Below are positions 1 through 64,000 of a DNA stretch of 64,000 nt, in pieces. A program made the position numbers and the translations under genes. The notes beneath the pieces are model-generated. The model was not told the DNA's origin. It did not search any database and worked only from the letters and a program-made list of their open reading frames with translations. Source of the DNA: an uncultured archaeon (GTDB lineage: Archaea; Thermoproteota; Bathyarchaeia; Bathyarchaeales; Bathycorpusculaceae). The stretch covers positions 32,001 to 96,000 of the forward strand of contig CAWENF010000002.1 in the NCBI GenBank assembly GCA_963810275.1, given 5' to 3'. Positions within the stretch are counted from its first letter, which is position 1, and every line of letters begins with the position of its first letter.

Positions 1-870
1 ATCTGTATAGCCTCTTCGGGAAGTTCCAGAACGGGAGTGAACCATGGCGTGTAGCCTTGGCGGGTTATTATGTTTGCTGCTGCGTCGTCAGTTCCCGCCA
101 TGTTTGTGGAAACAAAGACGAGGGGCAAAATAAACAGCGCTAGCAGTATGGTAATTAGGATTACGTAGTGCTGTTTTTTGAGATGGAACTCTTTTTCGCT
201 AAGCCCAGTGATCGGGGAACGCAGCACTTTAAGTGAGGTGAGGATTTGGCCTTTATATCTGGTTAAGAATTCAAAGATGAATATGGCCAAGATTCCTTCG
301 CCTATGGCAAGCGGGATTTGGGTGACGGCGAATATACCGACGAATGTTAGGAAAGATTCTGCGAACCCTACGCCGGGGAAAGCCAACGCTAGCTGGAAGG
401 AGGTTGTGACGTAGGTGAAGAGGTCGCTTAGGGCTACTGCGAGAAATACTGCTGCTTGAGTGGGGGCCCGCATTTTTTTGCATATAATCCAAATTACCCA
501 TGCGATAATTGGACCCATGATGCCCATTGAAAAGACGTTTGCTCCCAAAGTTGTGAATCCGCCGTGGGCAAGTAACGAGGCTTGGAAGGTTAGTGCTATC
601 ATGGAGAGTACTGAGGCTACTGCGGGTCCGAAAACGATAGAGGCTAGACCTGAGCCTGTGGGGTGGCTGCTGCTACCAAAAACTGAAGGAAGTTTTAAGG
701 GCTGAGACAACAAAAATGAATGCGCCCATTAGTGCGAGGAGGGGTTTGGCTTCGGGGTTGTTTTTTGCGATTTTTGCCATGCGATAGATTCCGTAGGCGA
801 TTATGGGTATTGTTATTGCCCACCAGAATTCCCACCATGGATGGGGAAGGAAGCCTTCCATTATGTGCGT
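1..870 (-). CDS. cbiM: ECF cobalt transporter S component CbiM fused in-frame to a CbiN-like domain (runs off window; one apparent frameshift near 695)
   Basis: HIMEGFLP N-terminus. Removing one extra A in CTTAAAACTT gives LKLPSVFGSSSHPTGSGL...AHGGFTTLGAN...TQIPLAIGEG, which continues without a stop into GTDDAAANIITRQGYTPWFTPVLELPEE (CbiN-like). Confidence 0.85.
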
Positions 871-922
871 TTGTGTATCCTCTTTGCCGTGGGTTTACTA
901 ACCGAAACCTTATAAATTTATG

Positions 923-938
923 TTTAACTATGGTTAAA
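923..938. promoter_or_regulatory. Palindromic candidate operator TTTAAC-N4-GTTAAA in the cbiM/regulator divergent intergenic region
   Basis: Perfect 6-bp inverted repeat next to TATA-like TTATAAAT (910-917) in an ~80 bp divergent spacer. Confidence 0.45.
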
Positions 939-952
939 GTAAGGTTGATTAA

Positions 953-1789
953 GTGGCTAAGCAGCAGCAACCCGTCCTACTACTTAAAGACAAAGGTGAA
1001 TTCACAAGATTCCAAATCCTTTTAGAAATAATGCGGCACCAACCCCACATTAAACAGAAAGACATCAGCGACAAAATAGGCATAACTATACAAGCCATAT
1101 CTAAATACTTCAAAAAACTCCAAAGAGAAGGTTACCTTGAAGCAGGCAGCGAACGCGCCGATTACCACCTCACCCCCAAAGCAGTAGTTAAACTCCGAGA
1201 AGATATGCGCAACTTAGAGGCATTTGTCAGCGAAATTAAACACGACTTAAAAGTGGAGCATGCTTGGCCAGCCATAGCCACCCAACCCGTCAAAGCCGGA
1301 GAGGAAGTGGGGTTAATGATGAAGGAAGGAATCATCTACACCGTTCCCACCAACAGCCCCATGACCCAGGCGCGTGGAGTTGCACTTTCCGACGCTCAAG
1401 AAGGCGAAGACCTCGGCTTAAAGGACCTACACGGCAAAATGCATGTTAAGCAGGGTAAGATTCTCATAGTTAAGTTGCCCAGCATTCGCAGAGGCGGCTC
1501 CCACAAAACCGACATGGATAAGGTGAAAGCCTTCTATGGTGAATTCAACCCTGACCGTATCGGCGTTATGGGAGCGGTTGGCAGGGCTGTATTGGCTAAG
1601 TTGGATAAAAAGGCAGACATAGAGTTCGGAATCAGTCGCTCCGCAGCCATCGCGGCTTCAAGAGGGTTGAACGTGTTTGTTTTGGTTGTAGGCAGGATGG
1701 TTAATCGTATGATTCAGGAAATTGACCAGATCAACATGAAAAGCGGTGGCAACGTCATTTACGAAGTAAAAGATGCTCAGTTAATCTAA
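953..1789 (+). CDS. Winged-helix transcriptional regulator (COG1497-like, N-terminal MarR-type HTH)
   Basis: TRFQILLEI...KQKDISDKIGITIQAISKYFKKL...YHLT wHTH; C-terminal PSIRRGGS and AAIAASRGLNV motifs. Confidence 0.75.
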   Translation: MAKQQQPVLLLKDKGEFTRFQILLEIMRHQPHIKQKDISDKIGITIQAISKYFKKLQREGYLEAGSERADYHLTPKAVVKLREDMRNLEAFVSEIKHDLKVEHAWPAIATQPVKAGEEVGLMMKEGIIYTVPTNSPMTQARGVALSDAQEGEDLGLKDLHGKMHVKQGKILIVKLPSIRRGGSHKTDMDKVKAFYGEFNPDRIGVMGAVGRAVLAKLDKKADIEFGISRSAAIAASRGLNVFVLVVGRMVNRMIQEIDQINMKSGGNVIYEVKDAQLI

Positions 1790-1846
1790 AAGGAAAAAAT
1801 TTTTAAAAAGAGGAGAAAGTTGGTTAGGTAACCAACTGTTGTTTTC

Positions 1847-2375
1847 TTAACTTACTGTGAAGTCAGAATCGGGGATTGTTTCATTGACTGCGACACAGTA
1901 AATAGTTATGGAGGTTGTGTCGGTTGTATATGTTAGGTCATTGGTGTTGCCTTGGTCAATAAGCCTCTGTGCGAAGTCATTAAATAGTGATCCATAGTTG
2001 GTCCAGTCTGCAGCGAAGTCACTTTCAGTCCATGTCATTCCGTTATCCATGCTTACCCAGGATTTTTCTTGCCCTGCATCAAGGATATAAGAATATGTTT
2101 GCGTCTGCAATGCAGAGGTCTACTCTAACTTTTTCAGTTGCAGTGTTATAGTTAACGCATTCGAAGGTGTAACCGACCAGGTCGCCTGTTGCAGTGGTAG
2201 TTTCGTTAACACTGAAGATTACACTGCTTGCTCCTGTTAGGCTAGGTGGGAGGGTTGGGGTTGGGTTAGTGTCGTCTGTGTCGCCACCGTTATTCATCAA
2301 CATAATGCCTGCTGCTGCACCGACAATTACTATAACCAGAACAGCAACAACTATGTAGATTATATTTTTGTTCAT
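1847..2375 (-). CDS. Membrane-anchored secreted protein, split by a probable frameshift near 2100
   Basis: N-terminal hydrophobic anchor and PTPT linker (2079-2375) overlap a second ORF ending IPDSDFTVS; one extra A rejoins them. Confidence 0.65.
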
Positions 2376-2619
2376 CGTATCACCAATTATGGTACCTGTT
2401 TTGGTTCTAAGTTAATATAAGCTTTTCCAAACGTGATGTGTCAAGACAAAAAAAATAAAATATTTAGATTCTGAACAAAAGACAGGGATGGGAACTTTAG
2501 AAAGATCATAGAAACAGCAAAAAATCACTTCCAGTCACCTCTCCCCTGTTCCAACAATACCTTTCAGCAGTTTGTTTTAAATATTGCCGGCAACACATGC
2601 ATTGAAAGCTGTGAAAACC

Positions 2620-3687
2620 ATGTCAGAAGACATCGATGTCCAACCAGAAGAACCCCAAGAGGAACCTGTAGAAGAAAAAAGCGAACAAATGAAGCAAATG
2701 GAAGAAAACAGAAAAAAATACGAGTTCATAGAAGACCTCCCAGGAGTCGGTCCAGCAACAGCGGGAAAACTTCGGGAACTCGGCTATCACACCGTCGAAT
2801 CAGTAGCGATGGCTACCAGCCGCGAACTAGAACCCGTCGGTGTAAGCGAAAAGAAAGCGTTCCAAATAATTGAAGCCGCACGCTCATCCGTAGGCATCGC
2901 ATTCATCCGGGCAGACGAACTGTTCAAAATGCGCAAAACCGTCAAAAGATTAACCACCGGCAGTAAGGTGCTGGACAAAATGCTTGACGGCGGCTTAGAA
3001 ACACAAACGATAGCAGAATTCTACGGCGAATTCGGCAGCGGTAAAAGCCAAATCTGCCATCAACTCTGTGTAAACGTTCAGCTCCCCCACGAACGAGGCG
3101 GCTTAAACGGCGGTGTACTCTACGTGGACACAGAAAACACCTTCCGACTTGAACGCATCGTTCAGATGGCTAAATTCGTCGGCTTAGACCCAGAACAGGT
3201 AGTCAAAAACATTATTTATGCAGAAGCCTACACAAGTGATCATCAAATGTTTCTGCTGGAAAACGCTGATGAAATCATAAAAGCAAACAACATCAAACTC
3301 ATCATCATTGACTCACTCACAGCGCACTTTAGAAGCGAATATATAGGCAGAGAAATGCTTGCCAGTCGCCAGCAGAGACTCAACAAACACATGCACAAAC
3401 TTACCGCTCTCGCAAGAGCATTTAACGCCGTGGCAGTTGTAACCAACCAGGTTATGTCTAAGCCTGACCAGTTCTTCGGAGACGCCACCCACCCCATCGG
3501 CGGCAACATCGTAGGACATACAAGCCACACCAGAATGTATCTGCGTCGCGCTTCGCATGGTCCAATCCGCATCGTAAGACTGGTTTCAAGCGCGTATTTG
3601 CCTGAGGGAGAGGAAATCCTTAAAGTCACCGAAAACGGAATAGAAGATGTCTCTGAAGAAGAGAAAGCAACCAAACGTGGACGCTAA
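2620..3687 (+). CDS. radA: DNA repair and recombination protein RadA
   Basis: HhH EDLPGVGPATA, polymerisation motif FIRA, Walker A GEFGSGKSQ, YVDTENTF, Walker B LIIIDS, VVTNQV. Confidence 0.97.
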   Translation: MSEDIDVQPEEPQEEPVEEKSEQMKQMEENRKKYEFIEDLPGVGPATAGKLRELGYHTVESVAMATSRELEPVGVSEKKAFQIIEAARSSVGIAFIRADELFKMRKTVKRLTTGSKVLDKMLDGGLETQTIAEFYGEFGSGKSQICHQLCVNVQLPHERGGLNGGVLYVDTENTFRLERIVQMAKFVGLDPEQVVKNIIYAEAYTSDHQMFLLENADEIIKANNIKLIIIDSLTAHFRSEYIGREMLASRQQRLNKHMHKLTALARAFNAVAVVTNQVMSKPDQFFGDATHPIGGNIVGHTSHTRMYLRRASHGPIRIVRLVSSAYLPEGEEILKVTENGIEDVSEEEKATKRGR

Positions 3688-3689
3688 AA

Positions 3690-4142
3690 ATGCCTATAGC
3701 TCAAGCCCTCGTAACTCGGTACTTCCAACTCATCGTCGGCAGACAATTCGCCGAAGCCGAACGCGAGTTGGAGCGCGTTAAACAGAAAATGCAGAAAACT
3801 GAGTGGAACCGCGGATATTTCCGCGCCCTTTTTGGCATGTACCTTTCCCGGAAAAGCAATTCTGATATCTACGCGTTTTTCTCCAAATTGGATTTAACTG
3901 ACAAGGTTGCACTTAACATCTACCGAAAAGAGTTCCTAACCCATATGGGTAACGGATTACACGGGGACTTTGACCGCGGTTACTTCTCAGCTTGGGCGGA
4001 CTGCATGCGCATCGTTTCACGTATGGATATTCCCTCGCCAAGTGGCAAAGCATCTGCAGAAGAAAAAATTGAGACAACCCGCAGTGACAAAAGCCAAGCG
4101 ACTATTGCTAATTTTTTAAAAGAAGGCGAAGCTAAAAAATAG
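3690..4142 (+). CDS. Hypothetical helical protein coupled to radA
   Basis: 150 aa ORF starting 2 nt after the radA stop; repeated motif WNRGYFRA / FDRGYFSA. Confidence 0.75.
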   Translation: MPIAQALVTRYFQLIVGRQFAEAERELERVKQKMQKTEWNRGYFRALFGMYLSRKSNSDIYAFFSKLDLTDKVALNIYRKEFLTHMGNGLHGDFDRGYFSAWADCMRIVSRMDIPSPSGKASAEEKIETTRSDKSQATIANFLKEGEAKK

Positions 4143-4632
4143 CAATTTTAGGATTTGCGGAGTTATCTTTCGCTGCTTGAAGTAGTCGAGAAAACAGTGC
4201 ATCAGCCAATTTAGATGGAATAATCTCGTGGATATCCTCTGTTAAGAGGAAATTGCGTTCAGCGGCTTCTAAGAGGAGTTTTTCTCTGCAAGCGTTGAGA
4301 TGGCGGCATTTGGTGCAGTTTCCGTAATGTTTGAACCAGATTTGGATGCCGTTTTTAGCGGTGAAGGTGACAAATGCTTCTGTTTTGAAGTGGCTACTGT
4401 AACCTGAGAGGAAGCCTTTTTGGACGTCAATCGTTAGGATTTCTATTTTATTGAGTTCTGCGGCTTCTTTTAGTGAGTCTTCGACTCGTGTGTTTGCTAT
4501 GTCGATTATTTTGTGGACGGTTTGTCTGGTTATGTCGAGTTGGCGTGCTATGTGAGCTTCTCGTATGCCTCTGTGTTTTAGTCCCCAGATTAGGCGTTGT
4601 TTGGTTGTTAGGTAACCTGTGCTAAGTGTCAA
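4132..4632 (-). CDS. HTH-domain protein with a C-terminal Cys cluster
   Basis: EAHIARQLDITRQTVHK HTH; CTKCxxxxxC. Confidence 0.7.
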   Translation of the reverse strand: MTLSTGYLTTKQRLIWGLKHRGIREAHIARQLDITRQTVHKIIDIANTRVEDSLKEAAELNKIEILTIDVQKGFLSGYSSHFKTEAFVTFTAKNGIQIWFKHYGNCTKCRHLNACREKLLLEAAERNFLLTEDIHEIIPSKLADALFSRLLQAAKDNSANPKIAIF

Positions 4633-4757
4633 ACGAAAATACTCCGTAAGTATATTTTGACTTACCGTTTAAGGGTGAGTTGCTATGTTTTATAAGTTTA
4701 ACTCAAATAAAGGAATAAACGAAAAATTCTACAAACAGAAAGAGAAAAACATGCATT

Positions 4758-5054
4758 TTATGCAAGTAAAACCTCAATCGCAGTGAAGGACAGGACAAAA
4801 AAGGCTATCCAACTAAAAAAGTACATGCCTATGCCTGTACTCAGTATTTTGGATTGCTTCTCAATCTTGTCCTTGTAGGAGACTTTGAGGATATAGTAGG
4901 TTATGAAGTAAATTAGCAAAGCCACTGTTATACTGTTAACTAAAGTGGTTATGTCTGTGAGTATGTAGAAATACGCGGCTATAACGGCGGTGATTACGCC
5001 TGCAACGATGCCCAACAGGACACGTATCCAGTACAGCTGAGTGATAGGAGTCAT
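4758..5054 (-). CDS. Small 3-TM membrane protein, possibly EMC6-like
   Basis: Three hydrophobic segments; YWIRVLLGIVAG in TM1 and GIGMYFFSW in TM3. Confidence 0.55.
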   Translation of the reverse strand: MTPITQLYWIRVLLGIVAGVITAVIAAYFYILTDITTLVNSITVALLIYFITYYILKVSYKDKIEKQSKILSTGIGMYFFSWIAFFVLSFTAIEVLLA

Positions 5055-5228
5055 CTATATCGATCCTTGGCTTTGTAATATTTTGTTCCTACTTAAAAAA
5101 GATGCCCAAGTATTAACGGTTTCTACGGACAATAACAGTCAGCCTGGAGGGTGTTTTTTGGGTTTTGAGTGCAAACGGTTATTTTACAGCTATCAGATGA
5201 TATAGAGGCAAAGGACCAGTGTGACAGT

Positions 5229-7287
5229 TTGGTTAAAAAAGAGTTCAGTAGCTTCGACATCGCCGCTGCAACCCGAGAGTTGCAGCCCACAGTAGCAAAC
5301 AGCAGAGTGAATAACATCTATCAATTCGGCGAAAAAACATTCATATTCAAACTACACAAAACCGACTCGCCCATGCTGCGCCTCGTCATTGAAGCTGGGC
5401 GCAGACTACACGGCACCTCCTACACAGAGGAAAGCCCTTCTGAGCCGCCGCCGTTTTGCATGACGCTACGCAGATACTTACGCGACTCATGGCTACGATC
5501 CGTCGAGCAGGTGGAGTTTGAACGCATTGTTACAATCACGTTTGAAACCAAAACTGGGTTGCTTAAGCTATTGGTGGAGCTGTTTGGCGAAGGCAACCTT
5601 ATCTTGACCAACGAGCAGGGCATAATCATTCAGGCGTTGGCATTTAAGAAGATGAGGGACCGCGATGTAGTGCGAGGCGTTGAGCTGGTTTATCCGCCGG
5701 CAAGCGGCAGAAACCCTTTCAGAGTCACCGAGGGTGAACTCCAAGATATTATCAAAGCCGGTGGCGACTCGGAGGTTGTTAGAGTTTTGGCAAGAGGACT
5801 TGGTTTTGGAGGCACCTACGCCGAAGAAACCCTGCTCCGTGCGGGTATGGAGAAGAGAAGACCATGCAAAAACATATCAGAAGATGATGTTCATTCAGTT
5901 TTTTGTGCTTTGCAAACGGTTTTGGCGCCTGTTTTGGAGGGCAAATTTGAACCCGAAATAGTACTAGATGAAGAAGGGGGCTACCAAGATGTTGTGCCTT
6001 TTAAGTTAAAACGCTATGCAAACGCCCAAACCAAGAGCTTTGAGACGTTTAACGCTGCTCTCGACGAATTTTTCCTCCACGTAACCGCAGTGGAGAAAGC
6101 CGCGGGCAGCATTGAAGTTACCAGACTTAAAAATGAAGCAAAACGGCTAAAACGCATAATAGACGAACAGCAAAAATCCATTGAGGAAGACGAGCAACGT
6201 ATTGTTCGGGACAAGCAAATCGGCGACACGATATATGCCCACTTCCAAGAACTCCGAACTTTCCAGGAGCAGCTACTAAAAGCCAACCAGCAGGGCTACG
6301 AGTGGAGTGCCATAATAGGGCAGGTTATGGCCGCGAAAAAGTTGGGGAAACCGCCGATGGCGTATGTAGAGGGGTTTGATGGTAAAAATCTCGCTTTAAA
6401 CTTAGCCATGGATGGCTTTCATTTCAGTTTGGCGCTTAGGATGTCGCTGTTTGACAATGCCAACGAGTATTATGAGAAGGGAAAGAGTGCTAAAGAAAAA
6501 GCACAGGGAGCTTTAGTAGCGCTCAACGATTCAAAGAAAAAGATAGCCAAAATTGAGCGTGAGTTGTCGGAAGCAGAGGAGCTTAAAAGCCTCAAACCCG
6601 CCCAAATTGTAGAGGCACTGGCAAAACGCAAAGAGGAGATGGCGAATAAGCAGTGGTTCGAGAAGTTTCGTTGGTTCACTACCTCCGACGACTTCCTTGT
6701 TGTGGCAGGCAAGGATACTGTAAGCAACGAGGTATTAATCAAAAAGTACACAAAACAAGAGGACATTGTATTCCACGCTGAAATCACTGGCTCGCCGTTT
6801 GTCGTCATAAAAACCGAAGGCAAAGAACCCAATGAGCAGACCCTAAAAGAGGCGGCGGAGGCAGCGGCTTCGTACTCGCGTGCTTGGCGAGAAAATGCTG
6901 GCACAGCCGACGTCTACTGGGTACGGGTAGACCAACTAAGCAAAAGCGGTCCAAGTGGCGAATCCGTCCCGCACGGAGCATTTTTTGTGGTTGGCAAACG
7001 CAACTGGTACAGGAACACACCCTTGACGCATAGCTGTGGGGATAACTTTGGACGAGGAATCAGTATTTGTCGGGGGACCCATTGATTCTGTTAAGGCGAA
7101 AACCAAGAATTACGTGGTTGTTCAGCCTGGCTGCTACCAGGGCAAAGAGTTATTGCAGCTTGTTTTGCGGGCGTTAACGGTGAAGTTTTCAAAAGAACAG
7201 CGTGAGAAAATAGGTAAAACCAGTATTGAGCAGGTGCGTGAGTTTATTCCATACACTAAGGGCGCCGTAAACGTGAAAGCTACTTAG
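5229..7287 (+). CDS. rqcH: Ribosome quality control protein RqcH/Rqc2 (NEMF/NFACT family), apparent frameshift near 7026
   Basis: FCMTLRRYL, VELFGEGNLILT, WFEKFRWF, VAGKD...NEVL, SGESVPHGAFFVVGKRN. Deleting one A gives PLRIAVGITL and joins ORF 7036-7287. Confidence 0.92.
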
Positions 7288-7437
7288 CACCGCTTTGCCT
7301 GGGTTTCACAATTAAGAAGTATCCTTATTCTTCAACTCTCTTAGTAGACCTTTTCTGATGCTCTCCCAGTAGACCTTCCCTTATAAAGGCGAATTCCAGT
7401 TTTTTCTTCACTATAATGGGCAGGGTTTGGTGTGTTA

Positions 7438-7941
7438 TTAAATTTTGCCAAACCGCTCTGTTAGCTCGGCGATTTGCCCCCTAAACCTTTCCCGCATTTT
7501 AGTAAACCGCATCGCAGCCGACGGATGAACAACCTCAAAGTATTCTACACCCGCGACTCTTGGCGTATCCTTTGCTGAAGCACCCAGCAGCACCACAATT
7601 TTGGGTTTGATGATGCCAATCTGCTCAGTAAGGTACGGCAGGCACGCCTCAACCTCGTCAGGGTAAGGTTTGCGGTTCTGCGGCGACGTATGCTTAACAA
7701 TGTTTGTAATATAGACATCTTCACGCTTTATGCCAAACTCGGCAAGCGTTTTTGTTAAGAACTTGCCTGCTCTACCAACAAACGGCCTGCCAGTTTGGTC
7801 TTCTTCGGAACCGGGGTTTTGCCCCACAAACATCACCGCCGCGTCCATTGGACCTTCGCCGACTACACCGTTCTTGGCGGTTTCCCAAAGCCGACATTTT
7901 CGGCAGTTTTGCACCTGACGTTTGATTTCTTCCATGCTCAA
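7438..7941 (-). CDS. Uracil-DNA glycosylase, family 4
   Basis: CRKCRL, VGQNPG..ED..GRPFVGRAG, YITNIVK, HPSA motifs. Confidence 0.9.
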   Translation of the reverse strand: MSMEEIKRQVQNCRKCRLWETAKNGVVGEGPMDAAVMFVGQNPGSEEDQTGRPFVGRAGKFLTKTLAEFGIKREDVYITNIVKHTSPQNRKPYPDEVEACLPYLTEQIGIIKPKIVVLLGASAKDTPRVAGVEYFEVVHPSAAMRFTKMRERFRGQIAELTERFGKI

Positions 7942-8044
7942 AGTCTTCGCCTTGTTGTAACGAGTATACAGTCACACAACATTAAAACCCCTCCGAAAGA
8001 TTATAGATACCTGTTTCTTGTCTGCCAATTTTTTTGGGGTTTTT

Positions 8045-8344
8045 ATGGCTAAAGAATCTATTTCTGGATCGCTGCTAAGTAGCGCTACACGTGTGCTGAT
8101 GCGGATTGCCTTTCGCTTCGAGCCGCTGGCGCCCACAGCCATAACATTATACTTAAACCAACAGCTGAGCCGCTGCAGAGAAGAAGGCGCCATCTGCGAC
8201 TACAAAACCCATACCAGACGCCTCGGCAAATACCACTACCGCATCGAAGTGGACCTTGCCCTTAACGGCGGACAAGCAAAGTACCTGATGCAAAACGTTT
8301 TTCCGAAACAGATAGACGGTTTGAGGAGGTGGTTTTATGGCTGA
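8045..8344 (+). CDS. Hypothetical protein
   Basis: ATG-start ORF overlapping the next small ORF. Confidence 0.6.
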   Translation: MAKESISGSLLSSATRVLMRIAFRFEPLAPTAITLYLNQQLSRCREEGAICDYKTHTRRLGKYHYRIEVDLALNGGQAKYLMQNVFPKQIDGLRRWFYG

Positions 8345-8486
8345 AATGGCTGATAAAAAAGGAAAGCTAAAGCTCACCTTGGAAGTGGAAGTCAACGAGG
8401 AGCTTATGGATTTGGCAAAAGAAGCCATGTCAAAAGCTTCCAGCAAACTTCCAGAGATGATACGTCACAGCGGCGAAAACAAGTAG
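8337..8486 (+). CDS. Small hypothetical protein (49 aa), not in the ORF track
   Basis: GGAGGTGG RBS, then MAEMADKKGKLKLTLEVEVNEELMDLAKEAMSKASSKLPEMIRHSGENK*. Confidence 0.6.
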   Translation: MAEMADKKGKLKLTLEVEVNEELMDLAKEAMSKASSKLPEMIRHSGENK

Positions 8487-8790
8487 CAATAGGCGTTGCA
8501 GACTTTAACGTGAACATTGGCGACTAAATCGTCATAGACACGTTCAACTTCCGCTTCTTTACTGGCATATTCTTCTACGGTGCACCAATTTATTTGGCGT
8601 TTGTGAACCAGAAGAATTGTTTGCTCAGTAGGAGCATTCAATCACTGACGCGGATTTACCCCTTTGTTTCTTGTTTTCTACTGCACTGTTTTGTATATTC
8701 AATGTTCTTGGTATATTGAATAGCAAGCAATAGATAACTTGACAAAAGAAAGACTTTAAACTCCCACAACTAACATGTAAAGTGATAATT

Positions 8791-9096
8791 ATGAAGTTCT
8801 TAATAATCCAAAAAGTCAAACGTGAAGTGCCCCTTGAACGTTGGGCTAAACTTCTGCCTCTGCAGTTTAAATATTTTGAGCGGCTTGAAAAAGAAAAAAT
8901 TATCGAAGTAAGCTACCACCTTATCGGGCAACAAGGCAGTATGCTAATCATAAACGCAGATTCGGACGAGAAACTCAGCAAAATCGTCGGTCAAGACCCC
9001 CTCTTCTTCGAGTTAGAACGTCAAATCTACCCGTTGACTACCCGGGAAACCCACTACAAACAAATCCTCGAAATACTCAAAGGCGCGGCACAGTAG
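8791..9096 (+). CDS. Small ferredoxin-like fold protein (muconolactone isomerase/DUF3303-like)
   Basis: MKFLII...GSMLIINADSDEKL...DPL...QIYPL pattern. Confidence 0.55.
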   Translation: MKFLIIQKVKREVPLERWAKLLPLQFKYFERLEKEKIIEVSYHLIGQQGSMLIINADSDEKLSKIVGQDPLFFELERQIYPLTTRETHYKQILEILKGAAQ

Positions 9097-9097
9097 A

Positions 9098-9655
9098 ATG
9101 GCATGCCACGGCGGATTTAGCTTAGACGAAGAGCGACGGCGCAGCTGGTACAACCCCGAAACAGTTCTATCAGAACTCAAAGAGGGTATGACCTTCGTTG
9201 ACGTAGGTAGCGGAGAAGGCTACTTCAGCCTGCTGGCAGCAAAAAAAGTCGGCGCAACCGGAAAAGTCTACGCCGTTGACGTTGATGCATCTGGAGTTGA
9301 GAAACTAAATCGAAAGGCGGAAGAAGAAAAACTAAAAAACATCGTCGCAGCAATCGGGCGGGCGGAGGACACAGTTTTCTGTCAGGGCTGTGTAGACATG
9401 GTGTTATACAGCATGGACCTACATGACTTTGAAGAACCTGCTAAAGTGTTAGGAAACGCACATGAGATGCTAAAACCCTCGGGTATACTGGTGGATTTGG
9501 ATTGGAAAAAGATGCAAATGGACTTCGGTCCGCCTGAACGCATACGGTTTAGCGAAGAAAAAGTCTCTCAACTCTTAGCCGAGGCAGGCTTTAAAGTTGA
9601 ATCCAAAAAGGAAGCTGGACCCTACCACTACATCGTCATAGCGAAACCCATCTAG
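9098..9655 (+). CDS. Class I SAM-dependent methyltransferase
   Basis: FVDVGSGEG, VYAVD, LKPSG, DW..GPP motifs. Confidence 0.9.
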   Translation: MACHGGFSLDEERRRSWYNPETVLSELKEGMTFVDVGSGEGYFSLLAAKKVGATGKVYAVDVDASGVEKLNRKAEEEKLKNIVAAIGRAEDTVFCQGCVDMVLYSMDLHDFEEPAKVLGNAHEMLKPSGILVDLDWKKMQMDFGPPERIRFSEEKVSQLLAEAGFKVESKKEAGPYHYIVIAKPI

Positions 9656-10285
9656 GTTGTTGCATGCGCATAAAGTTCAAGCAAGTCACGTTGGAACCGC
9701 TTCGGGTCGTCTTTGTAGGCGGAGTGTGCGGCGCCTGCGTACACCAGCATTTTTGCGTTTGGCAATTGATCGGATAGCGAGCGCATTTCTTCGCCTGAGA
9801 TGATGGTATCCATATTGCCCCATACCACACGGACTGGGAAATGGAAATGTTTGTATGAGGAGACTAAATCGTCGTTTGAAAGCGTGAGCGGGGGATATTA
9901 GAAGTAAGGCTTTGACTGGATGAATTTTGGAGTATTGGAGGGCTATGTAGCCGCCTATGCTTGCACCGACCACCAGTGGCGGTTGGTCGCCGAAGACGGA
10001 CCGGTAAGCTTCCATAGCGTAGTTCACGTTGGCTTTGGAGTCTCGGTTCTTTGGGTGACAGTTACTTTTCAAACCATAGGGCATGTCCAAAGCCAGAAAG
10101 GGCACCTTTTTCTCTTCTAAGATTTCGGTTGCACCGATGCGTTGCCAAACGCCAATGGTGTAGGATAAGCCATGTAGAAACAGTACAGGGGAACCTTTTG
10201 CTTGGTACAATAGGGCTTGACCTTTGAAGCCGCCGAACTTTAGGGTTTTCTCTTCCACCAAACTCACCAGCCACACATACAACAT
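9652..10285 (-). CDS. Alpha/beta hydrolase, apparent frameshift near 9877
   Basis: VLFLHG and GASIGG nucleophile elbow; after removing one A the frame continues VVWGNMD...GAAHSAY to a stop at 9652. Confidence 0.85.
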
Positions 10286-10360
10286 AGCCGCTTATAACAA
10301 TTAAGAAACGTGGGAAAGACATAATAGCAAAACGCAGCCATAGTTTGATGGTGACTTTTT

Positions 10361-10835
10361 TTGACTGTTAAGGTTGGCGACAAAGCCCCAGACTTTACGT
10401 TACCCTCACAGATGGGCGACGACGTAACACTAAGCGAGTATATAGGAAAAAAGAACATCGTACTCTACTTCTACCCCAAAGACGAAACGCCCGGCTGCGT
10501 AAAAGAAGCCTGCACCTTCCGCGATGCCTACCAGCAACTTAACAGACTTAGGCGCCGAAGTGCTGGGCATAAGCGGACAAAGCGTGGAGTCCCATGTGGC
10601 GTTTGCATCGCATTATGGGCTGCCGTTTATTTTGCTTGCAGACGTGGATAACAGGGTACGGGAACTCTACGATGTCCCAAAGAGCATGGGGTTGATGCCG
10701 GGACGAGTCACTTACATAATCGATAAGAAGGGTGTTGTTCAGCACATTTTCAATTCACAGACTCACGCGGAGCGACACGCTGAGGAAGCCAAGCAGGCAC
10801 TGGAGGCAATCCAGAAAGAAGAAGTGAAACAATAG
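10361..10835 (+). CDS. bcp: Peroxiredoxin BCP/PrxQ, apparent frameshift near 10541
   Basis: GDKAPDFTL, YFYPKDETPGCVKEAC; second half GAEVLGIS...GRVTYIID. Confidence 0.92.
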
Positions 10836-10844
10836 GGCTCTGGG

Positions 10845-12068
10845 ATGCTTAAGCTCTTCAACACCTTAAGCGGCAAACTGGAACCCTTCAAACCCGCCGA
10901 GCCTCAAAACGTCAAAATGTACACATGCGGCCCCTCCACCTACCAAAGAGCACACATTGGCAACTACCGCACCTTCCTCTACGAAGACGTGCTCCAACGC
11001 TACTTGGAATACCTCGGCTTCAACGTTACACGTGCCATGCCGCTAACCGACGTGGAGGACAAAGCGGTTTTGCAAGCAAAAAAAGAGGGCATATCACTTG
11101 AAGAGTTAACTCAGAAGAACTTGGTGGTGTTCTTTGGCGACTTGAAGCTTTTGCATATCAAGAAGCCCGATTATCCTGTGGCGGCGTCGCAGGCAGTGGA
11201 CCAAGCGGTTATGTTGGTTGAGAGGCTTGTTGAGTCTGGTTATGCTTACTGGCACACGTATCATGGCGTCAGAAACGCATACTTTGCACCTTTGAAATTC
11301 AAAGGCTTTGGCAAACTCTCGCATTTGGATATGAGTAAATGGCCCAAGAAGCCCCGACGGTTCCATAAAGACACATATCCGGGTACACCGTGGAATATAG
11401 GCGACTTCATACTTTGGCACGGCTGTGGCTTAGAGGACACCTGTTTTGAAACCGCTATCGGAAGGGGGCGTCCATCTTGGAACATCCAGGACCCCGCAAT
11501 TGTCACCAAAACGCTGGGTTTTGAAATCGACTTGGCCTGCGGGGGCATCGACAACTTGGTTCGACACCACGACTACAACATAGCCGTAGCCGAAGCGGTT
11601 TCTGGCAAACAGTTTTCTCGGTTTTGGCTGCACGGTGGGCACCTCCTTGTAGATGGAGAAAAGATGAGTAAAAGCAAGGGCAACGTGCTGTACACTGATG
11701 ACGTGCTGAAGCGAGGGTTTAGTGGGGAAGACCTGCGGTTTTTCCTGATTTACGGTTTGTATAGTGAAGAACGCAATTTTACTTTTGAGCGGTTGGCTGA
11801 TGCGAAGCAGCTGCTGGATGAAGTTCGGGGGTTAGTGTCGGATTTAGCAGAAACTAGACCTGTAGGACAAGGGGCTTTTGGGAAAAGCTCGATTGCAGCT
11901 GCCTTCGAGGAGTGCATGAATAATAATTTAGATGTTAAGGACGCTTTTGATACAATAGCTCAAAAAGTCAAAGAAGCCCATCACAAACGTAAGGACATGT
12001 CGGGGCCTGAACTAAAAAATGTGTTAGATGATTTGCGCAGAGTAAACTCTGTGCTACAATGCATTTAA
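10845..12068 (+). CDS. Class I cysteinyl-tRNA synthetase-like ligase, divergent and C-terminally short
   Basis: YTCGPSTY..HIGN, DFILW, GRPSW and KMSKS are present, but WHIEC is WNIQD and HHENE is HHDYN; no anticodon-binding tail. Confidence 0.85.
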   Translation: MLKLFNTLSGKLEPFKPAEPQNVKMYTCGPSTYQRAHIGNYRTFLYEDVLQRYLEYLGFNVTRAMPLTDVEDKAVLQAKKEGISLEELTQKNLVVFFGDLKLLHIKKPDYPVAASQAVDQAVMLVERLVESGYAYWHTYHGVRNAYFAPLKFKGFGKLSHLDMSKWPKKPRRFHKDTYPGTPWNIGDFILWHGCGLEDTCFETAIGRGRPSWNIQDPAIVTKTLGFEIDLACGGIDNLVRHHDYNIAVAEAVSGKQFSRFWLHGGHLLVDGEKMSKSKGNVLYTDDVLKRGFSGEDLRFFLIYGLYSEERNFTFERLADAKQLLDEVRGLVSDLAETRPVGQGAFGKSSIAAAFEECMNNNLDVKDAFDTIAQKVKEAHHKRKDMSGPELKNVLDDLRRVNSVLQCI

Positions 12069-12319
12069 GATAGGTCACCGATGAGTTTGAGGTCAACGAA
12101 TTTCTCGTTGCCATGCGGGGCCATCTCAAGCTCATCAGTGAGGTCTTTACCTGAGCTATGCATGCCCATGTGTTCCCCTTCCATCCAGAAGCTGCTGTCC
12201 GTGACCTCATAGACTTTGCCCTGATATGCAATCCAAGCGGGTTTACCGTCTTGCCCGTTGTTTTTTTCTAGTTCTTCTTTGGTTACCTTTTTTGTTTCTG
12301 CCAAAAACTTCACTTCCAA
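12065..12319 (-). CDS. Cytochrome b5-like heme/steroid-binding protein
   Basis: EELEKNNGQDG.PAWIAYQGKVYEVT...GEHMGMH..GKDLT...APHG. Confidence 0.9.
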   Translation of the reverse strand: MEVKFLAETKKVTKEELEKNNGQDGKPAWIAYQGKVYEVTDSSFWMEGEHMGMHSSGKDLTDELEMAPHGNEKFVDLKLIGDLS

Positions 12320-12383
12320 CTAAAAGTAACTGAGGACTGGCGGAAAATAAATGTTTAGTGATAAAGCGGTTGCTAACCAAGCC

Positions 12384-13481
12384 TTAAGAGTAGATCAGTG
12401 TGGTTAGGTATGTGGCTTGGATGTTGACACTGCCGACGCCATGAACATGGCTGTCGATATGGATGTTGCTTTGTGCAGGGTAGTTTACGGAGTGGATATC
12501 GTCGTTGCTGCCGACAAAGTTGTTTTTATCCACTGATACATCACCTATCCCACTGACTTGGGAAGTGACTTGAGCAGAGACACCACCGTCTATGGTTAAT
12601 CCCACGTTTATGCTTCCTGTTGAGGTGTCGGCTGCTACATCGAGATTGCCGTCAATCGTCTTAGTCTGAGTTATGTCAAGGTTAACTGAGCCTGTGATGG
12701 AATGAAGTGTGATCGTACTGTTTGAAACGATTTTGGTTTGACTCATGCGGTAGTTGACTTCGCCGGTGACGGCGCTGATTGAGATGTTGCCTGCGATAGT
12801 GGTGCCTGGCTCCAGGTTGGCTTGCACTGTGCCTGTTGTGGTTTGCAGATGCAACGACTGGATAGTGGCGGCATTGACCCCTGAAAAGCTGACTTCGCCG
12901 GTAGCGGATGAAATATTGAGGTTTAACTCCAACGCTGGATCCACGTATATCATGCATTGCACCCGAGCACCAGTTATGAAGGGGGCAGCGACTCTAATGG
13001 TTGAATCCACATTTAAAACGTCACCAACAGTGTTATTGGAGAACTCTAAACTAACTGGCCCCGTGTCTTCTGATAGGAGCCCCCGCGTTCCGTTAGCTTG
13101 CAGGTAGATACCGACATTGTTGTCACCTATTTTCTGCGTGAACATGATTACTTTGCCGATGTTTGTGTGGAAGTTAAGGTTGAGGGTTTTAACACCCACA
13201 GTTTTGTCCTCTAATGATTGGTTGGTGTTCCATGAGCCGAAGGGTGCGGCTAAGAACGCCACTGCGACTACTGCTACAACTAAGACTACTACCAAAGCAA
13301 CAGTTACAACCACTATAGGGTCGTTATGCGAAGGTTTGAGGGGTTCATGTTTGGGTTGCGTTGGGTAGTAGACGGGTTGAGCAGGTTGAGAAGCGGCGTA
13401 TGGTGTGACGGGGGTTCCGCATCTATGACAGAACTTGGCGTCGTCTTCTAGTTGGGTTCCACATCGTCGGCAGTATGGCAT
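12384..13481 (-). CDS. Zinc-ribbon + TM + DUF4097-like beta-strand repeat membrane protein
   Basis: CRRCG...AKFCHRCG, one TM helix, repeated xTGxV beta-strand units. Confidence 0.8.
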   Translation of the reverse strand: MPYCRRCGTQLEDDAKFCHRCGTPVTPYAASQPAQPVYYPTQPKHEPLKPSHNDPIVVVTVALVVVLVVAVVAVAFLAAPFGSWNTNQSLEDKTVGVKTLNLNFHTNIGKVIMFTQKIGDNNVGIYLQANGTRGLLSEDTGPVSLEFSNNTVGDVLNVDSTIRVAAPFITGARVQCMIYVDPALELNLNISSATGEVSFSGVNAATIQSLHLQTTTGTVQANLEPGTTIAGNISISAVTGEVNYRMSQTKIVSNSTITLHSITGSVNLDITQTKTIDGNLDVAADTSTGSINVGLTIDGGVSAQVTSQVSGIGDVSVDKNNFVGSNDDIHSVNYPAQSNIHIDSHVHGVGSVNIQATYLTTLIYS

Positions 13482-13662
13482 AGGTTAATCCTCATTTATG
13501 GGTTAGGCGAGATGTGGATTTAAGCATTACCGACGAAGCTACTGATCAATTGCAACCCTTTGAATTAAACCAAACCAAGAATTCTTGAGTTATCGTAGCA
13601 GCAAGTTTTATACCCTAAACCCAACTACTATTAATTACCAACTTTTCTAGAGGAAAATTGTT

Positions 13663-14325
13663 ATGACATATTTTTTTGACCGCAAAGACGCGGGAAAACA
13701 GTTAGCAAAAGCCCTAATTGATTTCCCCACAGAAAATGGGCTGGTCTTGGCAATTCCCCGCGGCGGCGTAGTCGTGGGCTATCAAATCGCAGAAGCCCTA
13801 AACCTCCCCCTCGACGTTATCGTACCGCGCAAACTTGGAGCGCCTGACAACCCCGAACTCGCCATCGGCGCAGTGACAGAGGACGGCACACAGGTCATCG
13901 ATGAAGGCATAATCGCGTATCTAAACGTCAGCAACAGCTTCATTCAAGAGGAGAGCAGGAGGCAAATAGAAGAGATTGGACGCAGACTTCAAGTTTATCG
14001 AAAAGGAATGACGTCGCTGGATTTGAAAGAAAAAGACGTCATCATCGTGGACGACGGCATCGCTACAGGTTCAACTATGAAGGCGGCTTTGGCATCGGTT
14101 CGCAACAGAGGCGCCGCTTCGGTAATCGTGGCCGTCCCCGTCGGTCCACCTTCAACTATCAAAGAGCTCCAAGAGTTAGCTGATCGAGTTGTGTGTCCCT
14201 ACAAGCCCGATTACTTCCAAGCTATAGGGCAATTCTACGAGGACTTCAACCAGACAAGCGACGAAGAAGTTATAGCTCTGTTAAATGCTCGCAGAGTGGA
14301 AATGGGAGGGGTAGCAGCTACATGA
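13663..14325 (+). CDS. Phosphoribosyltransferase (COG1926-like)
   Basis: FFDRKDAG, IPRGG, RKLGAPDNPELAIGAV, PRPP loop IIVDDGIATGST. Confidence 0.9.
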   Translation: MTYFFDRKDAGKQLAKALIDFPTENGLVLAIPRGGVVVGYQIAEALNLPLDVIVPRKLGAPDNPELAIGAVTEDGTQVIDEGIIAYLNVSNSFIQEESRRQIEEIGRRLQVYRKGMTSLDLKEKDVIIVDDGIATGSTMKAALASVRNRGAASVIVAVPVGPPSTIKELQELADRVVCPYKPDYFQAIGQFYEDFNQTSDEEVIALLNARRVEMGGVAAT

Positions 14326-14975
14326 GTACCTCTGAGGTTGAGTTGAGGATTCCTGCGGGAGGCGTCGAGGTTTTTGGTAATCTGTTTTTGCCAGAAGGCT
14401 CTATTGGGCTGGTGGTTTTTGTGCATGGAAGCGGCAGCAGCCGGTTTAGCCCACGCAACCAATACGTGGCTAAGGAGTTTAACAAGGCGGGTTTGGGCAC
14501 GCTGCTTTTTGATTTGCTAACCCAAAAGGAGGAAGAGGTGGATGTAGCAACAGCAGAGTACCGCTTCAACATTCCCCTCTTGGCAGAGCGTTTAATTGGC
14601 GTAACGGAGTGGCTGCGACTGGACCAACAAACTCAGAATTTTAAGCTGGGTTACTTTGGTGCCAGCACGGGAGCTGCCGCGGCTTTAATTGCCGCTGCGA
14701 AGTTGCCCGGCGAGGTTTCTGCGGTGGTTTCTCGCGGGGGACGAGGCGACTTGGCAGGTGAATATCTCTCGCGGGTGGAGGCTCCGACGCTTCTGCTGGT
14801 GGGCGGATGGGATGAAGACGTTATAGAGTTAAACCGCCAAGCCCAGTCGCAAATGAATAGCCAGACCAAGTTGGTGGTGGTTGAGGGCGCAACTCATCTT
14901 TTTGAGGAGCCTGGCAAACTTGAAGAGGTCGCACGATTAAGCATAGAATGGTTCCAAAAATATCTAAAGCAATAA
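14322..14975 (+). CDS. Dienelactone hydrolase-like alpha/beta hydrolase
   Basis: HGSGSSRFSPRN, GYFGASTG, VSRGGR, HLFEEPG; ATGA overlap with the PRT gene. Confidence 0.88.
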   Translation: MSTSEVELRIPAGGVEVFGNLFLPEGSIGLVVFVHGSGSSRFSPRNQYVAKEFNKAGLGTLLFDLLTQKEEEVDVATAEYRFNIPLLAERLIGVTEWLRLDQQTQNFKLGYFGASTGAAAALIAAAKLPGEVSAVVSRGGRGDLAGEYLSRVEAPTLLLVGGWDEDVIELNRQAQSQMNSQTKLVVVEGATHLFEEPGKLEEVARLSIEWFQKYLKQ

Positions 14976-15002
14976 ACGGGAAAAAGGGAACTGCACGGGC
15001 AG

Positions 15003-15857
15003 TTAGAACTTGATGTTTACTGATTTTGAAAAGTGACCAAAAGGCATGCGCACTCGGTCGCCATAAACGCGTTTCAGGATATCGGTGAAGTCGCTGTTTT
15101 CATCCATATTATACTTGAAGGTGCCGTTTGAGGTTTTGATTTCTGCTTCGAACTCGCGGTGTTGGTTGTCGTTATAGTCGTTTTTCAGGTGAATTTTAAT
15201 TTCGTGTACTGTGTTGTTGAGTATGGCAAAGTTTCCGGGGGTCTCAGATAGGATTGTTTCAGGCGGCATATCGAGGTAGCGGTTAATATAGCCAAGGGTG
15301 CCTCTAAGTTGTTCTCCCCATTGTCCAAAGAAGCCTTTACCTTCTGCTTTGGCTTTTTCCTTGGCTTGCATAGCTGCGTCGTTGAGCATTTGAGGAGTCA
15401 TCTGCGCAAAAATCAGGCGCTCCAAGGTCACCACGCCGGTGTAGGTGTCATATCTGCCAAACGATTTTGGTTTTCGAAACAAGATAACGCCAACAGTTGT
15501 TTCTGTGCTATTTCGTGGTTGTGCGATGTAAGATGGGGGGATCTGTGATTGCGGTTGTGACTTGGCTGGAGGCTGATAAGTAGGTGCCGCTACGGCTGGT
15601 GTGTGGCTGGACTGGGCGGTTTGGGTTTGTGAAGAGATTATTGGGAAAGGTGCTTGTGGAATTGTTCTGCCAGTGGGTGGCGAGTAGTAATTTAGGCGAT
15701 CCCGCTCAGGCTGCTGCTCTGAGACTTTTTTGGAGGTGAATTTAGTTTCTTTAAATTTCTCGGGTGCTGGGGTGTCTTTTTTAGCGGTTGTGCCACAGTT
15801 GCCGCAGAATTTAGCGTCGGAATTAAGAGGTGAACCGCAGTTTTCGCAGTAAGACAT
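15003..15857 (-). CDS. Zinc-ribbon domain protein with Pro/Gln-rich linker
   Basis: CENCG...AKFCGNCG N-terminus. Confidence 0.75.
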   Translation of the reverse strand: MSYCENCGSPLNSDAKFCGNCGTTAKKDTPAPEKFKETKFTSKKVSEQQPERDRLNYYSPPTGRTIPQAPFPIISSQTQTAQSSHTPAVAAPTYQPPAKSQPQSQIPPSYIAQPRNSTETTVGVILFRKPKSFGRYDTYTGVVTLERLIFAQMTPQMLNDAAMQAKEKAKAEGKGFFGQWGEQLRGTLGYINRYLDMPPETILSETPGNFAILNNTVHEIKIHLKNDYNDNQHREFEAEIKTSNGTFKYNMDENSDFTDILKRVYGDRVRMPFGHFSKSVNIKF

Positions 15858-15938
15858 ATTTAATCAGCAAGTACAGCGCTGAATAGACTAATAAATCATC
15901 ACAAGAGAATGCGAGATTTTAGGGTTTGCCGTCTGCTT

Positions 15939-16260
15939 TTATAAAAGAGCAAAACAGCTGCTAAACAAGCCATAGACTATGAAGGGTATCACAGACGTTA
16001 AGATGTTTGAGTTGTTGTCAATGCCGTAAACAGATGCACTCTTTGCGGTGGCGGCTAAATCCACTGTGACGATGTGACTACTGTGATAGTAACTAAACGT
16101 TAACACCCAATGGATCCCATGTCAGTTATGCAGAACTGAAGTTGTTTACTGTCAAGTACCACTGAAAAAGATGTGGTCTCATCTACTATGTTTTTGGATA
16201 TAGTGACTTAGGTTTGCCCTGTGCTACCTTTGGGTCCGCTGACAGCGAAGGCGAGGATAT
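15939..16260 (-). pseudogene. Decayed C-terminal domain plus TM anchor of a surface protein
   Basis: Manual translation: LAFAVSGPKGSTGQT*VTISKNIVDETTSFSVVLDSKQLQF, frameshift, WVLTFSYYHSSHIVTVDL...VIPFIVYGLFSSCFALL*. Confidence 0.5.
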
Positions 16261-16284
16261 TTTTGCAAACGCCGCTATTCTGTT

Positions 16285-18301
16285 TTACGGTTTGGTTTGT
16301 TTTTTGGGTAAGGTTATTAGGAATTTTGTGCCTTTGTTAAGTGTGGATTCAAAACAAATAGAGCCACCCTGCGCTTCAACTAGCCGCTTCACCACCGCCA
16401 ACCCTAAGCCTTGACCTTTGGATTTGGTTGTAAACAGCGGAGTAAAGAGGCGGTCTTTAACTTCTTCGGGAATGCCTTTGCCTGTGTCGGCTACGGAAAG
16501 GCAGATAGCACCGTTTTTTTGTGTGCCGGCGATTTCGAGTGCACCGCCGTCTGGCATTGCTTGGATGGAGTTATTGATGAGGTTAGTGAGTGCTCTACGT
16601 GTGAAGGTTGGGTCTACGTAGACTTTTTTGGAGGTATCAACACGAAAAGATAGATGGATTGATCGAGGAACTGTTATGCTTTTAATAACTTCTACAATGA
16701 GGTCTTCTAAATCAACTTGTTGGTATTCTGGGTTGAGTTGGCGGGAGTAGTCCTGCAGGTCTGCAACTATCTTGTTGATGTATGTAATGTTATCTTCTAT
16801 ACTCACTAGGCTTTCGGAGATGTCAATTGTTTCTGTGGTTTGTGGCAGTTTCTGGATGTCGGATTGGATAAGGTATACTTCGCTTATCAGGGCCTGAAGT
16901 GGGTTTCGGATGTCATGTCCTACCATGCCGGCGACTTGACCTATGGCTGCGAGGCGTTCATATTTAAGAAGCTGCTTTGTGCGTTCCTCCACCAATTCTT
17001 CTAGATGCTTGCTGTACTGTTTTAGCATTTCCCGGTTTTGTTTACGCTGGGTGATATCGCGTACACCGCCGATGAATTGTATGGTTTTGCCTGAGTTGTC
17101 TTTGATGGCTTTGGCGGTGTCTTTCACGGTTATGTAGTTACCGTTTTTGTGCAGTATGCGGTATTCAAGGGAGTAGCGGTCTATGTTGGGATCGTTTTTG
17201 GTTTTGGTCCAAGTATCAACCAGCTGCTGGATGTCTTCGGGGTGAATTTTGGTTTGAACCCACGCTGTTGTTGAGCCAACTTCGTCTGGTTCGTATCCTG
17301 CGAGCTGTTTGACGCCGCTTATAAACTTCATGTGATCAGTTGGGATGTCGATTTCGTAAACCATGACGCTGGCGGCTTCCGCGACCAGTCGGAACCGTTC
17401 TTCACTTTTCCTTAGTGCTTCTTCGGCTTGTCTTCGCTCGGTTACGTCTTGGTCTACACCCACTACGGTTTTTGCTTTACCCATAGCATCTTCTTCTCTT
17501 ACCTGACGTTGAGCGTTAAGAATCCGAACTGAACCGTCGGGGCGGATTATGCGATAGTCAAAGTTTTCCAGATGGTTTAACGGTGAATTTAGCATTAACT
17601 GGGCGTTTTTTAATGCGGCATTCGCGGTCGTTTGGGTGAATGAAGCTTAGATATTCTGCCCAAGTGAAGCCTAGGCGCCGAGGTTGTAGACCAAAGATTC
17701 GAAACATCCCAGGAGACCATTTGGCAACAGTCTCTGAAGTTTCAAGTTCCCAGCTTCCAAAATGCGCCACCTCCTCAGCTAACTCAAGAAGTTTAATGGT
17801 TTCAGCGGATATCTGTGTAGCTTGTCTTTGTTCGGTGATGTCTTGGTCTACCCCTACGATTACTTTGAGTTTGCCTTCAGGTGTGAGTTCTTTGATTTGG
17901 CGCTGAGAATGGATTGTTCGAACTGAGCCGTCGTGGCGAACGATGCGGTAATCATGTTCATTTTTCTGGTTTAATTTGGGATTTGCCATGGATGCTGTAA
18001 TTCTTCTAGTAGTGTCGAGCAAGTCGTCAGGGTGAATAAAACTCTTGTATTCCTCTAAAGTTAAGCCTTCGGTTTTGGGTTCTATGTCGAAAATATGAAA
18101 CATCTCTTTTGACCAAATAGCACGAAGCTGTGTGACATCCCACTCCCAGCTTCCAAAATGCGCCACTGCCTCAGCCATCTCCAAAAGCTTTTTACTTTTG
18201 TCTTCCTGCGCAGGTTTGGGGATTGGTATAGTTTTTCGGGAACGAGATCGCTTTTTTGTGGAGAAAACTTTTGTTTGAGAAGTTTTTTCTGGGGCAGTCA
18301 A
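16285..18301 (-). CDS. Multi-PAS sensor histidine kinase, apparent frameshift near 17621
   Basis: PAS_3-type GSWEWD...IHPDD...DYRI repeats, HisKA GHDIRNPLQA, HATPase NSIQAM/DTGKGI/GQGLGL. Confidence 0.9.
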
Positions 18302-18734
18302 CAGTTTTGCCGCATATATAGATGAAACCTGAATAACTAAATAAGACTTTTCAATGCCAGTATGGACCCGTTGACGGATTTTTAAGTTTGCAGGTGTTGA
18401 TTACTTTTTCCGCCTCACTTGCTAAGTAGAATTCTTCAAGTTTTCCATTTTCCAGCAACTGAGGATCCGTTGTTTGATACTTTCTGCATGGAATTGGCGC
18501 GGCGTGAACTAAGCATTTCTAAGCGGCTCTTTGAACAACGGAAAATTTCTGGGCATAACTATCTTTAGGGTCGTCGTAGTCGCCAGCGTTCCTTGACATG
18601 TGAACCAACAAAACCGAACTTTCGCCGTTAGTCTTCGAACACATAACATCAGTCATCAGGCGCATGATAAAAGTAGAAACAACCCAGACAGCAACATGTA
18701 CACTAAAAAACCGATTTTTTCCTAAAATTTAGTA

Positions 18735-19053
18735 GCGATGGACCGCGGCAGTTCGTCGCCTAGACTCCGCCTGGGAACCTCAAACCCTACGCTCTTACCC
18801 GCACCCCCTTGAGCGCGTAACGTCCAAACTTAGGTTGCTCTCTCCCGAGCCTAGCCGGGTTCGCCTGCTAAACAACGAAGATGCTTCCCTACGGAAACAA
18901 CTCGTTGACCGCCAGCCCCAAGGGACGGATAGTCACTGGTTCGGAAATGAAACCCCAAGCGGCCTTTGACGCCTCTGCTGCCGATGTCAGCCCGTCATGT
19001 AGAGGATTTACGGTTGAAATGGACCCCTAACCCACCGCCTAAGATCCATCGCC
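18735..19053 (-). ncRNA. Archaeal SRP (7S) RNA
   Basis: Terminal helix GCGATGGA/TCCATCGC; helix-8 motif GAACCCGGCTAGGCTC-GGGA-GAGAGCAACC; helix 6 TTTCC-GTAG-GGAAG; about 320 nt; upstream TATA and downstream T-tract. Confidence 0.9.
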
Positions 19054-19075
19054 GAACATAGAGAGATATTTCCAA

Positions 19076-19084
19076 CTATAAAAC
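19076..19084 (-). promoter_or_regulatory. TATA box of the SRP RNA gene
   Basis: TTTTATAG about 25 nt upstream of the predicted 5' end. Confidence 0.6.
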
Positions 19085-19108
19085 TTATGCTAAAAAAGTA
19101 GGGTGAAG

Positions 19109-19909
19109 TTAGGGTTTTGTAGCCAACTTCAAGGCTAATGCGGCGGCTTGCAGGTCACTTAGCATGCTAGGCTGGTTTTGGGAAATGATATTTATGAATG
19201 CGGAGCCGACGATGGCGGCGTCAGCCCCTGCCTCAATAACGCGCTTGACATGTTCGGGCTTAGAGATGCCAAAACCCACTGCCAACGGAACCTTGCTCGC
19301 TGTAATTGGTTTTACACGCCTGATTAGCTGCACGGTGGAATCCGCAACGCTACTTTGGGCGCCTGTGACGCCAAAACGCGAAACCAGGTATAAGAAGCCT
19401 GAGGAGGCATTCACGATTTTTTGGAGACGCTCTTCCGAGGTGGCGGGGGACGCAAGAAAAACCGTATCCAAACCAGCCATTTCTGCGGCTTTTCGGTACT
19501 CATCGGCTTCCTCCACAGGCAAGTCGGGTACAATGAATCCGTCTACGCCTGCTGCTTTGGCTTTCTTTAGAAAAGTTAGGACGCCATGGTGGAATACTGG
19601 ATTATAGTATGTCATGACCACAAGTGGGGTATCATGCTGTGCTTTGATTTCTTTTGCGATTTCCAGCACTTTCAGAGGAGTAGTGCCTGCGTTTAGCGCT
19701 CGCAAACTGGCTTCCTGGATGGTTGGTCCATCAGCGATTGGATCAGAGAACGGCAGTCCAAGCTCTAAGATGTCCACGCCACCCCTGATCAATACGTCTG
19801 CCAGTTTGGGTGTGGCTTCGGGTGTGGGGTCGCCTGCGGTTAAGTAACCAATCAACAAACCTTCGCCTTTTGCTTTGGAATTTTGAAATTTCTCTTTAAT
19901 GATGCTCAT
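19109..19909 (-). CDS. trpA: Tryptophan synthase alpha chain
   Basis: [34 protein letters not shown]; the start MSIIKEK overlaps the trpB stop. Confidence 0.96.
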
Positions 19910-21102
19910 ATCTTTGCCCCTATGTATTTGGCTATTGTCTCCACGTCTTTGTCTCCTCTGCCTGAAAGGTTGACTACTATTGATTGGTCTTTTCGCATCT
20001 GCGGCGCAAGCTTGATGGCGAAAGCTACTGCATGTGATGACTCCAATGCAGGCAAAATGCCCTCCGTTTTGCATAGCGTAAGGAATGCGTCTACGGCTTC
20101 TTTGTCGTCTGCGTAGGTGTACTCCGCGCGCTTGATACTTCTGAGGAATGAGTGTTCGGGTCCGACGCCGGGGTAGTCTAAGCCGGCGGAGATGCTGGTG
20201 GTATTTTCGATTTGTCCGTTGCTGTCTTGGAGGATGTAAGTGAACATACCGTGAAAAATGCCTTCCTCGCCTGCCGCTAAAGTGGCTGCATGATGACCGC
20301 TCTGGATGCCTTCGCCTGCCGCTTCCACGCCGTACAGCTTGACGGATGCGTCATCTTCGAATGGGTAGAATGTGCCCATGGCATTGCTGCCGCCTCCCAC
20401 ACAAGCGACGAGTGCGTCGGGTAAGCAGCCGGTTTTCTGTTGGAATTGTTGCTTGATTTCTCGGCCAATCACACTTTGGAAGTCCCGCACCATCATCGGA
20501 TAGGGATGTGGCCCCATCGTTGATCCAATAAGGTAGTAGGTGGACTCTAAATTTGTCACCCAGTCTCGGAATGCCTCGTTAATGCTGTCCTTGAGCGTTT
20601 TTGAGCCGGACTCAACGGAGTGCACTTCAGCGTCCATAAGCTTCATGCGGAAAACGTTTAGACGTTGCCTCTCACAGTCTTCAGTGCCCATAAACACAAT
20701 TGCCTTCAAACCCAACGCAGCACATGCGATAGCTGTGGCGACTCCATGTTGTCCCGCGCCAGTTTCGGCAATTACGCGGCTCTTACCCATTCGCTTCGCT
20801 AGGAGTGCCTGTCCGATGGTGTTGTTGATTTTGTGTGCGCCACCGTGTGCTAGGTCTTCGCGTTTTAGGTAGATTTTTGCACCTCCCAACTTTTTGGTTA
20901 GGTTCTCAGCGTAATATAGCGGAGTGGGTCTGCCGACAAAGTCGGCAAGGTAATAGTCCAGCTTACGCTGAAACTCGGGGTCAGCTTTCGCCTCTGCATA
21001 CGCTTTTTCAAGCTGGGTGATTGCTTCCATCAAAATCTCAGGTACAAAGCGCCCGCCGTACTTGCCGTATTTGCCGTCTAATGGGTAGGCTTTTAGGTTC
21101 AT
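19906..21102 (-). CDS. trpB: Tryptophan synthase beta chain (TrpB1)
   Basis: [44 protein letters not shown]. Confidence 0.97.
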
Positions 21103-21875
21103 GCTTCCACATACTCCTTAACTTTAGATTCGATATCTTGTGTTAACATTATGCTTGAGCCAATCAGGAAAGCGTCTGCACCGCAGCCCCGCAGAAATTG
21201 CAGATCCGAAACGCTATTGATGCCGCTTTCGGAGACCACGGTTTTGCCGTTTTTGCCGTGCCGCTGCAGAATAGTTTTAGTAGTGTTTAAGTCGATTTTG
21301 AGCGTTGCCAAGTTGCGGTTGTTAATCCCTACCAAGTCCGCTTTGGTCTGGACTGCTTTTAGGTACTCGTTTTCGGTGTGTGCTTCCAAAAGAACTTCTA
21401 ACCCGTAGCCGTGTGCGTTAGCGATTGCGTGGTCAACGTCAACATCGCAGTAGCCTCTGTCAAAAAGCGCTTCAATCAGTAGCACCGCATTAGCGCCTAT
21501 CTTGGAGGCTACCTCTATTTGCTTTTGCACCATAATAATGTCTTTCATAAGGATTGGTAAATTTACGGCTACTCTGGCTTGGCTAAGTGCCTGCAGGGAG
21601 CCGTTGAAGTGCTTGGGTTCGGTGAGCACCGATAAGCTTGCTGCGCCGCCTCTCTGCATCGCCTGCGCTGTGGCCACCACATCCACGGTGTTGCGTATGG
21701 TTCCAGCGGAGGGAGATGCTGCTTTGATTTCCGCAATGATGGCGTTGGCTTTGGCGGTTAGTATCGCTGCTTTTAGGCTGGCTTGGACTTGTTTAACTGT
21801 TCTGTAGTGCCTATAGTATCCGCTCTCAATATTGTCCAAGGCATCCTTTGCGAGTGTATCAAGAAAATCAATCAT
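21099..21875 (-). CDS. trpC: Indole-3-glycerol phosphate synthase
   Basis: [36 protein letters not shown]. Confidence 0.95.
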
Positions 21876-22921
21876 GTTTGCTCAAACTCCTCAAGTTTCT
21901 GCATGTTGCCACCTGACAATTTCACTAAACTTCTTAACTTACTGTAAGCTGCACCGCTGGTGATAGATTTTTGGGCTAATTCTATACCCTCAGCAAACGA
22001 GGAGGCTTTTCCACCGACCAAGATACCAGCAGCGGCGTTAACGAGCACAATGTCAGCTTTTGCATCCGCCTCTATATTGTTTAGAATATTGAATATAGTT
22101 CGGGCGCTCTGCTCAGCAGATGAACACTGCAAATCTGCAATGGTTGCCTTTTTGATGCCGAAATCTTTGGGCGTCATCTCTGAAATTATTACTTCTCCGA
22201 CCTTGAGGTGGGCGACAAACGTTTTTCCTATCGTAGACAATTCATCCAGTCCGTCCTGCCCGTGCACCACCAATGCTTCCTCCGAACCCATCTTCTGTAG
22301 CGTGTGAGCCAGTGGCTCAACTAACTTTGCGTCGTAGACTCCTATAACCTGCGCGGTGGCACCAGCTGGATTTGTGAGAGGACCCAAAACGTTGAAGACT
22401 GTGCGAATACTGATTTCTCTGCGTGTTTCACCCACGTACTTCATGGCAGGGTGAAACGCTGGTGCAAACATGAAGCCAATGCCAACTTGCTCAATGACAC
22501 CTTCAACCGCTAATGAGTCTAAGGCGAGATTGACCCCGAGTTTTTCAAGTACATCTGCACTTCCGCTACTGCTTGTAACTGCCCTGTTACCGTGTTTGGC
22601 GACGGCAACGCCTGCGCCAGCTGTGACGAATGCGGCTGCGGTACTGACATTGAAAGTTTTTAGTCTGTCTCCGCCTGTTCCGCAGGTGTCGATTAGGCGG
22701 CCTTGGATTTTGGGATGAATTTGTTTGCAGTGACTCCTCATAACTTGGGCGAATGCGGCTAATTCTTCCACGGTTTCGCCCTCCATGCGCAAGGCGGTTA
22801 GGAACGCCGCCATCTGTGCATTGGAGGTTTTCCCAGTAATGATTTCCGTCATTATTGTGGTAGATTCAGAGGCGGTTAGGTCGTAGCCTTCCACAAGTTT
22901 CTGGATGCCTTCGCGTATCAA
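21872..22921 (-). CDS. trpD: Anthranilate phosphoribosyltransferase
   Basis: DTCGTGGD, NVST, KHGNR, GSADVLE, LGPLTNP. Confidence 0.96.
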   Translation of the reverse strand: MIREGIQKLVEGYDLTASESTTIMTEIITGKTSNAQMAAFLTALRMEGETVEELAAFAQVMRSHCKQIHPKIQGRLIDTCGTGGDRLKTFNVSTAAAFVTAGAGVAVAKHGNRAVTSSSGSADVLEKLGVNLALDSLAVEGVIEQVGIGFMFAPAFHPAMKYVGETRREISIRTVFNVLGPLTNPAGATAQVIGVYDAKLVEPLAHTLQKMGSEEALVVHGQDGLDELSTIGKTFVAHLKVGEVIISEMTPKDFGIKKATIADLQCSSAEQSARTIFNILNNIEADAKADIVLVNAAAGILVGGKASSFAEGIELAQKSITSGAAYSKLRSLVKLSGGNMQKLEEFEQT

Positions 22922-23502
22922 GGTTTATCCTCCAAAAAGTTTCTGATTATCACTTTGCCATCTTCACATAAGATAGATTCAGGGTGAAACTGTACACCGT
23001 AAATTGGGTATTTCTTGTGTCGCACACCCATGATTTCACCGTCGTCAGCCGCTTCAGCCACTACTTGGAGGCAGTCGGGTATTGAGGCTTTTTCGCCTGC
23101 CAAAGAGTGGTAGCGTGTAGCATTGAAGGGTTCACGTACACCTTTGAATAAGCCTTCTTTATTGTGGCGAATCGTGCAGGTTTTACCGTGCATCAGTTTT
23201 TTAGCGTGAACAACTTTGCCCCCATAGCAGTAGATTATACCCTGATGCCCCAGACAGACACCCAACGTGGGAATCGATGGGCTCAACTTTTGAAGTATGG
23301 CTTTGCAGACACCGAAAAACTTGTCGTCTTCGGGGTTTCCCGGTCCGGGGGAGATGACGATGCGATCAGGTTTGAGTTTAGCGGCTTCCTGCAGGGTGAT
23401 TTGGTCGTTTCGGTACACCACCACTTCTGCGCCTTGCTCGCCGATATACTGAACGAGGTTGTAGACGAAGCTATCATAGTTGTCGATTACCAAGACTTTC
23501 AC
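22918..23502 (-). CDS. trpG: Anthranilate synthase component II
   Basis: IDNYDSFVYN, SPGPG, GVCLGHQ, QFHPES; the GTG start overlaps the trpE stop. Confidence 0.95.
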   Translation of the reverse strand: MKVLVIDNYDSFVYNLVQYIGEQGAEVVVYRNDQITLQEAAKLKPDRIVISPGPGNPEDDKFFGVCKAILQKLSPSIPTLGVCLGHQGIIYCYGGKVVHAKKLMHGKTCTIRHNKEGLFKGVREPFNATRYHSLAGEKASIPDCLQVVAEAADDGEIMGVRHKKYPIYGVQFHPESILCEDGKVIIRNFLEDKP

Positions 23503-24950
23503 TGTGTTTTGCCTCCTGCAGCGTGTTCGAGAGCTTTCATGAGTGCTTTTGCTTTGAACTCTGTTTCTATCCACTCCTTAGCTGGGTCAGAATCCGCGAC
23601 TATGCCTGCGCCTGCCTGAATGTAGGCTTGATTGCCCTCAGCAAAAAGTGTGCGGATTGTGATGGCGAAGTCTGCGTTTCCGTTGCAGCTGAAGTAGCCC
23701 ACGGCGCCAGCGTAAGGCCCTCGCCTTGATGGTTCGAGTTCGTCGATGATTTCCATTGCCCGCACTTTGGGTGCGCCTGAGACTGTTCCTGCTGGGAAGA
23801 CCGCTTGGAGGGCGTCGAAGCTTTCCAAACCGTCATATAAGTCGCCTACGACTTGCGAGACGATGTGCTGGACGTGGCTGAACTGGTGAATCTGCATAAA
23901 CTCAGGCACACAGACGCTGCCGTACTTGCTGATTCGCCCGATGTCGTTTCGGGCCAAATCAACCAACATTACATGTTCAGCACGCTCTTTTGTGTCGGCT
24001 AAGAGCTGTTTGCCTAAACGGGCGTTCTCTTCGTCGTCAGCAGTGTAGGGTACTGTGCCGGCGATTGGAAAAGTGATAACTTTGCGTTTATCAACTCTAA
24101 CCAGCATCTCGGGGCTGGCGCCCACGATTTGTCGGTTTCCCGACTTGTAGTAGAACATGTATGGTGAAGGGTTAATTTGGCGAAGGGATTGGTAGAATTT
24201 TAGCAAACTGCCACCGTATTTAAACTCGAAGCGTTTGGAGAGGACAACTTGGAAGATGTCACCTGAAGTTACGTACTGTTTGGCTTTTTCAACGGCTGCC
24301 TTAAACTGTTCTTTGGGTGTGTTGCTTAAGGGTTCGGTGTAAGAGAATTCTTGTTGTTCCTTTGCGGGTTCTGATAGCAACGCTTCGATTTCGTCTAAAC
24401 GGTTATTGCCCCTGAAATAGTAGTATGCAAGGTCGTTTTTGCTGTCAAAAATTATACCATCTTCAAAAATGCCCATCTCCAGGTCTGGAAACCCCAGTGG
24501 GTCAGGTTTTTGGTTAGGCAACTTTTCGATGTAGTGGATAGTGTCGTAGCTTATGTATCCCAAGGCGCCTCCGACGAAGCGGAAATCAACCATGTCGTTG
24601 TTGTATGGTTTGAGAAGTTGCTGTATAACTTTGAAGGGGTTGTCGGTTTGCTGTGTTGTGGCTTTATCGGTTTGGTTGTCGGTGATTGTGACGGAGCCGT
24701 TTTTGGCGGTTATGGTAATCTTTGGGTCAAAGCCTAAAAAGCTGTATTGTGCGAGTTTTTGGGGTCCTTCGATGGATTCAAGGAGGTACGCTGTTTGATA
24801 TTTTTGATGGATTTTACTGAATACTTGTATTGGGTGGTTGGCTTGTGTGAATTTGACGTAGTTGAGTTTGGCTACGTTTATGTTTTGCTGTTGGCTGCTG
24901 CCAAAGGCGATTCCCCATTTAAATTGTGCTCCTGTATGGTTCAGATCCAT
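23499..24950 (-). CDS. trpE: Anthranilate synthase component I (start uncertain)
   Basis: LLES, GDIFQVVLS, NPSPYM, KERAEHVMLVDLARND, PAGTVSGAPK. Confidence 0.95.
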   Translation of the reverse strand: MDLNHTGAQFKWGIAFGSSQQQNINVAKLNYVKFTQANHPIQVFSKIHQKYQTAYLLESIEGPQKLAQYSFLGFDPKITITAKNGSVTITDNQTDKATTQQTDNPFKVIQQLLKPYNNDMVDFRFVGGALGYISYDTIHYIEKLPNQKPDPLGFPDLEMGIFEDGIIFDSKNDLAYYYFRGNNRLDEIEALLSEPAKEQQEFSYTEPLSNTPKEQFKAAVEKAKQYVTSGDIFQVVLSKRFEFKYGGSLLKFYQSLRQINPSPYMFYYKSGNRQIVGASPEMLVRVDKRKVITFPIAGTVPYTADDEENARLGKQLLADTKERAEHVMLVDLARNDIGRISKYGSVCVPEFMQIHQFSHVQHIVSQVVGDLYDGLESFDALQAVFPAGTVSGAPKVRAMEIIDELEPSRRGPYAGAVGYFSCNGNADFAITIRTLFAEGNQAYIQAGAGIVADSDPAKEWIETEFKAKALMKALEHAAGGKTQ

Positions 24951-24977
24951 ACAGCAAAGCATTATTTAAGGCTTATT

Positions 24978-24993
24978 TGTACATAAATGTACA
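24978..24993. promoter_or_regulatory. Paired TRP boxes TGTACA-TAAA-TGTACA upstream of the trp operon
   Basis: Two perfect TGTACA hexamers 4 bp apart, just upstream of TATA-like TTAAATA (24963-24969, minus strand). Confidence 0.75.
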
Positions 24994-25006
24994 TGAGTTG
25001 AGTTAT

Positions 25007-26056
25007 TTAACCGCAGCCTAGCCGTTCTGGTTCAAAACGGCGAACAAACCGCGCCATTAAAAACTGGACACTTGATTGTGGAATCTCCCGCCGATGCCGC
25101 CAAACATAATACCCCAGAACCACAACCATTGCAACACCCGAAGCAGTCACAAGCCCCAAAACAGTCAAATCATTTACGGTGCCAGAGCCAGTTCCTCCCT
25201 GAACTGGAGCAAAATTGGGGTAGCCTCGGCTCTCCCAGTAGCCCTGATAAGTGGTGTCGTTGGAAACGTTGATTTCTGTTATCCACTCCACCCACTTGTA
25301 TCCATATTGGTTTGTGGCAACCAAAAAGAAGGGCCAGCCAAGCTGTGGGGTGAGGGTGATGTTGTTCATTTTGTAAGCAATCATCAAGTTATTGTCTTTT
25401 ATGTATTCAAGCGGCAGTGAAGATGAGTAGCCGTCAGCGGCTATGAAGATGATTGTGTTAGCTTCGGAGCTAATGCCATAGTGATTAAGCAAGTCAACGA
25501 TGGGAACGCCTTCCCACAGCATAGTCACGCTCCAGCCCTCCACGCAGGGCAATGTCGCTACCTCCAACTTTGAAGGGAACCCATCCACGACTTCACTGTA
25601 GGTAACAGGTTGGGGTAAATCAACCATACCTGTGATGTCTAAACGATAATTGGATTGGTCAATGTTTTGGACACCCTTAATGGCTACATCAGGATGAGTG
25701 TATAGATACTGAATATAAACTGATATTGGAGTTAAAATCATACCCGAATACTCACTTATTTCATTTGTCATATAATCGCCCGAAGGTGGAGAAGTTGGGC
25801 TCACAAAGCCACCAGATGAAGGCGTTGGGGTAGGCGAAACAGGCATCGGTAGAGTGGGAGTTGGAGTTGTCTGATCTGGCGAGGGCGACGCTGTAGCTGT
25901 CGGGGACGACATAGGTGTAGGTGATGTAAGGTTGTCTCCAGAATCAGCAGGTGAGCTCGGGAAGAAAACAAAAATCACTGCTAAAACGATTAAAAACGCC
26001 ACGATCAAAATGGATATCAAAGCTAAAGCTTTGTGTTGCTTAATTGGTTGCATCAA
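25007..26056 (-). CDS. Molybdopterin-dependent oxidoreductase (sulfite oxidase/MsrP-like) with N- and C-terminal TM helices
   Basis: LPCVEGWS, WEGVP, GYSSSLP, YGYKWVEWI, GYWESRGY; Pro/Thr-rich linker. Confidence 0.85.
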   Translation of the reverse strand: MMQPIKQHKALALISILIVAFLIVLAVIFVFFPSSPADSGDNLTSPTPMSSPTATASPSPDQTTPTPTLPMPVSPTPTPSSGGFVSPTSPPSGDYMTNEISEYSGMILTPISVYIQYLYTHPDVAIKGVQNIDQSNYRLDITGMVDLPQPVTYSEVVDGFPSKLEVATLPCVEGWSVTMLWEGVPIVDLLNHYGISSEANTIIFIAADGYSSSLPLEYIKDNNLMIAYKMNNITLTPQLGWPFFLVATNQYGYKWVEWITEINVSNDTTYQGYWESRGYPNFAPVQGGTGSGTVNDLTVLGLVTASGVAMVVVLGYYVWRHRREIPQSSVQFLMARFVRRFEPERLGCG

Positions 26057-26132
26057 GTCTAGCTAGATAATACTGGTATTTATGATTGCCGAAAAACACC
26101 ATCAAAAAAAGAGCAGCCCAACTTTTGAAGAT

Positions 26133-26453
26133 TTATGGTAGGTTATCTGTCAGCCAAGTTAAGTATTCCTTTGAGATCTCCACGATGGGTAAAGCTATGA
26201 TTTCGGGCACCTCGTAGCTGTGCAACTCCTTCACCTTCTGTGAAATCTCGCCAAAAAGGCTACGCCGCGTCTTCATCAGAACTAAGCTTTCGTTAGCGGT
26301 TTCGATTTTGCTCTGCCAGACAAAACATGACGCCACCCCACGTATAATGTTAGCACACGCAATCAAACGCATCTCCAACAGGGTTTGGCTGATTTTTTCT
26401 GCTTCCGCATTATCTTTAGTAGTGACTAATACCACGATAAAATCTTCAGGCAC
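26133..26453 (-). CDS. cutA: Divalent-cation tolerance protein CutA
   Basis: LIACANI, ESLVLMKT, HSYEVPEIIALP, YLTWL. Confidence 0.93.
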   Translation of the reverse strand: MPEDFIVVLVTTKDNAEAEKISQTLLEMRLIACANIIRGVASCFVWQSKIETANESLVLMKTRRSLFGEISQKVKELHSYEVPEIIALPIVEISKEYLTWLTDNLP

Positions 26454-26558
26454 ATGAACCACAGATCTAGTTTTAGGAGTTAGAGGGCTAAATAACTTCC
26501 CATTAATCAGGAAACAGGCATTAACACATTTAAATCCCAAACCACCTATGTATGTGCG

Positions 26559-27074
26559 GTGAGGCGACTCTACTTGAAGGAGACACAAATTAAAGTCTTA
26601 AAAACAATGCATGAAGCCACAGGGCGCATGGACATAAACGTTTTTTCGCAGGCAGTAGGTTTAACTCCAGAGCAGGCGGTTGAGCAGGTGCATTGGCTGG
26701 CAGATTTGGGTTTTCTAAAAAAGGTAGGGTCAGGGTACTGCTTAACTGACAAGGGCAAAAACGCCTTTAAAATCGAAGTACAAGCGCCACCTGAAAAAAC
26801 ATTCACCTTCTACGAAGGACTCGACCAACCATTAGGAGTAAGCGCTCGCTCCATCGAAGAGTTTTACCTCGGAATAAAAACGGTTTCATGGGACGCCCTT
26901 GACTTTCACTTATACCGAGGCGACTTCGAGAAGTGGATTGAGGAAGTCTGGCAAGATAAAGAATTAGCCTCCGAAATAGACGAGTTAGAAGGCTACGGCT
27001 TGAACGAAGAGGACCTACGCAAAGCGCTCCTAAAAGCCATCGACAACCGCTACGGCGTTGGCGACCTACTTTAA
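26559..27074 (+). CDS. Winged-helix + DUF5752-like domain protein
   Basis: N-terminal wHTH (YCLTDKG); FTFY...ARSIEEF...FHLYRGDFEKWI. Confidence 0.7.
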   Translation: MRRLYLKETQIKVLKTMHEATGRMDINVFSQAVGLTPEQAVEQVHWLADLGFLKKVGSGYCLTDKGKNAFKIEVQAPPEKTFTFYEGLDQPLGVSARSIEEFYLGIKTVSWDALDFHLYRGDFEKWIEEVWQDKELASEIDELEGYGLNEEDLRKALLKAIDNRYGVGDLL

Positions 27075-27523
27075 GGCTCGTAGAGGTTTTTCCACCATAC
27101 AGGCGTTTTAGCGTCGGGCGCAGCATCCCAAGGGTCATAAGGCTTAATATCCAAAACAGGCGTGCCATCGTAAGCGTCTAAACCTCGCACAGTCAACACG
27201 TTACCTTCGACTTTTAATAATTCGACAAGGGTTAATCCGATGGGGTTGGGGCGGTAAGGCGTTCTGGTTCCAAAGATGCCGGTGAGTGGCAAGTCGGTTC
27301 TGCTTCGGGGGTGCACTTTGGGCGGCAGGGTTTCGGTTTTTATTAAGTTTAGGTGGAAGAGCACGAATATGTGGCTGAATTCTGAGACGCCACTTAGAGC
27401 TTCGGCGAGTTCAGGTTTTAGGACGAGTTGTGAGATGACATTTTCATCTCTCACTTTGTTGCCGACGGCCTCTGTTTTGACGGCGCCGATAGGGGTGAAG
27501 CAGATTTTTCCATCAGAATCCAT
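27071..27523 (-). CDS. trmO: tRNA (t6A37-N6)-methyltransferase TrmO/TsaA family
   Basis: PIG, FSHI, GIFGTRTPYRPNPIGLT, GLDAYDGTPVLDIKPY. Confidence 0.92.
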   Translation of the reverse strand: MDSDGKICFTPIGAVKTEAVGNKVRDENVISQLVLKPELAEALSGVSEFSHIFVLFHLNLIKTETLPPKVHPRSRTDLPLTGIFGTRTPYRPNPIGLTLVELLKVEGNVLTVRGLDAYDGTPVLDIKPYDPWDAAPDAKTPVWWKNLYEP

Positions 27524-28064
27524 GGTGGTTCAACATGAAGGGGAAGGTCTGTGAGGGTATTTAAGGCTTCAATAGCCTGAGAATTACAGTTGTTTACAAA
27601 TACAGTTAAGCATTCAGCATCCAAGTATACTAAGTAATGGTCCTTGGCCCATAAGTGCATCACATACATATGCTCCGCCGCGGGTTTAGCCAGTTGTTTT
27701 AGGTTACTTTTTGGTGCAGGTTCATGAGAAACAAAACTTTAACTACATTATAGGCATCAGGGCTGCGTGCCAATAGCGTTTTAGGCTTAAAAGTAATAAT
27801 CATCAACCAGTTCACTCTCTTAGACGACATGAAATATTTCACACAAAAAAGAGATTTCTCACTGCCGCTTAGCTGAGCAAATAGAAATTACCTTCTAAGC
27901 CATCACATAGCAAATGAAACTCGTGAAACCTCCAATTACACCTAAACGTCAAAAGCGGAGCAAAAACCTGCTATAGCCTCAACCCAACAAACACCGAAAG
28001 CTTCAAAGATGCCTTGCCTCCATACAGCAGTAGCTCTATAAACACGGCCTAACCCTTCTTAACT

Positions 28065-28712
28065 ATGCCCAAAGTCTACCTTTTAGGCGGAGAAAACGTG
28101 ACCCTCAGAAGCGCCAGAGAAATCAACCTCACCGCCTTAGAAGACGCCGCCCCCCATCCAAGGTTGCTGGTTTTCACTTGGGCACGCCCATCCTTTGACA
28201 GACGGTTTGACAAGCGCAGGCTCTTTTCGGACTACATGAGGAACCTTGGAGCAAGAGAAGTGAGGTTTGTGGAGTATGGGGAAGAGGAGGATTTGGCGAA
28301 GCGACTTTTGGGGGCTGATCTGATTTACTTCACGGGCGGTCAGGCGAGCGTGTTAGTTGAGCGGGCAGAAAATGCTGGTTTGGGTAAGCTGCTTGATAGT
28401 TTCTGTGGCGTCATAGTTGGGAGGAGCGCTGGGGCACTTGCTTTGTGCAACCGCTGTGTCACGACAATTCGCGAGAACAAGCAGGTGCGGGTGGTGAAAG
28501 GCTTAGGCTTGGTAAATATCACGTTAAAAGCTCATTATACCTCCGAGAAGGACACGGCGTTGGAACAATTCTCGCGGAAGGAACCGATTTTTGCGGTGCC
28601 AAAAGACTCCGCACTCGTATGCGGCAGCGGCGAGTTAAAGGCTATCGGAAAAGTCTACCTTTTCCAAAATGGGCAACGCAGAGGCTTCACGCAGGGTGTC
28701 TATGAGAAGTAG
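28065..28712 (+). CDS. Peptidase S51 (dipeptidase E/cyanophycinase-like)
   Basis: LLGGE, DLIYFTGGQ, GRSAGA nucleophile motif, GLGLV...HY. Confidence 0.8.
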   Translation: MPKVYLLGGENVTLRSAREINLTALEDAAPHPRLLVFTWARPSFDRRFDKRRLFSDYMRNLGAREVRFVEYGEEEDLAKRLLGADLIYFTGGQASVLVERAENAGLGKLLDSFCGVIVGRSAGALALCNRCVTTIRENKQVRVVKGLGLVNITLKAHYTSEKDTALEQFSRKEPIFAVPKDSALVCGSGELKAIGKVYLFQNGQRRGFTQGVYEK

Positions 28713-28863
28713 CTTCGAACATAAATTTTGGATTTAGCAATGTATGGACTGGACTCAGTGCAACAGTGAGCACGGTGCCCAGTGTGGCGAGCACTATAAT
28801 GTCACCGAATACCCAACCAAAAAATTCTGTGACAAAAAAGCCTCTAAATCAAGAAAAAATGAA

Positions 28864-29082
28864 TTAGCCGTGTTTAGCGATGGCTGCTGTAATCGCCGCT
28901 CCAATTATGAGCATGATTAGAGCTGCACCCAATACAAGAAGCGGAATCTTAAAGACAGCTTCGGAGTGCAACACCGCCGTTGTTGGCAAACCGCCAAGGT
29001 AAGCTACAAGAAAAAACGCTGTGAAAACTGCGCCAACTGCTTCAATTACGTAGAGAAACGTGGTTAAGCGATTTTTGGCCAT
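28864..29082 (-). CDS. Small 2-TM membrane protein
   Basis: Two long hydrophobic stretches. Confidence 0.65.
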   Translation of the reverse strand: MAKNRLTTFLYVIEAVGAVFTAFFLVAYLGGLPTTAVLHSEAVFKIPLLVLGAALIMLIIGAAITAAIAKHG

Positions 29083-29227
29083 CTCCAAACTTTGTAACCC
29101 TTCTGCATTATTGGATTTGCAGGTTTTAGTATTTAATATTAACCGTCAAAATAGATCAGGGTACAGTCTGGTTACCACAAGCATAATATACAGTTTACCT
29201 CAAAGTAATTTTGTCGGCGGCGTAACT

Positions 29228-30151
29228 TTGGAGCAAAAAAGTCTTACCCCACTAAAAGTAGGCGTAGCCACAGCAGCAACTGCATATTTCCTTTTCACGC
29301 TTCACGCAATGTTCACGTTAGGCTGGATAGGAGAATGGGAAGGTTTACCGCCACCAATGGACTTCTGGATTTTCATAACTGATATCTCAGCAGGCATTTT
29401 TCTTGTTTTCCGCTTCATTGCAGGCATACTCGCCTTCACAGCCGTAGCTCTATACTTCACAAAAGGCTTATCTCAAAACACACTATACAAGTGGATAAGG
29501 GCAATTCTGGTTTTGGAAGCGCTCTACTGGATTGGCCTTTTACCGTCTGGAATCTGGGGTATCCTTTTTGGGGTAATGCCATACGGAACTTCGTTGCTTA
29601 TAACAACTGGAATACCATGTATGTTCTGCTCAGTAGCCATCCCTATATCCCTCTTCATGATAGCAGCTAAACTTAAACCCGAAAGGCCAGCACCGACAAA
29701 GTTGGTTTGGATTGCAGGCTTATTCTATATAATTGACTTTTGGTTAGTCAACATGGGCACATGGATCAACGTTGCATTCTTTTCAGGTAAAAGCGCAGAT
29801 TACCTTATCATCAACCCAGAGTATCTTTTCAGCTTCATCCTAACCATAGCAGGTTTGCTGTCACTTGCAATCTACACAGGTTATGCTGCAGTAAAATCGA
29901 AATGGCAACTAAAAACATGGCCAGCAGGAGTAATCCTTACCTCGCTTGGATTATATTACCTTTGGAACTATATGGCGTGGATTTTCTTTGGCGGTTGGAA
30001 CGACTGGTACGCATGGTTCCTTGGGCATAACCTTGACCTGTGGTTGCTGACACTTCCGCTGATTGGGTTGCCGCTGCTGTTCCAAAGCCAAAAGCAGCCT
30101 GCCCCAGAAGAACCTCCTTCGCCATTCGGCTCATTTGTAGCCACCGCCTAA
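29228..30151 (+). CDS. Polytopic membrane protein of unknown function
   Basis: About 8 hydrophobic segments, Trp-rich. Confidence 0.75.
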   Translation: MEQKSLTPLKVGVATAATAYFLFTLHAMFTLGWIGEWEGLPPPMDFWIFITDISAGIFLVFRFIAGILAFTAVALYFTKGLSQNTLYKWIRAILVLEALYWIGLLPSGIWGILFGVMPYGTSLLITTGIPCMFCSVAIPISLFMIAAKLKPERPAPTKLVWIAGLFYIIDFWLVNMGTWINVAFFSGKSADYLIINPEYLFSFILTIAGLLSLAIYTGYAAVKSKWQLKTWPAGVILTSLGLYYLWNYMAWIFFGGWNDWYAWFLGHNLDLWLLTLPLIGLPLLFQSQKQPAPEEPPSPFGSFVATA

Positions 30152-30240
30152 CCGCACAGTTGTTGTACACGTATGCCTCCGCATGTGATGACCACAAACA
30201 TAAAATTGTCAAACAGGCAAAGATGAAGGCGGTAAACACT

Positions 30241-30738
30241 ATGCCACAGTTTGCATTAAACTCAAACAGGATTGACCCTTACAAGAATTTTAGGTTTCGA
30301 GTGAAATGGGATGGAAAAGTGGTTGCGGGAGTCTCCAAGATGAGTCCACTTAAACGCACCACTGAAGTTATCACACACCGGGAAGGCGGCGATATAAATG
30401 TAGACCGCAAATCCCCCGGCAGAACCACGTTTGCACCTATCGTATTTGAGCGCGGCGTGACGCACGATCCCGAGTTTGAAGCTTGGGCAAACCTCGCTTT
30501 CAACAAAAGCTCGGAGTCGATGTCGCTTAGGAACTTCCGCAAAAATATAATCATCGAGTTGCTAAACGAAGCGGGCGCGGTTGCTATCGTCTATAAGGTT
30601 TACCGATGCTGGGTTAGCGAGTATAGTGCCCTGCCCGAGTTGAATGCAGGCGCAAACGCTGTAGCTATTCAGAGTATAACGATTGAGAATGAGGGTTGGG
30701 AGCGAGATACCTCTGTGGCTGAACCCCAAGAGACTTAG
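30241..30738 (+). CDS. Phage tail tube protein, T4 gp19 family (eCIS Afp1/Afp5-like)
   Basis: RIDPYKNFRFRV, HREGG, SPGRTTFAPIVFERGVT..FEAW, RKNIIIELLNEAG, CWVSEY, LNA..NAVAIQSITIENEGWERD. Confidence 0.9.
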   Translation: MPQFALNSNRIDPYKNFRFRVKWDGKVVAGVSKMSPLKRTTEVITHREGGDINVDRKSPGRTTFAPIVFERGVTHDPEFEAWANLAFNKSSESMSLRNFRKNIIIELLNEAGAVAIVYKVYRCWVSEYSALPELNAGANAVAIQSITIENEGWERDTSVAEPQET

Positions 30739-30749
30739 GGGAGACCTAA

Positions 30750-31451
30750 TTGTCGAATCAACCAAACAGCCATAAAGGAACTCTCGTACTTCTATCGACA
30801 ACCGCCAGCAACGCTAACGCCTTAGGCTCCAATACGTACTTTGTGTTCCAGTACAACCCAGAAAAACTCGTGCATACATTCAATCAAAACACGACTGTCC
30901 AAAATGAGCTGCAGGGGGAGTTTTTCAGCTTAAAATTTGACCTTGATAGTGTAGACTTTGACGAAGCAACACAAACCCAAATTACATCGCAGTTTGGGAT
31001 ACACCCTGCACTTGCTTTGCTGGAAGCAATGACGCAACAACAAAAGACAGGCAACCAAACACTTGAGCCCATCATTGTCTTCAACTGGGGCACAAAACGC
31101 TCCGTACCAGTCCACGTTGTAAATATGAACATTGAAGAGCAAAGTTTTGATACTGCGCTCAACCCGACAAGAGCAACAGTTAATCTAACACTAAAAGTTC
31201 TTGAGACTACAGAAGTAAGCGGCAACCCAGAAGCGAAAAAACTTTGTCAAGCGCACCAAACCACCCGAGCATCGCTGGTGGATGTTTACAAGTTGCAGAC
31301 TGGGCAAGGCAGATCCACAGTGGGAGTATCCCAAGGAGTTCCAGGCACTGCTGTTACCTCAGTAGGGAACTTGGCAAGTGTGTCGAACCTAAAAAGCACC
31401 GTATCCAAGGTCGAAACAGTCAAAACTATTAGATCCATTAAACGCCGTTAA
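30750..31451 (+). CDS. Contractile injection system tube-initiator-like protein (Afp7/CIS_tube-like)
   Basis: FQYNPEKL, GIHPALALLE, IVFNWG.KRSVPV...IEEQSFDTALNPTRATVNLTLKVL. Confidence 0.75.
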   Translation: MSNQPNSHKGTLVLLSTTASNANALGSNTYFVFQYNPEKLVHTFNQNTTVQNELQGEFFSLKFDLDSVDFDEATQTQITSQFGIHPALALLEAMTQQQKTGNQTLEPIIVFNWGTKRSVPVHVVNMNIEEQSFDTALNPTRATVNLTLKVLETTEVSGNPEAKKLCQAHQTTRASLVDVYKLQTGQGRSTVGVSQGVPGTAVTSVGNLASVSNLKSTVSKVETVKTIRSIKRR

Positions 31452-31467
31452 CCGGCGCTTCTTTTTT
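31443..31467 (+). terminator. Hairpin plus T-tract closing the tube operon
   Basis: CGCCG-TTAAC-CGGCG followed by CTTCTTTTTT. Confidence 0.55.
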
Positions 31468-31539
31468 GTAGGCACAGTGTGTAGCAACACAGCTTCATTA
31501 TTCTTGTCGGTATTATGTAGCTTAAGGAAGCTAAATTTT

Positions 31540-31662
31540 ATGATTCTAACTGAAGAGCCGCCCCCGAATCCGCCTCCAAACCCAGAGCCAGAACCTCAAC
31601 CGCAGCCTGAACCGCCAAATCCTACCCCAGTAGAGAATAACGAACAAAAGCACCTGGGATAG
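31540..31662 (+). CDS. Proline-rich microprotein (40 aa)
   Basis: MILTEEPPPNPPPNPEPEPQPQPEPPNPTPVENNEQKHLG; the proline codons are varied. Confidence 0.4.
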   Translation: MILTEEPPPNPPPNPEPEPQPQPEPPNPTPVENNEQKHLG

Positions 31663-31786
31663 TAGTCTCAAAACGCCGGATTGTTCTCAACAGCTGAACA
31701 TTTTAAGTTAAAAAAACAAAATCTAAACCAATCCCTAACTTTTGAAACTCTTATATACGTCGCCTGATAATCTGATTGTGAGATTC

Positions 31787-32095
31787 ATGGCTGAAGTTTG
31801 TTCAACATGCGGACTCCCAAAAGACCTATGCGTTTGTGGAGAAATCGAAAAAGAGCAACAGCGCATTCGCATACGCCTTGAAACCCGTAAATTCGGAAAA
31901 GCAACCACTATCATAGACGGAATGGACGACAAAAACCAGAACCTGCAAAGCGTCGCCCAGAAACTTAAAACCTATTGTGCATGTGGCGGAACCCATAAAA
32001 ACGGGCAAATCATGCTGCAAGGGGACCATCGCGACCGCGTCAAAGAGTTCCTCATCAAAGCAGGTTATCCACAGGAAAACATTGAACTCCAGTAA
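31787..32095 (+). CDS. sui1: Translation initiation factor aIF1 (SUI1)
   Basis: CSTCGLPKDLC.C, RKFGKATT, CACGGT, IMLQGDHR; TATA at about 31751. Confidence 0.95.
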   Translation: MAEVCSTCGLPKDLCVCGEIEKEQQRIRIRLETRKFGKATTIIDGMDDKNQNLQSVAQKLKTYCACGGTHKNGQIMLQGDHRDRVKEFLIKAGYPQENIELQ

Positions 32096-32133
32096 ACAAC
32101 AAGTTCTCTGTCTCTAATGGTGTATGCGCTTTA

Positions 32134-32409
32134 ATGAAAATAGATGGCTTACGCGACGTTTTCAAACACTCAAAACGTAGGCGACCAACCCAAATTTTTT
32201 GTCCCAGATGCTGTAGCCCAAAAATCGAGTTATCAAAAAACATAGGCAGCACCGAGATTTGGTTAACTCCTAAAGAGTACTATTGTGGCGAATGCGGGTA
32301 TCACGGAATAATCGTGATGGAGCTAGAACCTGAATCTGAAACGGAGAATGAAAAAATCGAAGCAGATTTAAGAAAAGAAAAGGAAAACAAAGAGGTAAAT
32401 AAGCCCTAA
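32134..32409 (+). CDS. Small zinc-ribbon protein
   Basis: CPRC...WLTP..Y.CGECGY.G. Confidence 0.75.
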   Translation: MKIDGLRDVFKHSKRRRPTQIFCPRCCSPKIELSKNIGSTEIWLTPKEYYCGECGYHGIIVMELEPESETENEKIEADLRKEKENKEVNKP

Positions 32410-33350
32410 TCGGGCAACTCTAAATTAAGCTGTTTTTTAAGCGTCTTGTAGCGATTTCGCACCGTAACCTCAGTAACACCAGCGGCTTCAGCAATATCTT
32501 TTTGTGTCTTCTTCTCGTTATTCTGCAAACACGCAATATAGAGCGCTGCTGCGGCTAAGCCCATGGGGTCTTTTCCGGCGGCTGCACGCTTGCGCCTTGC
32601 CTCTCTTAGGATGTTTATAGCTGCACCTTGGGTTTTGCCTGAAATGCCGGTTTTTTCTGCGATCTTTGACACATATGTCAGGGGATCAGCGATTGGCATA
32701 TGCACTTCCAATTCTCTTAAGAGTAGCCTGTAGCATCGAGCAACATCTTTTTTGTCAACTAAGCTTGCTTCAGCAATTTCTCGTAGTGTACGGGGTGTTC
32801 CAGATCCGCGGCAAGCAGCGTACAAGGAGGCTGCTGCGATAGCTGCAATTGATCGACCTCTGACTAGGCCTTTGTCAAGTGCCTTGCGGTAAACAACGGC
32901 TGCTTTTTCTTTTATTGGCGAAGGAATGTAGACTTTATCGCTCAGGCGATCTAGTTCCGCCATGGCTTGAGCCAAGTTGCGATCAATCGAGCTGTGAACG
33001 CGGCTTCTGATTTGCCATTTGCGTAGACGCCACATCTGCAACCTTGTGGATAAAGGAAGTTTTCTTCCGAAAGCATCTCTGTCGACTTGGCTGATGGCTG
33101 TGGATAAGCCTTTGTCGTGAACTGAGTAAGAGGTTGGAACACCGACACGGCTTCTGGAGGCTTTTTCTTCTTGGGTGAAAGCACGCCACTCAGGGCCTTT
33201 ATCCATCATCTGTTCGTAGAGGACTAAGCCGCAGTCACCGCAGACCGTTTCGCCTGTGTCATAATCGTGAACTAGGTTTACGCCGCCGCATTCGGGGCAT
33301 TTGTCAGCCTGACGTGTTGCTGTTTTCTGACCTTCTCTTTTTATGCTCAC
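32406..33350 (-). CDS. tfb: Transcription initiation factor TFB
   Basis: CPECG..CGDCG zinc ribbon, GPEWRAF, HDKGLST, two cyclin folds, AGVTEVTVRNRY. Confidence 0.98.
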   Translation of the reverse strand: MSIKREGQKTATRQADKCPECGGVNLVHDYDTGETVCGDCGLVLYEQMMDKGPEWRAFTQEEKASRSRVGVPTSYSVHDKGLSTAISQVDRDAFGRKLPLSTRLQMWRLRKWQIRSRVHSSIDRNLAQAMAELDRLSDKVYIPSPIKEKAAVVYRKALDKGLVRGRSIAAIAAASLYAACRGSGTPRTLREIAEASLVDKKDVARCYRLLLRELEVHMPIADPLTYVSKIAEKTGISGKTQGAAINILREARRKRAAAGKDPMGLAAAALYIACLQNNEKKTQKDIAEAAGVTEVTVRNRYKTLKKQLNLELPD

Positions 33351-33674
33351 ATCTTATACCTCACGTTTATGTGCGTAGAACCGTCACCATAGGCCATTTT
33401 GGCTAGAAAATAGTACATTCGGCCCGCGCAGTCTTAGCTGATTGACGGTTTTTATATTTAAATTTTTTGGTTTAATAAACCTATTGCACACTATACTTTC
33501 TAAAAAACAGAGCCTTTCAAAACCAATCAAATGCAGAAAAACACACAAAAATGTATAACTATTCTCGAAGGAAGCTCAGAAAAACCATACCCCAAAACAA
33601 GACCAGACACCCAAAACCTCTCCTCAAGCGTTTTTCCGTAAGGTATAATTCAACAAAACACCACTATCCACACG

Positions 33675-34763
33675 GTGCACCCGGCTAAATTGAACATGCC
33701 CCCAAAAGAAGCAAAACTAAACATCCCCGTAGACCTCATTCGAACAATAGCTATAGTAGCCGTAATCTTGCTGCACTCAACAAACGACTTAACCAATACA
33801 ACCGTCATGGGCGTCAACGAAATTTACCGCTGGTGGACCGTAGACATCTATCAGTCAATCGGGCGTTTAGGTGTGCCGCTATTTGTCATGTTAACTGGTG
33901 CGTTGCTGCTTCAGCCCTCAAAACGGGAGGATTTAGGCACGTTTTTTGGCAAGCGCTTTGCAAGAATTGGGTTGCCGTTTCTTTTTTGGGGTGCATCGTA
34001 CTTTATGTGGGACGTCTATGTTGAGCAACAGCAGGTTACGCAGGCATTCATAGTTCAAGGTATCCTGACTGGTCCTTACCTGCATTTCTGGTACATATAC
34101 ATGCTTGTGGGGTTGTATTTCGTTACGCCGTTTCTGCGTTTAATGATGGCACAAGCCAGCAGCCAGCTGTTCAAGTATTTTGCAGTTTTGTGGTTTGTAG
34201 GCACCGCTTTAGTCCCATTCATTTATCTGCTTACTCCTTATGAGGTGGATGCTAACCTTTTCATCATACCAGCGTTTTTGGGTTATTTTGTACTGGGCTA
34301 TTATCTGCTCAGGGTTAAGGTTAACAGAAAACTGCTGGTTGCGATGCTTGCGTCAGGGTTGGTGTTGTCCACGTTGGGCACCTATATCATCGCTGGAACA
34401 GTGGGTGGCAAAACCCAGTTCTTTTTCCAGGAATATGTCAGCCCGTCCACGATTTTAGCTTCTATAGCACTATTTCTGCTTTTAGCAAACATGAAGTCTG
34501 CGCCTGAGCCACATCTGAGAGGCAAAACGTCGGTTTGGCAGCATTTTCTGCATGTGGTTAGCGTGAATACTTTGCCGATTTTCTTTTTCCACCTTATGGT
34601 GCTCTATGTGCTTCAGAAGGGGTATCTTGGGTTCACGTTAAACGGAAACACTGTAAACAGTATTATTGGGGTTCCCTTAGCCACTTTTCTGACGTTATTG
34701 ATTAGTTTGGCGGTTATTGTTCCCCTCAAAAAAGTGCCAATCTTAAAGCGATTGCTGGGCTAA
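33675..34763 (+). CDS. Acyltransferase family 3 (WecH-like O-acetyltransferase)
   Basis: DLIRTIA..VILLH, VPLFVMLTG, HFWYIY; multiple TM segments. Confidence 0.88.
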   Translation: MHPAKLNMPPKEAKLNIPVDLIRTIAIVAVILLHSTNDLTNTTVMGVNEIYRWWTVDIYQSIGRLGVPLFVMLTGALLLQPSKREDLGTFFGKRFARIGLPFLFWGASYFMWDVYVEQQQVTQAFIVQGILTGPYLHFWYIYMLVGLYFVTPFLRLMMAQASSQLFKYFAVLWFVGTALVPFIYLLTPYEVDANLFIIPAFLGYFVLGYYLLRVKVNRKLLVAMLASGLVLSTLGTYIIAGTVGGKTQFFFQEYVSPSTILASIALFLLLANMKSAPEPHLRGKTSVWQHFLHVVSVNTLPIFFFHLMVLYVLQKGYLGFTLNGNTVNSIIGVPLATFLTLLISLAVIVPLKKVPILKRLLG

Positions 34764-34877
34764 GAGGGCTCAAGCAGAAACAATTCATGCATATTGCGGT
34801 GCAAGAACGCTTATTAGGCAAAACTATGCCCTTTTACCTCTAACAATAAATAATACCGCACAAAAAGAAATGCGCGC

Positions 34878-34950
34878 AGCCCGTTGGTGTAGTGGTCAAG
34901 CATAGAGGCCTTTGGAGCCTTTGACGAGAGTTCGAATCTCTCACGGGCTA
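34878..34950 (+). tRNA. tRNA-Gln (TTG)
   Basis: Acceptor AGCCCGT/ACGGGCT, D arm GTGTAGTGGTCAAGCAT, anticodon loop CT-TTG-GA, T arm GAGAG-TTCGAAT-CTCTC. Confidence 0.95.
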
Positions 34951-35219
34951 CTTTTCGCTCTTATTTATGTTGGACTGATGTTTTGCATTAAATGTCGTGT
35001 ATAAAGTTTGTTTCGTCTTCAAGTTCATTTCAATTATGATACATTCAAATCTGAATCTTTTTAACTCGATTCTTTAACCTATGGCAAACGAGATCGACTA
35101 TTTGCAGAATATCGATAATTCGCATGAGCAAGTGACGCTAAACTCTGTTTTTGTTGCTATGAACAGTTCTTATAAAGAGTTAAATATTCCAATTACTAAA
35201 GTTGAAATTAAGGATTTTT

Positions 35220-35537
35220 ATGGAAAATAACTCCGAGCACCAGCTTAGACAACACTGGCAACATTGGAAAATGACAATCGCAGGCTCAGCCATTGGTTTC
35301 ACGGTACTTATCATAGACTTATTCTACATGTACTTAACAAATAGGCTGCCTTCACTTGCTAGGGGAGAAATCGTAGAAATTATACTACTTGTAATTCCAT
35401 TATTCATATTTGCATGGTTTTTGCGCATGGGGATATGGGAATATGAAGAAATTAAAGAAGAACTTAATGCCGCAAAAAAAGAGGCCCAAGTAAAAAAAGA
35501 ACAGGTGAGTCTTCACTTGAACGCCTTTAAGAAGTAA
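35220..35537 (+). CDS. Small 2-TM membrane protein between tRNA-Gln and its 3' repeat
   Basis: Two hydrophobic segments and a charged tail; TATA TTATAA at about 35170. Confidence 0.65.
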   Translation: MENNSEHQLRQHWQHWKMTIAGSAIGFTVLIIDLFYMYLTNRLPSLARGEIVEIILLVIPLFIFAWFLRMGIWEYEEIKEELNAAKKEAQVKKEQVSLHLNAFKK

Positions 35538-35576
35538 AATGAAGTAACTGGCAGCCTTAAAAACTGGCATTTGAAT

Positions 35577-35601
35577 GAGAGTGCGAATCTCTCCCTAGCT
35601 A
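35577..35601 (+). repeat. Degenerate copy of the tRNA-Gln 3' end (att-like)
   Basis: GAGAGTGCGAATCTCTCCCTAGCTA vs GAGAGTTCGAATCTCTCACGGGCTA (21/25). Confidence 0.7.
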
Positions 35602-35717
35602 TCAGATTATCTTCGAAAAAAGTTTTTTGATTCTGCATCAAGCTTGTAGCGAAATGTATCAATACCGAAACTGAAGTCTTATATCGTTTGGGAATTTGTT
35701 TCTAAAAGGGTCAGATT

Positions 35718-36245
35718 ATGGTTGTCTATTCTGAGTTAATACCACCAGAAGCTATTCTTCGAGGCGTGGGTAATGCAAAGAAAGTAACTATCATCGCTTG
35801 TCCACATTGCGCCAATCTGAGTGTGGCTTATGCTAAAGCTATTCCTTTTGGGAAAGCAATAGGCGGCGACTTGCTAAGCATGATTACTTCAAAGCCCTCT
35901 GCGATTATCTTGGAAGCTAAAAAGATTAAGGAGTTACTAGAGACCAAGGGAATAGCTGCAAAAATTGAGGTTTTGGGCAAACTAATGCCACCATGCGGAC
36001 TAAGTGAAGCAGGATATCAGAAAATTGAGAAAATATCGAAGGATTCAGATTGTGTTATTGCACTTTGCTGTATAAGCGGCTGTTTGGGTATGAAGAATGC
36101 GTTGCCAAAAACATGTAAGATATTTCCAGCGATGAACACAGTTGGTTGGATGGAAAGTTTTCGAAAGATAGAGAATGGACAGTTGGTTCTAGATAGAGAT
36201 AAGTCTAAAGTAATTTATGCCAAAGGCCACAAAGACAAGTCTTAG
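35718..36245 (+). CDS. Cys-rich protein resembling the N-terminal part of MetV/MTHFR-associated proteins
   Basis: KKVTIIACPHCA...C...VIALCCISG...FPAMNT. Confidence 0.5.
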   Translation: MVVYSELIPPEAILRGVGNAKKVTIIACPHCANLSVAYAKAIPFGKAIGGDLLSMITSKPSAIILEAKKIKELLETKGIAAKIEVLGKLMPPCGLSEAGYQKIEKISKDSDCVIALCCISGCLGMKNALPKTCKIFPAMNTVGWMESFRKIENGQLVLDRDKSKVIYAKGHKDKS

Positions 36246-36697
36246 AAACATCAAAGCAGGTAAGCCAGAAGCAACACTCTCTGATTAGAGCTTGAATAGG
36301 AAACAAGCCATTAACATATTTCATTTTTTTAGGAAAAAATGGTAATAGAAGTAATAGAAAATTTAATTCGTAACAAATTGCAATCTCAATGAACTAAATT
36401 ATTTAATACTTACATAATCACGTTGGTTGAATAAACGCCTGAGTACAAGGGTTGTTGGTGCTTTTAGTGAGACATCTTTAAAAGATTTGCCTTATGTAAG
36501 GTTTTATGGCAGTTTTAGTCTGTAAAACGTTTTGGAGCCTAGTTTTCCGGCTGACTATTCGTGATTACTTTTCGTTTTACAATAGTTATCATTTAGTGGT
36601 GTTGTAGTTGTTTTGATACAGTCACAAACTACTATATCATGACAAAAGAATACTCAAACTGATATACAGAGGTTAAAACGCTTAAGGAGTTAATGGT

Positions 36698-36937
36698 TTG
36701 AATAGAAACGAAGCGGTCTTCTTCTTGGAGAATGTGTTGGCATGTTACTGCGGAAACTCAATAGCCGCTTTTGGGCTAACGGAAAATAGAAACAACGGTA
36801 GCAAAGCAGTAAACTATGGGTTTTACATAAAAGAAGTCGCCACCCAAACAGCTAAGGATAGCAGAGAGTGCTTTGCTTCAAAAAACAATTTGCATGTTAC
36901 AGAGCAGAACGGTGCGATAATTTATAGGTCAAAATAA
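36698..36937 (+). CDS. Hypothetical protein
   Basis: GGAG RBS then TTG; 79 aa. Confidence 0.4.
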   Translation: MNRNEAVFFLENVLACYCGNSIAAFGLTENRNNGSKAVNYGFYIKEVATQTAKDSRECFASKNNLHVTEQNGAIIYRSK

Positions 36938-36961
36938 CTAAAAAAGAAAACAAAATGAGTT

Positions 36962-39814
36962 TTAAGAGGAAGAGGATGAAGATTCGCGGGTTTCTTTAAC
37001 CAGCGGTTTAGCCTCGTCGATTGGAAGTTCCTCAGCAGTAGCTTTAGCTGGTTTGGCCTCGGCTTTGTCAACGTCGGTTGGGGGTTCAGGAAGGTTATTT
37101 TGTACGCATCGGAAGTCAATATCTTCGCCCTTCAAATTTAAGGTTGCCTTCACGGTACCGTCGCTAAGGTATTCAATGGCAAATCCCATCTTCTTTGTTA
37201 AACTCAAAGCACGGTAATTGTCCTGTAGCATGATTGCATACACGTTTTCAACTCCCTTCTCTTTGGCTATATCAAGCGTGTAGTCAACCAGTTTAGTGCC
37301 TAAGCCCAAGCCCTGCCAATAGTCGGAGACGATAAACGCCATTTCACTGTGTCTGCCGTCGGACTCAATGCTAAGGCGGCTGACGCCAAGGATTTTGCGC
37401 TTGCCGTTCTCAACCACTTCGGCGACCATTGCGACTTCTCGGTCGTAATCAATGTTGCAGTATCGAACACGAACCTCATGGGGCGTGTCTTTGAGCATCT
37501 GGAAGAAACGGTAGCGTATGGATTCTTCAGATAGACTCTGGAACCACTCAAGCCACATAGGCTCATCTTCTGGCTTAATTGGGCGAAGGAGCACTTCCTG
37601 TCCATTCTTAAGCAACCATAAGATTTCGTACTTCTTGGGGTACGGGCTGATCACCATATGTTCGTGAGGTTCAAAGTGTTTGCAGACCTTGTCCTTGTCC
37701 ACGACTATGCGTGCATCAAGGATAGTGGCGTCTTTATCACTTATCAGCATGGGGTTAACGTCGATTTCTTTGATTTGTGGGAAGTCCGTTAGCAGTTGGC
37801 TAAATAGTAGTATGGTTTCGTCAAGACGCTTCAGATCAACTGGAGTGCTGCCTCTGTAGCCTTTAAGCAGACGGTAAATCTTAGTTTCATCAAGCATGCG
37901 GTGAATCAAAGTAGTGTTTAGCGGTGGCAATGCAATTGAGTAGTCTTTGAAGAGTTCCACGCCAACTCCGCCCATTCCGAACAAGATGCAGGGTCCGAAC
38001 ACTGGGTCGGTTTTGCCTCCGATGATTATTTCGTGACCTTTCTTCTCAACCATTGGCTGTACGGTAACTCCGATGATTTGTGCGCTTGGGTTGTAAGCGG
38101 TTGCGCGCGATATTAGTAGCTCAAAGGCTTCTCTGACCTCTTTAGGTGAGTTGACGTTTAGGATAACTCCTCCAGCGTCGGATTTGTGAATGATCTGCGG
38201 AGAAAGAATCTTTAGCACAACTGGGAAACCCATCTCAGTAGCAAACATAACTGCTTCGTCAACATTGTTGGCAACGGCAGTGCGCACGACTGGGAAGTTG
38301 TAGTACTTAAGTATCTTTTTAGCTTCATCCTCGGTCAGAATTTCTCTGTCTTCAAACGCTGCGTTACGCAGAATAGCCATAATGGGTCGTCTTGGCGGTG
38401 AAGCATCCACTGGAAGCTCCTCGGGGGTTTCGTATAGCAAATCGATGTTGCGTTGGTAATTGTACATGTACATGTAGGTTTTCAGTGCTTGCTCGGGGGT
38501 GCTATAGGTTGGGATGTTGTTGGCGTTTAAGATGTTGTTTGCTTCCTGCACAGCTCCAAAGCCCATAAAAGAGGTGACTATGGTTTTGTTTTGATAGGGT
38601 TTGTTGCGTACCAATTCAACAATAGCTTTTGCGATTTCCACCGATTCGCTAACTGCCTGCTGAGTGAAGATGATTAGGATACCATTGACATTGTTGTCGT
38701 TTAGTGCTGCTTCTAAAGCGGCTTTGTAGCGGTCTGCTTTAGCGTCGCCTAAAACGTCGATGGGATTGCCGTGGCTCCAAAACGGAGGTAAAACCGCGTT
38801 AAGTGAATCGATTGTTTTCTGGCTTATTTTGGCAAGTTTTCCGCCTAGCCCGATAAGCGAGTCTGTTGCCATGACTCCTGGTCCGCCTGCATTAGTAATA
38901 ATTGCCAAGTTGTTGCCTTTAGGTAGTGGCTGAGTGCCTAAAACCTCGGCTGCGTTGAATAAGTCGGCGATTTCGCTGACACGCACTACACCCGCACGCT
39001 TAAACGCGGCATCGTAGATGTCGTCTGAGCCTGATAGTGAGCCAGTATGAGATGCTGCTGCTTTTGCGCTCTCTGTGAATTTGCCTGATTTAACTACTAT
39101 GATGGGTTTGGTTCTTGCGAAGTGACGGGCGGCACTCATGAATTTGCGTGCTTCAGTTATGCCCTCCACATACATGAGGATACTTTTAGTTTTAGGGTCG
39201 CTGCCGAAATAATCGATTAAGTCACCGAAGTCCACGTCAATCATGGAGCCCACGGAGACGAAGTTACTAAAACCAATATTCTCGTGAATTGCCCAGTCCA
39301 AAATAGCAGAGCCCAACGCACCGCTTTGAGACAGAAAGGCTATGTTGCCTGCTTTAGGCATCTTGTCAAGAAAAGTAGCATTAAGATTAATTCTGGGACG
39401 CAAAACACCAATACAGTTAGGTCCAATAATTCGGACGCCATATTTTTTGGCTACTTCACCCACCTTGTCTTCAAGGGCTTTGCCTGCAGGCCCAGTTTCT
39501 TTAAATCCAGCTGATACTATGATAACGCCTTTCACGTTAGCTTTTCCACATTCTTCCATGACTTGTGGCACGGTTTTTGCAGGCGTCGCAATCATCGCCA
39601 GGTCCACTTGCTCGGGAATCTGATTAACTGTCTGATAAGTTTTAACACCTAAAATCTCAGCTTTCTTTATGTTAACAAAGAAGATCTTGCCAGCGAAACC
39701 TGATTGTGTAAAGTTTTTAACGATTGCGTAACCGACGGAACCTTCCACGTCACTGGCGCCTATGATAGCTACAGTTTGAGGATTAAAGATTTTGTCAAGG
39801 TTAGTGGTGACCAT
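36962..39814 (-). CDS. Acetate-CoA ligase (ADP-forming) family / GNAT acetyltransferase fusion (Pat/PatZ-like)
   Basis: IIGPNCIG, SQSGA, AAASHTGSL, NAGGPG, NPID, HKSDAGGV, DPVFGP, and a C-terminal GNAT (WQGLGLG). Confidence 0.92.
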   Translation of the reverse strand: MVTTNLDKIFNPQTVAIIGASDVEGSVGYAIVKNFTQSGFAGKIFFVNIKKAEILGVKTYQTVNQIPEQVDLAMIATPAKTVPQVMEECGKANVKGVIIVSAGFKETGPAGKALEDKVGEVAKKYGVRIIGPNCIGVLRPRINLNATFLDKMPKAGNIAFLSQSGALGSAILDWAIHENIGFSNFVSVGSMIDVDFGDLIDYFGSDPKTKSILMYVEGITEARKFMSAARHFARTKPIIVVKSGKFTESAKAAASHTGSLSGSDDIYDAAFKRAGVVRVSEIADLFNAAEVLGTQPLPKGNNLAIITNAGGPGVMATDSLIGLGGKLAKISQKTIDSLNAVLPPFWSHGNPIDVLGDAKADRYKAALEAALNDNNVNGILIIFTQQAVSESVEIAKAIVELVRNKPYQNKTIVTSFMGFGAVQEANNILNANNIPTYSTPEQALKTYMYMYNYQRNIDLLYETPEELPVDASPPRRPIMAILRNAAFEDREILTEDEAKKILKYYNFPVVRTAVANNVDEAVMFATEMGFPVVLKILSPQIIHKSDAGGVILNVNSPKEVREAFELLISRATAYNPSAQIIGVTVQPMVEKKGHEIIIGGKTDPVFGPCILFGMGGVGVELFKDYSIALPPLNTTLIHRMLDETKIYRLLKGYRGSTPVDLKRLDETILLFSQLLTDFPQIKEIDVNPMLISDKDATILDARIVVDKDKVCKHFEPHEHMVISPYPKKYEILWLLKNGQEVLLRPIKPEDEPMWLEWFQSLSEESIRYRFFQMLKDTPHEVRVRYCNIDYDREVAMVAEVVENGKRKILGVSRLSIESDGRHSEMAFIVSDYWQGLGLGTKLVDYTLDIAKEKGVENVYAIMLQDNYRALSLTKKMGFAIEYLSDGTVKATLNLKGEDIDFRCVQNNLPEPPTDVDKAEAKPAKATAEELPIDEAKPLVKETRESSSSSS

Positions 39815-40122
39815 TACTATTTCCTTCTTGTAGGTGCGTGTAAAGGAACAAATTAAAGCTTATTGTTCGAGAAACAAAAATTTACCGAACGTAAAGTTGA
39901 TTCTAAGACACAAATCCGCAGTTGAAGCTTTACACTAAATGGAGAGGTGGTTACCGTTTATTTATGTTTAGCTTCAAAAAATTATGGCAATCGCCCCGCC
40001 GCTTAGCAAGAAAACAGACAGCAGATCAACCGTCAATCAGGAGTCGCCGTAAACATTTCATCTAAATAGGCCTCTGGCGCCAACAATATTTTTATGTGGG
40101 ACTCCATCATAGAATGACAGTT

Positions 40123-40198
40123 GCTGGGGTGGCCGAATCGCTGAGGCGGTAGCCTGCAGAGCTGCTTTATATGGGTTCAATTCCCATCCCCAGCTCCA
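40123..40198 (+). tRNA. tRNA-Cys (GCA), CCA encoded
   Basis: Acceptor GCTGGGG/CCCCAGC, U73, anticodon loop CT-GCA-GA, T arm ATGGG-TTCAATT-CCCAT. Confidence 0.9.
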
Positions 40199-40292
40199 TC
40201 GTATCTTCTCCAAGAGCTAATTTCAACTAAACCTTATCTACTGTTTGCCTTATTGTTTAGTAATCGGTCAAACATAAAATTCGGATGGTGCC

Positions 40293-41144
40293 CTAACGGA
40301 TATTCCTTATAATCTAGGTGAAACAGTCAACAGCCGTAGATCCGCAAGAAGCTACAAGTTAGAACCCCTAAAACCCGAAACCTTGGCAGCACTATTTGAG
40401 TACGCTAAGACTGTAAAGCCGCCGTTTGATTGCGCCACTGAGATTCGCTTCTTCAAAGCTGACCCCACAAAAGAATTATACACCATGATGAAGTCGCCCC
40501 CAGATAACGTGGCGTTCCTGTCGGAAACAGATGTTGTCTCAATAGCAAAAACCGGGTTCATGGGAGAACTGTTGATTCTTATGGCACAAAGCCTCGGTGT
40601 CTCAACATGCTGGTATGGACATTACAAACTGGCAGAACTAGAAAGATTAATGCCTCACTTGCAGAACCCCAGCCAACTTGAAGAACCGCCAAACGGTTTC
40701 AGCTACTCAAAAGGCGTCACCGAGGGCGTACGCGCAATTTGCATTTCACCACTGGGCTACTATGAATCGAGTGGTCTACGACTGATGGATAGAATGACAA
40801 AAAAGATGTTTAGTTTTAAAAGAAAAGAAATCAAGGACTTGATCGAAAACCCCGATGATTCTGCAAACCTCTCTGATGACCTGAGCTACGCACTCGATTT
40901 GGCAAGAAGAGCGCCGTCGGCGGGCAATTCGCAGATGTGGCGATTCAGTTTCGACAATGGCTATAAAAAAGTAACAGTCGCTATGCCACTGGGGTACAAG
41001 CACTACAAGTGGCAGCACCCCAACGTGGATATAGGCATCTGCGCATGCCACCTATGGCTTGCATTATCAGAAAAAGGATATACGCCCCAAGTGGAGGTCT
41101 GTGAGGATTCTGATCGCGCCGTATTCTCTTTCAAGCTAAATTAA
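40293..41144 (+). CDS. Nitroreductase family protein (two-domain); start codon uncertain
   Basis: NSRRSARSY lies upstream of the ORF-track start; GVSTCW, RAPSAGNSQMW, DIGICACH. Confidence 0.85.
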   Translation, partial: LTDIPYNLGETVNSRRSARSYKLEPLKPETLAALFEYAKTVKPPFDCATEIRFFKADPTKELYTMMKSPPDNVAFLSETDVVSIAKTGFMGELLILMAQSLGVSTCWYGHYKLAELERLMPHLQNPSQLEEPPNGFSYSKGVTEGVRAICISPLGYYESSGLRLMDRMTKKMFSFKRKEIKDLIENPDDSANLSDDLSYALDLARRAPSAGNSQMWRFSFDNGYKKVTVAMPLGYKHYKWQHPNVDIGICACHLWLALSEKGYTPQVEVCEDSDRAVFSFKLN

Positions 41145-41178
41145 TAAAAAGCATATCCACGCCAATTAAACAACTACG

Positions 41179-41208
41179 TATGGGTTCAATTCCCATCTCC
41201 AACTCCAT
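41179..41208 (+). repeat. Direct repeat of the tRNA-Cys 3' end (att site)
   Basis: TATGGGTTCAATTCCCATCTCCAACTCCAT vs 40170-40199 (28/30). Confidence 0.9.
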
Positions 41209-41233
41209 AGCCGAACCCCAAGCTTTTAAGTGA

Positions 41234-41660
41234 CTATTTGCGTTTCCTGAATAGCTTTGAGTCATCCATTGAGCAAACATATTCAAAACCATTTTCTATG
41301 AGTCCGCTTGCTTCTTTGATAGTCTTGGCAACTTTACAGATAAATTCCTCATCTCGGGAAATCTATTAGTTGGGTATAGATAATGATATTTTTGATGCTT
41401 TTGTGCCTCAATAGCTTCATGACGTAAAGGATGTATTTTATTTTGTGGTACTCCATGGTTGCTTTCCAGTAGCGGAAGGTGTGAAACGTGATTCGGTTTA
41501 TTCTTGGGTTAGCAAGCTTGAGGGCGGTTCTTTTGCGCTGGTTAACAAAGTTCCCCCGTTAGCCGCGGAGTTCGTAAGTTTCAAAGATTTTGTCAGATCT
41601 TTTTGGGAGCGCTAACATCATGGCTAAGGGTTTGCTTGAGATTTTGAACATGCGTGGGCG
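41234..41660 (-). pseudogene. Tyrosine recombinase/integrase C-terminal remnant
   Basis: Manual translation: NPRINRITFHTFRYWKATMEYHK...LLRHKSIKNIIIYTQL, frameshift, FICKVAKTIKEASGLIENGFEYVCSMDDSKLFRKRK*; in-frame stop upstream. Confidence 0.85.
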
Positions 41661-41851
41661 GCTATGTTTTTCAGGTGTTACTTAAAGATATCACTTGGCA
41701 TGGAATAGCTGAAGCCCAAAGACAAACAGGAATATCAGAACAAACTATAAGACGACTACTAAAAGAGTACCCAATACCACCAAAGAATCCACAATATTGT
41801 CGCATATGGATAACCGAAGAACAAAACACGCAACTGCAAAAAATCGTATGA
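41654..41851 (+). CDS. Small HTH protein
   Basis: GIAEAQRQTGISEQTIRRLLK. Confidence 0.45.
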   Translation: MGGYVFQVLLKDITWHGIAEAQRQTGISEQTIRRLLKEYPIPPKNPQYCRIWITEEQNTQLQKIV

Positions 41852-41864
41852 GTTAGAAAGTATC

Positions 41865-42050
41865 ATGAGACAGCTTAAAAATGCTCAACAAGATCTTGAA
41901 AACTCCTGGATTATACCTTACAATGAATCTCAAGCCAGAAAAGAGCTGGACGGTTGGTCACCTCAACAGTTCCAAGACTACTTGAGAAGCCAAATGGAAA
42001 AAGGCGAAAAAAGCAATAATACAATGAAACTAACATTTGACATGCACTAA
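41865..42050 (+). CDS. Small hypothetical protein
   Basis: ATG-start 61 aa ORF following the HTH ORF. Confidence 0.35.
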   Translation: MRQLKNAQQDLENSWIIPYNESQARKELDGWSPQQFQDYLRSQMEKGEKSNNTMKLTFDMH

Positions 42051-42299
42051 ACAAGTTAGAGATAAATTTGAAAATACTTTCCAAGGTAACATCTAGCATT
42101 AGATTAAATCAGTCATAGCTCTGTTTTTCGAAATGCCCACGCTAAGAATGATTCTATATTAAAGGAGTAGTTACGCTGAAACGCTTGATTAATAACCAGC
42201 AGTGCAGTTATCAAAAAACATCTATACACCTGAAAAACAACTAACCAACCGCTGGAAAAAAAGTTTTTGAAAGTCTTTAATATCCTTGAAGAGCATAGT

Positions 42300-44365
42300 T
42301 TATGTTTCAGAAACAGATCGTAATTCAGAGCGTGCTAAGCGATCGCGGTTCAAAACGCTTTGTTGTATGCATTTGTATAAAAGAGATAGAACTTCATGCA
42401 CATTAAACAAATTGAACATCGCTTTACTCGGACCTATTCCTACTTTGATTGAATACGCAGTAGAAGGTAGAACTTCAAAGAGGTCTTCATCAGTTATATC
42501 ATCACCGATAGCTAAAATGAAATCCCAGTGAGACTTAGAAAGCCATCGTTGAGCAGCTACCCCTTTATTGACTGCTACGTCTTTGACTTCCACAATTTTG
42601 TTACCCTCCAGGATTGCTAACCCAAGATTTGAAGTCAAATACATTAAATCGTCTCTCAATTCATTTGATCTAAGAGTACCTAAGATTGGATCGGTTTTGC
42701 GATAATGCCAAACAAGAGAATACGGTTTATCCTCAACAAAAGAGCCAGGAGTTCGGTCTGTATACTTCTCAAGAAGAGGATGGATTTTATTTTTCCATTC
42801 AGTTGAGATCGTTTCTGCCTCTTCAATCTTCCCTGATCGGTCCTTAATCCAAGCCCCATGCTCTGCAATAAATCCAATATCTAAATCTCCAAACCAAAGA
42901 TTTAGGAAATGTCTATCTCTGCCGCTAATAATTACAAGTTCGTTTTTCGGGTCTAAAGAAAGTTCTTTTAGGATTTCCAACAGCTGTGAAGTAGGCTTTG
43001 CTTTATCTGGCGTATCACTAAAAGTAACCAGGGTACCATCATAGTCCAATAAAAGTAGCCTTTTTCTGCTTTTTTGATAGTTTTCGATTAGATCCTGCCG
43101 AGATTTATTATTCATAAAATGTTGTTTCTCTGTTTGCTGAGAATCATAAGCAATATTAAGCTCATTTAGAAAATCTCCTGCCCATCGTTTAATATCATAC
43201 TGTTTTAGGCGTCTTTGCATGATTCGATTGCGTTTTTCCTGTTCTTCTCTGGGTAAGTAAAGCGCTGTTTCTATAGTGTTTACAAGCTCTTCTTGATTTT
43301 CAGGATTTACAATCAATGCTTCGCTAAGTTCTTGTGAGGCTCCTGCCATTTCAGAGAGAATCAAAACGCCTTTGGCATCAGTTTTACTTGCGATAAATTC
43401 CTTAGCTATCAGATTCATACCGTCCCGTAACGGAGTTACCAAGCCGACATCAGCAATGGCGTACATAGCTACAATTGTTTTAAACGGCAAAAAATGGCTA
43501 AAATAAACAATGGGTAACCAGTCAGTAGTCGAAAACTTGCCGTTTATACGCCCCACAAGCTCATCTATTTGCTTTTTTAGAATTTTATATTGATTTACGT
43601 CTTCTCTTGAAGGAACACTAACCAACAATAAAGTAACTTTTCCTCTAAATTCAGGTTTTTTTTCCAAGAAATAGTCGAAAGCTTCTAACCGAAGCGGAAT
43701 CCCTTTAGTGTAATCCAAACGATCGAATGAAAGAATGAACTTTTGTCCTATTGCTCTTTTTTGTATACGGGCGACCTCTTTTTGAACCTTCATACTTGAT
43801 GCATTGTTGAAAAAACGGTCATAATCAATCCCCATAGGAAAAAGATCAGTTTTAACCCTGCGGGTATCCGTTTGGATCTCATTCAACGTATTTTCATAGC
43901 CAAGTATTCGGCGAACACTTGAGAGAAAATGTCTCACGTAATCGTAAGTATGGAATCCTACCAGATTTGCACCTAAAATACCCTGAAGTATTTCCTTACG
44001 CCAAGGTAGAAGCCTAAAAATTTCAAAAGAAGGGAAGGGAATATGTAGAAAGAACCCAATGTCCGAATCAGTTAAGTTTTCAAGAATCATCTCGGAAATC
44101 ATCAGCAAATGATAATCCTGGATATAAAAGGTGTCCTTTTTGTTTGCAATTTCCATTATTGATTTCAAAAATTTTTCGTTTACTGCCTTATATGTCAACC
44201 AATTCGCTTGATCATATTTTGTATAAACGCTAAAGTAATGAAAAAGAGGCCAGATAGTATTATTTGAAAATCCTTGATAGTATTGTCGAATATCTTTTGC
44301 AGTAAGAAAGACGGGATAACACTTTTCTGCTATCAAAATCCGATAAATGTCTTCTTTATTTTTTG
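42300..44365 (-). CDS. Bifunctional trehalose-6-phosphate synthase/phosphatase, 5'-truncated
   Basis: YYQGFSNNTIWPLFHY, FFLHIPFPS, DRLDYTKGI, LRDGMNL, HAD motifs DYDGTL and GDDITDED; the N-terminal SNRLP/GGL/WxGW segment is absent. Confidence 0.88.
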
Positions 44366-44519
44366 GAACCGAACAGCTACTGTGATTGTTGCCCCCTTGA
44401 TAGGATTTTTGTTAGACACAACTCAATCAATAGGGTATATTTTTGCATGCATTTCATTATTTGCTGTCTTCAGTGTTACTCTTACTTCAACTTTAGGTAA
44501 ACAATACCGAGCGAACTGA
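44365..44519 (+). pseudogene. C-terminal remnant of an MFS-type transporter
   Basis: ATVIVAPLIGFLLDTTQSIGYIFACISLFAVFSVTL resembles MFS TM11-TM12. Confidence 0.5.
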
Positions 44520-45074
44520 CTTGTTTTTTATGCTAATTACTATATTAGATAAAAAATGTTATGAGAGGAGAGCAAATCTAAAAAATTAAAGATGTTAGAT
44601 TTAAAAAACTAAATATAGATTGATAAGTAGTATATTAAATGATTTGAGATTTCAACTTTGTATTAGCAATGAAGGTAATTTGAAGTAAATGATTAAAAAG
44701 AGAGAAATGGTATCCTGACACCATTTTATTTAGTATTAATTAAATCTTAGAGAAGGATAGCTAATAACCAAAGGTAATTGAACCTCAAGCAATTCTGAGG
44801 TTACGCAATGGACCGCCTAAAAAACTTAACAGATAGGCAAAACCCCGAAAAGCAACTAAAAATTCTTTTTTCTTGTATTAGGCTGATAGTTCAATCTAAT
44901 AGGTTATTGAACCTGTAGACGCGGTATTTGCATTTTTTACCTTTTTAGCAGAATAATCTTGGCATTTAATGCTTGCTTTGAAGATTAGTATTCTGGTTCT
45001 AAAGTATCATTTTATAGAGAATTGATATAAACAGGCATCATCCACTATAATCAACTTCTCTGAGGTAGTACCAA

Positions 45075-46088
45075 ATGGTAGGCAGAAAAACGATAGTAAT
45101 TGCTACCGTCTTATTGGGTACATTAGTTGTAATAAGCTCATTTGTTTATCTCAATTTCCGAAATCCCTACCTTGGACAAATGGAATCAATTAACGTTGCG
45201 TATTCACCGTTTGAATCGTTAACACTTTTTTGGGTTGCTGAAAACCAGAATTTCTTCAGCCAAAACGGTCTTAATGTGACCGCTCATGAATATGATACTG
45301 GAGCTGGAGCACTAAGCGGAGTGTTGAATGATGAAGATGACATTGTGGTGGGAACAACAGAGTTTCCACTAACTTCAAATATACTTAATGGGGCACAAAT
45401 TAATACAATTAGCACGATCGCCAAATCAGAATTTATATATCTTATCGGGCGACAAGACCGGGGAATTAATGAGATTTCGGACCTTAAGGGTAAAACCATC
45501 GGAACAGCTTTTGGGACTATAGCACAATTCTACTTAGGCAGATTTCTTAGTCTAAATGGCTTAAGTATTCAAGATGTGACACTCGTTGACCTCAAGACGC
45601 CAGCTGAATGGGTTGATGCTGTAGCAAATGGATCTGTGGATGCAGTTGCGACTGCTCAGCCGACTGCACAAATGGCAAAGGATGCTTTGGGTGATAATGC
45701 TGTTTTTTGGTCAATTCAAAGTAGCCAGCCTCTTTACGCACAGGCAATTGCCACTGACGATTGGATAACGAGTCATCCTGAACTGGTCAACAGGTTTCTT
45801 AAGTCTCTCTTGCAAGCTGAGGATTATACAATTAATCATCCTACCGAAGCTAAGGCAATTGTAAAAAACCAGTTGAACCTTACCGACGCTTACATCGGTA
45901 AAGTGTGGACTCAGAACCAATTTTTTCTTTCACTTGACCAATCCCTAATTTTAGCGATGCAAGACGAAGCGCAATGGCTAATCACTAATAACTTAACTAA
46001 TGCAACAACGGCCCCCAACTTTATCAATTACGTGTACCAAGATGGGTTGAAATCAGTCGACCATAGCTTAGTGAACATTATCAGTTAG
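45075..46088 (+). CDS. NMT1/SsuA/TauA-type solute-binding protein
   Basis: N-terminal anchor, FFSQNGLNV, DLKGKTIG, GSVDAVA, HPELVNRFLKSL. Confidence 0.88.
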   Translation: MVGRKTIVIATVLLGTLVVISSFVYLNFRNPYLGQMESINVAYSPFESLTLFWVAENQNFFSQNGLNVTAHEYDTGAGALSGVLNDEDDIVVGTTEFPLTSNILNGAQINTISTIAKSEFIYLIGRQDRGINEISDLKGKTIGTAFGTIAQFYLGRFLSLNGLSIQDVTLVDLKTPAEWVDAVANGSVDAVATAQPTAQMAKDALGDNAVFWSIQSSQPLYAQAIATDDWITSHPELVNRFLKSLLQAEDYTINHPTEAKAIVKNQLNLTDAYIGKVWTQNQFFLSLDQSLILAMQDEAQWLITNNLTNATTAPNFINYVYQDGLKSVDHSLVNIIS

Positions 46089-46099
46089 AGGAAACAAAC

Positions 46100-48043
46100 A
46101 TGAGAATAAAGACCCAACTTTTACTGAGCATCGCAACTTTTAGCATCACTTTAGTTATAATTGGGTCATCAGTCGCATTAGCACAGCTACAGATAACCGA
46201 GTTAAATAATAAAAGCATCATTACAAACGAAATTCAAACTGGAGCAAGCGACCTTAACTACATCTCAAACAACTACTTCCTCTACCAAGACAATTCTTCC
46301 ATAATTTCATGGAGAACAAAGTTTTCAGCACTATCCAGTGAGATAACAATATTAAATTCCACTAATCCTCGGCAGCAAGTACTGGTCAATACAATTAACC
46401 GTGATTTAAAGAATCTAAACGATGTGTTCGCTGGAGTTACAACTTTTCTATCTAGTGCGCCTAGAAATGCCAGTGTTCGTGTTCTGCCTGATTTTCAGAC
46501 TCAGTGGAATAGAATGGCTGTGGAATTACAAGCACTTGCTTTCGATTCTCAACAGCTATCTCAAAATATACAGGAACAAACAAACCAAGCTATAATAGTA
46601 AATACTATTCTTACGGTCGCTCTTTTGAGCTTATTTGGGGCTTACTTCATCACCATTTACTTTGTGGCATACCGAGGAACTGCGAGATCCATCGTTAAGC
46701 TCAAAAATGGCATAGCAGTGATTGGTTCTGGTGACCTTAATTATACTATTGAAGCAGGTAAGAAAGATGAGATTGCGGATATTTCAAAATCTATCAATCA
46801 AATGGCAGTCAATTTGAAAACTGTTACTGCATCCAAAAATGACTTAGAACAAGCGCAAACTTCTCTGCGCGAAAGTGAGCAGCGTTGGGCGACAACTTTG
46901 AAAAGCATCGGTGATGCGGTCATTGCTACTGACACACAGGGCAAAATCAAATTTATGAATAGCGAGGCTGAGATGCTTACAGGTTGGAAACTAAGTGAGG
47001 CTTTACAGAAACCAGCGAAAAACGTATTTAACATTATAAATGAGCAAACTCGTTTGGAGGTTGAAAGCCCAATTGAACGAGTACTCAATGAAGGCATAGT
47101 TGTTGGCTTGGCAAATCATACGATCCTAATCCAAAAAGATGGAAAAGAAGTTCCAATTGACGATAGTGGTGCACCCATAAAGGACAGAGAGGGCAAGACA
47201 ACGGGTGTAGTTCTTATTTTCCGAGATATTACCGAGCGCAAGAAAGTTGAAGATGAAAGAATTCGGATGCAAACTAAGCTCGAAGAGTCTGCCATTAAAC
47301 TTAAGGAATATGCCAGCCAAATGGAAGAGCTTGCTGCGCAAAGAGCTAAGCAACTTAAAGATTCCGAGCGTTTAGCCGCCATAGGTGCAACTGCAGGCAT
47401 GGTTGGTCATGACATTCGTAACCCGTTGCAGGCTATAATTAGCGATGTGTTCTTAGCTAAAACAGAATTAACCTCCATACCAGACAGTGAAGAGAAGAAG
47501 AATGCCTTGGAGAGTATGTCTGAAATCGAGAAAAATATTGATTACATAAATAAAATTGTTCAGGACCTTCAGGACTATGCTAGACCTCTTAACCCTAAGA
47601 TTGAAAAAAACGACTTGAATTCCATCGTTGAAACATTCATCGCAAAAAATGGTTTACCTAAAAATATCAAGGTTAAGGTAGAAATAACCGATGAAGCTAG
47701 AATAATTAGAGCTGACTCATATTATCTAAACAGAATCTTATACAACTTAGTTACCAATGCCCTTCAAGCAATGCCTACTGGAGGTAATTTAACAATAGAG
47801 GCACACAAAGAAGCAGAGGATACTGTTTTATCGGTTAAGGATACGGGCGTTGGAATTCCAAAAGAAATTCAGGATAAAATGTTTACTCTCATGTTTACCA
47901 CAAAATCCAAAGGGCAAGGCTTTGGTTTGCCGGTTGTTAAGAGGATGACAGAATCGTTGGGCGGCACCGTGTCTTTTGAGAGCCAAGAGGGAAAAGGAAC
48001 GACATTCACAATTCGTTTACCCTCCCAAAGACCTAAACGGTAA
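46100..48043 (+). CDS. Membrane sensor histidine kinase (2TM-HAMP-PAS-HisKA-HATPase)
   Basis: HAMP GSGDL..DEI..INQM, PAS SIGDAVIATD, GHDIRNPLQA, GQGFGL. Confidence 0.92.
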   Translation: MRIKTQLLLSIATFSITLVIIGSSVALAQLQITELNNKSIITNEIQTGASDLNYISNNYFLYQDNSSIISWRTKFSALSSEITILNSTNPRQQVLVNTINRDLKNLNDVFAGVTTFLSSAPRNASVRVLPDFQTQWNRMAVELQALAFDSQQLSQNIQEQTNQAIIVNTILTVALLSLFGAYFITIYFVAYRGTARSIVKLKNGIAVIGSGDLNYTIEAGKKDEIADISKSINQMAVNLKTVTASKNDLEQAQTSLRESEQRWATTLKSIGDAVIATDTQGKIKFMNSEAEMLTGWKLSEALQKPAKNVFNIINEQTRLEVESPIERVLNEGIVVGLANHTILIQKDGKEVPIDDSGAPIKDREGKTTGVVLIFRDITERKKVEDERIRMQTKLEESAIKLKEYASQMEELAAQRAKQLKDSERLAAIGATAGMVGHDIRNPLQAIISDVFLAKTELTSIPDSEEKKNALESMSEIEKNIDYINKIVQDLQDYARPLNPKIEKNDLNSIVETFIAKNGLPKNIKVKVEITDEARIIRADSYYLNRILYNLVTNALQAMPTGGNLTIEAHKEAEDTVLSVKDTGVGIPKEIQDKMFTLMFTTKSKGQGFGLPVVKRMTESLGGTVSFESQEGKGTTFTIRLPSQRPKR

Positions 48044-48356
48044 ATTAACCTACAAGTGAGTTTATTTTGAGACTGGTTTGTCGTCCTATAATTCCCAGCC
48101 AAACTTAACGGCGTTCTTGCGGAACTATTCTTACTGGAATCAAGCCACATTCTGCGGTTTTAATAAGGTCAGCTGGATTTAGTTCTGGCGTTTCGGGCCT
48201 GCCATAATTCAACCACACCTTAGCCTTGACTGGATTAAGCCCAGCTTGAGTAATAATAGGCCGAGCTTCCAGTTATGACCAGGCGAGTTCAAAACGTCAA
48301 GTTACTGTATTATTCCACGCCATTTAGAAGTCATGCAGGAACTTCTATTGAGCGTT

Positions 48357-49811
48357 TTATTCGCCTTTCACGCCTTTGGCGATGCGCTCACCGATATCCT
48401 TATCGATGTTGTGCCAGTATTCGAAGGCTCTTTGCAGCACAGGTTCGGATACGCCGTTTTTCAAATGCCCCACCACATTGGACACAAGCCGGTTGCGCTG
48501 CGCATCGTCCATAACCTTGCGCACCAGGGTCCCGGGCTGGCCGAAATCGTCGTCGTCCTTGCGCTTGTTGTAGGCGGTACGGATGAACTCGCCGCTGGCA
48601 CTCCAGATGGCGACCTCGGGATATCGCTCAGGGTCAGCCTTGGGACCTCCTTTTGAGTTGGGTGCATAAACTGGATCGGAGACTTTATCCATCCGCATTG
48701 CCCCGCCTTTGCTGTAGCTATGGATTGGTACTTTGGGTCGATTTACTGGAATCTGCTTGTAGTTTACTCCTAGGCGAGCTCGATGGGCATCGGAATAGGA
48801 AACTAGGCGAGCAAGTAGCATCTTGTCTGGGCTTGGTCCGATTCCGGGGACGAGGTTGTTTGGTTCGAATGCTGCCTGTTCAATCTCAGCTTGAAAATCG
48901 ATTGGATTTCGGTTCAGTGTCAGTTTGCCCACTTCGTGTACTGGATAGTCTTCGTGTGGCCAGACCTTGGTCAGGTCGAAGGGGTTGAATCGGTAAGTCT
49001 CGGCCTCTTTGAAGGGCATGATCTGGACTTGTAGAGTCCAACTGGGGTAATCTCCTCGTTTGATTGCCTCTGATAGATCGCGGCGGTGGTAGTCTGCGTC
49101 AACACCGGCAATTCGGTCGGCTTCTTCTTGTGTTAGGAAGTCGATGCCTTGGTTTGTCTTGAAGTGATACTTCACCCAATGGCGCTCGCCTTTGGCATTG
49201 ACCCACATATAGGTGTGGCTCGAGTAGCCATTCATATGTCGATAACTTCTGGGGACTCCACGATCGCTCATTAAGATGGTGACCTGATGGGCTGACTCGG
49301 GCGAAAGCGACCAGAAATCCCACTGCATATCGTTATCGCGTAGGCCGTTCTCTGCACGTCGTTTCTGTGAGTGGATGAAATGCTGGAATTTCATAGGGTC
49401 GCGTACGAAAAAAACGGGGGTGTTGTTTCCCACCATGTCATAATTGCCCTCTGGGGTGTAAAACTTTAGTGCAAAACCGCGTACATCCCGCCAGGTGTCG
49501 GGACTGCCGCTTTCGCCGGCTACTGTAGAGAACCTGGCCAATACCTCAGTTTTGGTACCTGGTTGGAACAAGGCTGCCTTTGTATAAGCGCTGACGTCTT
49601 TGGTTACCTCAAAGTATCCGAACGCTCCGGAACCTTTTGCGTGGGGTTGGCGGTCTGGGATCATCTCTCGGTTAAAGTTAGCCATCTGCTCCATCAGGTA
49701 GTAGTCTTGCAGCAGAATTGGGCCATCAGGACCCACGGTGAGAGAAAACTCCTCGCTGGATACTGGAATTCCGGCATCTGTTGTTGTGGGTTTACGTTCG
49801 TCTTTTTTCAT
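48357..49811 (-). CDS. katA: Monofunctional small-subunit heme catalase
   Basis: [43 protein letters not shown], heme-ligand motif RLVSYSDAH. Confidence 0.93.
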
Positions 49812-50078
49812 GGTTATATCATTCAAAAAAATGCAACTCCTTGGTTTATAATAAGAATTTATCTTTCAATAAATCGCCTTTTCTTCTACATAGATTAGCG
49901 CAAAAGGGTCATTTAAGAATTTTTATTATCTACTATCCGTATGATCACTTATCTTAAATCAGAAGCTTCCGCAATTGAAGCGCTGTGAAGTAAAGATATT
50001 TAGTCAACGCCGAACCCCATAAAGAAATGGCTTTTCTTCCTGACTAAGCGGTAGAGAATACCTCAAGTCATCGGTCGC

Positions 50079-50380
50079 ATGGTCGATTTGCTGCAATCAA
50101 TGGCTATGTTATCTACGGAACTATCGGAGAAAGTAGATGTCAACAGCGAAACCACTTTAGACTCTGCAGGCAAAGCATACGTATTCAACAACATCTGCAC
50201 TTACGTTAAAACACTTATCTCGTTAAATCCTGAGACAGGCGGAAGGTTTGGGCAATCTATTGCCATCGGCGATAATTACGTTGCTGGAGCACCAAATGAT
50301 ACAAAACCCAACGATACCGGACAACAAAAATGAATTACATCGACCCGGGGCATCCTACATACTCAGCTACACCAGGTAAA
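50079..50380 (+). pseudogene. FG-GAP repeat remnant
   Basis: DSAGKAYVF...GGRFGQSIAIGDNYVAGAP; fragmentary, no plausible start. Confidence 0.55.
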
Positions 50381-50499
50381 GCTCCAGCAAACGGAGCCTC
50401 CTTTCACTTTTTTAACTTTTTAGCGAAACTCCAATTTCAGTTGTTAATTATAATAGTTCTTTTATAACTGCTAAAATAAATTATACAACGAGACCAAAC

Positions 50500-51732
50500 T
50501 TGCAAATTAGCTATACTTGCAGAAAATGCAAGAAAGATTATTCCAAAGAAGAGTATTCTAAAAGCAACTTTTGCAGACACTGTGGTTCCTTTATTTTATT
50601 AACTTTTGGAGAAACTGGAAAGTCAGGGATTAATTTTAGTTCAAATGCGCCTACTGAAAAGTCTGCTCTCCAGAGGGCAGCTGAAAGCCTTAAAGAACGG
50701 GTTGACAGCTCAAGAGAGTTTGAGGTAGTCTCTGAAGCAGAAAAGCAACAAACCACTGAGCCCGCATTTGAAAGTTGGCTATGGAGTTCTGAATTTGATG
50801 CTGCCTTAGGATTCGAAAAGAAGCTTGTTAAAGAGTATAAAGGTAAAACCTTGGAAGAAGCAATCCCTGGCGAGATTGTTTCCAATGATCAGGGGGAATG
50901 CTATGCTATTTCTGATTCGTGCATTTCAGCCTTCAAAATAGCCACCTACGAAGAAAGCAGGCGATTAATAATCTCTGACCTAAAAGTGCTTCCCGGAATA
51001 GGACCAGCTAGAGAGCGGGCACTAAAACAGCAGGGGTATGGCACTATTGAAGGACTAATGAATCATCCGATTTGGAGTGATGAAGCCTCTGCGTTTATGA
51101 AAATAATTGATCAAAAGGAAATAGATTCCATGCAGAAGTGGCTTTGGCAAAGACTACCCAAATCTCATCCGTTGCTTCATTATCTTGCCGGGTTTTGTCA
51201 GGATGGAGATTTTGCAATAGTAGACATTGAAACTCTGGGGTTATCTGAGAGACCTATAATTTTATTGGGTATAGCTAAACCCCACGGAGATAAAATTTGT
51301 ACAAGCCAATTTTTGCTACGAGACATAGCTGATGAGCCTGGAGCAATCTGGGCTCTGGTTTCTCAACTTAACCCTAAACTATCTCTTATAACCTATAATG
51401 GAAGAAGCTTTGACATTCCCTACATTAAACAAAGACTCGCCTACTACGGGTTAGATTCAACTTTGGAAAATCCTCATTTTGATATTCTCCATTTTACTCG
51501 GCGTGCACTAAAACCTAAGCTCTCAGACTGCAGGCTTGACACAGTCGAACAATACATCGGCATAAAAAGAGAAATCAATATCCCCGGAGCACTTGTTCCA
51601 CACTTCTATGACACCTACATGAGAACCAAAAACGTCGGTCCACTGGTTCCCATAGTCGAACACAACAAACAAGACCTACTAACTCTTGCAAGCCTATTTT
51701 CCAAGCTCTATGAGGAATGGAACCTTGATTGA
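50500..51732 (+). CDS. DEDD/RNase H-like exonuclease (YprB/MrfB-like) with N-terminal zinc ribbon and HhH
   Basis: IVDIETLGL, TYNGRSFDIP, HFDIL, EHNKQDL; LPGIGP HhH; CRKC/CRHC. Confidence 0.85.
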   Translation: MQISYTCRKCKKDYSKEEYSKSNFCRHCGSFILLTFGETGKSGINFSSNAPTEKSALQRAAESLKERVDSSREFEVVSEAEKQQTTEPAFESWLWSSEFDAALGFEKKLVKEYKGKTLEEAIPGEIVSNDQGECYAISDSCISAFKIATYEESRRLIISDLKVLPGIGPARERALKQQGYGTIEGLMNHPIWSDEASAFMKIIDQKEIDSMQKWLWQRLPKSHPLLHYLAGFCQDGDFAIVDIETLGLSERPIILLGIAKPHGDKICTSQFLLRDIADEPGAIWALVSQLNPKLSLITYNGRSFDIPYIKQRLAYYGLDSTLENPHFDILHFTRRALKPKLSDCRLDTVEQYIGIKREINIPGALVPHFYDTYMRTKNVGPLVPIVEHNKQDLLTLASLFSKLYEEWNLD

Positions 51733-53980
51733 AGAGTTCATCAAAAACATCAAAGCGGCGTCATCTTACAAACAGCAAATCGTGCACATGCAAGAAATCC
51801 CAATCCAAGAACCTATATACGGTGACCTCGAACGTGCGCTGCCAGAAAACATCCAAAACTGCTTACTTAACAGAAAAATCAGTTTTTACTCCCATCAAGC
51901 CCAAGCCATAAACCTCGCTCGACAAGGCAAAAACGTTGTAATTGCCACCCCAACTGCTTCAGGGAAAACCTTAGCCTTCAACATACCAGTCCTTGAAGCC
52001 TTAACAAAAGACAAGAAAGCAACAGCGCTCTACCTCTACCCAACCAAGGCACTGACAAATGACCAACTAAAAGTCCTAAAAGAACTTGAAAAAGAAACAT
52101 GCATAAAAGCCAAACCCAACATCTACGATGGCGACACCCCACAAAGCCAAAGAGCAAGCATTCGCGAAAACTCAAAAATCATACTAACAAACCCTTATGG
52201 TCTGCACCATTATTTACCTTGGCACTACAAATGGCGAACTTTTCTGCAAAACCTCAGATTCATCATAATCGATGAAGCACACGTTTACCGCGGAGTCTTC
52301 GGCTCGAACGTCGCAATGCTATTTAGACGACTAACGAGAATATGCAATTATTACCACGCAGACCCTCAGTTTATTCTTTCATCAGCCACTATTGCTAATC
52401 CAGAGGAACACGCCAAACGTCTTACGGGAAAAGACTTTGAAGTCATCTCAACTGACGGCGCACCGAGAGGAAAAAAGACAGTCATGTTTTGGAACCCACC
52501 CTTCATAGATTACAACAATACAATTCGCCGATCCACCCATCAAGAAACCAAAGACCTCCTGACACTTAGTGTTATGAGAAACCTCCAGACTCTCTGCTTT
52601 ACTACATCAAGACAAATGGCTGAACTAATCACAAAATGGACCAAAGAAGAGCTCAAACAGCGATCCCCAAGACTCCAAAACCGTGTTACATCCTACAGAG
52701 CAGGCTACCTTCCACAAGAGAGAAGACAAATCGAGAACCGACTAAAAAACAAAGAACTAATATGCGTCGTCTCAACCAACGCTTTGGAACTGGGAATAGA
52801 CATAGGCTCGTTGGATTCCGTCATAATTTCAGGTTATCCAGGAACAGTTATTTCAACTTGGCAACAAGCTGGAAGAGCCGGGAGAACAAACTCGGACTCA
52901 ATTGTAACTCTTGTAGCCTTCCAAAACCCACTGGACCAATACTTCATGAAACACCCCCAAGCTTTCTTTGGGCGCCCCCACGAACAAGCCATAATTGATT
53001 TGCATAACCAGCATATTTCTTTGGGACACATAATGTGTGCAGCCAGTGAGCTGCCCTTAGCAGAAAGTGACAGCAAATACTTCCCAGAACTTTTCTCAGA
53101 TAGCATCCAAGCATTAGAAGAGCAACATCTTGTCAGAAACACACCAAGAGGATGGGTCTACTCAGGAACAGCAAGACCAGTCGAGATGGTTAACCTAGAA
53201 AGCATATCAGGCAAAAACGTTACCGTCCTTGAAAATGGAAGCATACTTGAAACTTTAACTCTAAACAAAGCCTATGAAGAAGCCCATGCAGGCGCAGTGT
53301 TGCTACATCAGGGTGAAACCTACATTTCCGAAGAACTAAACCTTGCAGATTTTACAGCTAAAGTCAGAAAAAAAGACGTCAACTACTATACCGAGGCTCT
53401 AAAAAACATTGATGTTGCCATCAAAAAACCATTTGAAGAAAAAGAAGACAAAGTCAAAATTGGCCTTGGAGAATTAACAATAACCGAAGACTACACCACC
53501 TACGTAACAAAAACATACGATGAAGTAATCAAACGAGAACCACTTAACTTGCCCCCTCTAACTTTCTCAACTGTGGGTATGTGGTTTTTTATTCCAGACA
53601 AACTCAGAGCAGAAATCGAAGCTCAAAAACTCGATTTTGATGGGGGGCTTCATGCGGTTGAGCATGCGATGATTGCTATGTCGCCGATATTTGCCATGTG
53701 TGACCGATGGGATATTGGGGGATTATCAACTCCGCTTCATCCTGACACTGGACAACCAACAATCTTCATCTATGACGGATTTGAGGGCGGAATCGGAATA
53801 TCCGAGAACCTCTATTCAAACATTAACCCCCTATGGAAAAAAACACTTGCATTAATAGAGAACTGCGAATGCAAAGACGGATGTCCTTCATGCATTTACT
53901 CGCCAAAATGTGGCAACGAAAATGAACCGTTAGATAAAAAAGCAGCAATCATCATTTTACGACATCTCATTTCTAAATAA
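51725..53980 (+). CDS. DEAH helicase with DUF1998 (YprA/MrfA/Hrq1-like)
   Basis: TPTASGKT, YPTKAL, DEAH, SAT, ELGIDIG, QQAGRAGR, C.C..GCPSC. Confidence 0.93.
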   Translation: MIEEFIKNIKAASSYKQQIVHMQEIPIQEPIYGDLERALPENIQNCLLNRKISFYSHQAQAINLARQGKNVVIATPTASGKTLAFNIPVLEALTKDKKATALYLYPTKALTNDQLKVLKELEKETCIKAKPNIYDGDTPQSQRASIRENSKIILTNPYGLHHYLPWHYKWRTFLQNLRFIIIDEAHVYRGVFGSNVAMLFRRLTRICNYYHADPQFILSSATIANPEEHAKRLTGKDFEVISTDGAPRGKKTVMFWNPPFIDYNNTIRRSTHQETKDLLTLSVMRNLQTLCFTTSRQMAELITKWTKEELKQRSPRLQNRVTSYRAGYLPQERRQIENRLKNKELICVVSTNALELGIDIGSLDSVIISGYPGTVISTWQQAGRAGRTNSDSIVTLVAFQNPLDQYFMKHPQAFFGRPHEQAIIDLHNQHISLGHIMCAASELPLAESDSKYFPELFSDSIQALEEQHLVRNTPRGWVYSGTARPVEMVNLESISGKNVTVLENGSILETLTLNKAYEEAHAGAVLLHQGETYISEELNLADFTAKVRKKDVNYYTEALKNIDVAIKKPFEEKEDKVKIGLGELTITEDYTTYVTKTYDEVIKREPLNLPPLTFSTVGMWFFIPDKLRAEIEAQKLDFDGGLHAVEHAMIAMSPIFAMCDRWDIGGLSTPLHPDTGQPTIFIYDGFEGGIGISENLYSNINPLWKKTLALIENCECKDGCPSCIYSPKCGNENEPLDKKAAIIILRHLISK

Positions 53981-54121
53981 ACCTTCCTAAAACAAAGAAG
54001 GGATCATGTCGTTGTGAGTGCTTAATAATTGCTTAGTTTGATTGAACTCTGCTTCAAGAACCTTATACATTGATAACAGTTTAGAAAACCTACATTTCCA
54101 AAATGGGAATAAGCGTTAAGT

Positions 54122-54274
54122 ATGAAAAACGTTTTCAGAATAATTATGGTCTGTTTAGAAGTAACCAATAAGTGCAAATGTGGCTCGGAGATTACTGAAA
54201 TGAAAGTTAAAGATGGGCATGTATTGGTTTGTTGTGTTAGATGTGGCAAGATTCGTTACAAATCATGGGGTTAA
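54122..54274 (+). CDS. Small Cys-rich zinc-ribbon microprotein, not in the ORF track
   Basis: ...MVCLEVTNKCKCGSEITEMKVKDGHVLVCCVRCGKIRYKSWG*. Confidence 0.5.
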   Translation: MKNVFRIIMVCLEVTNKCKCGSEITEMKVKDGHVLVCCVRCGKIRYKSWG

Positions 54275-54356
54275 AAAGCCTATCGTATTCTTCAAATAAG
54301 AAAAGTAGCTGGAACTGATCCGCAAATGGAGCAAGTATGAACATGCTTATTTAACC

Positions 54357-54569
54357 CTATTCGTTGGTTCTTTGCCATAAAAGTGCAGAAACAAAACTAA
54401 GAACAAAAGCGGCTTCAGTTACATAGTCAAGTCGAATAGGTAACCACCAGGCTAAACCCCAATAAACTGAGTCAGGATTAACAAATTGAAAAGTAACTCC
54501 ATAAACCCAGACGGCAAAAGAATATAGACAAGATACCTTCCAAACATATCTTGGGATATGGACCAACAA
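54357..54569 (-). CDS. Small 2-TM membrane protein
   Basis: Two hydrophobic Trp-rich segments. Confidence 0.5.
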   Translation of the reverse strand: MLVHIPRYVWKVSCLYSFAVWVYGVTFQFVNPDSVYWGLAWWLPIRLDYVTEAAFVLSFVSALLWQRTNE

Positions 54570-54783
54570 ACCTTCCTCTTGTTCTTCTTATGTATGACTC
54601 TTCGATATAAACACTGCAAATGTATCATTAGAGAAGAAGCAATAGTGGCGGTTTAGAAGCTGAAGCTGGGTTTGCTGAGGCTTTATGCGCCTAAAATTAA
54701 GGAGAAAAAAGAAATGCATGAAACACATAGCAATAGCGCATGCGTAAAACTTAGCCGATTCCTCAGTTGCGAATATCGGAAAA

Positions 54784-55245
54784 TTATTGAGCGCTTGTTA
54801 TAATAATATTGAAGTTGAAACCGGTTATTTCTGTAACATTTGCGACGTTCAATGTTAGTATAATGGGGATCACTTCGTTTGCTTGTATTTTTTGATTTGC
54901 GTAATTCCATTCTAGACTTATGTAATTTGACGCGGCTATAGGATTCCATTTTGAAGTTGATAGTGATAGAGTGCATGTGCATGATTTTTCGTTTCTTATG
55001 TAAATAGTCTGGTTAACGTTTGACCCTGCATTTATTGTTCCCCATGAGATTTGCTGGATGCTTTCTTTGCATGACTTATCTTGATAGAGGCCGAAACCTG
55101 CTGCATCTATATTTCCAGCTTGGGTAGCGGGCAAAATGAGAGACATTATAATAATTGTGATTAAGCTGACCAGTAGGATTAAGTATACTGCTGCAGAGAA
55201 GGCTCTCAACTTTGATTGTGCTGTTATGGTTTTGTTCTTTGGCAT
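54784..55245 (-). CDS. Membrane-anchored secreted beta-sandwich protein
   Basis: TM helix followed by ISWG...IYIRNE...W.P...FNFNIII. Confidence 0.7.
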   Translation of the reverse strand: MPKNKTITAQSKLRAFSAAVYLILLVSLITIIIMSLILPATQAGNIDAAGFGLYQDKSCKESIQQISWGTINAGSNVNQTIYIRNEKSCTCTLSLSTSKWNPIAASNYISLEWNYANQKIQANEVIPIILTLNVANVTEITGFNFNIIITSAQ

Positions 55246-55411
55246 AAAGAATCATATATAACATATTGAGAAATAATACATAAGAGATTGTTGTAGCTTC
55301 AGCACACCCACAATCGCAAACTTGCTGCACACACCCACATCACATACCTTTTTTGCGAGCCAGAAAACATTATAAAAAGCAATAAAAAAAGAAAGCCCGG
55401 GAATGGCTGCT

Positions 55412-55720
55412 TTATCGCCATGCCCAGCATGGACCATATCCATAACCGTAGCCGTAGCTACTATAGCCGTAGCCACCCTGATAAGGTGCAGGGACGGTTG
55501 CGTTAACTCCAGCTGAAGGCTGACCTTGGTATTCTTGAGTTGATCCATACCCAAAGCAGCTACTCACCCAACCCCAAAACCCATTGTCTGACACTTGAGT
55601 AATAGGTGCTGTGTTTGTGTATGTTTGGTTTTGTACTACCTGGGCTGCTGCCAACCCAACCAGCGCCAAAGTTAACGCCGCCATAGCGGCCAAAACGATC
55701 ACGATTTTAGTTTTCTGCAT
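55412..55720 (-). CDS. Secreted small protein with Gly-Tyr-rich C-terminus
   Basis: Signal peptide; GGYGYSSYGYGYGYGPCW. Confidence 0.7.
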   Translation of the reverse strand: MQKTKIVIVLAAMAALTLALVGLAAAQVVQNQTYTNTAPITQVSDNGFWGWVSSCFGYGSTQEYQGQPSAGVNATVPAPYQGGYGYSSYGYGYGYGPCWAWR

Positions 55721-56086
55721 TCTATTTCATCATCATATACTAATATAGTCATAGATTGGTATAGTAGTTGCCCGAAACAAAACTGAAACAGTCTGAAACT
55801 TTAACGCAATACTTAAAAAAATTAAAGATTTTGCGCACCCAAACTATCATGATCAAATTTTACATTTCTTATGGATTACATACGAACCGCTCACTATAAT
55901 GAGCTCACCAATAACAATAGGCTTACCACACTTAAAACAAAAAACAACACCTCTACTATGAAGACGAATCAATCACTTTTATGAGCTACACACGTTAAGG
56001 TCAAACAGAAACCCTCTCAACCCAAATTCTGCAACTTTTAAAGAAACTAAAAAAGGGAGGGAAAAATTTTCCCATTGATTTTTCAC

Positions 56087-58628
56087 TTATGGTCGTTTTC
56101 TCTGAGCTATCAGAAGGACTGCTGCGACAACGATGATTAGCACTATTATAGCGGTTGACATTGGGATGAAGTATTGGTCAGCCATTGATACTGGTGGAGC
56201 AGCGGTTGGTGCTGGAGTTGCCGGCGCTGGATCAACTACAAATGCTGAAACAGCTTGCGAACTGTAATAAGATTCAGATCCTGCAAATGTTGCATATAAT
56301 GTGTATTTTCCTTCGATTTCAGGAGTCCAATTGTAGCTGTAGAATCCTTCTGCATCACTCGTGGTTGTACCGATTGTGCGGTAGTTGCCGTTTGAATCTA
56401 GTACAGCAAGTGTTACTTCAACGCCAGTTGCGTTTGTAGGCTTAATTTGCTGTTGGTAGGCGTATTCCATCCATGCTTCCATGCTATCGTCAGAGACAGC
56501 TGGAAGTCCGTTTGGAAAGCGTGTTGTGATTATATCCTGTGACGTCCCACCAGATGTGTCGATGACTGTGCCCTCTATTAGTACGCTGCTGCCCTCTACT
56601 GAAACCTTCGGAGATGCTGAAACTGTGGTTGCTGTTGGTCCCTTGCCAAAGCTATATATCTGGTTATCAAAGCTGTCCCATGAAATCAAATAGCCGTCGC
56701 CTATGATACCAACACATGTGCTGCTGTATTGTAATATTCGCCATACTAGACTTCCATCAGTGCAGTTTATTGCGAGTCGATAGGATGGGTGTAGCGGTGG
56801 AGTGTACATGATACCTTCTGAGAGGAACAGTTTACCGTCTGCAACACTGTGTGCATTGTAGCCGAAAATTGGGTAGCTTTCGAAGGGGGTATCAAAGCCA
56901 GCATCGCCAGCATAAAATGTCCAAGCGATCTCTCCGGTTTCAAGGTCGATTGCATTTACGTAGCCTCCTAGGTCAAAGACGTATACTTTGCCGTAAGCAA
57001 TTTCACCATCACGCCAAACAGAACTGTCGCCGCCTCCTTGTAGTTCAACTGGGCCCCATAATTTTTGGCCGGTTGTTAGACTATAGCCCCATGCTAAGTC
57101 TCTATCTTTGTTATGCATGACGTAGTAGCCTTCGCGTGCGCACAGTATGCTTGTGTCTTCATATTGGGGTAATGTTTGGTTTATTGGTCCCCATAGTTTA
57201 GCGCCTGTTCTTGCATCGTAGCCTGCAACGTAGTGATAGCCAAGTGTGAATCCTTGATAAGAAACTGCTCCTGGCACTTGTCGCATGAGTATTACTTCAG
57301 GTGTTACTGCGGCAATGCTGAGTGTTATATTGTCACCGTTGAATGTGGTTGGAAGCGGTGTTTGCCACTCTGTCATTCGGGGATCAGAGCCGTTGATTGT
57401 GCCACTTGCGCGAATGAATGTGCCTGATGGATATTAATTTGGTGTAGTTGTACATGCAGAGATTGCCATCAGAAACGTAGTAGCCGATTATTGCTCCTTG
57501 CAGATCTGATTGAGTATCGATTAGCCTGCTTGTCCTAATAGTGTCAGTAACGTTTGCCAAAAAGTTTCCAGTGTATGCATCGTATATTCCCATCCAGTTC
57601 GCTGCACTGGCGAAGGTTCCGCCTGTTCCCGGTGAACTATATAGGAATGCGTTTGATCCGAACTCTTGATAGTTATTGTAGTTTACTATTTGACCCCATG
57701 CAATGGTCTCAATGCCTGATTTGCCCAAAGGTTTGTCCCATAGCACTTCTCCTGTAGTGAACGTCTACGGCTCTCCAGCCTATCGCGATTAGAATTTGGA
57801 CTGCCATCATATACATTATAATAGAGTATTCCGTTGAGGATACATATTGGGTTAAAGTACGTTTGAATTAGCGAGACCGAACTGTATGCAGTGGATGAAT
57901 CGCTTGCTATGGGTGATCCTGGTTGACCTCCGAATTGAGTTGGTTTTGTCCAAACGATGTGAGCAGAGTTTGGTGCTGGACCATCTGGCAAGACGTTTCC
58001 ACTCGCATCATATCCACCAGAGCCGGCTACTCCAAACCAGTTAGCTCCTATTTGTCCCCATTGCCAGTTAGTTGCAAATATTGGGCGTACCCAGTATTCA
58101 GTTGGAAGCGGAGGAGTTTGATATATTGGGTTTACTTCATCTTCAGTTACTGTCAGAGTCTTTATGCTACTTTCAGATGGCAACATATTCACTCCCAATC
58201 AGATCTCGACTGTTTCGACTTAGGGTGGGATTATCTGGATTAGTGCCTGTTAATACTTGTCCAGGATAAAAGGCTTGCAAAGTGTAATTGCCGACTGTAT
58301 CGGGTGTGAAACTATAAATTACACCTGCAACTGGGCTTGCCATCCATGGTCCATAAGTGCTTTTTTGTCCATTAGGGTCTGTTATTTCGAGAGTTATGCC
58401 TTCATAGAGATCGCCGGTGTAACCCCCGCCGGTGGGTGTGGGTTTGCTAAAAGTGATGCCAATATAAACGCTTTGTCCAACGCCTACAGGGTCAGGTGAA
58501 GCTGTGATAAATAAGAAGGTTGGAATTTCAATAGCCTGTGTAGGAGTAAAAGTTGCCGCAGCAGAAAGCGTCAATAGCAGAATTAAAGCAATAGTAAAAA
58601 GTTTGTTTTTTTCATTCAAAATTTTCAT
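56087..58628 (-). CDS. PQQ-binding-like beta-propeller surface protein, split into four ORFs by apparent frameshifts
   Basis: Signal peptide, P.PVGVGQ, LPTEYWVRPI, HIVWTKP, repeated D..TG..LW, YSFGKGP, C-terminal TM + RKRP. Confidence 0.85.
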
Positions 58629-58876
58629 TCTCCATTTATTTTAGTCTATAATGTATAGACCTTTTCTCATTTCCAAAGATACTCTAATAAAATCTTGTTT
58701 TAATAGTCTAATAATACAGAGAGAACGATAAACGTGATATCATTACTGAGTGGTTGCATTTTGCCTAAAGATACGGTTGTCTTTTCTAGAAAAGAATTTT
58801 TAAATCGATCTCATAGCAAGCTATCATTAGTTAATTTAATATATTCAAATTAACGATAGAAAGTTGGGGAGTTTTA

Positions 58877-59695
58877 TTGCAGAATTCAGAAAATGAGATG
58901 AATGCAAAAATACCACCCTTTACGAAGAACGAAGGCTTACAATATTTAATCCAAATTGGCCTAACCCGATTACAGGCCAAAGTATACCTTAATCTTTTGC
59001 TTTATGGCAAAGCTGAAGCTCGTATTATCGCCTATTGGGCAAGCGCCCCAAGAACAGAAGTCTATAGAGCATTGAATGAACTTCAGGAAAACGGCTTGGT
59101 TGATAGAGAGTTAGGTAGCCCGTTAAAGTTTACGGCGGTTCCTCCTTCCATGGGATTACAGGTATTTATTGATCGAAAACTTCATGCAATTAACCAACAA
59201 CAAAGAATTTTAGAAAAATTTTCTCTAGAGGTTAATTGCAGCCAAGAAAATACCGAAGAAAGAGAATACAAAATAATTTCAATCGAAGGAAAGAGAAGAA
59301 TTATAGAAAAAATCAAGCAGCAACATGACGATGCTAGATCATCGGTTGATATTGTATCATATTTACCAAGATTTCTTCACATTGCCAATCACTGCATGGA
59401 AAATTACAACCAAGCCATAAAAAGAGGTGTAAAATATAGAATAATACTTGGAATACCTAACAACTTGCAAGACCTACCTCCTGAAATAAAAAAGGCACAT
59501 AACAACGAAAACACTACAATAAAAAAAATTGCGGGGTGTTTACGATTAAACTCAGCGATTTACGATAAAAAACAAATAAACTTCAGCTACTACCCCGATA
59601 GAAATATTTTAGAATCGCCACTAATAATAACTAACCATCCATGCATCGTTGGTTTTGCGCTAAACTCATTTCAAAAAATGTGGGATTTAAATTGA
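58877..59695 (+). CDS. TrmB-family transcriptional regulator
   Basis: GLTRLQAKVYL, RTEVYRALNEL..GLV..P.KF.AVPP. Confidence 0.88.
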   Translation: MQNSENEMNAKIPPFTKNEGLQYLIQIGLTRLQAKVYLNLLLYGKAEARIIAYWASAPRTEVYRALNELQENGLVDRELGSPLKFTAVPPSMGLQVFIDRKLHAINQQQRILEKFSLEVNCSQENTEEREYKIISIEGKRRIIEKIKQQHDDARSSVDIVSYLPRFLHIANHCMENYNQAIKRGVKYRIILGIPNNLQDLPPEIKKAHNNENTTIKKIAGCLRLNSAIYDKKQINFSYYPDRNILESPLIITNHPCIVGFALNSFQKMWDLN

Positions 59696-59968
59696 GATCC
59701 AGTAGCTTGTGTCCACACTTCTCTAATATTACTTTATCAGACTTGGCGTTTAAATTCAAGATAGCAGCATGCTACCATACATTTTAACTGAACCACTTAG
59801 CATTAACAAATTCCACCTGCTTCAGCGATAATAAACTTGAACCCAACTTTTTCCTTTAATTGATTTAATAGCTCCAACTTCAAATTCTATTAACCCAGCT
59901 ACAGAATCGTTACCTTTCCATCCTTCTTTTATGCGGTCATACATCCAATTTGATTGTCAATATCGTAT

Positions 59969-61388
59969 TCATCTCGAGATGACAGTTAAGAATGGTTCTT
60001 GCTCCATCTGCACGGTTGCAAACACCGCTAACGCAATGCTCCAAAAGACATCGTCATGGGTGCCGTTAGGATGCGAGTACCCTATTGTCTTGTCCTTACG
60101 TAAGTCATAACGTTCAACATTTAACTCAGCGCAGAGGTCACCTCTGTAAGGTCGCTCCCAGCTAAGCAACGGATAGTAAAATTGCTTGTTCAACATGCGC
60201 TGCTTAAGCAAACTCGCCATTTCACTCTTGCGAGACACACTAAAGTTTACACCCTCAGCGTTATCTATCCCAGCCGTTTCCATGTCAGCAATAATAGACG
60301 GCCCTTCCCGAGTGAAATCAACTCTGATTTTCTGAAAGCCACCCCACCTATCCTGAAGCGCTTTGAGGTAACCAAGAACTTGAGCATAGAGTGTTGGCTG
60401 CTGAAAAATCTTAAGGTGCCTGAGAAACAGCTTATCATTTAGGCGTTCAACTACTGAGAGAACACAGTAATCTCGGGTTTGCGCCAAGTCAAGCCCAGCA
60501 AAAAACTCCCCTTCAAAGCTAGCTTCAGGGTTGAACTCCTGCAAATCAGCGCCGCAATTTTTGACCGTACCCACGCAAGCCACAATCAAACTTTGAGAAA
60601 GCCAAACATCTTCATCCTCAACCCACTCAGCTTCCATTTCCCGACTCCAACGCTGCGGATCATCACCGAACTGACGCTTAATCTTCTCAACAATCGCAAG
60701 CTTAAGCGGACCATTAGGTTCAAGGGCATCACTCCATCGAACATGCGATCTGGCGAAATCAGAATAAGTCTTTGTGGTTGCACATCTTCCAAAACAGCGA
60801 ATCTGTATTCCAAGGAGTTGATGTTGCGATTAGTTTGCCGTCAGTTGTCCCAAGCGTAAACAGGATAGCATCATAAAGCTCCTCGTCATCAGGCACGAAG
60901 TTAGCTTCTTCAATCCAGATAACCTTGAATGTAGGTCCTCTGATTGTATCAGGATTGTTGGGGAAGGCTTCAATCATACTGCCATTTGGCAGACTAATCT
61001 TTGTTTTCTGGATGTGCAAGCCGGGTTGCTGCGGAAGCTTTCGACAGAAACCGCCCATGCGGCGTATGTTGAGTTTGGTTTGGCGCCAGCTTGGACCAAC
61101 AATAGCTATGTAGCTGTCGTGGTGCTCCCAGGCATACTTGAGAAGTAGAGCAGAAACCGAAAAGCTCTTCCCGGTTTGACGTGCCCAACGCACAGCTGTA
61201 AACTGATTTTTCTCAAACATATTCGCAAGCTCAAGTTGATAGCTGTAAGGCGTAAACCCAAAGACTTGTTCAAAGAAGCTCTTAACATCGCCCCGTAAGC
61301 TTTTGGCTTTGCACTCAGTCTGCTGTTGAGCTTCCGCTATATCACACCAAAGCCCCGCACGCTCCTCAAAGAGCCTATCTTTATGCAT
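59969..61388 (-). CDS. Terminase large subunit (ATPase + RNase H-like nuclease), apparent frameshift near 60768
   Basis: PYSYQ, Walker A WARQTGKS, Walker B IWIEEA, STP, nuclease GLDLAQTRD and HDDVFWSIAL. Confidence 0.88.
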
Positions 61389-61833
61389 TGCCCTCGCACT
61401 TTTTGCATAATTCCGCAATTTTTTCTCTCGCATCCAGCAATTCCTCTTCAAGTTCACGATAACGCACGTACTCGGCGAACAGTTCCTGATACATTTTAGC
61501 ACCAGCTATAATGCCACGTAAACGTAAAATCTCAATTCGATCCAGCCCCGGCATCTTTAGAGCCTCCAAAGCCGCAGCCAACATCTTTAGAGTCTCCTCG
61601 ATGCTGGGCAACTCTTTTGGGATTTCAAGTTGGGTAGAACAACAACAAGTAGAATTTTTTGGATGTTGTTGTTCTCTCACAAGCCCCAATTTTATAAGCT
61701 TTTGCCGAATCGCCTCTTCCGTATATTCCCCATCAAAACTAAACGCTAAAACACCAAAATCAATTATCCCCGAACTAAACCAATCCCTGAGTCTACGTTC
61801 ATCATCTACAGGCCAGGGTTTGCCCTTTGTCAC
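61381..61833 (-). CDS. Hypothetical HTH/coiled-coil protein upstream of the terminase (possible small subunit)
   Basis: KGKPW..EEAIRQKL, LPSIEE, C-terminal coiled coil; overlaps the terminase start. Confidence 0.7.
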   Translation of the reverse strand: MTKGKPWPVDDERRLRDWFSSGIIDFGVLAFSFDGEYTEEAIRQKLIKLGLVREQQHPKNSTCCCSTQLEIPKELPSIEETLKMLAAALEALKMPGLDRIEILRLRGIIAGAKMYQELFAEYVRYRELEEELLDAREKIAELCKKCEGNA

Positions 61834-61955
61834 ATTTTTTGCCCCACAAACAATCCAAAGTTCGTGCCGTGTGGACCAGTAGTTGAGGTGAAAACTTCGC
61901 CAGCAAAATTGTGCAATAACGCTATTCCTTCAAAGTTTTCAAACCATTTTTTCAT
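61830..61955 (-). CDS. Small ORF coupled to the terminase operon (possibly decayed)
   Basis: GGTGAG RBS; MKKWFENFEGIALLHNFAGEVFTSTTGPHGTNFGLFVGQKM*; GTGA overlap with the next gene. Confidence 0.4.
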   Translation of the reverse strand: MKKWFENFEGIALLHNFAGEVFTSTTGPHGTNFGLFVGQKM

Positions 61956-62210
61956 CTTAATAACTCACCTTATGTTTTTGCCACGGCCCACTTTTAGCCA
62001 TATATAATATTGTGATAAACGAAAGCAGATATAGCTTATTACCCTAAAAGTGATAATAACCTTTATATGGGACCAATAACGGCAACAGATTTTTCCATCG
62101 TTTTAGAGAAAGCCATTGATCTCATGAAACTAATGCAACCCTAAACAACTTAGAGCATACTTTATGAGGAACGAAGCGAATTTTTAAGGAAAAACTCGCA
62201 GTGATTTGAT

Positions 62211-63299
62211 ATGAAGCCTATTATCGTAGTTACTGGCACCCGCCCAGAAATCATAAAGATGGCTCCGATACTGCGCGCTCTTAAAAAAACCAATCTGCCT
62301 TACCTGTTTGTACATTGCGGGCAACACTACGACTACAATATGGCACAGCAATTCATCGAAAATCTTGAATTATCCACACCTGACAACTGGCTCAAAATTG
62401 ATTCCGCCTCGCCAGGAGCGCAAACAGCAGAGATCATGACCAAGATGGACCAGTTAATAGAAAAAGTTGACCCCTCGGCAGTTTTGGTTGAAGGCGACAC
62501 CAACACGGTGTTGGCATCGGCGTTGGCTGCAAGCAAGCGGGTCGTTCCAATTGGGCATGTTGAGGCGGGGCTGCGTAGTTTTGACTTGCGTATGCCAGAG
62601 GAGCATAACCGCCGCTTAACTGACCACATCTCCGAATACCTTTTTGCTCCAACAGAACGGGCGAAGTCAAATCTGCAGGGCGAGAACGTTTGGGGCAAAA
62701 TTTACCTTACAGGCAACACCGCAATAGACGCCGTCAACGAGCATCTGCCTATAGCTGAGAAAAAATCCAACATAATGGAGCAAATTCCGTTTGACAAGTT
62801 CGCCTTGGCAACAGCGCACAGAGCAGAAAACGTTGACGATCCCGCCGTGCTGCATTCGTTTATAGAGGTTTTTGAAAAGTCGCCATTGCCAATCGTTTAC
62901 CCGATGCATCCGCGTACTAGAAGGCGCCTCCAAGAAAACAGCTTACTCTCCAAAATTGAGGAAATGGATAACCTAAAGGTTTTTGGGCCTTTGGGTTACC
63001 TTGACTTTCTTATTTTAATGCTTAATTGTAGACTAATCATCACTGACTCAGGCGGTATCCAAGAAGAAGCCACTGCTCCCCAAATTCGAAAGCGAGTGCT
63101 TGTGACACGCCTTTCAACCGAGCGTCAAGAAGCAGTTGAAGCGGGATTTGCCACTGTTGTTGGTACTGATAGCAAAAAAATTTTAGAAGCCCTACACGAG
63201 GCTGCAGACACAAATGAAAATTTACCTTATTTCTCACCATTCGGCGACGGCAAAGCTGCATTTCGTACGGTGGAGCTCTTAAAGAAAAATCTATATTGA
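62211..63299 (+). CDS. wecB: UDP-N-acetylglucosamine 2-epimerase (non-hydrolysing)
   Basis: GTRPEIIK, GQH, GDTNT, HVEAGLRS, PEEHNR, HRAEN, TDSGGIQEE. Confidence 0.95.
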   Translation: MKPIIVVTGTRPEIIKMAPILRALKKTNLPYLFVHCGQHYDYNMAQQFIENLELSTPDNWLKIDSASPGAQTAEIMTKMDQLIEKVDPSAVLVEGDTNTVLASALAASKRVVPIGHVEAGLRSFDLRMPEEHNRRLTDHISEYLFAPTERAKSNLQGENVWGKIYLTGNTAIDAVNEHLPIAEKKSNIMEQIPFDKFALATAHRAENVDDPAVLHSFIEVFEKSPLPIVYPMHPRTRRRLQENSLLSKIEEMDNLKVFGPLGYLDFLILMLNCRLIITDSGGIQEEATAPQIRKRVLVTRLSTERQEAVEAGFATVVGTDSKKILEALHEAADTNENLPYFSPFGDGKAAFRTVELLKKNLY

Positions 63300-63857
63300 T
63301 ATTTGCCGGTTTTTCACAATTACTTCTTCTACTGCGACAGACGCACTTGTATATTGGAACCAGAAATTCTGGGTTTATAGTTCAAGCCTAACACGTGGGA
63401 CATGCGGAAGGCACATTTTATTCCATTAATCAATAGCTTATGACAAAAGGCGCGGTTATGATTGCCAATGACCCTATTGCAAAACAAACTATCCATTCCA
63501 CTTTTAAAAAACACAGCGCACATGCCACTTCGGCAATTGAATGCCTACACAAACGATGACTGATGTTTTGTACTGACTGTGTGACCTGAATTCAAAGAGT
63601 TGTTGCAAGCAACATCTTAGCAGGTACAAAACAAAGCAACCTGATAGATGACCAATGAACCATGACCCTGCGGGGTGTGAAACAAAACTTAACTTTATAG
63701 CAAATAGGTTTGGGCAGTGAAACGCCTGCAAGTCGTTGAAAAGGTCAATTGTGGTTTGCTGAAATCTACTGACTTCACGGTTCAATAATCTTATTGATGA
63801 TTCTGTTTAACAATAGATATTTATTTTTTCATGATGATATAGGTAAGGCAAACTCGG

Positions 63858-64000
63858 ATGGCTGGATTAGAAGTGACCATATGCATAATGGGACTTGGCA
63901 ATATTGGTTTACCTGTAGCGTGCTACGCGCTAAAATATTATCCGCAGGTCCTCGGCTTTGACATAAACCCGCATGCGGTTAAGCGAGCAAAAGCGGAAGG
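63858..64000 (+). CDS. Nucleotide-sugar dehydrogenase N-terminus (WecC/UDP-glucose dehydrogenase family), partial
   Basis: ICIMGLGNIGLPVA...VLGFDIN Rossmann motif; runs off the window. Confidence 0.8.
   Translation, partial: MAGLEVTICIMGLGNIGLPVACYALKYYPQVLGFDINPHAVKRAKAE

What the first reader, a model, noticed from the sequence alone, without database searches (positions are those of the whole stretch)
10845..12068. CysRS paralogue with remodelled zinc site and no anticodon-binding domain, downstream of a peroxiredoxin
Seen: HIGN and KMSKS are intact, but GRPGWHIEC reads GRPSWNIQD, DIHGGG reads DLACGG and PHHENE reads RHHDYN. The protein ends at 407 aa without the AD.IR..L anticodon tail. 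Known: CysRS selects cysteine through Zn bound by C28, C209, H234 and E238 (E. coli numbering); two of these change here (C209D, E238N). The mycothiol ligase MshC is a CysRS paralogue lacking the anticodon domain. Inference: it may activate a different amino acid or ligate onto a non-tRNA acceptor. It starts 9 nt after bcp, hinting at a redox or low-molecular-weight thiol role.
Basis: partly seen in the sequence, partly recalled or inferred. Interest (0 to 1): 0.72.

Follow-up and report, generated by a model that had tools for sequence, protein, structure and literature searches.

The report
Stress-linked truncated CysRS paralogue of Bathyarchaeia
This is a real, conserved and undescribed family of shortened cysteinyl-tRNA-synthetase relatives in Bathyarchaeia archaea; it keeps the chemistry for activating an amino acid, has lost the part that reads the tRNA anticodon, has a rebuilt metal pocket, and repeatedly lies beside genes for oxidative-stress defence.

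Summary
The ORF at 10845-12068 (+, 407 aa) is a CysRS-fold protein with HIGN and KMSKS intact. Relative to E. coli CysRS it has C209->Asp and E238->Asn and lacks the C-terminal anticodon domain. It starts 9 nt after bcp.

It is not the housekeeping enzyme. The same genome has a canonical 476-aa cysS, one normal tRNA-Cys(GCA) and no SepRS.

The substitutions are not errors. In 130 family members, Cys28, Asp216, His241, Asn213, Gln215, Arg240, Asp243 and Tyr244 are invariant. The family forms one clade (SH-aLRT 100) outside all canonical CysRS sampled.

Two "odd" features are ordinary: the genome's own cysS also has HIGN and the Cys of DxxCGG. Asp at position 209 also occurs in full-length CysRS, and MshC also lacks the fourth zinc ligand (HHEYS). 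A change of amino acid is therefore not implied.

It is not MshC: it scores 182 bits against a 485-bit cut-off, and the genome has no LmbE/MshB or MshA.

New here: the family carries a conserved basic insert and a shift towards positive charge. In five separate clades it neighbours a different antioxidant gene (Bcp, SOD, OsmC, ferritin-like, hemerythrin).

Best reading: an anticodon-independent, probably cysteine-activating ligase used in oxidative-stress defence. The acceptor is unknown.

The parts
10845..12068 (+). CysRS-derived paralogue ('PAR'), 407 aa plus stop. It comprises the Rossmann catalytic core, CP domain, SC fold and helical bundle, with no C-terminal anticodon-binding domain.
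   Evidence: AF2 model mean pLDDT 92.5. Foldseek best hit is CysRS 8qhp at TM 0.90; MshC scores TM 0.84.
10953..10964 (+). HIGN (residues 37-40), the class I ATP-binding signature.
   Evidence: The genome's canonical cysS has the same form.
10926..10928 (+). Cys28, the retained metal ligand. It is invariant in the family.
11337..11396 (+). Family-specific basic CP1 insert, K165-W-P-K-K-x-R-R-F-H-K-D-T-Y-P-G-T-P-W-N184. It replaces the (K/Q)AGARV stretch of canonical CysRS.
   Evidence: Near-invariant residues are W166, P167, R172, H174, D176, T177, Y178, P179, G180, W183 and N184.
11478..11492 (+). W212-N-I-Q-D216, where canonical CysRS has WHIEC. Asp216 stands in place of zinc ligand Cys209.
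   Evidence: N213, Q215 and D216 are present in 100% of 130 family members. H, E and C are present in 99-100% of 102 canonical sequences.
11562..11579 (+). R240-H-H-D-Y-N245, where canonical CysRS has PHHENE. His241 is the retained ligand and the Glu238 ligand is lost. MshC reads PHHEYS here.
   Evidence: Of all 256 rows, which mixes paralogues and canonical CysRS, position 245 is T in 103 rows, N in 25 and I or V in 3.
11661..11675 (+). KMSKS (residues 273-277).
10361..10835 (+). bcp (AhpC/TSA peroxiredoxin with a CxxxxC motif), 9 nt upstream on the same strand. In this assembly it is split into two frames by one extra base near 10541.
   Evidence: It sits at rank -1 in 73 of 86 related loci.
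12065..12319 (-). Convergent cytochrome b5-like protein. It overlaps the paralogue's stop codon and belongs to the conserved block.
   Evidence: Present in 43 of 86 loci and within 300 nt in 39.

Best explanation
PAR is a functional, neofunctionalised descendant of CysRS and not the cell's Cys-tRNA synthetase.

Shown:
- It keeps every element needed to form an aminoacyl-adenylate: HIGN, KMSKS, GGxD, and the alpha-amine contacts G29 and T68.
- It keeps three invariant metal-site residues: Cys28, Asp216 and His241.
- It has lost the fourth ligand (Glu238), the anticodon-binding domain and the CP1 motif.
- It has gained a conserved basic insert and conserved Lys/Arg spread over four domains.
- In five of its clades it lies beside a different oxidative-stress gene.

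Inferred:
- It still binds zinc through a three-ligand site, as MshC does (the MshC ligand count is recalled, not read here).
- It activates cysteine or a close thiol analogue with ATP.
- It passes the acyl group to a negatively charged acceptor that it recognises without reading a GCA anticodon.
- I rate an RNA or tRNA acceptor arm as the most likely acceptor (about 40%), and a phosphorylated or otherwise anionic small molecule, in MshC-like chemistry, as second (about 30%).
- The product serves defence against peroxide or oxygen stress. In the window's lineage the gene is co-transcribed with the peroxiredoxin Bcp.
For: Family is real and constrained:
- More than 120 clusters of about 411 aa at 63% identity or above.
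- 542 confirmed relatives in metagenome contigs.
- 59 invariant columns among 39 members down to 44% identity.

Distinct clade:
- SH-aLRT 100 with a stem of 0.57. All canonical CysRS, including the Bathyarchaeial ones, fall on the other side (92 rows, quick IQ-TREE).

Not the housekeeping enzyme:
- A canonical cysS is present in G000.
- The other five paralogue-bearing genomes of the class sample each have a second CysRS match. In G148 that match is only a 197-aa open frame.
- Genome G102 of the same genus has Bcp and cyt b5 184 nt apart with no PAR between them.

Metal site:
- C28, D216 and H241 are invariant.
- D209 is tolerated in full-length CysRS.
- MshC reads HHEYS at the same position.

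Charge:
- Family median pI is 8.85 (net +7.5), against 5.94 (net -8) for the same region of 102 canonical CysRS.
- Conserved gains are R63, K79, K80, R143, K165, K168, K169, R171, K175, R240, R316, K323 (Leu in the window's own copy), R328, K365 and R382. Conserved acidic losses include E208 and E238.
- Many other anticodon-domain-less CysRS-like proteins that keep all four ligands are also basic, for example P0139, P0148 and P0164; P0164 itself is only pI 7.64, net +1.

Stress context:
- Bcp at rank -1 in 73 of 86 loci.
- In other PAR clades: Fe/Mn SOD at -1 (2 loci), an OsmC fusion (7), ferritin-like with DinB downstream (about 8), and hemerythrin (3-4).
- 18 of 76 metagenome loci have one of these five families within 3 genes.
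- In G000 those families make up 5 of about 2366 ORFs.

Cassette behaviour in 27 loci anchored on the hydrolase:
- Bcp and PAR together: 14
- PAR alone: 2
- Bcp alone: 1
- Bcp with a PAR remnant: 1
- Neither: 8
- Undecidable at a contig end: 1
Against: - No biochemical datum exists, and no substrate or acceptor is identified.
- The window's own protein is only mildly basic (pI 7.65, net +1).
- The antioxidant families were chosen after I saw them next to PAR, so the near-versus-far contrast (18 of 323 against 7 of 330 genes) is biased in favour of the link. 58 of 76 metagenome loci show none within 3 genes, and many of those have short flanks.
- Related loci are not independent. All Bcp cases fall in one PAR clade.
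- In G102 Bcp persists without PAR, and in two loci PAR persists without Bcp, so neither gene needs the other.
- No unusual tRNA was found. G000 has one ordinary tRNA-Cys(GCA) with G1:C72 and U73, and no tRNA-Sec match over the cut-off. Of 85 loci, only tRNA-Gln recurs nearby, in 17.
- The pocket gains about three positive charges (E208Q, E238T/N, P233R). That would equally suit a more anionic amino acid than cysteine.
- No RNA contig covered the gene.
Confidence: 0.45

Rival explanations
1. An MshC-type, tRNA-independent ligase. It adenylates cysteine and joins it to an amine or hydroxyl of a small metabolite, making a still-unknown archaeal low-molecular-weight thiol that feeds peroxiredoxins.
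For: - Same size and domain loss as MshC.
- It shares HH[DE]Y[S/T/N] with MshC, where CysRS has HHENE.
- The CP1 motif said to read the first tRNA base pair (passage in PMC5389517) is replaced.
- It neighbours Bcp, OsmC and SOD.
- Fold TM 0.84 to MshC.
Against: - The MshC model scores 182 bits against a cut-off of 485. The cysS model scores higher, at 286 bits.
- MshC keeps Cys at the position where PAR has Asp.
- G000 has no PIG-L/LmbE deacetylase and no MshA equivalog.
- No glycosyltransferase or acetyltransferase is a conserved neighbour in any clade.
- The conserved basic residues extend into the helical domain, far from the active site.
Confidence: 0.28
2. It activates an amino acid other than cysteine, for example a more anionic or bidentate one such as cysteine sulfinate, cysteate, phosphoserine or Asp.
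For: - Twelve specificity-type differences cluster around the pocket: T31S, V32T, G204A/S, H206N, E208Q, C209D, M212I, F232V, P233R, E236D, N237Y and E238T/N.
- The net pocket charge rises by about +3.
Against: - Cys28, His241 and Trp212 are invariant. From recall, the canonical equivalent W205 packs on the thiolate.
- D209 occurs in apparently normal CysRS.
- MshC lacks the Glu ligand and, as read, uses cysteine.
Confidence: 0.2
3. A CysRS*-like dedicated synthetase for a non-canonical tRNA, used for recoding.
For: There is a precedent: the anticodon-domain-less CysRS* of Desulfobacterales, with a changed CP1 motif, paired with selC* tRNA-Cys(UCA) (PMC5389517, passages read). PAR also shows the basic shift.
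Against: - No selC*/selB-like gene lies next to PAR in any of the 162 loci.
- G000 has a single tRNA-Cys and no tRNA-Sec-like hit over the cut-off.
- ARAGORN can miss odd tRNAs.
Confidence: 0.07

Closest known systems
Canonical cysteinyl-tRNA synthetase (CysRS; TIGR00435, PF01406)
   Same: Same fold (TM 0.86-0.90). It shares HIGH-type and KMSKS motifs, G29/T68, W205, GGxD, two of the four zinc ligands and the helical bundle.
   Different: - Scores 286 bits, below the family cut-off of 340.
- Has no anticodon-binding domain.
- C209->D and E238->T/N.
- The CP1 AGARV stretch is replaced by a basic insert.
- Forms a separate clade.
- Coexists with a real cysS.
MshC, the mycothiol cysteine ligase (TIGR03447; PDB 3c8z, 8hfm)
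   Same: An anticodon-domain-less CysRS relative of about 410 aa. It has no Glu238-type ligand, and its HHEYS resembles PAR's HHDY[T/N].
   Different: - Scores 182 bits against a cut-off of 485.
- Has Asp where MshC keeps Cys.
- Has Arg240 where MshC has Pro.
- The genome has no MshA or MshB partners.
- It is archaeal, not actinobacterial.
- A joint tree could not be built, because no MshC sequence was available to me.
CysRS* of Desulfobacterales (Mukai et al., NAR 2017, PMC5389517; passages read, supplement not seen)
   Same: A second CysRS copy without an anticodon domain and with an altered CP1 motif.
   Different: CysRS* is genetically coupled to selC* tRNA and selB*. PAR has no tRNA or elongation-factor partner nearby. 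Whether CysRS* keeps all zinc ligands is shown only in a supplementary figure that I could not open.
GluQRS/YadB, a truncated GluRS that glutamylates queuosine in tRNA-Asp (listed in PMC9437257)
   Same: A class I synthetase paralogue that lost its anticodon domain yet still acts on RNA. It serves as a model for the RNA-acceptor reading.
   Different: It belongs to a different parent family. No evidence here points to any modified-nucleoside target.

Membership tests
Canonical CysRS (TIGR00435 equivalog) | Score at or above the curated cut-off (340 bits) | tested here: not met
   286.2 bits. The genome's own cysS scores 522 bits.
Canonical CysRS (TIGR00435 equivalog) | Four zinc ligands: Cys28, Cys209, His234, Glu238 (numbering from the finding and from recall) | tested here: not met
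   The query has C28, D216, H241 and N245. 102 of 102 canonical rows, which were selected for Cys at 209 and Glu at 238, also carry Cys28 and His234 at 90% or more.
Canonical CysRS (TIGR00435 equivalog) | C-terminal anticodon-binding domain | tested here: not met
   The alignment ends at E. coli residue 391 of 461. Family members have 0-3 residues beyond the query's end, against 54-100 in canonical sequences.
Canonical CysRS (TIGR00435 equivalog) | Class I adenylation motifs (HIGH-type, KMSKS, GGxD) | tested here: met
   HIGN, KMSKS and G233-G234-x-D236 are present.
MshC (TIGR03447 equivalog) | Score at or above the curated cut-off (485.1 bits) | tested here: not met
   182 bits. Family member P0121 scores 189 bits.
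MshC (TIGR03447 equivalog) | Cys/Cys/His zinc site without the Glu ligand (ligand set recalled; sequence seen) | tested here: inconclusive
   The Glu is lost, as in MshC, and the HHxY[S/T/N] motif is shared. The second Cys is Asp in PAR.
MshC (TIGR03447 equivalog) | Pathway partners MshA (glycosyltransferase) and MshB (LmbE/PIG-L deacetylase) in the genome | tested here: not met
   PF02585 gave 0 matches. The best TIGR03449 match was 129 bits against a cut-off of 462. The genome is 92.6% complete.
CysRS* (selC*-dedicated) | Genetic coupling to a selC*-type tRNA and selB* | tested here: not met
   No such tRNA appears in 85 loci. No tRNA-Sec hit over the cut-off in G000.
CysRS* (selC*-dedicated) | Loss of the anticodon domain plus a changed CP1 first-base-pair motif | tested here: met
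   The role of the motif is taken from a passage in PMC5389517.

The most novel reading that the evidence does not exclude
PAR defines an undescribed archaeal stress enzyme. It is a CysRS-derived ligase recruited to oxidative-stress regulons in Bathyarchaeia, with at least one Asgard (Freyarchaeota) genome also carrying it. It would do one of three things: cysteinylate RNA or tRNA without reading the anticodon; build a new archaeal low-molecular-weight thiol; or use its adenylate and its newly positive pocket to make a dinucleotide-polyphosphate alarmone, by analogy with LysU (that analogy is recalled, not read here).
Probability: 0.35. Interest if true: 0.85.

Novelty: new variant of a known kind. 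Interest (0 to 1): 0.62.

Why it matters
Bathyarchaeia are among the most abundant archaea in sediments and peat. None has been studied biochemically for its thiol or redox system. A conserved, active-looking synthetase paralogue that has left translation and sits beside peroxiredoxin, SOD, OsmC, ferritin-like or hemerythrin genes is a concrete, clonable entry point into how these anaerobes cope with oxygen.

It would also add a third functional class of anticodon-domain-less CysRS relatives, beside MshC and CysRS*. And it gives a natural experiment on how far the CysRS zinc site can be rebuilt: Cys->Asp, with the Glu ligand lost.

Public annotation currently calls these proteins "cysteinyl-tRNA synthetase" or "class I tRNA ligase family protein". 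That can mislead counts of aaRS genes in metagenome-assembled genomes.

Tried and rejected
- **Protein-protein fold of PAR with Bcp** (alignments A2 and A3). The tool answered NOT FOLDED under its own likeness rule.
- **Earlier-findings tool.** It was closed.
- **Reads**. Only contigs were available. None bridges the bcp frameshift near 10541. No RNA contig lies on PAR; RNA-library contigs lie on the methyltransferase (9370-9690) and on the cyt b5 gene (12171-12307). Nothing can be said about expression.
- **MshC structure paper.** PMC2628295 is not held. My statements about the MshC ligands and about the role of W205 are therefore recalled.
- **Tree with MshC.** No MshC sequence could be obtained through the allowed routes, so the requested CysRS/MshC/PAR tree was built without MshC. 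HMM scores stand in for it.
- **Fusions.** The "longer" search found only canonical-type fusions at 37-39% identity, which is weak evidence that PAR stands alone.
- **ESM Atlas**. It returned only other CysRS-like and MshC clusters of about 400 aa and gave no functional lead.
- **Methyltransferase in the block as a partner.** Rejected, because it is present in 6 loci that lack PAR.
- **Literature searches** (passages read). None mentioned this family. The Zur-regulated CysRS paralogues of proteobacteria keep their zinc ligands (PMC2770081, passage read) and are a different case.
- **Neighbours of the ~50%-identity genome loci and of the Freyarchaeota locus**. No shared theme beyond DinB.
Full report
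**1. The observation**

The window has an ORF at 10845-12068 on the + strand, 407 aa long. It is a class I synthetase of the CysRS type. Pfam tRNA-synt_1e scores 234.6 bits over residues 15-321. The best solved relatives are CysRS 8qhp and E. coli 1li5.

The HMMER alignment to E. coli CysRS runs without gaps over residues 1-103 and again across the active-site strands. That lets the E. coli numbering be transferred directly:
- C28 and T68 are kept.
- HIGH reads HIGN.
- GRPGWHIEC reads GRPSWNIQD (W205 kept, H206N, E208Q, C209D).
- DIHGGG reads DLACGG.
- FPHHENE reads VRHHDYN (P233R, H234 kept, E236D, N237Y, E238N).
- KMSKS is intact.

[quoted passage not shown] The gene starts 9 nt after the bcp stop codon.

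**2. What is paralogue-specific and what is not**

The same genome (G000: 2.26 Mb, 28 contigs, 92.6% complete) has a canonical cysS. It scores 522 bits against the 340-bit cut-off of TIGR00435 and gives a 476-aa open frame. It appears twice as identical copies on contigs C21 and C23. The window's gene scores 286-287 bits, below the cut-off.

That canonical protein itself reads YAHIGN and DIHCGG. So HIGN and the Cys in DxxCGG are lineage traits, not peculiarities of the paralogue.

The genome has one ordinary tRNA-Cys(GCA), which happens to lie in the window at 40123-40198, with G1:C72, U73 and an encoded CCA. It has no SepRS; the best match is 48 bits against a cut-off of 381. It has no tRNA-Sec match over the cut-off. 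The paralogue, called PAR below, is therefore not the route to Cys-tRNA.

**3. A large, constrained family**

- The word-indexed protein search returned more than 120 clusters of about 411 aa at 63-99% identity. They are unnamed or called "cysteinyl-tRNA synthetase" or "class I tRNA ligase family protein", and those with an organism name are mostly from Bathyarchaeota.
- At 50% clustering the family is a handful of representatives (P0121-P0125, P0128), followed by canonical CysRS at about 38% identity.
The best 80 were 56-74% identical. Nearly all are Bathyarchaeia MAGs from soil, peat and sediment. One lies on a Freyarchaeota chromosome. Two sit on contigs binned as Methanocella and Acidoferrum, which I take as probable mis-binning.
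- The metagenome scan confirmed another 542 relatives.
- In an even sample of 151 genomes of the class, PAR at 49% identity or above was found in only 6. The family is therefore abundant in some lineages and patchy overall.

Among 130 family members, N213, Q215, D216, R240, D243 and Y244 are invariant. C28, G29, T68, W212, H241, H242 and KMSKS are conserved in PAR and in canonical CysRS alike. Across all 256 rows, which mixes paralogues and canonical CysRS, position 245 (the Glu238 equivalent) is T in 103 rows, N in 25 and I or V in 3. The substitutions are thus fixed features under selection, not sequencing errors.

**4. Phylogeny and fold**

I built a 92-row tree (IQ-TREE quick search, LG+C20). 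All 17 PAR rows, plus one very divergent relative (P0216), fall on one side of a branch with SH-aLRT 100 and length 0.57. All canonical CysRS fall on the other side, including those of Bathyarchaeia and of this genome. PAR is therefore not a recent duplicate of the resident cysS. MshC could not be included (see section 5).

The AlphaFold2 model is confident, with mean pLDDT 92.5 and pTM 0.92. It superposes on CysRS at TM 0.86-0.90 and on MshC at TM 0.84.

**5. The metal site**

Three lines of evidence weaken the inference that two changed ligands mean another amino acid.
- Asp at position 209 occurs in full-length CysRS that keep anticodon domains (P0190, P0239, P0247). It also occurs in a second truncated group (G111, G128, G134, G137, P0228) that keeps Glu238.
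- MshC, described in the passages I read as ligating cysteine, reads PHHEYS. It therefore also lacks the Glu and also has Tyr at the preceding position. PAR's HHDY[T/N] thus resembles MshC more than it resembles CysRS.
- C28, D216 and H241 are invariant across a family that has diverged to about 44% identity. That is what a retained Cys/Asp/His metal site would look like.

PAR is still not MshC. The MshC model gives 182 bits against a cut-off of 485, which is less than the cysS model gives. MshC keeps the second Cys. G000 has no PIG-L/LmbE deacetylase and no MshA equivalog.

On the other side of the argument, the pocket changes are many: T31S, V32T, G204A/S, H206N, E208Q, C209D, M212I, F232V, P233R, E236D, N237Y and E238T/N. 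They raise the local charge by about three units. A different, more anionic amino acid therefore remains possible.

**6. Acceptor side**

The stretch that in canonical enzymes reads (K/Q)AGARV lies in CP1. [quoted passage not shown] In PAR it is replaced by a conserved basic insert, K-W-P-K-K-x-R-R-F-H-K-D-T-Y-P-G-x-x-W-N.

The family as a whole has shifted in charge. Median pI is 8.85 and net charge +7.5, against 5.94 and -8 for the same region of 102 canonical CysRS. The gain lies in the CP domain and in residues 208-325. Fifteen positions have conserved Lys/Arg gains, from R63 to R382, including the helical bundle; one of them, position 323, is Leu in the window's own protein.

The window's own protein is the mild end of this range, at pI 7.65 and net +1. 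G038, G078, G148, G090 and G007 carry +17 to +25.

Several other anticodon-domain-less CysRS-like proteins that keep all four ligands are also very basic, at pI 9.7-10.3. That is what one would expect if electrostatics replaced the lost anticodon contacts in RNA binding. This tips me towards an RNA or tRNA acceptor arm over a small molecule, but only slightly.

No partner tRNA was found. Among 85 loci, only tRNA-Gln recurs nearby, in 17.

**7. Genomic context**

In 86 loci from genomes (56-100% identity to the query), a whole block is conserved. In order, it reads:
- UDG-family glycosylase
- hypothetical protein
- muconolactone-isomerase-like protein
- SAM methyltransferase
- alpha/beta hydrolase (opposite strand)
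- Bcp
- PAR
- cytochrome b5-like protein (convergent)
- zinc-ribbon membrane protein

Bcp lies directly upstream on the same strand in 73 of 86 loci. Because the whole block is conserved, this alone says little.

Two further results add weight.

First, I examined 27 loci of the family anchored on the hydrolase.

| State | Loci |
|---|---|
| Bcp and PAR together | 14 |
| PAR alone | 2 |
| Bcp alone (G102; Bcp and cyt b5 are 184 nt apart) | 1 |
| Bcp with an 89-residue PAR remnant | 1 |
| Neither (in 4 of these, cyt b5 lies next to the hydrolase) | 8 |
| Contig ends, undecidable | 1 |

The pair thus tends to come and go as a cassette. Neither gene strictly needs the other. The methyltransferase does not follow PAR.

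Second, in 76 more divergent metagenome loci the gene order is different in each PAR clade, yet the theme recurs:
- Fe/Mn superoxide dismutase directly upstream (2 loci), in the clade that is sister to the Bcp clade.
- An OsmC-hydrolase fusion with a hibernation factor and a CNNM transporter upstream (7 loci).
- A ferritin-like protein, a nitroreductase or SDR upstream, and the Y-family polymerase DinB directly downstream (about 8 loci, plus 3 genome loci).
- Hemerythrin upstream (3-4 loci).

Eighteen of the 76 loci have one of the five antioxidant families within three genes. In G000 those families amount to 5 of about 2366 ORFs, so roughly 1-2% of loci would be expected by chance.

Caveats:
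- The families were chosen after I saw them, so the comparison is biased.
- Loci within a clade are not independent. The honest count is about five contexts.
- All the Bcp cases belong to one clade.
- 58 loci show nothing within three genes.

Even so, five clades each with a different antioxidant neighbour is hard to credit to inherited synteny.

**8. Reading**

PAR is an active-looking adenylate-forming enzyme that has left translation. I commit to the following mechanism.
- A retained three-ligand zinc site binds a thiolate amino acid, most likely cysteine.
- ATP activates it.
- The acyl group goes to an anionic acceptor recognised without the anticodon: RNA or a tRNA acceptor arm at about 40%, an anionic small molecule at about 30%.
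- The product serves oxidative-stress defence.

Overall confidence is 0.45. The statements that it is a real, conserved, non-housekeeping paralogue with a remodelled site I hold at above 0.9.

**9. Novelty**

Searches of the paper library with the terms found nothing on this family. The known anticodon-domain-less relatives are MshC and CysRS*. I class PAR as a new variant of a known kind: an aaRS paralogue recruited to a non-translational or specialised role.

Noticed in passing
window 10361-10835 (near 10541): bcp is split into two overlapping frames (10361..10651 and 10524..10835) by one extra base in CTTAACAG, relative to L050 and G038. It is intact in 24 aligned relatives. No contig from the laid runs covers the site.
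   Followed up: partly
window 9878 and 10356: Short-read-type contigs of runs X1 and X2 lack one base at each place. Position 9878 lies in the alpha/beta hydrolase gene, whose match to relatives stops at residue 144 of 201. Position 10356 lies in a T run upstream of bcp. This suggests homopolymer indel errors in this assembly, so the bcp break may also be an artefact.
   Followed up: partly
G000 C21:245034-246422 and C23:473-1861: Two identical copies of the canonical cysS have the same score. This is probably assembly redundancy between contigs, not a true duplication.
   Followed up: no
L046-L049 (G111, G134, G128, G137) and P0228: A second, unrelated group of anticodon-domain-less CysRS-like proteins of about 409 aa. 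It has HLGH, GWHIED and PHHEAE (Asp at 209, Glu238 kept). It scores over the cysS cut-off (397 bits) and branches with full-length D209 CysRS. Conserved neighbours are a histone-deacetylase-like gene and peptide ABC transporter genes by appearance, but these were not annotated.
   Followed up: partly
L043, L044, L045 and about 8 metagenome loci (e.g. L198, L210, L216): A Y-family DNA polymerase (DinB/Dpo4 type: IMS, IMS_C) lies directly downstream of PAR on the same strand, 10-16 nt away.
   Followed up: partly
L172 (G334:C11): Only residues 1-89 of PAR remain between Bcp and the cyt b5 gene. This is an apparent remnant of a deleted paralogue.
   Followed up: no
window 13663-14975: A phosphoribosyltransferase ORF (13663..14325) and a dienelactone-hydrolase-like ORF (14193..14975) overlap by about 130 nt as listed. 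The second probably starts at an internal ATG near 14325.
   Followed up: no
L128 (Freyarchaeota chromosome CP147778.1): A PAR orthologue at 56% identity sits in an Asgard archaeon without any of the Bathyarchaeial neighbours. It lies beside DUF2070, SCP2 and a RuBisCO-like protein. Possible horizontal transfer.
   Followed up: partly

What the first reader, a model, noticed from the sequence alone, without database searches (positions are those of the whole stretch)
30241..31467. Orphan two-gene contractile-injection-system tube module with no sheath, baseplate or spike
Seen: an intact gp19-type tail tube gene is followed 11 nt later by an Afp7/CIS_tube-like gene and a terminator. The pair sits between a membrane protein and the core aIF1/tfb genes, with no att site, integrase or decay nearby. 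Known: eCIS loci (Afp, PVC, Streptomyces CIS) carry tube and initiator together with sheath, VgrG/PAAR, baseplate and terminator genes. Inference: tube plus initiator is the minimum needed to nucleate a hollow filament. This may be a domesticated sheath-less tube system, or a satellite tube variant for a CIS encoded elsewhere. The second protein ends in a low-complexity basic tail (..KTIRSIKRR) that could bind membrane or nucleic acid.
Basis: partly seen in the sequence, partly recalled or inferred. Interest (0 to 1): 0.8.

Follow-up and report, generated by a model that had tools for sequence, protein, structure and literature searches.

The report
Conserved orphan tail-tube gene pair
An uncultured archaeon keeps, under strong selection, only two genes of a phage-tail-like injection machine (the tube and its starter ring) and none of the rest, so the parts have probably been put to a new, still unknown use.

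Summary
Window 30241-30738 encodes a gp19-type tube protein (A; PF06841, E 1.4e-41). Eleven nt later, 30750-31451 encodes B. Its first ~155 residues model as an Afp7/Pvc7-type tube initiator (Z 11-12). Its last ~80 residues are a helix plus a low-complexity basic tail, not the LysM-like baseplate anchor.

No sheath, gp25, Baseplate_J, spike, PAAR or cap was found in the 92.6%-complete genome. The site where four relatives carry a lone sheath gene is intact and empty here.

The pair is not decaying.
- It occurs in 22 of 120 genomes of this Bathyarchaeota genus.
- It was adjacent in all 21 loci examined, in at least five different neighbourhoods, with its own conserved promoter-like box.
- Median dN/dS is 0.07 for A and 0.16 for B.

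No holder has Baseplate_J. However, 15 of 22 holders carry a lone one-domain sheath gene elsewhere, so "sheath-less" applies to a minority that includes this genome. The aIF1/TFB neighbourhood is shared with only one relative.

A's nearest non-pair relatives are tubes of complete eCIS loci (54-65% identity).

Best reading: a domesticated, baseplate-independent remnant of an eCIS. The assembly and its function are inferred, not shown. I rate it a new variant of a known kind, of moderate to high interest.

The parts
30192..30207 (+). Promoter-like box CCACAAACATAAAATT (BRE/TATA-like), ending 33 nt before A's ATG
   Evidence: A box fitting CCRYAA..TAATAAG ends 32-36 nt before A's start in 19 of 21 pair loci, whatever the neighbouring genes; the other 2 are near misses. 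The same post-hoc pattern hits 18 times in 4.5 Mb of this genome, both strands. Its reading as BRE/TATA is from recalled knowledge of archaeal promoters.
30241..30738 (+). Gene A: gp19/Hcp-fold tail tube protein, 165 aa
   Evidence: PF06841 E 1.4e-41 and TIGR02241. Best solved relatives by sequence are the Anabaena CIS chain All3324 (2.9e-13) and an AlgoCIS 'phage tail protein' (3.4e-11). The AF2 model (pLDDT 72.1) aligns to Pvc5/Afp5/Pvc1/Afp1/Hcp chains at Z 8.6-10.4. It is 74-85% identical across 19 other pair loci, with median dN/dS 0.067.
30739..30749 (+). 11-nt spacer with a purine-rich GGGAG, Shine-Dalgarno-like, before B's TTG
   Evidence: Sequence read directly. The spacer is 8-24 nt in 20 of 21 loci and 67 nt in G093, where A is cut short.
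30750..31451 (+). Gene B: tube-initiator-like protein, 233 aa, TTG start
   Evidence: PF19266 at 24.9 bits, below the cut-off. 32 of 42 homologues carry PF19266. The profile finds 980 representatives at E<=1e-3. The start is TTG in 16 of 21 loci and never ATG at the aligned N-terminus. Median dN/dS is 0.160.
30750..31214 (+). B residues 1-155: tube-fold domain of the initiator type
   Evidence: VIA-align Z 12.0 (6j0n_b), 11.5 (6rao_G), 11.2 (9qgl_7A), 10.9 (9gtp_M), 10.8 (7aeb_M) and 10.7 (7b5h_AK). Model residues 1-~155 align to residues 4-~160 of chains 223-232 aa long.
31227..31298 (+). B residues 160-183: one long helix where solved initiators carry the LysM-like domain
   Evidence: AF2 secondary structure. 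This stretch is not aligned to the C-terminal part of the solved initiators. No LysM family appears at E<=1. It ends in the conserved Y180/Q183/Q186 motif.
31308..31448 (+). B residues 187-233: low-complexity G/S/A/T linker ending in the basic tip KTIRSIKRR
   Evidence: pLDDT is about 30 for residues 189-225, with a weak strand at 225-231. Length and sequence vary among 36 homologues, but the tail is Lys-rich near the end in most.
31443..31467 (+). Terminator-like hairpin CGCCG-TTAAC-CGGCG followed by CTTCTTTTTT
   Evidence: Such sites are not enriched over shuffles in this region. By eye, T-rich runs follow B's stop in about half of the 21 loci.

Best explanation
A and B form a self-contained two-gene operon derived from an extracellular contractile injection system (eCIS) of the kind still complete in some members of the same Bathyarchaeota genus. 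The host lineage has kept it for a use that needs no baseplate.

Shown:
- A is a tube protein and B is a tube-initiator homologue.
- The two are always adjacent and travel with their own promoter-like box.
- Both are under strong purifying selection.
- No baseplate, spike or cap gene was found in this genome, and Baseplate_J was found in no pair holder.
- B's C-terminus does not model as the LysM-like domain that, in PVC, ties the initiator to the wedge and the sheath initiator.

Inferred:
- B, made in small amounts from its conserved TTG start, forms a hexameric ring.
- That ring seeds or caps one end of a stack of A hexamers, made in larger amounts from an ATG start. The result would be a hollow tube without a spike.
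- B's flexible linker and basic tip replace the baseplate anchor and tether that end to another partner, such as membrane, envelope or nucleic acid.
- In most holders a lone one-domain sheath encoded elsewhere probably wraps this tube. This genome has lost that sheath and would make a bare tube.

What the tube does is unknown.
For: Identity of A and B.

Absence of other parts in this genome: PF04984, PF17482, PF04965, PF04865, PF14065 and PF05488 gave nothing in the own-genome searches, and PF04717 gave nothing for G000 in the genus search. tblastn with 15 genus CIS proteins hit only A, B and generic AAA genes. In G014, G001, G096 and G010 the NUDIX gene lies near a lone 357-360-aa sheath gene (directly beside it in G014 and G096). 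Here it is followed directly by a NadA-like gene inside a continuous contig.

Retention and selection:
- B is found at E<1e-50 in 22 of 120 genus genomes.
- A and B are adjacent and co-oriented in all 21 loci examined, in at least 5 different neighbourhoods.
- Median dN/dS is 0.067 for A (158 usable of 190 pairs) and 0.160 for B (125 of 210), with dS saturated.
- On the branch to this genome, A shows 30 synonymous against 14 non-synonymous changes, and B shows 38 against 38.
- The promoter-like box sits at a fixed distance in 19 of 21 loci.
- Start codons: A uses ATG in 19 of 21 loci; B uses TTG in 16 of 21 and never ATG.

No baseplate in holders: Baseplate_J 0 of 22, spike OB 1 of 22, gp25 1 of 22 (marginal) and Pvc16_N 2 of 22.

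eCIS ancestry: A is 54% identical to the tube of a CIS locus in G016 that also has a sheath, a spike OB domain and an eCIS_core protein. It is 65% identical to the G006 tube. It is 64% identical to the tube of an integrase-flanked eCIS (sheath, Pvc16, AAA, eCIS_core) on an IMG/VR contig. These tubes form one clade with the pair tubes (SH-aLRT 99).

Against: - No assembly, expression or interaction data exist.
- B scores below Pfam's cut-off in this genome. Its C-terminal model has low confidence (pLDDT about 30 over residues 189-225), so a degenerate LysM-like fold cannot be excluded.
- LysM was detected in none of 68 sampled family members, and Pfam finds none in the CIS_tube protein of the fuller G016 locus. 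Lack of a detectable LysM may therefore be a lineage trait and not a consequence of losing the baseplate.
- By structure A ties with Afp5/Pvc5 adaptor rings as well as with main tubes (Z 9.8-10.4 against 8.6-9.1). NCBIfam scores CIS1 and CIS5 alike (58 against 56 bits). A and B might therefore form only a two-ring stub.
- In known systems, tube polymerisation starts on a complete baseplate hub (recalled knowledge).
- The genome is 92.6% complete with 4.45% contamination, so missing genes cannot be ruled out.
- The lone sheath genes carry a different upstream box from the pair, which gives no sign of co-regulation.
- This genome's branch carries about twice the non-synonymous share of its sisters for A (14/30 against 7/25 and 7/37). 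That is a weak hint of some relaxation.
Confidence: 0.5

Rival explanations
1. Spare part or decoy acting in trans. The host-encoded tube and anchor-less initiator act on tails or CIS particles encoded by something else. They might serve a mobile, integrase-flanked eCIS or a myovirus that comes and goes. Alternatively they act as a defence that seeds tube polymerisation off the baseplate and so poisons tail assembly of an invader.
For: Complete eCIS loci whose tubes are 54-65% identical to A circulate in the same genus. One sits beside an integrase on an IMG/VR contig. B lacks a modelled baseplate-anchoring domain, which is what a dominant-negative initiator would look like. The pair lies in at least 5 different neighbourhoods with its own promoter.
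Against: Pair holders and complete CIS loci hardly overlap: 0 of 22 holders have Baseplate_J and 1 of 22 has a spike OB domain. B-type genes were not found on viral contigs. The A tree groups loci that share a neighbourhood, which fits vertical descent and not mobility. No defence-island genes were seen beside the pair in this window.
Confidence: 0.15
2. Ring, not filament. A and B have been exapted as Hcp-like hexameric rings, or a two-ring A6-B6 stub corresponding to Afp5-Afp7. These would work as a chaperone, carrier or pore plug, not as a long tube.
For: A's model matches Afp5/Pvc5 adaptor rings and free Hcp rings as well as main tubes, with Z within 1-2 of each other. CIS1_fam and CIS5_fam score alike. 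A tube-like gene followed by the initiator recalls the afp5-(afp6)-afp7 order; that gene order is recalled, not tested.
Against: By sequence, A is closest to chains that recur in sheath-tube entries: 7b5h/7b5i All3324 at 2.9e-13 and AlgoCIS 7adz_1a at 3.4e-11, against Afp5 at 9.7e-4. In the fuller loci of the genus, the only PF06841 gene is A's close relative and it lies directly after the sheath, the place of a main tube. 15 of 22 holders keep a sheath gene, which needs a long tube to wrap.
Confidence: 0.15
3. Remnant on its way out. The pair is what is left of a degraded eCIS locus and has no function in this genome since the sheath was lost.
For: This genome lacks the sheath that its nearest relatives G014 and G096 carry. 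Its branch has a somewhat higher non-synonymous share. Decayed CIS fragments do exist in the genus, such as a truncated tube beside FeoB in G023 and tube matches with internal stops in G105, G124, G051 and G117.
Against: Both reading frames are intact. The promoter box, spacer and TTG start are conserved. The counts on this genome's own branch still show purifying selection (A: 30 synonymous against 14 non-synonymous). The five other sheath-less holders keep intact pairs, and four of the five have short terminal branches in the A tree, G120 being the exception.
Confidence: 0.1
4. Part of a complete CIS whose other genes lie in the unassembled part of the genome or are too divergent to detect.
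For: The assembly has 28 contigs and is 92.6% complete. CIS genes of this genus are sometimes dispersed: the sheath lies far from the pair in G014 and G096, and on another contig in G001 and G010.
Against: Seven family searches and 15 genus-derived protein queries found nothing. The same models detect these parts in other genomes of the genus. Single-contig pair holders G014 and G084 also lack Baseplate_J, spike OB, gp25 and Pvc16_N.
Confidence: 0.05

Closest known systems
Afp/PVC-type extracellular contractile injection systems (tube Afp1/Pvc1, adaptor Afp5/Pvc5, initiator Afp7/Pvc7)
   Same: A has the tube fold and family. B's N-terminal ~155 residues superpose best on the ~224-aa initiator chains of PVC, AFP, AlgoCIS, Streptomyces CIS and Anabaena CIS. 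A's nearest non-pair relatives sit in loci with a sheath, Pvc16 cap, AAA ATPase and eCIS_core proteins.
   Different: No sheath, baseplate wedge (gp25, Baseplate_J), spike, PAAR or cap was found in this genome. B has a helix plus a disordered basic tail where Pvc7 has the LysM-like domain that binds Pvc12 and Pvc4. The pair has its own promoter-like box and is scattered among housekeeping genes.
Phage T4 tail tube gp19 with initiators gp48/gp54
   Same: A matches the Pfam family named after gp19. The PlPVC1 paper equates Pvc7, Pvc5 and Pvc1 with gp48, gp54 and gp19 (passages). T4 baseplate-tube chains appear among B's structural matches (5iv5_BE, Z 9.1).
   Different: There is no virus here. 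No capsid, terminase, baseplate or sheath gene was seen near the pair.
Cytoplasmic or anchored CIS (Streptomyces CIS-Sc, Anabaena thylakoid-anchored CIS)
   Same: These are CIS that act inside the producer cell, not as released particles, so they are precedents for an intracellular role. I saw only search listings and abstract starts for PMC12237407, PMC10286715 and PMC8894136. A's best solved relative by sequence is the Anabaena chain All3324.
   Different: Those systems keep a full baseplate, spike and sheath, by their structure entries 9gtp and 7b5h. This module has none of these.
Orphan Hcp genes of type VI secretion systems
   Same: They share the fold (Hcp chains at Z 8.5-9.7 for A) and lie outside the main cluster. 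The habit of orphan hcp genes is recalled, not tested here.
   Different: Orphan Hcp proteins serve a complete T6SS encoded elsewhere in the same genome. No such machine was found here.
Other mini-modules in the same genus
   Same: Three other arrangements occur without a baseplate. (1) A ~150-aa tube directly beside a ~200-aa Pvc16_N cap in 12 genomes, 11 of which have a sheath elsewhere. (2) A tube followed by a B-like domain fused to an AAA ATPase in 4 genomes (Pfam-confirmed in G121 and G114), with the sheath adjacent in G121 and G105. (3) A sheath plus a 150-aa tube in G012.
   Different: They use a different end protein (cap or ATPase fusion) and a different tube clade. None of the 12 tube-plus-cap genomes has B.

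Membership tests
gp19/TIGR02241 tail tube proteins (PF06841) | Sequence match above the curated cut-off | tested here: met
   141.9 bits against a 28.2 cut-off; TIGR02241 142.4 against 62.4.
gp19/TIGR02241 tail tube proteins (PF06841) | Tube/Hcp beta-barrel fold | tested here: met
   The AF2 model (pLDDT 72.1) aligns over residues 16-160 with Pvc5, Afp5, Pvc1, Afp1 and Hcp chains at Z 8.6-10.4.
gp19/TIGR02241 tail tube proteins (PF06841) | Polymerises into stacked hexamers | not testable with these tools
   This needs EM or SEC of expressed protein. A six-copy fold was not run.
Afp7/Pvc7-type tube initiators (PF19266 CIS_tube) | Sequence match above the curated cut-off | tested here: inconclusive
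   B itself scores 24.9 bits against a cut-off of 27. 32 of 42 close homologues and 58 of 68 sampled family representatives do match PF19266.
Afp7/Pvc7-type tube initiators (PF19266 CIS_tube) | N-terminal tube-fold domain like the solved initiators | tested here: met
   Z 10.7-12.0 over model residues 1-~155 against 6j0n_b, 6rao_G, 9qgl_7A, 6rbk_A, 9gtp_M, 7aeb_M and 7b5h_AK. The 9 Foldseek hits at E<=0.001 are all chains from CIS or cyanophage baseplate entries, 223-281 residues long.
Afp7/Pvc7-type tube initiators (PF19266 CIS_tube) | C-terminal LysM-like domain that docks on the wedge and the sheath initiator | tested here: not met
   No LysM family at E<=1. Residues 156-233 model as one helix plus disorder and are not aligned to the C-terminal part of the solved chains. 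Caveat: the model has low confidence in this stretch.
Afp7/Pvc7-type tube initiators (PF19266 CIS_tube) | Encoded next to the spike and baseplate genes it sits on | tested here: not met
   The next genes are aIF1 and TFB. No spike or baseplate gene was found anywhere in the genome.
Complete eCIS (Afp/PVC-like system) | Contractile sheath | tested here: not met
   PF04984 and PF17482 are absent. Five genus sheath queries gave no tblastn hit. The syntenic sheath site is empty. The genome is 92.6% complete.
Complete eCIS (Afp/PVC-like system) | Baseplate wedge (gp25-like, Baseplate_J-like) | tested here: not met
   PF04965 and PF04865 are absent.
Complete eCIS (Afp/PVC-like system) | Spike (VgrG/gp5 OB domain) and PAAR tip | tested here: not met
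   PF04717 is absent for G000, PF05488 is absent, and the G016 spike query gave no hit.
Complete eCIS (Afp/PVC-like system) | Tube terminator or cap (Pvc16/Afp16) | tested here: not met
   PF14065 is absent in the own-genome search (the controls did not ring). The same model finds it in 42 of 120 genus genomes, not in G000.
Complete eCIS (Afp/PVC-like system) | Afp15-type AAA+ ATPase | tested here: inconclusive
   Only generic AAA matches (27-28% identity) to the AAA half of the G121 fusion protein, on contigs C22 and C15. I did not characterise them.

The most novel reading that the evidence does not exclude
This Bathyarchaeota genus harbours a family of baseplate-less, chromosomally dispersed minimal sheath-tube machines. 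Each would be built from a lone one-domain sheath, a tube and a single end-binding protein. They come in at least two interchangeable flavours: tube plus anchor-less initiator, as here, or tube plus Pvc16-like cap. This would be a host-domesticated, phage-tail-derived intracellular filament or conduit that assembles without any baseplate. The genome studied here would be a natural sheath-minus variant that still keeps the tube operon under selection.
Probability: 0.3. Interest if true: 0.85.

Novelty: new variant of a known kind. Interest (0 to 1): 0.62.

Why it matters
In every contractile tail-like system studied so far, the tube and sheath are built on a baseplate hub (recalled knowledge). 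A tube-plus-initiator operon kept under strong purifying selection across some twenty species, with no baseplate gene in any of them, has two possible meanings. Either these proteins can assemble and work without a baseplate, or they have a different job altogether.

Either answer would extend what phage-tail parts can be recruited for, in an abundant but uncultured archaeal lineage. The module is also easy to test, because it consists of two small genes plus an optional sheath gene from a sister genome.

My five literature searches (terms listed in the full report) found no description of such orphan pairs. I could not see supplementary tables of eCIS surveys, which may list incomplete loci.

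Tried and rejected
- Complex prediction of A with B, each as an alignment: no verdict. Scores were 0.05 and 0.01 against a mark of 0.32, and the controls were not run. This is neither for nor against binding.
- RNA runs holding the locus: none was listed, so I did not use read laying.
- Earlier findings of this scan by place, sequence and words: nothing to show.
- B-type genes on viral contigs: 82 pattern matches, none confirmed. A-type genes on viral contigs: 11 loci. The one I annotated (L076) is an integrase-flanked eCIS without capsid or terminase among the 9 ORFs scanned.
- Shared promoter motif between the pair and the lone sheath genes: not found. The four sheath genes share a different box.
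- Bacterial-type terminator scan: a hairpin lies at B's stop, but such sites are not enriched over shuffles.
- Rooting and direction of the tube tree: the full-CIS and AAA-fusion tubes nest beside the G000/G014/G096/G007/G084 pair tubes, but the outgroup branch is long (1.16). I draw no conclusion on which form is ancestral.
- Small Pro-rich ORF at 31477-31662: no cluster partner in the 20 other loci, so I do not count it as part of the module.
- Idea that the upstream membrane protein (29060-30151) belongs to the module: its homologue is next to the pair only in G096, G007 and G084, and nearby in G054. This looks like synteny within one subclade, not a fixed partner.
- Literature searches found no paper on orphan tube-initiator pairs or on baseplate-less CIS remnants in Bathyarchaeota. 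PMC9230969 (passages) only notes a one-domain sheath homologue in a Bathyarchaeota assembly. For PMC11566945, the 'find' call matched only its reference list.
Full report
**1. What is at the coordinates**

The window is G000:C2:32001-96000 of a 2.26-Mb assembly with 28 contigs, 92.6% complete and 4.45% contaminated. Record titles of related loci name the group Candidatus Bathyarchaeota.

Gene A (30241-30738, plus strand, ATG start, 165 aa) is a clear gp19-type tail tube protein.
- PF06841: E 1.4e-41, 141.9 bits against a cut-off of 28.2.
- TIGR02241: 142.4 bits.
- phrog_4542 'tail tube'.
- Its best solved relatives by sequence are CIS tube chains: Anabaena All3324 at 2.9e-13 and an AlgoCIS 'phage tail protein' at 3.4e-11.
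- Its AF2 model (pLDDT 72.1) has the tube/Hcp fold, with Z 8.6-10.4 over residues 16-160.

After an 11-nt spacer containing GGGAG, gene B (30750-31451, TTG start, 233 aa) follows.
- B scores just under Pfam's cut-off for CIS_tube: 24.9 against 27 bits.
- 32 of 42 close homologues carry that family.
- Its profile finds 980 representatives at E<=1e-3.
- Its AF2 model (pLDDT 68.9) superposes residues 1-~155 on the ~224-aa chains of the PVC, AFP, AlgoCIS, Streptomyces and Anabaena baseplates at Z 10.7-12.0, with Foldseek E 4e-5 to 4e-4. The PlPVC1 chain is 9qgl_7A, and passages of PMC12546770 name Pvc7 the tube initiator.

A hairpin plus T-run lies on B's stop at 31443-31467. That scan is not enriched over shuffles.

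**2. B's C-terminus**

Passages of PMC12546770 say that Pvc7 carries a C-terminal LysM-like domain. [quoted passage not shown] In B, residues 156-233 model differently. There is one long helix (160-183), ending in a conserved Y180/Q183/Q186 motif. About 40 disordered G/S/A/T-rich residues follow, then a short basic tip.
- This part is not aligned to the solved chains.
- No LysM family appears at E<=1.

Two caveats apply. The model has low confidence in this stretch. Pfam also sees no LysM in any of 68 sampled family members, nor in the CIS_tube protein of the fuller G016 locus. The difference may therefore be a trait of the lineage.

**3. Is the rest of a CIS elsewhere in this genome?**

Nothing was found.
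- Own-genome family searches gave nothing for sheath (PF04984, PF17482), gp25, Baseplate_J, Pvc16_N and PAAR.
- The genus-wide spike OB search gave nothing for G000.
- There is one PF06841 gene and one PF19266 gene in the genome, and they are A and B.
- tblastn with 15 CIS proteins taken from genomes of the same genus hit only A, B and generic AAA genes. The queries were five sheaths, three tubes, a spike, an eCIS_core protein, a T4_baseplate-like protein, a CIS_tube protein, the tube-initiator::AAA fusion and two proteins without a Pfam family.

In G014, G001, G096 and G010 a lone sheath gene of 357-360 aa lies near a conserved NUDIX gene among housekeeping genes. It is directly beside the NUDIX gene in G014 and G096, with other ORFs between in G001 and G010. 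In G000 that NUDIX gene (C10:53510-53956) is followed directly by a NadA-like gene, well inside a 65.6-kb contig. The sheath is therefore truly missing at its usual place, not lost at a contig end.

**4. Distribution and selection**

Distribution across the genus:
- B is found at E<1e-50 in 22 of 120 genomes of the genus, G000 included.
- I examined 21 loci. G081 was left out because its pair is split over contig ends.
- A and B are adjacent and co-oriented in all 21.
- The spacer is 8-24 nt in 20 loci and 67 nt in G093, where A is cut short to 150 aa.

The neighbourhood differs. There are at least five arrangements. The aIF1/Zn-ribbon/TFB side is shared only with G096. The upstream side is shared with G014, G096, G007 and G084.

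A promoter-like box travels with the pair. It reads CCRYAA..TAATAAG and lies at 30192-30207 in this window. It ends 32-36 nt before A's start in 19 of 21 loci, with 2 near misses. The same post-hoc pattern has 18 hits in 4.5 Mb of this genome.

Start codons differ between the two genes. A starts with ATG in 19 of 21 loci. B starts with TTG in 16 of 21, with GTG in one (probably three), and never with ATG. This fits a major and a minor component.

Selection:
- A is 74-85% identical among pair loci.
- Median pairwise dN/dS (NG86) is 0.067 for A (158 usable of 190 pairs) and 0.160 for B (125 of 210). dS is saturated, so these are rough but clearly low.
- Changes assigned by parsimony to this genome's own branch are 30 synonymous against 14 non-synonymous for A, and 38 against 38 for B.
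- The sisters G014 and G096 show 25/7 and 37/7 for A, and 35/23 and 25/20 for B.
- Selection on this branch is therefore still purifying, perhaps slightly relaxed.

**5. What the holders do and do not have**

| Part searched | Genus genomes with it | Pair holders with it (of 22) |
|---|---|---|
| Baseplate_J | 8 of 120 | 0 |
| Spike OB | 15 of 120 | 1 (G128, on another contig) |
| gp25 | 13 of 120 | 1 (G106, 94-aa frame, 29.9 bits) |
| Pvc16_N | 42 of 120 | 2 (G046, G120) |
| Sheath | 47 of 120 | 15 full-length, plus an 88-aa fragment in G106 |

Six holders have no sheath: G000, G007, G054, G082 (61% complete), G120 and G128.

The four lone sheaths I looked at are intact, 58-75% identical, with dN/dS 0.09-0.16 where dS could be estimated. 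They lie far from the pair or on other contigs. Their upstream box differs from the pair's.

The usual state is therefore a dispersed trio of sheath, tube and initiator without a baseplate. This genome is a sheath-minus case. Kin are not independent, so I make no statistical claim about co-occurrence.

**6. Origin**

A's closest non-pair relatives are tubes of fuller CIS loci.
- G016 (54% identical) has a locus with CIS_tube, spike OB, eCIS_core, sheath, tube and a T4_baseplate/DUF6760 protein.
- G006 is 65% identical.
- An IMG/VR contig is 64% identical. It carries an integrase, a 774-aa sheath, the tube, a T4_baseplate/DUF6760 protein, Pvc16, an AAA ATPase and eCIS_core proteins.

In a quick ML tree of 31 tubes, the pair tubes, these full-locus tubes and the tubes of the AAA-fusion loci form one clade (SH-aLRT 99). 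The ~150-aa tubes lie apart. The root is unreliable. Loci that share a neighbourhood group together in that tree, which fits vertical descent with rearrangement.

**7. Mechanism, with what is shown and what is inferred**

Shown: the identity of A and B, their obligatory adjacency, a private promoter-like box, purifying selection, no baseplate in holders, and no modelled baseplate anchor in B.

Inferred:
- B forms the first hexameric ring and seeds or caps a stack of A rings.
- B's flexible basic tail tethers that end to something other than a baseplate.
- Where present, the lone sheath wraps the tube.
- Here the tube would be bare.

I put 0.5 on this reading. The rivals are action in trans on foreign tails or CIS, including a decoy or defence role (0.15); rings or a two-ring stub and no filament (0.15); a remnant already without function in this genome (0.1); and hidden CIS genes (0.05).

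**8. Comparison and novelty**

The module works, as far as can be told, like the tube end of an eCIS. It fails the membership test for a complete eCIS on sheath, wedge, spike and cap. B fails the initiator's anchor-domain and gene-context features.

My literature searches used these terms:
- 'Bathyarchaeota' + 'contractile injection system'
- 'contractile injection system' + 'archaea' + 'tube initiator'
- 'eCIS' + 'archaea' + 'tube' + 'sheath' + 'orphan'
- 'Bathyarchaeia' + 'tail tube'
- 'tail tube' + 'tail sheath' + 'domesticated' + 'archaea' + 'baseplate'

These searches found no description of such pairs. PMC9230969 (passages) mentions a one-domain sheath homologue in a Bathyarchaeota assembly. 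Supplementary tables of eCIS surveys were not available and may list incomplete loci.

I rate it a new variant of a known kind, with interest 0.62. The conservation without any baseplate would surprise a specialist, and the hypothesis is cheap to test. No functional evidence exists yet.

Noticed in passing
Genus genomes G079, G068, G126, G113, G110, G125, G103, G132, G008 (L025:9460-10534), G118, G060, G080: There is a second kind of orphan pair. A ~150-aa PF06841 tube lies directly beside a ~195-205-aa Pvc16_N (cap/terminator) protein in 12 genomes (coordinates). 11 of the 12 have a sheath elsewhere. None has B or Baseplate_J.
   Followed up: partly
L045:8094-11105 (G121); also L047, L048, L049 (G114, G092, G105): A tube gene is followed by a 382-391-aa protein. 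In G121 its N-terminal half is B-like (CIS_tube, 35-39% identical to B) and its C-terminal half is an AAA ATPase. In G114 Pfam sees only the AAA half, and the B-like half is shown. G092 and G105 were not scanned against Pfam; there the B-like half is shown alone. A 382-aa one-domain sheath is divergently adjacent in G121 and G105.
   Followed up: partly
L027:9421-10497 (G014), L028:9370-10443 (G001), L029:9604-10686 (G096), L031:9443-10522 (G010); G000:C10:53510-54101: A lone one-domain sheath gene (357-360 aa) lies near a NUDIX gene among housekeeping genes in four relatives, directly beside it in G014 and G096. It is intact and under purifying selection. The site is empty in this genome.
   Followed up: yes
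L023:10101-11698 (G012): A sheath (382 aa) plus tube (150 aa) pair sits between very large PQQ/Ig-like repeat proteins of 864-976 aa, in a genome that also has the A-B pair.
   Followed up: no
L076 (IMG/VR contig), 96-12722: An integrase-flanked canonical eCIS with a sheath of 774 aa, a tube 64% identical to A, a T4_baseplate/DUF6760 protein, Pvc16, an AAA ATPase and two eCIS_core proteins. It is filed as viral, but no capsid or terminase was among the 9 ORFs scanned.
   Followed up: partly
window 29060-30151 (+) and 28864-29088 (-): A multi-pass membrane protein without any Pfam family lies directly upstream of A, with a 74-aa hydrophobic ORF beside it. Homologues hold the same place in G096, G007 and G084, and lie nearby in G054, but not in the other pair loci. 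In relatives the protein is 305-311 aa, so the GTG start at 29060 is probably too far upstream.
   Followed up: partly
window 31477-31662 (+): A small ORF with a Pro/Glu/Asn-rich repeat (..PPPNPPPNPEPEPQPQPEPPNP..) lies between B and aIF1. It has no counterpart in the 20 other loci and is probably not a gene.
   Followed up: partly
window 32134-32409 (+): A 91-aa ORF with two CxxC pairs (zinc-ribbon-like) lies between aIF1 and TFB. It has no Pfam hit and is conserved in the same place in G096.
   Followed up: no
L044 (G093), gene A: A is cut short to 150 aa by a premature TGA. The remnant of its last 15 codons is still readable in the 67-nt spacer before B. This is the only damaged A among the 21 loci.
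   Followed up: partly
L021:5036-5563 (G023): An ORF right after feoB has only its C-terminal ~100 residues matching the tube family, so it is a likely decayed tube fragment. Tube matches with internal stops also occur in G105, G124, G051 and G117.
   Followed up: no
L074, L075 (Elioraea, Alphaproteobacteria): These are the only non-archaeal loci returned for B's profile in genome contigs (30-31% identity). I did not examine them.
   Followed up: no
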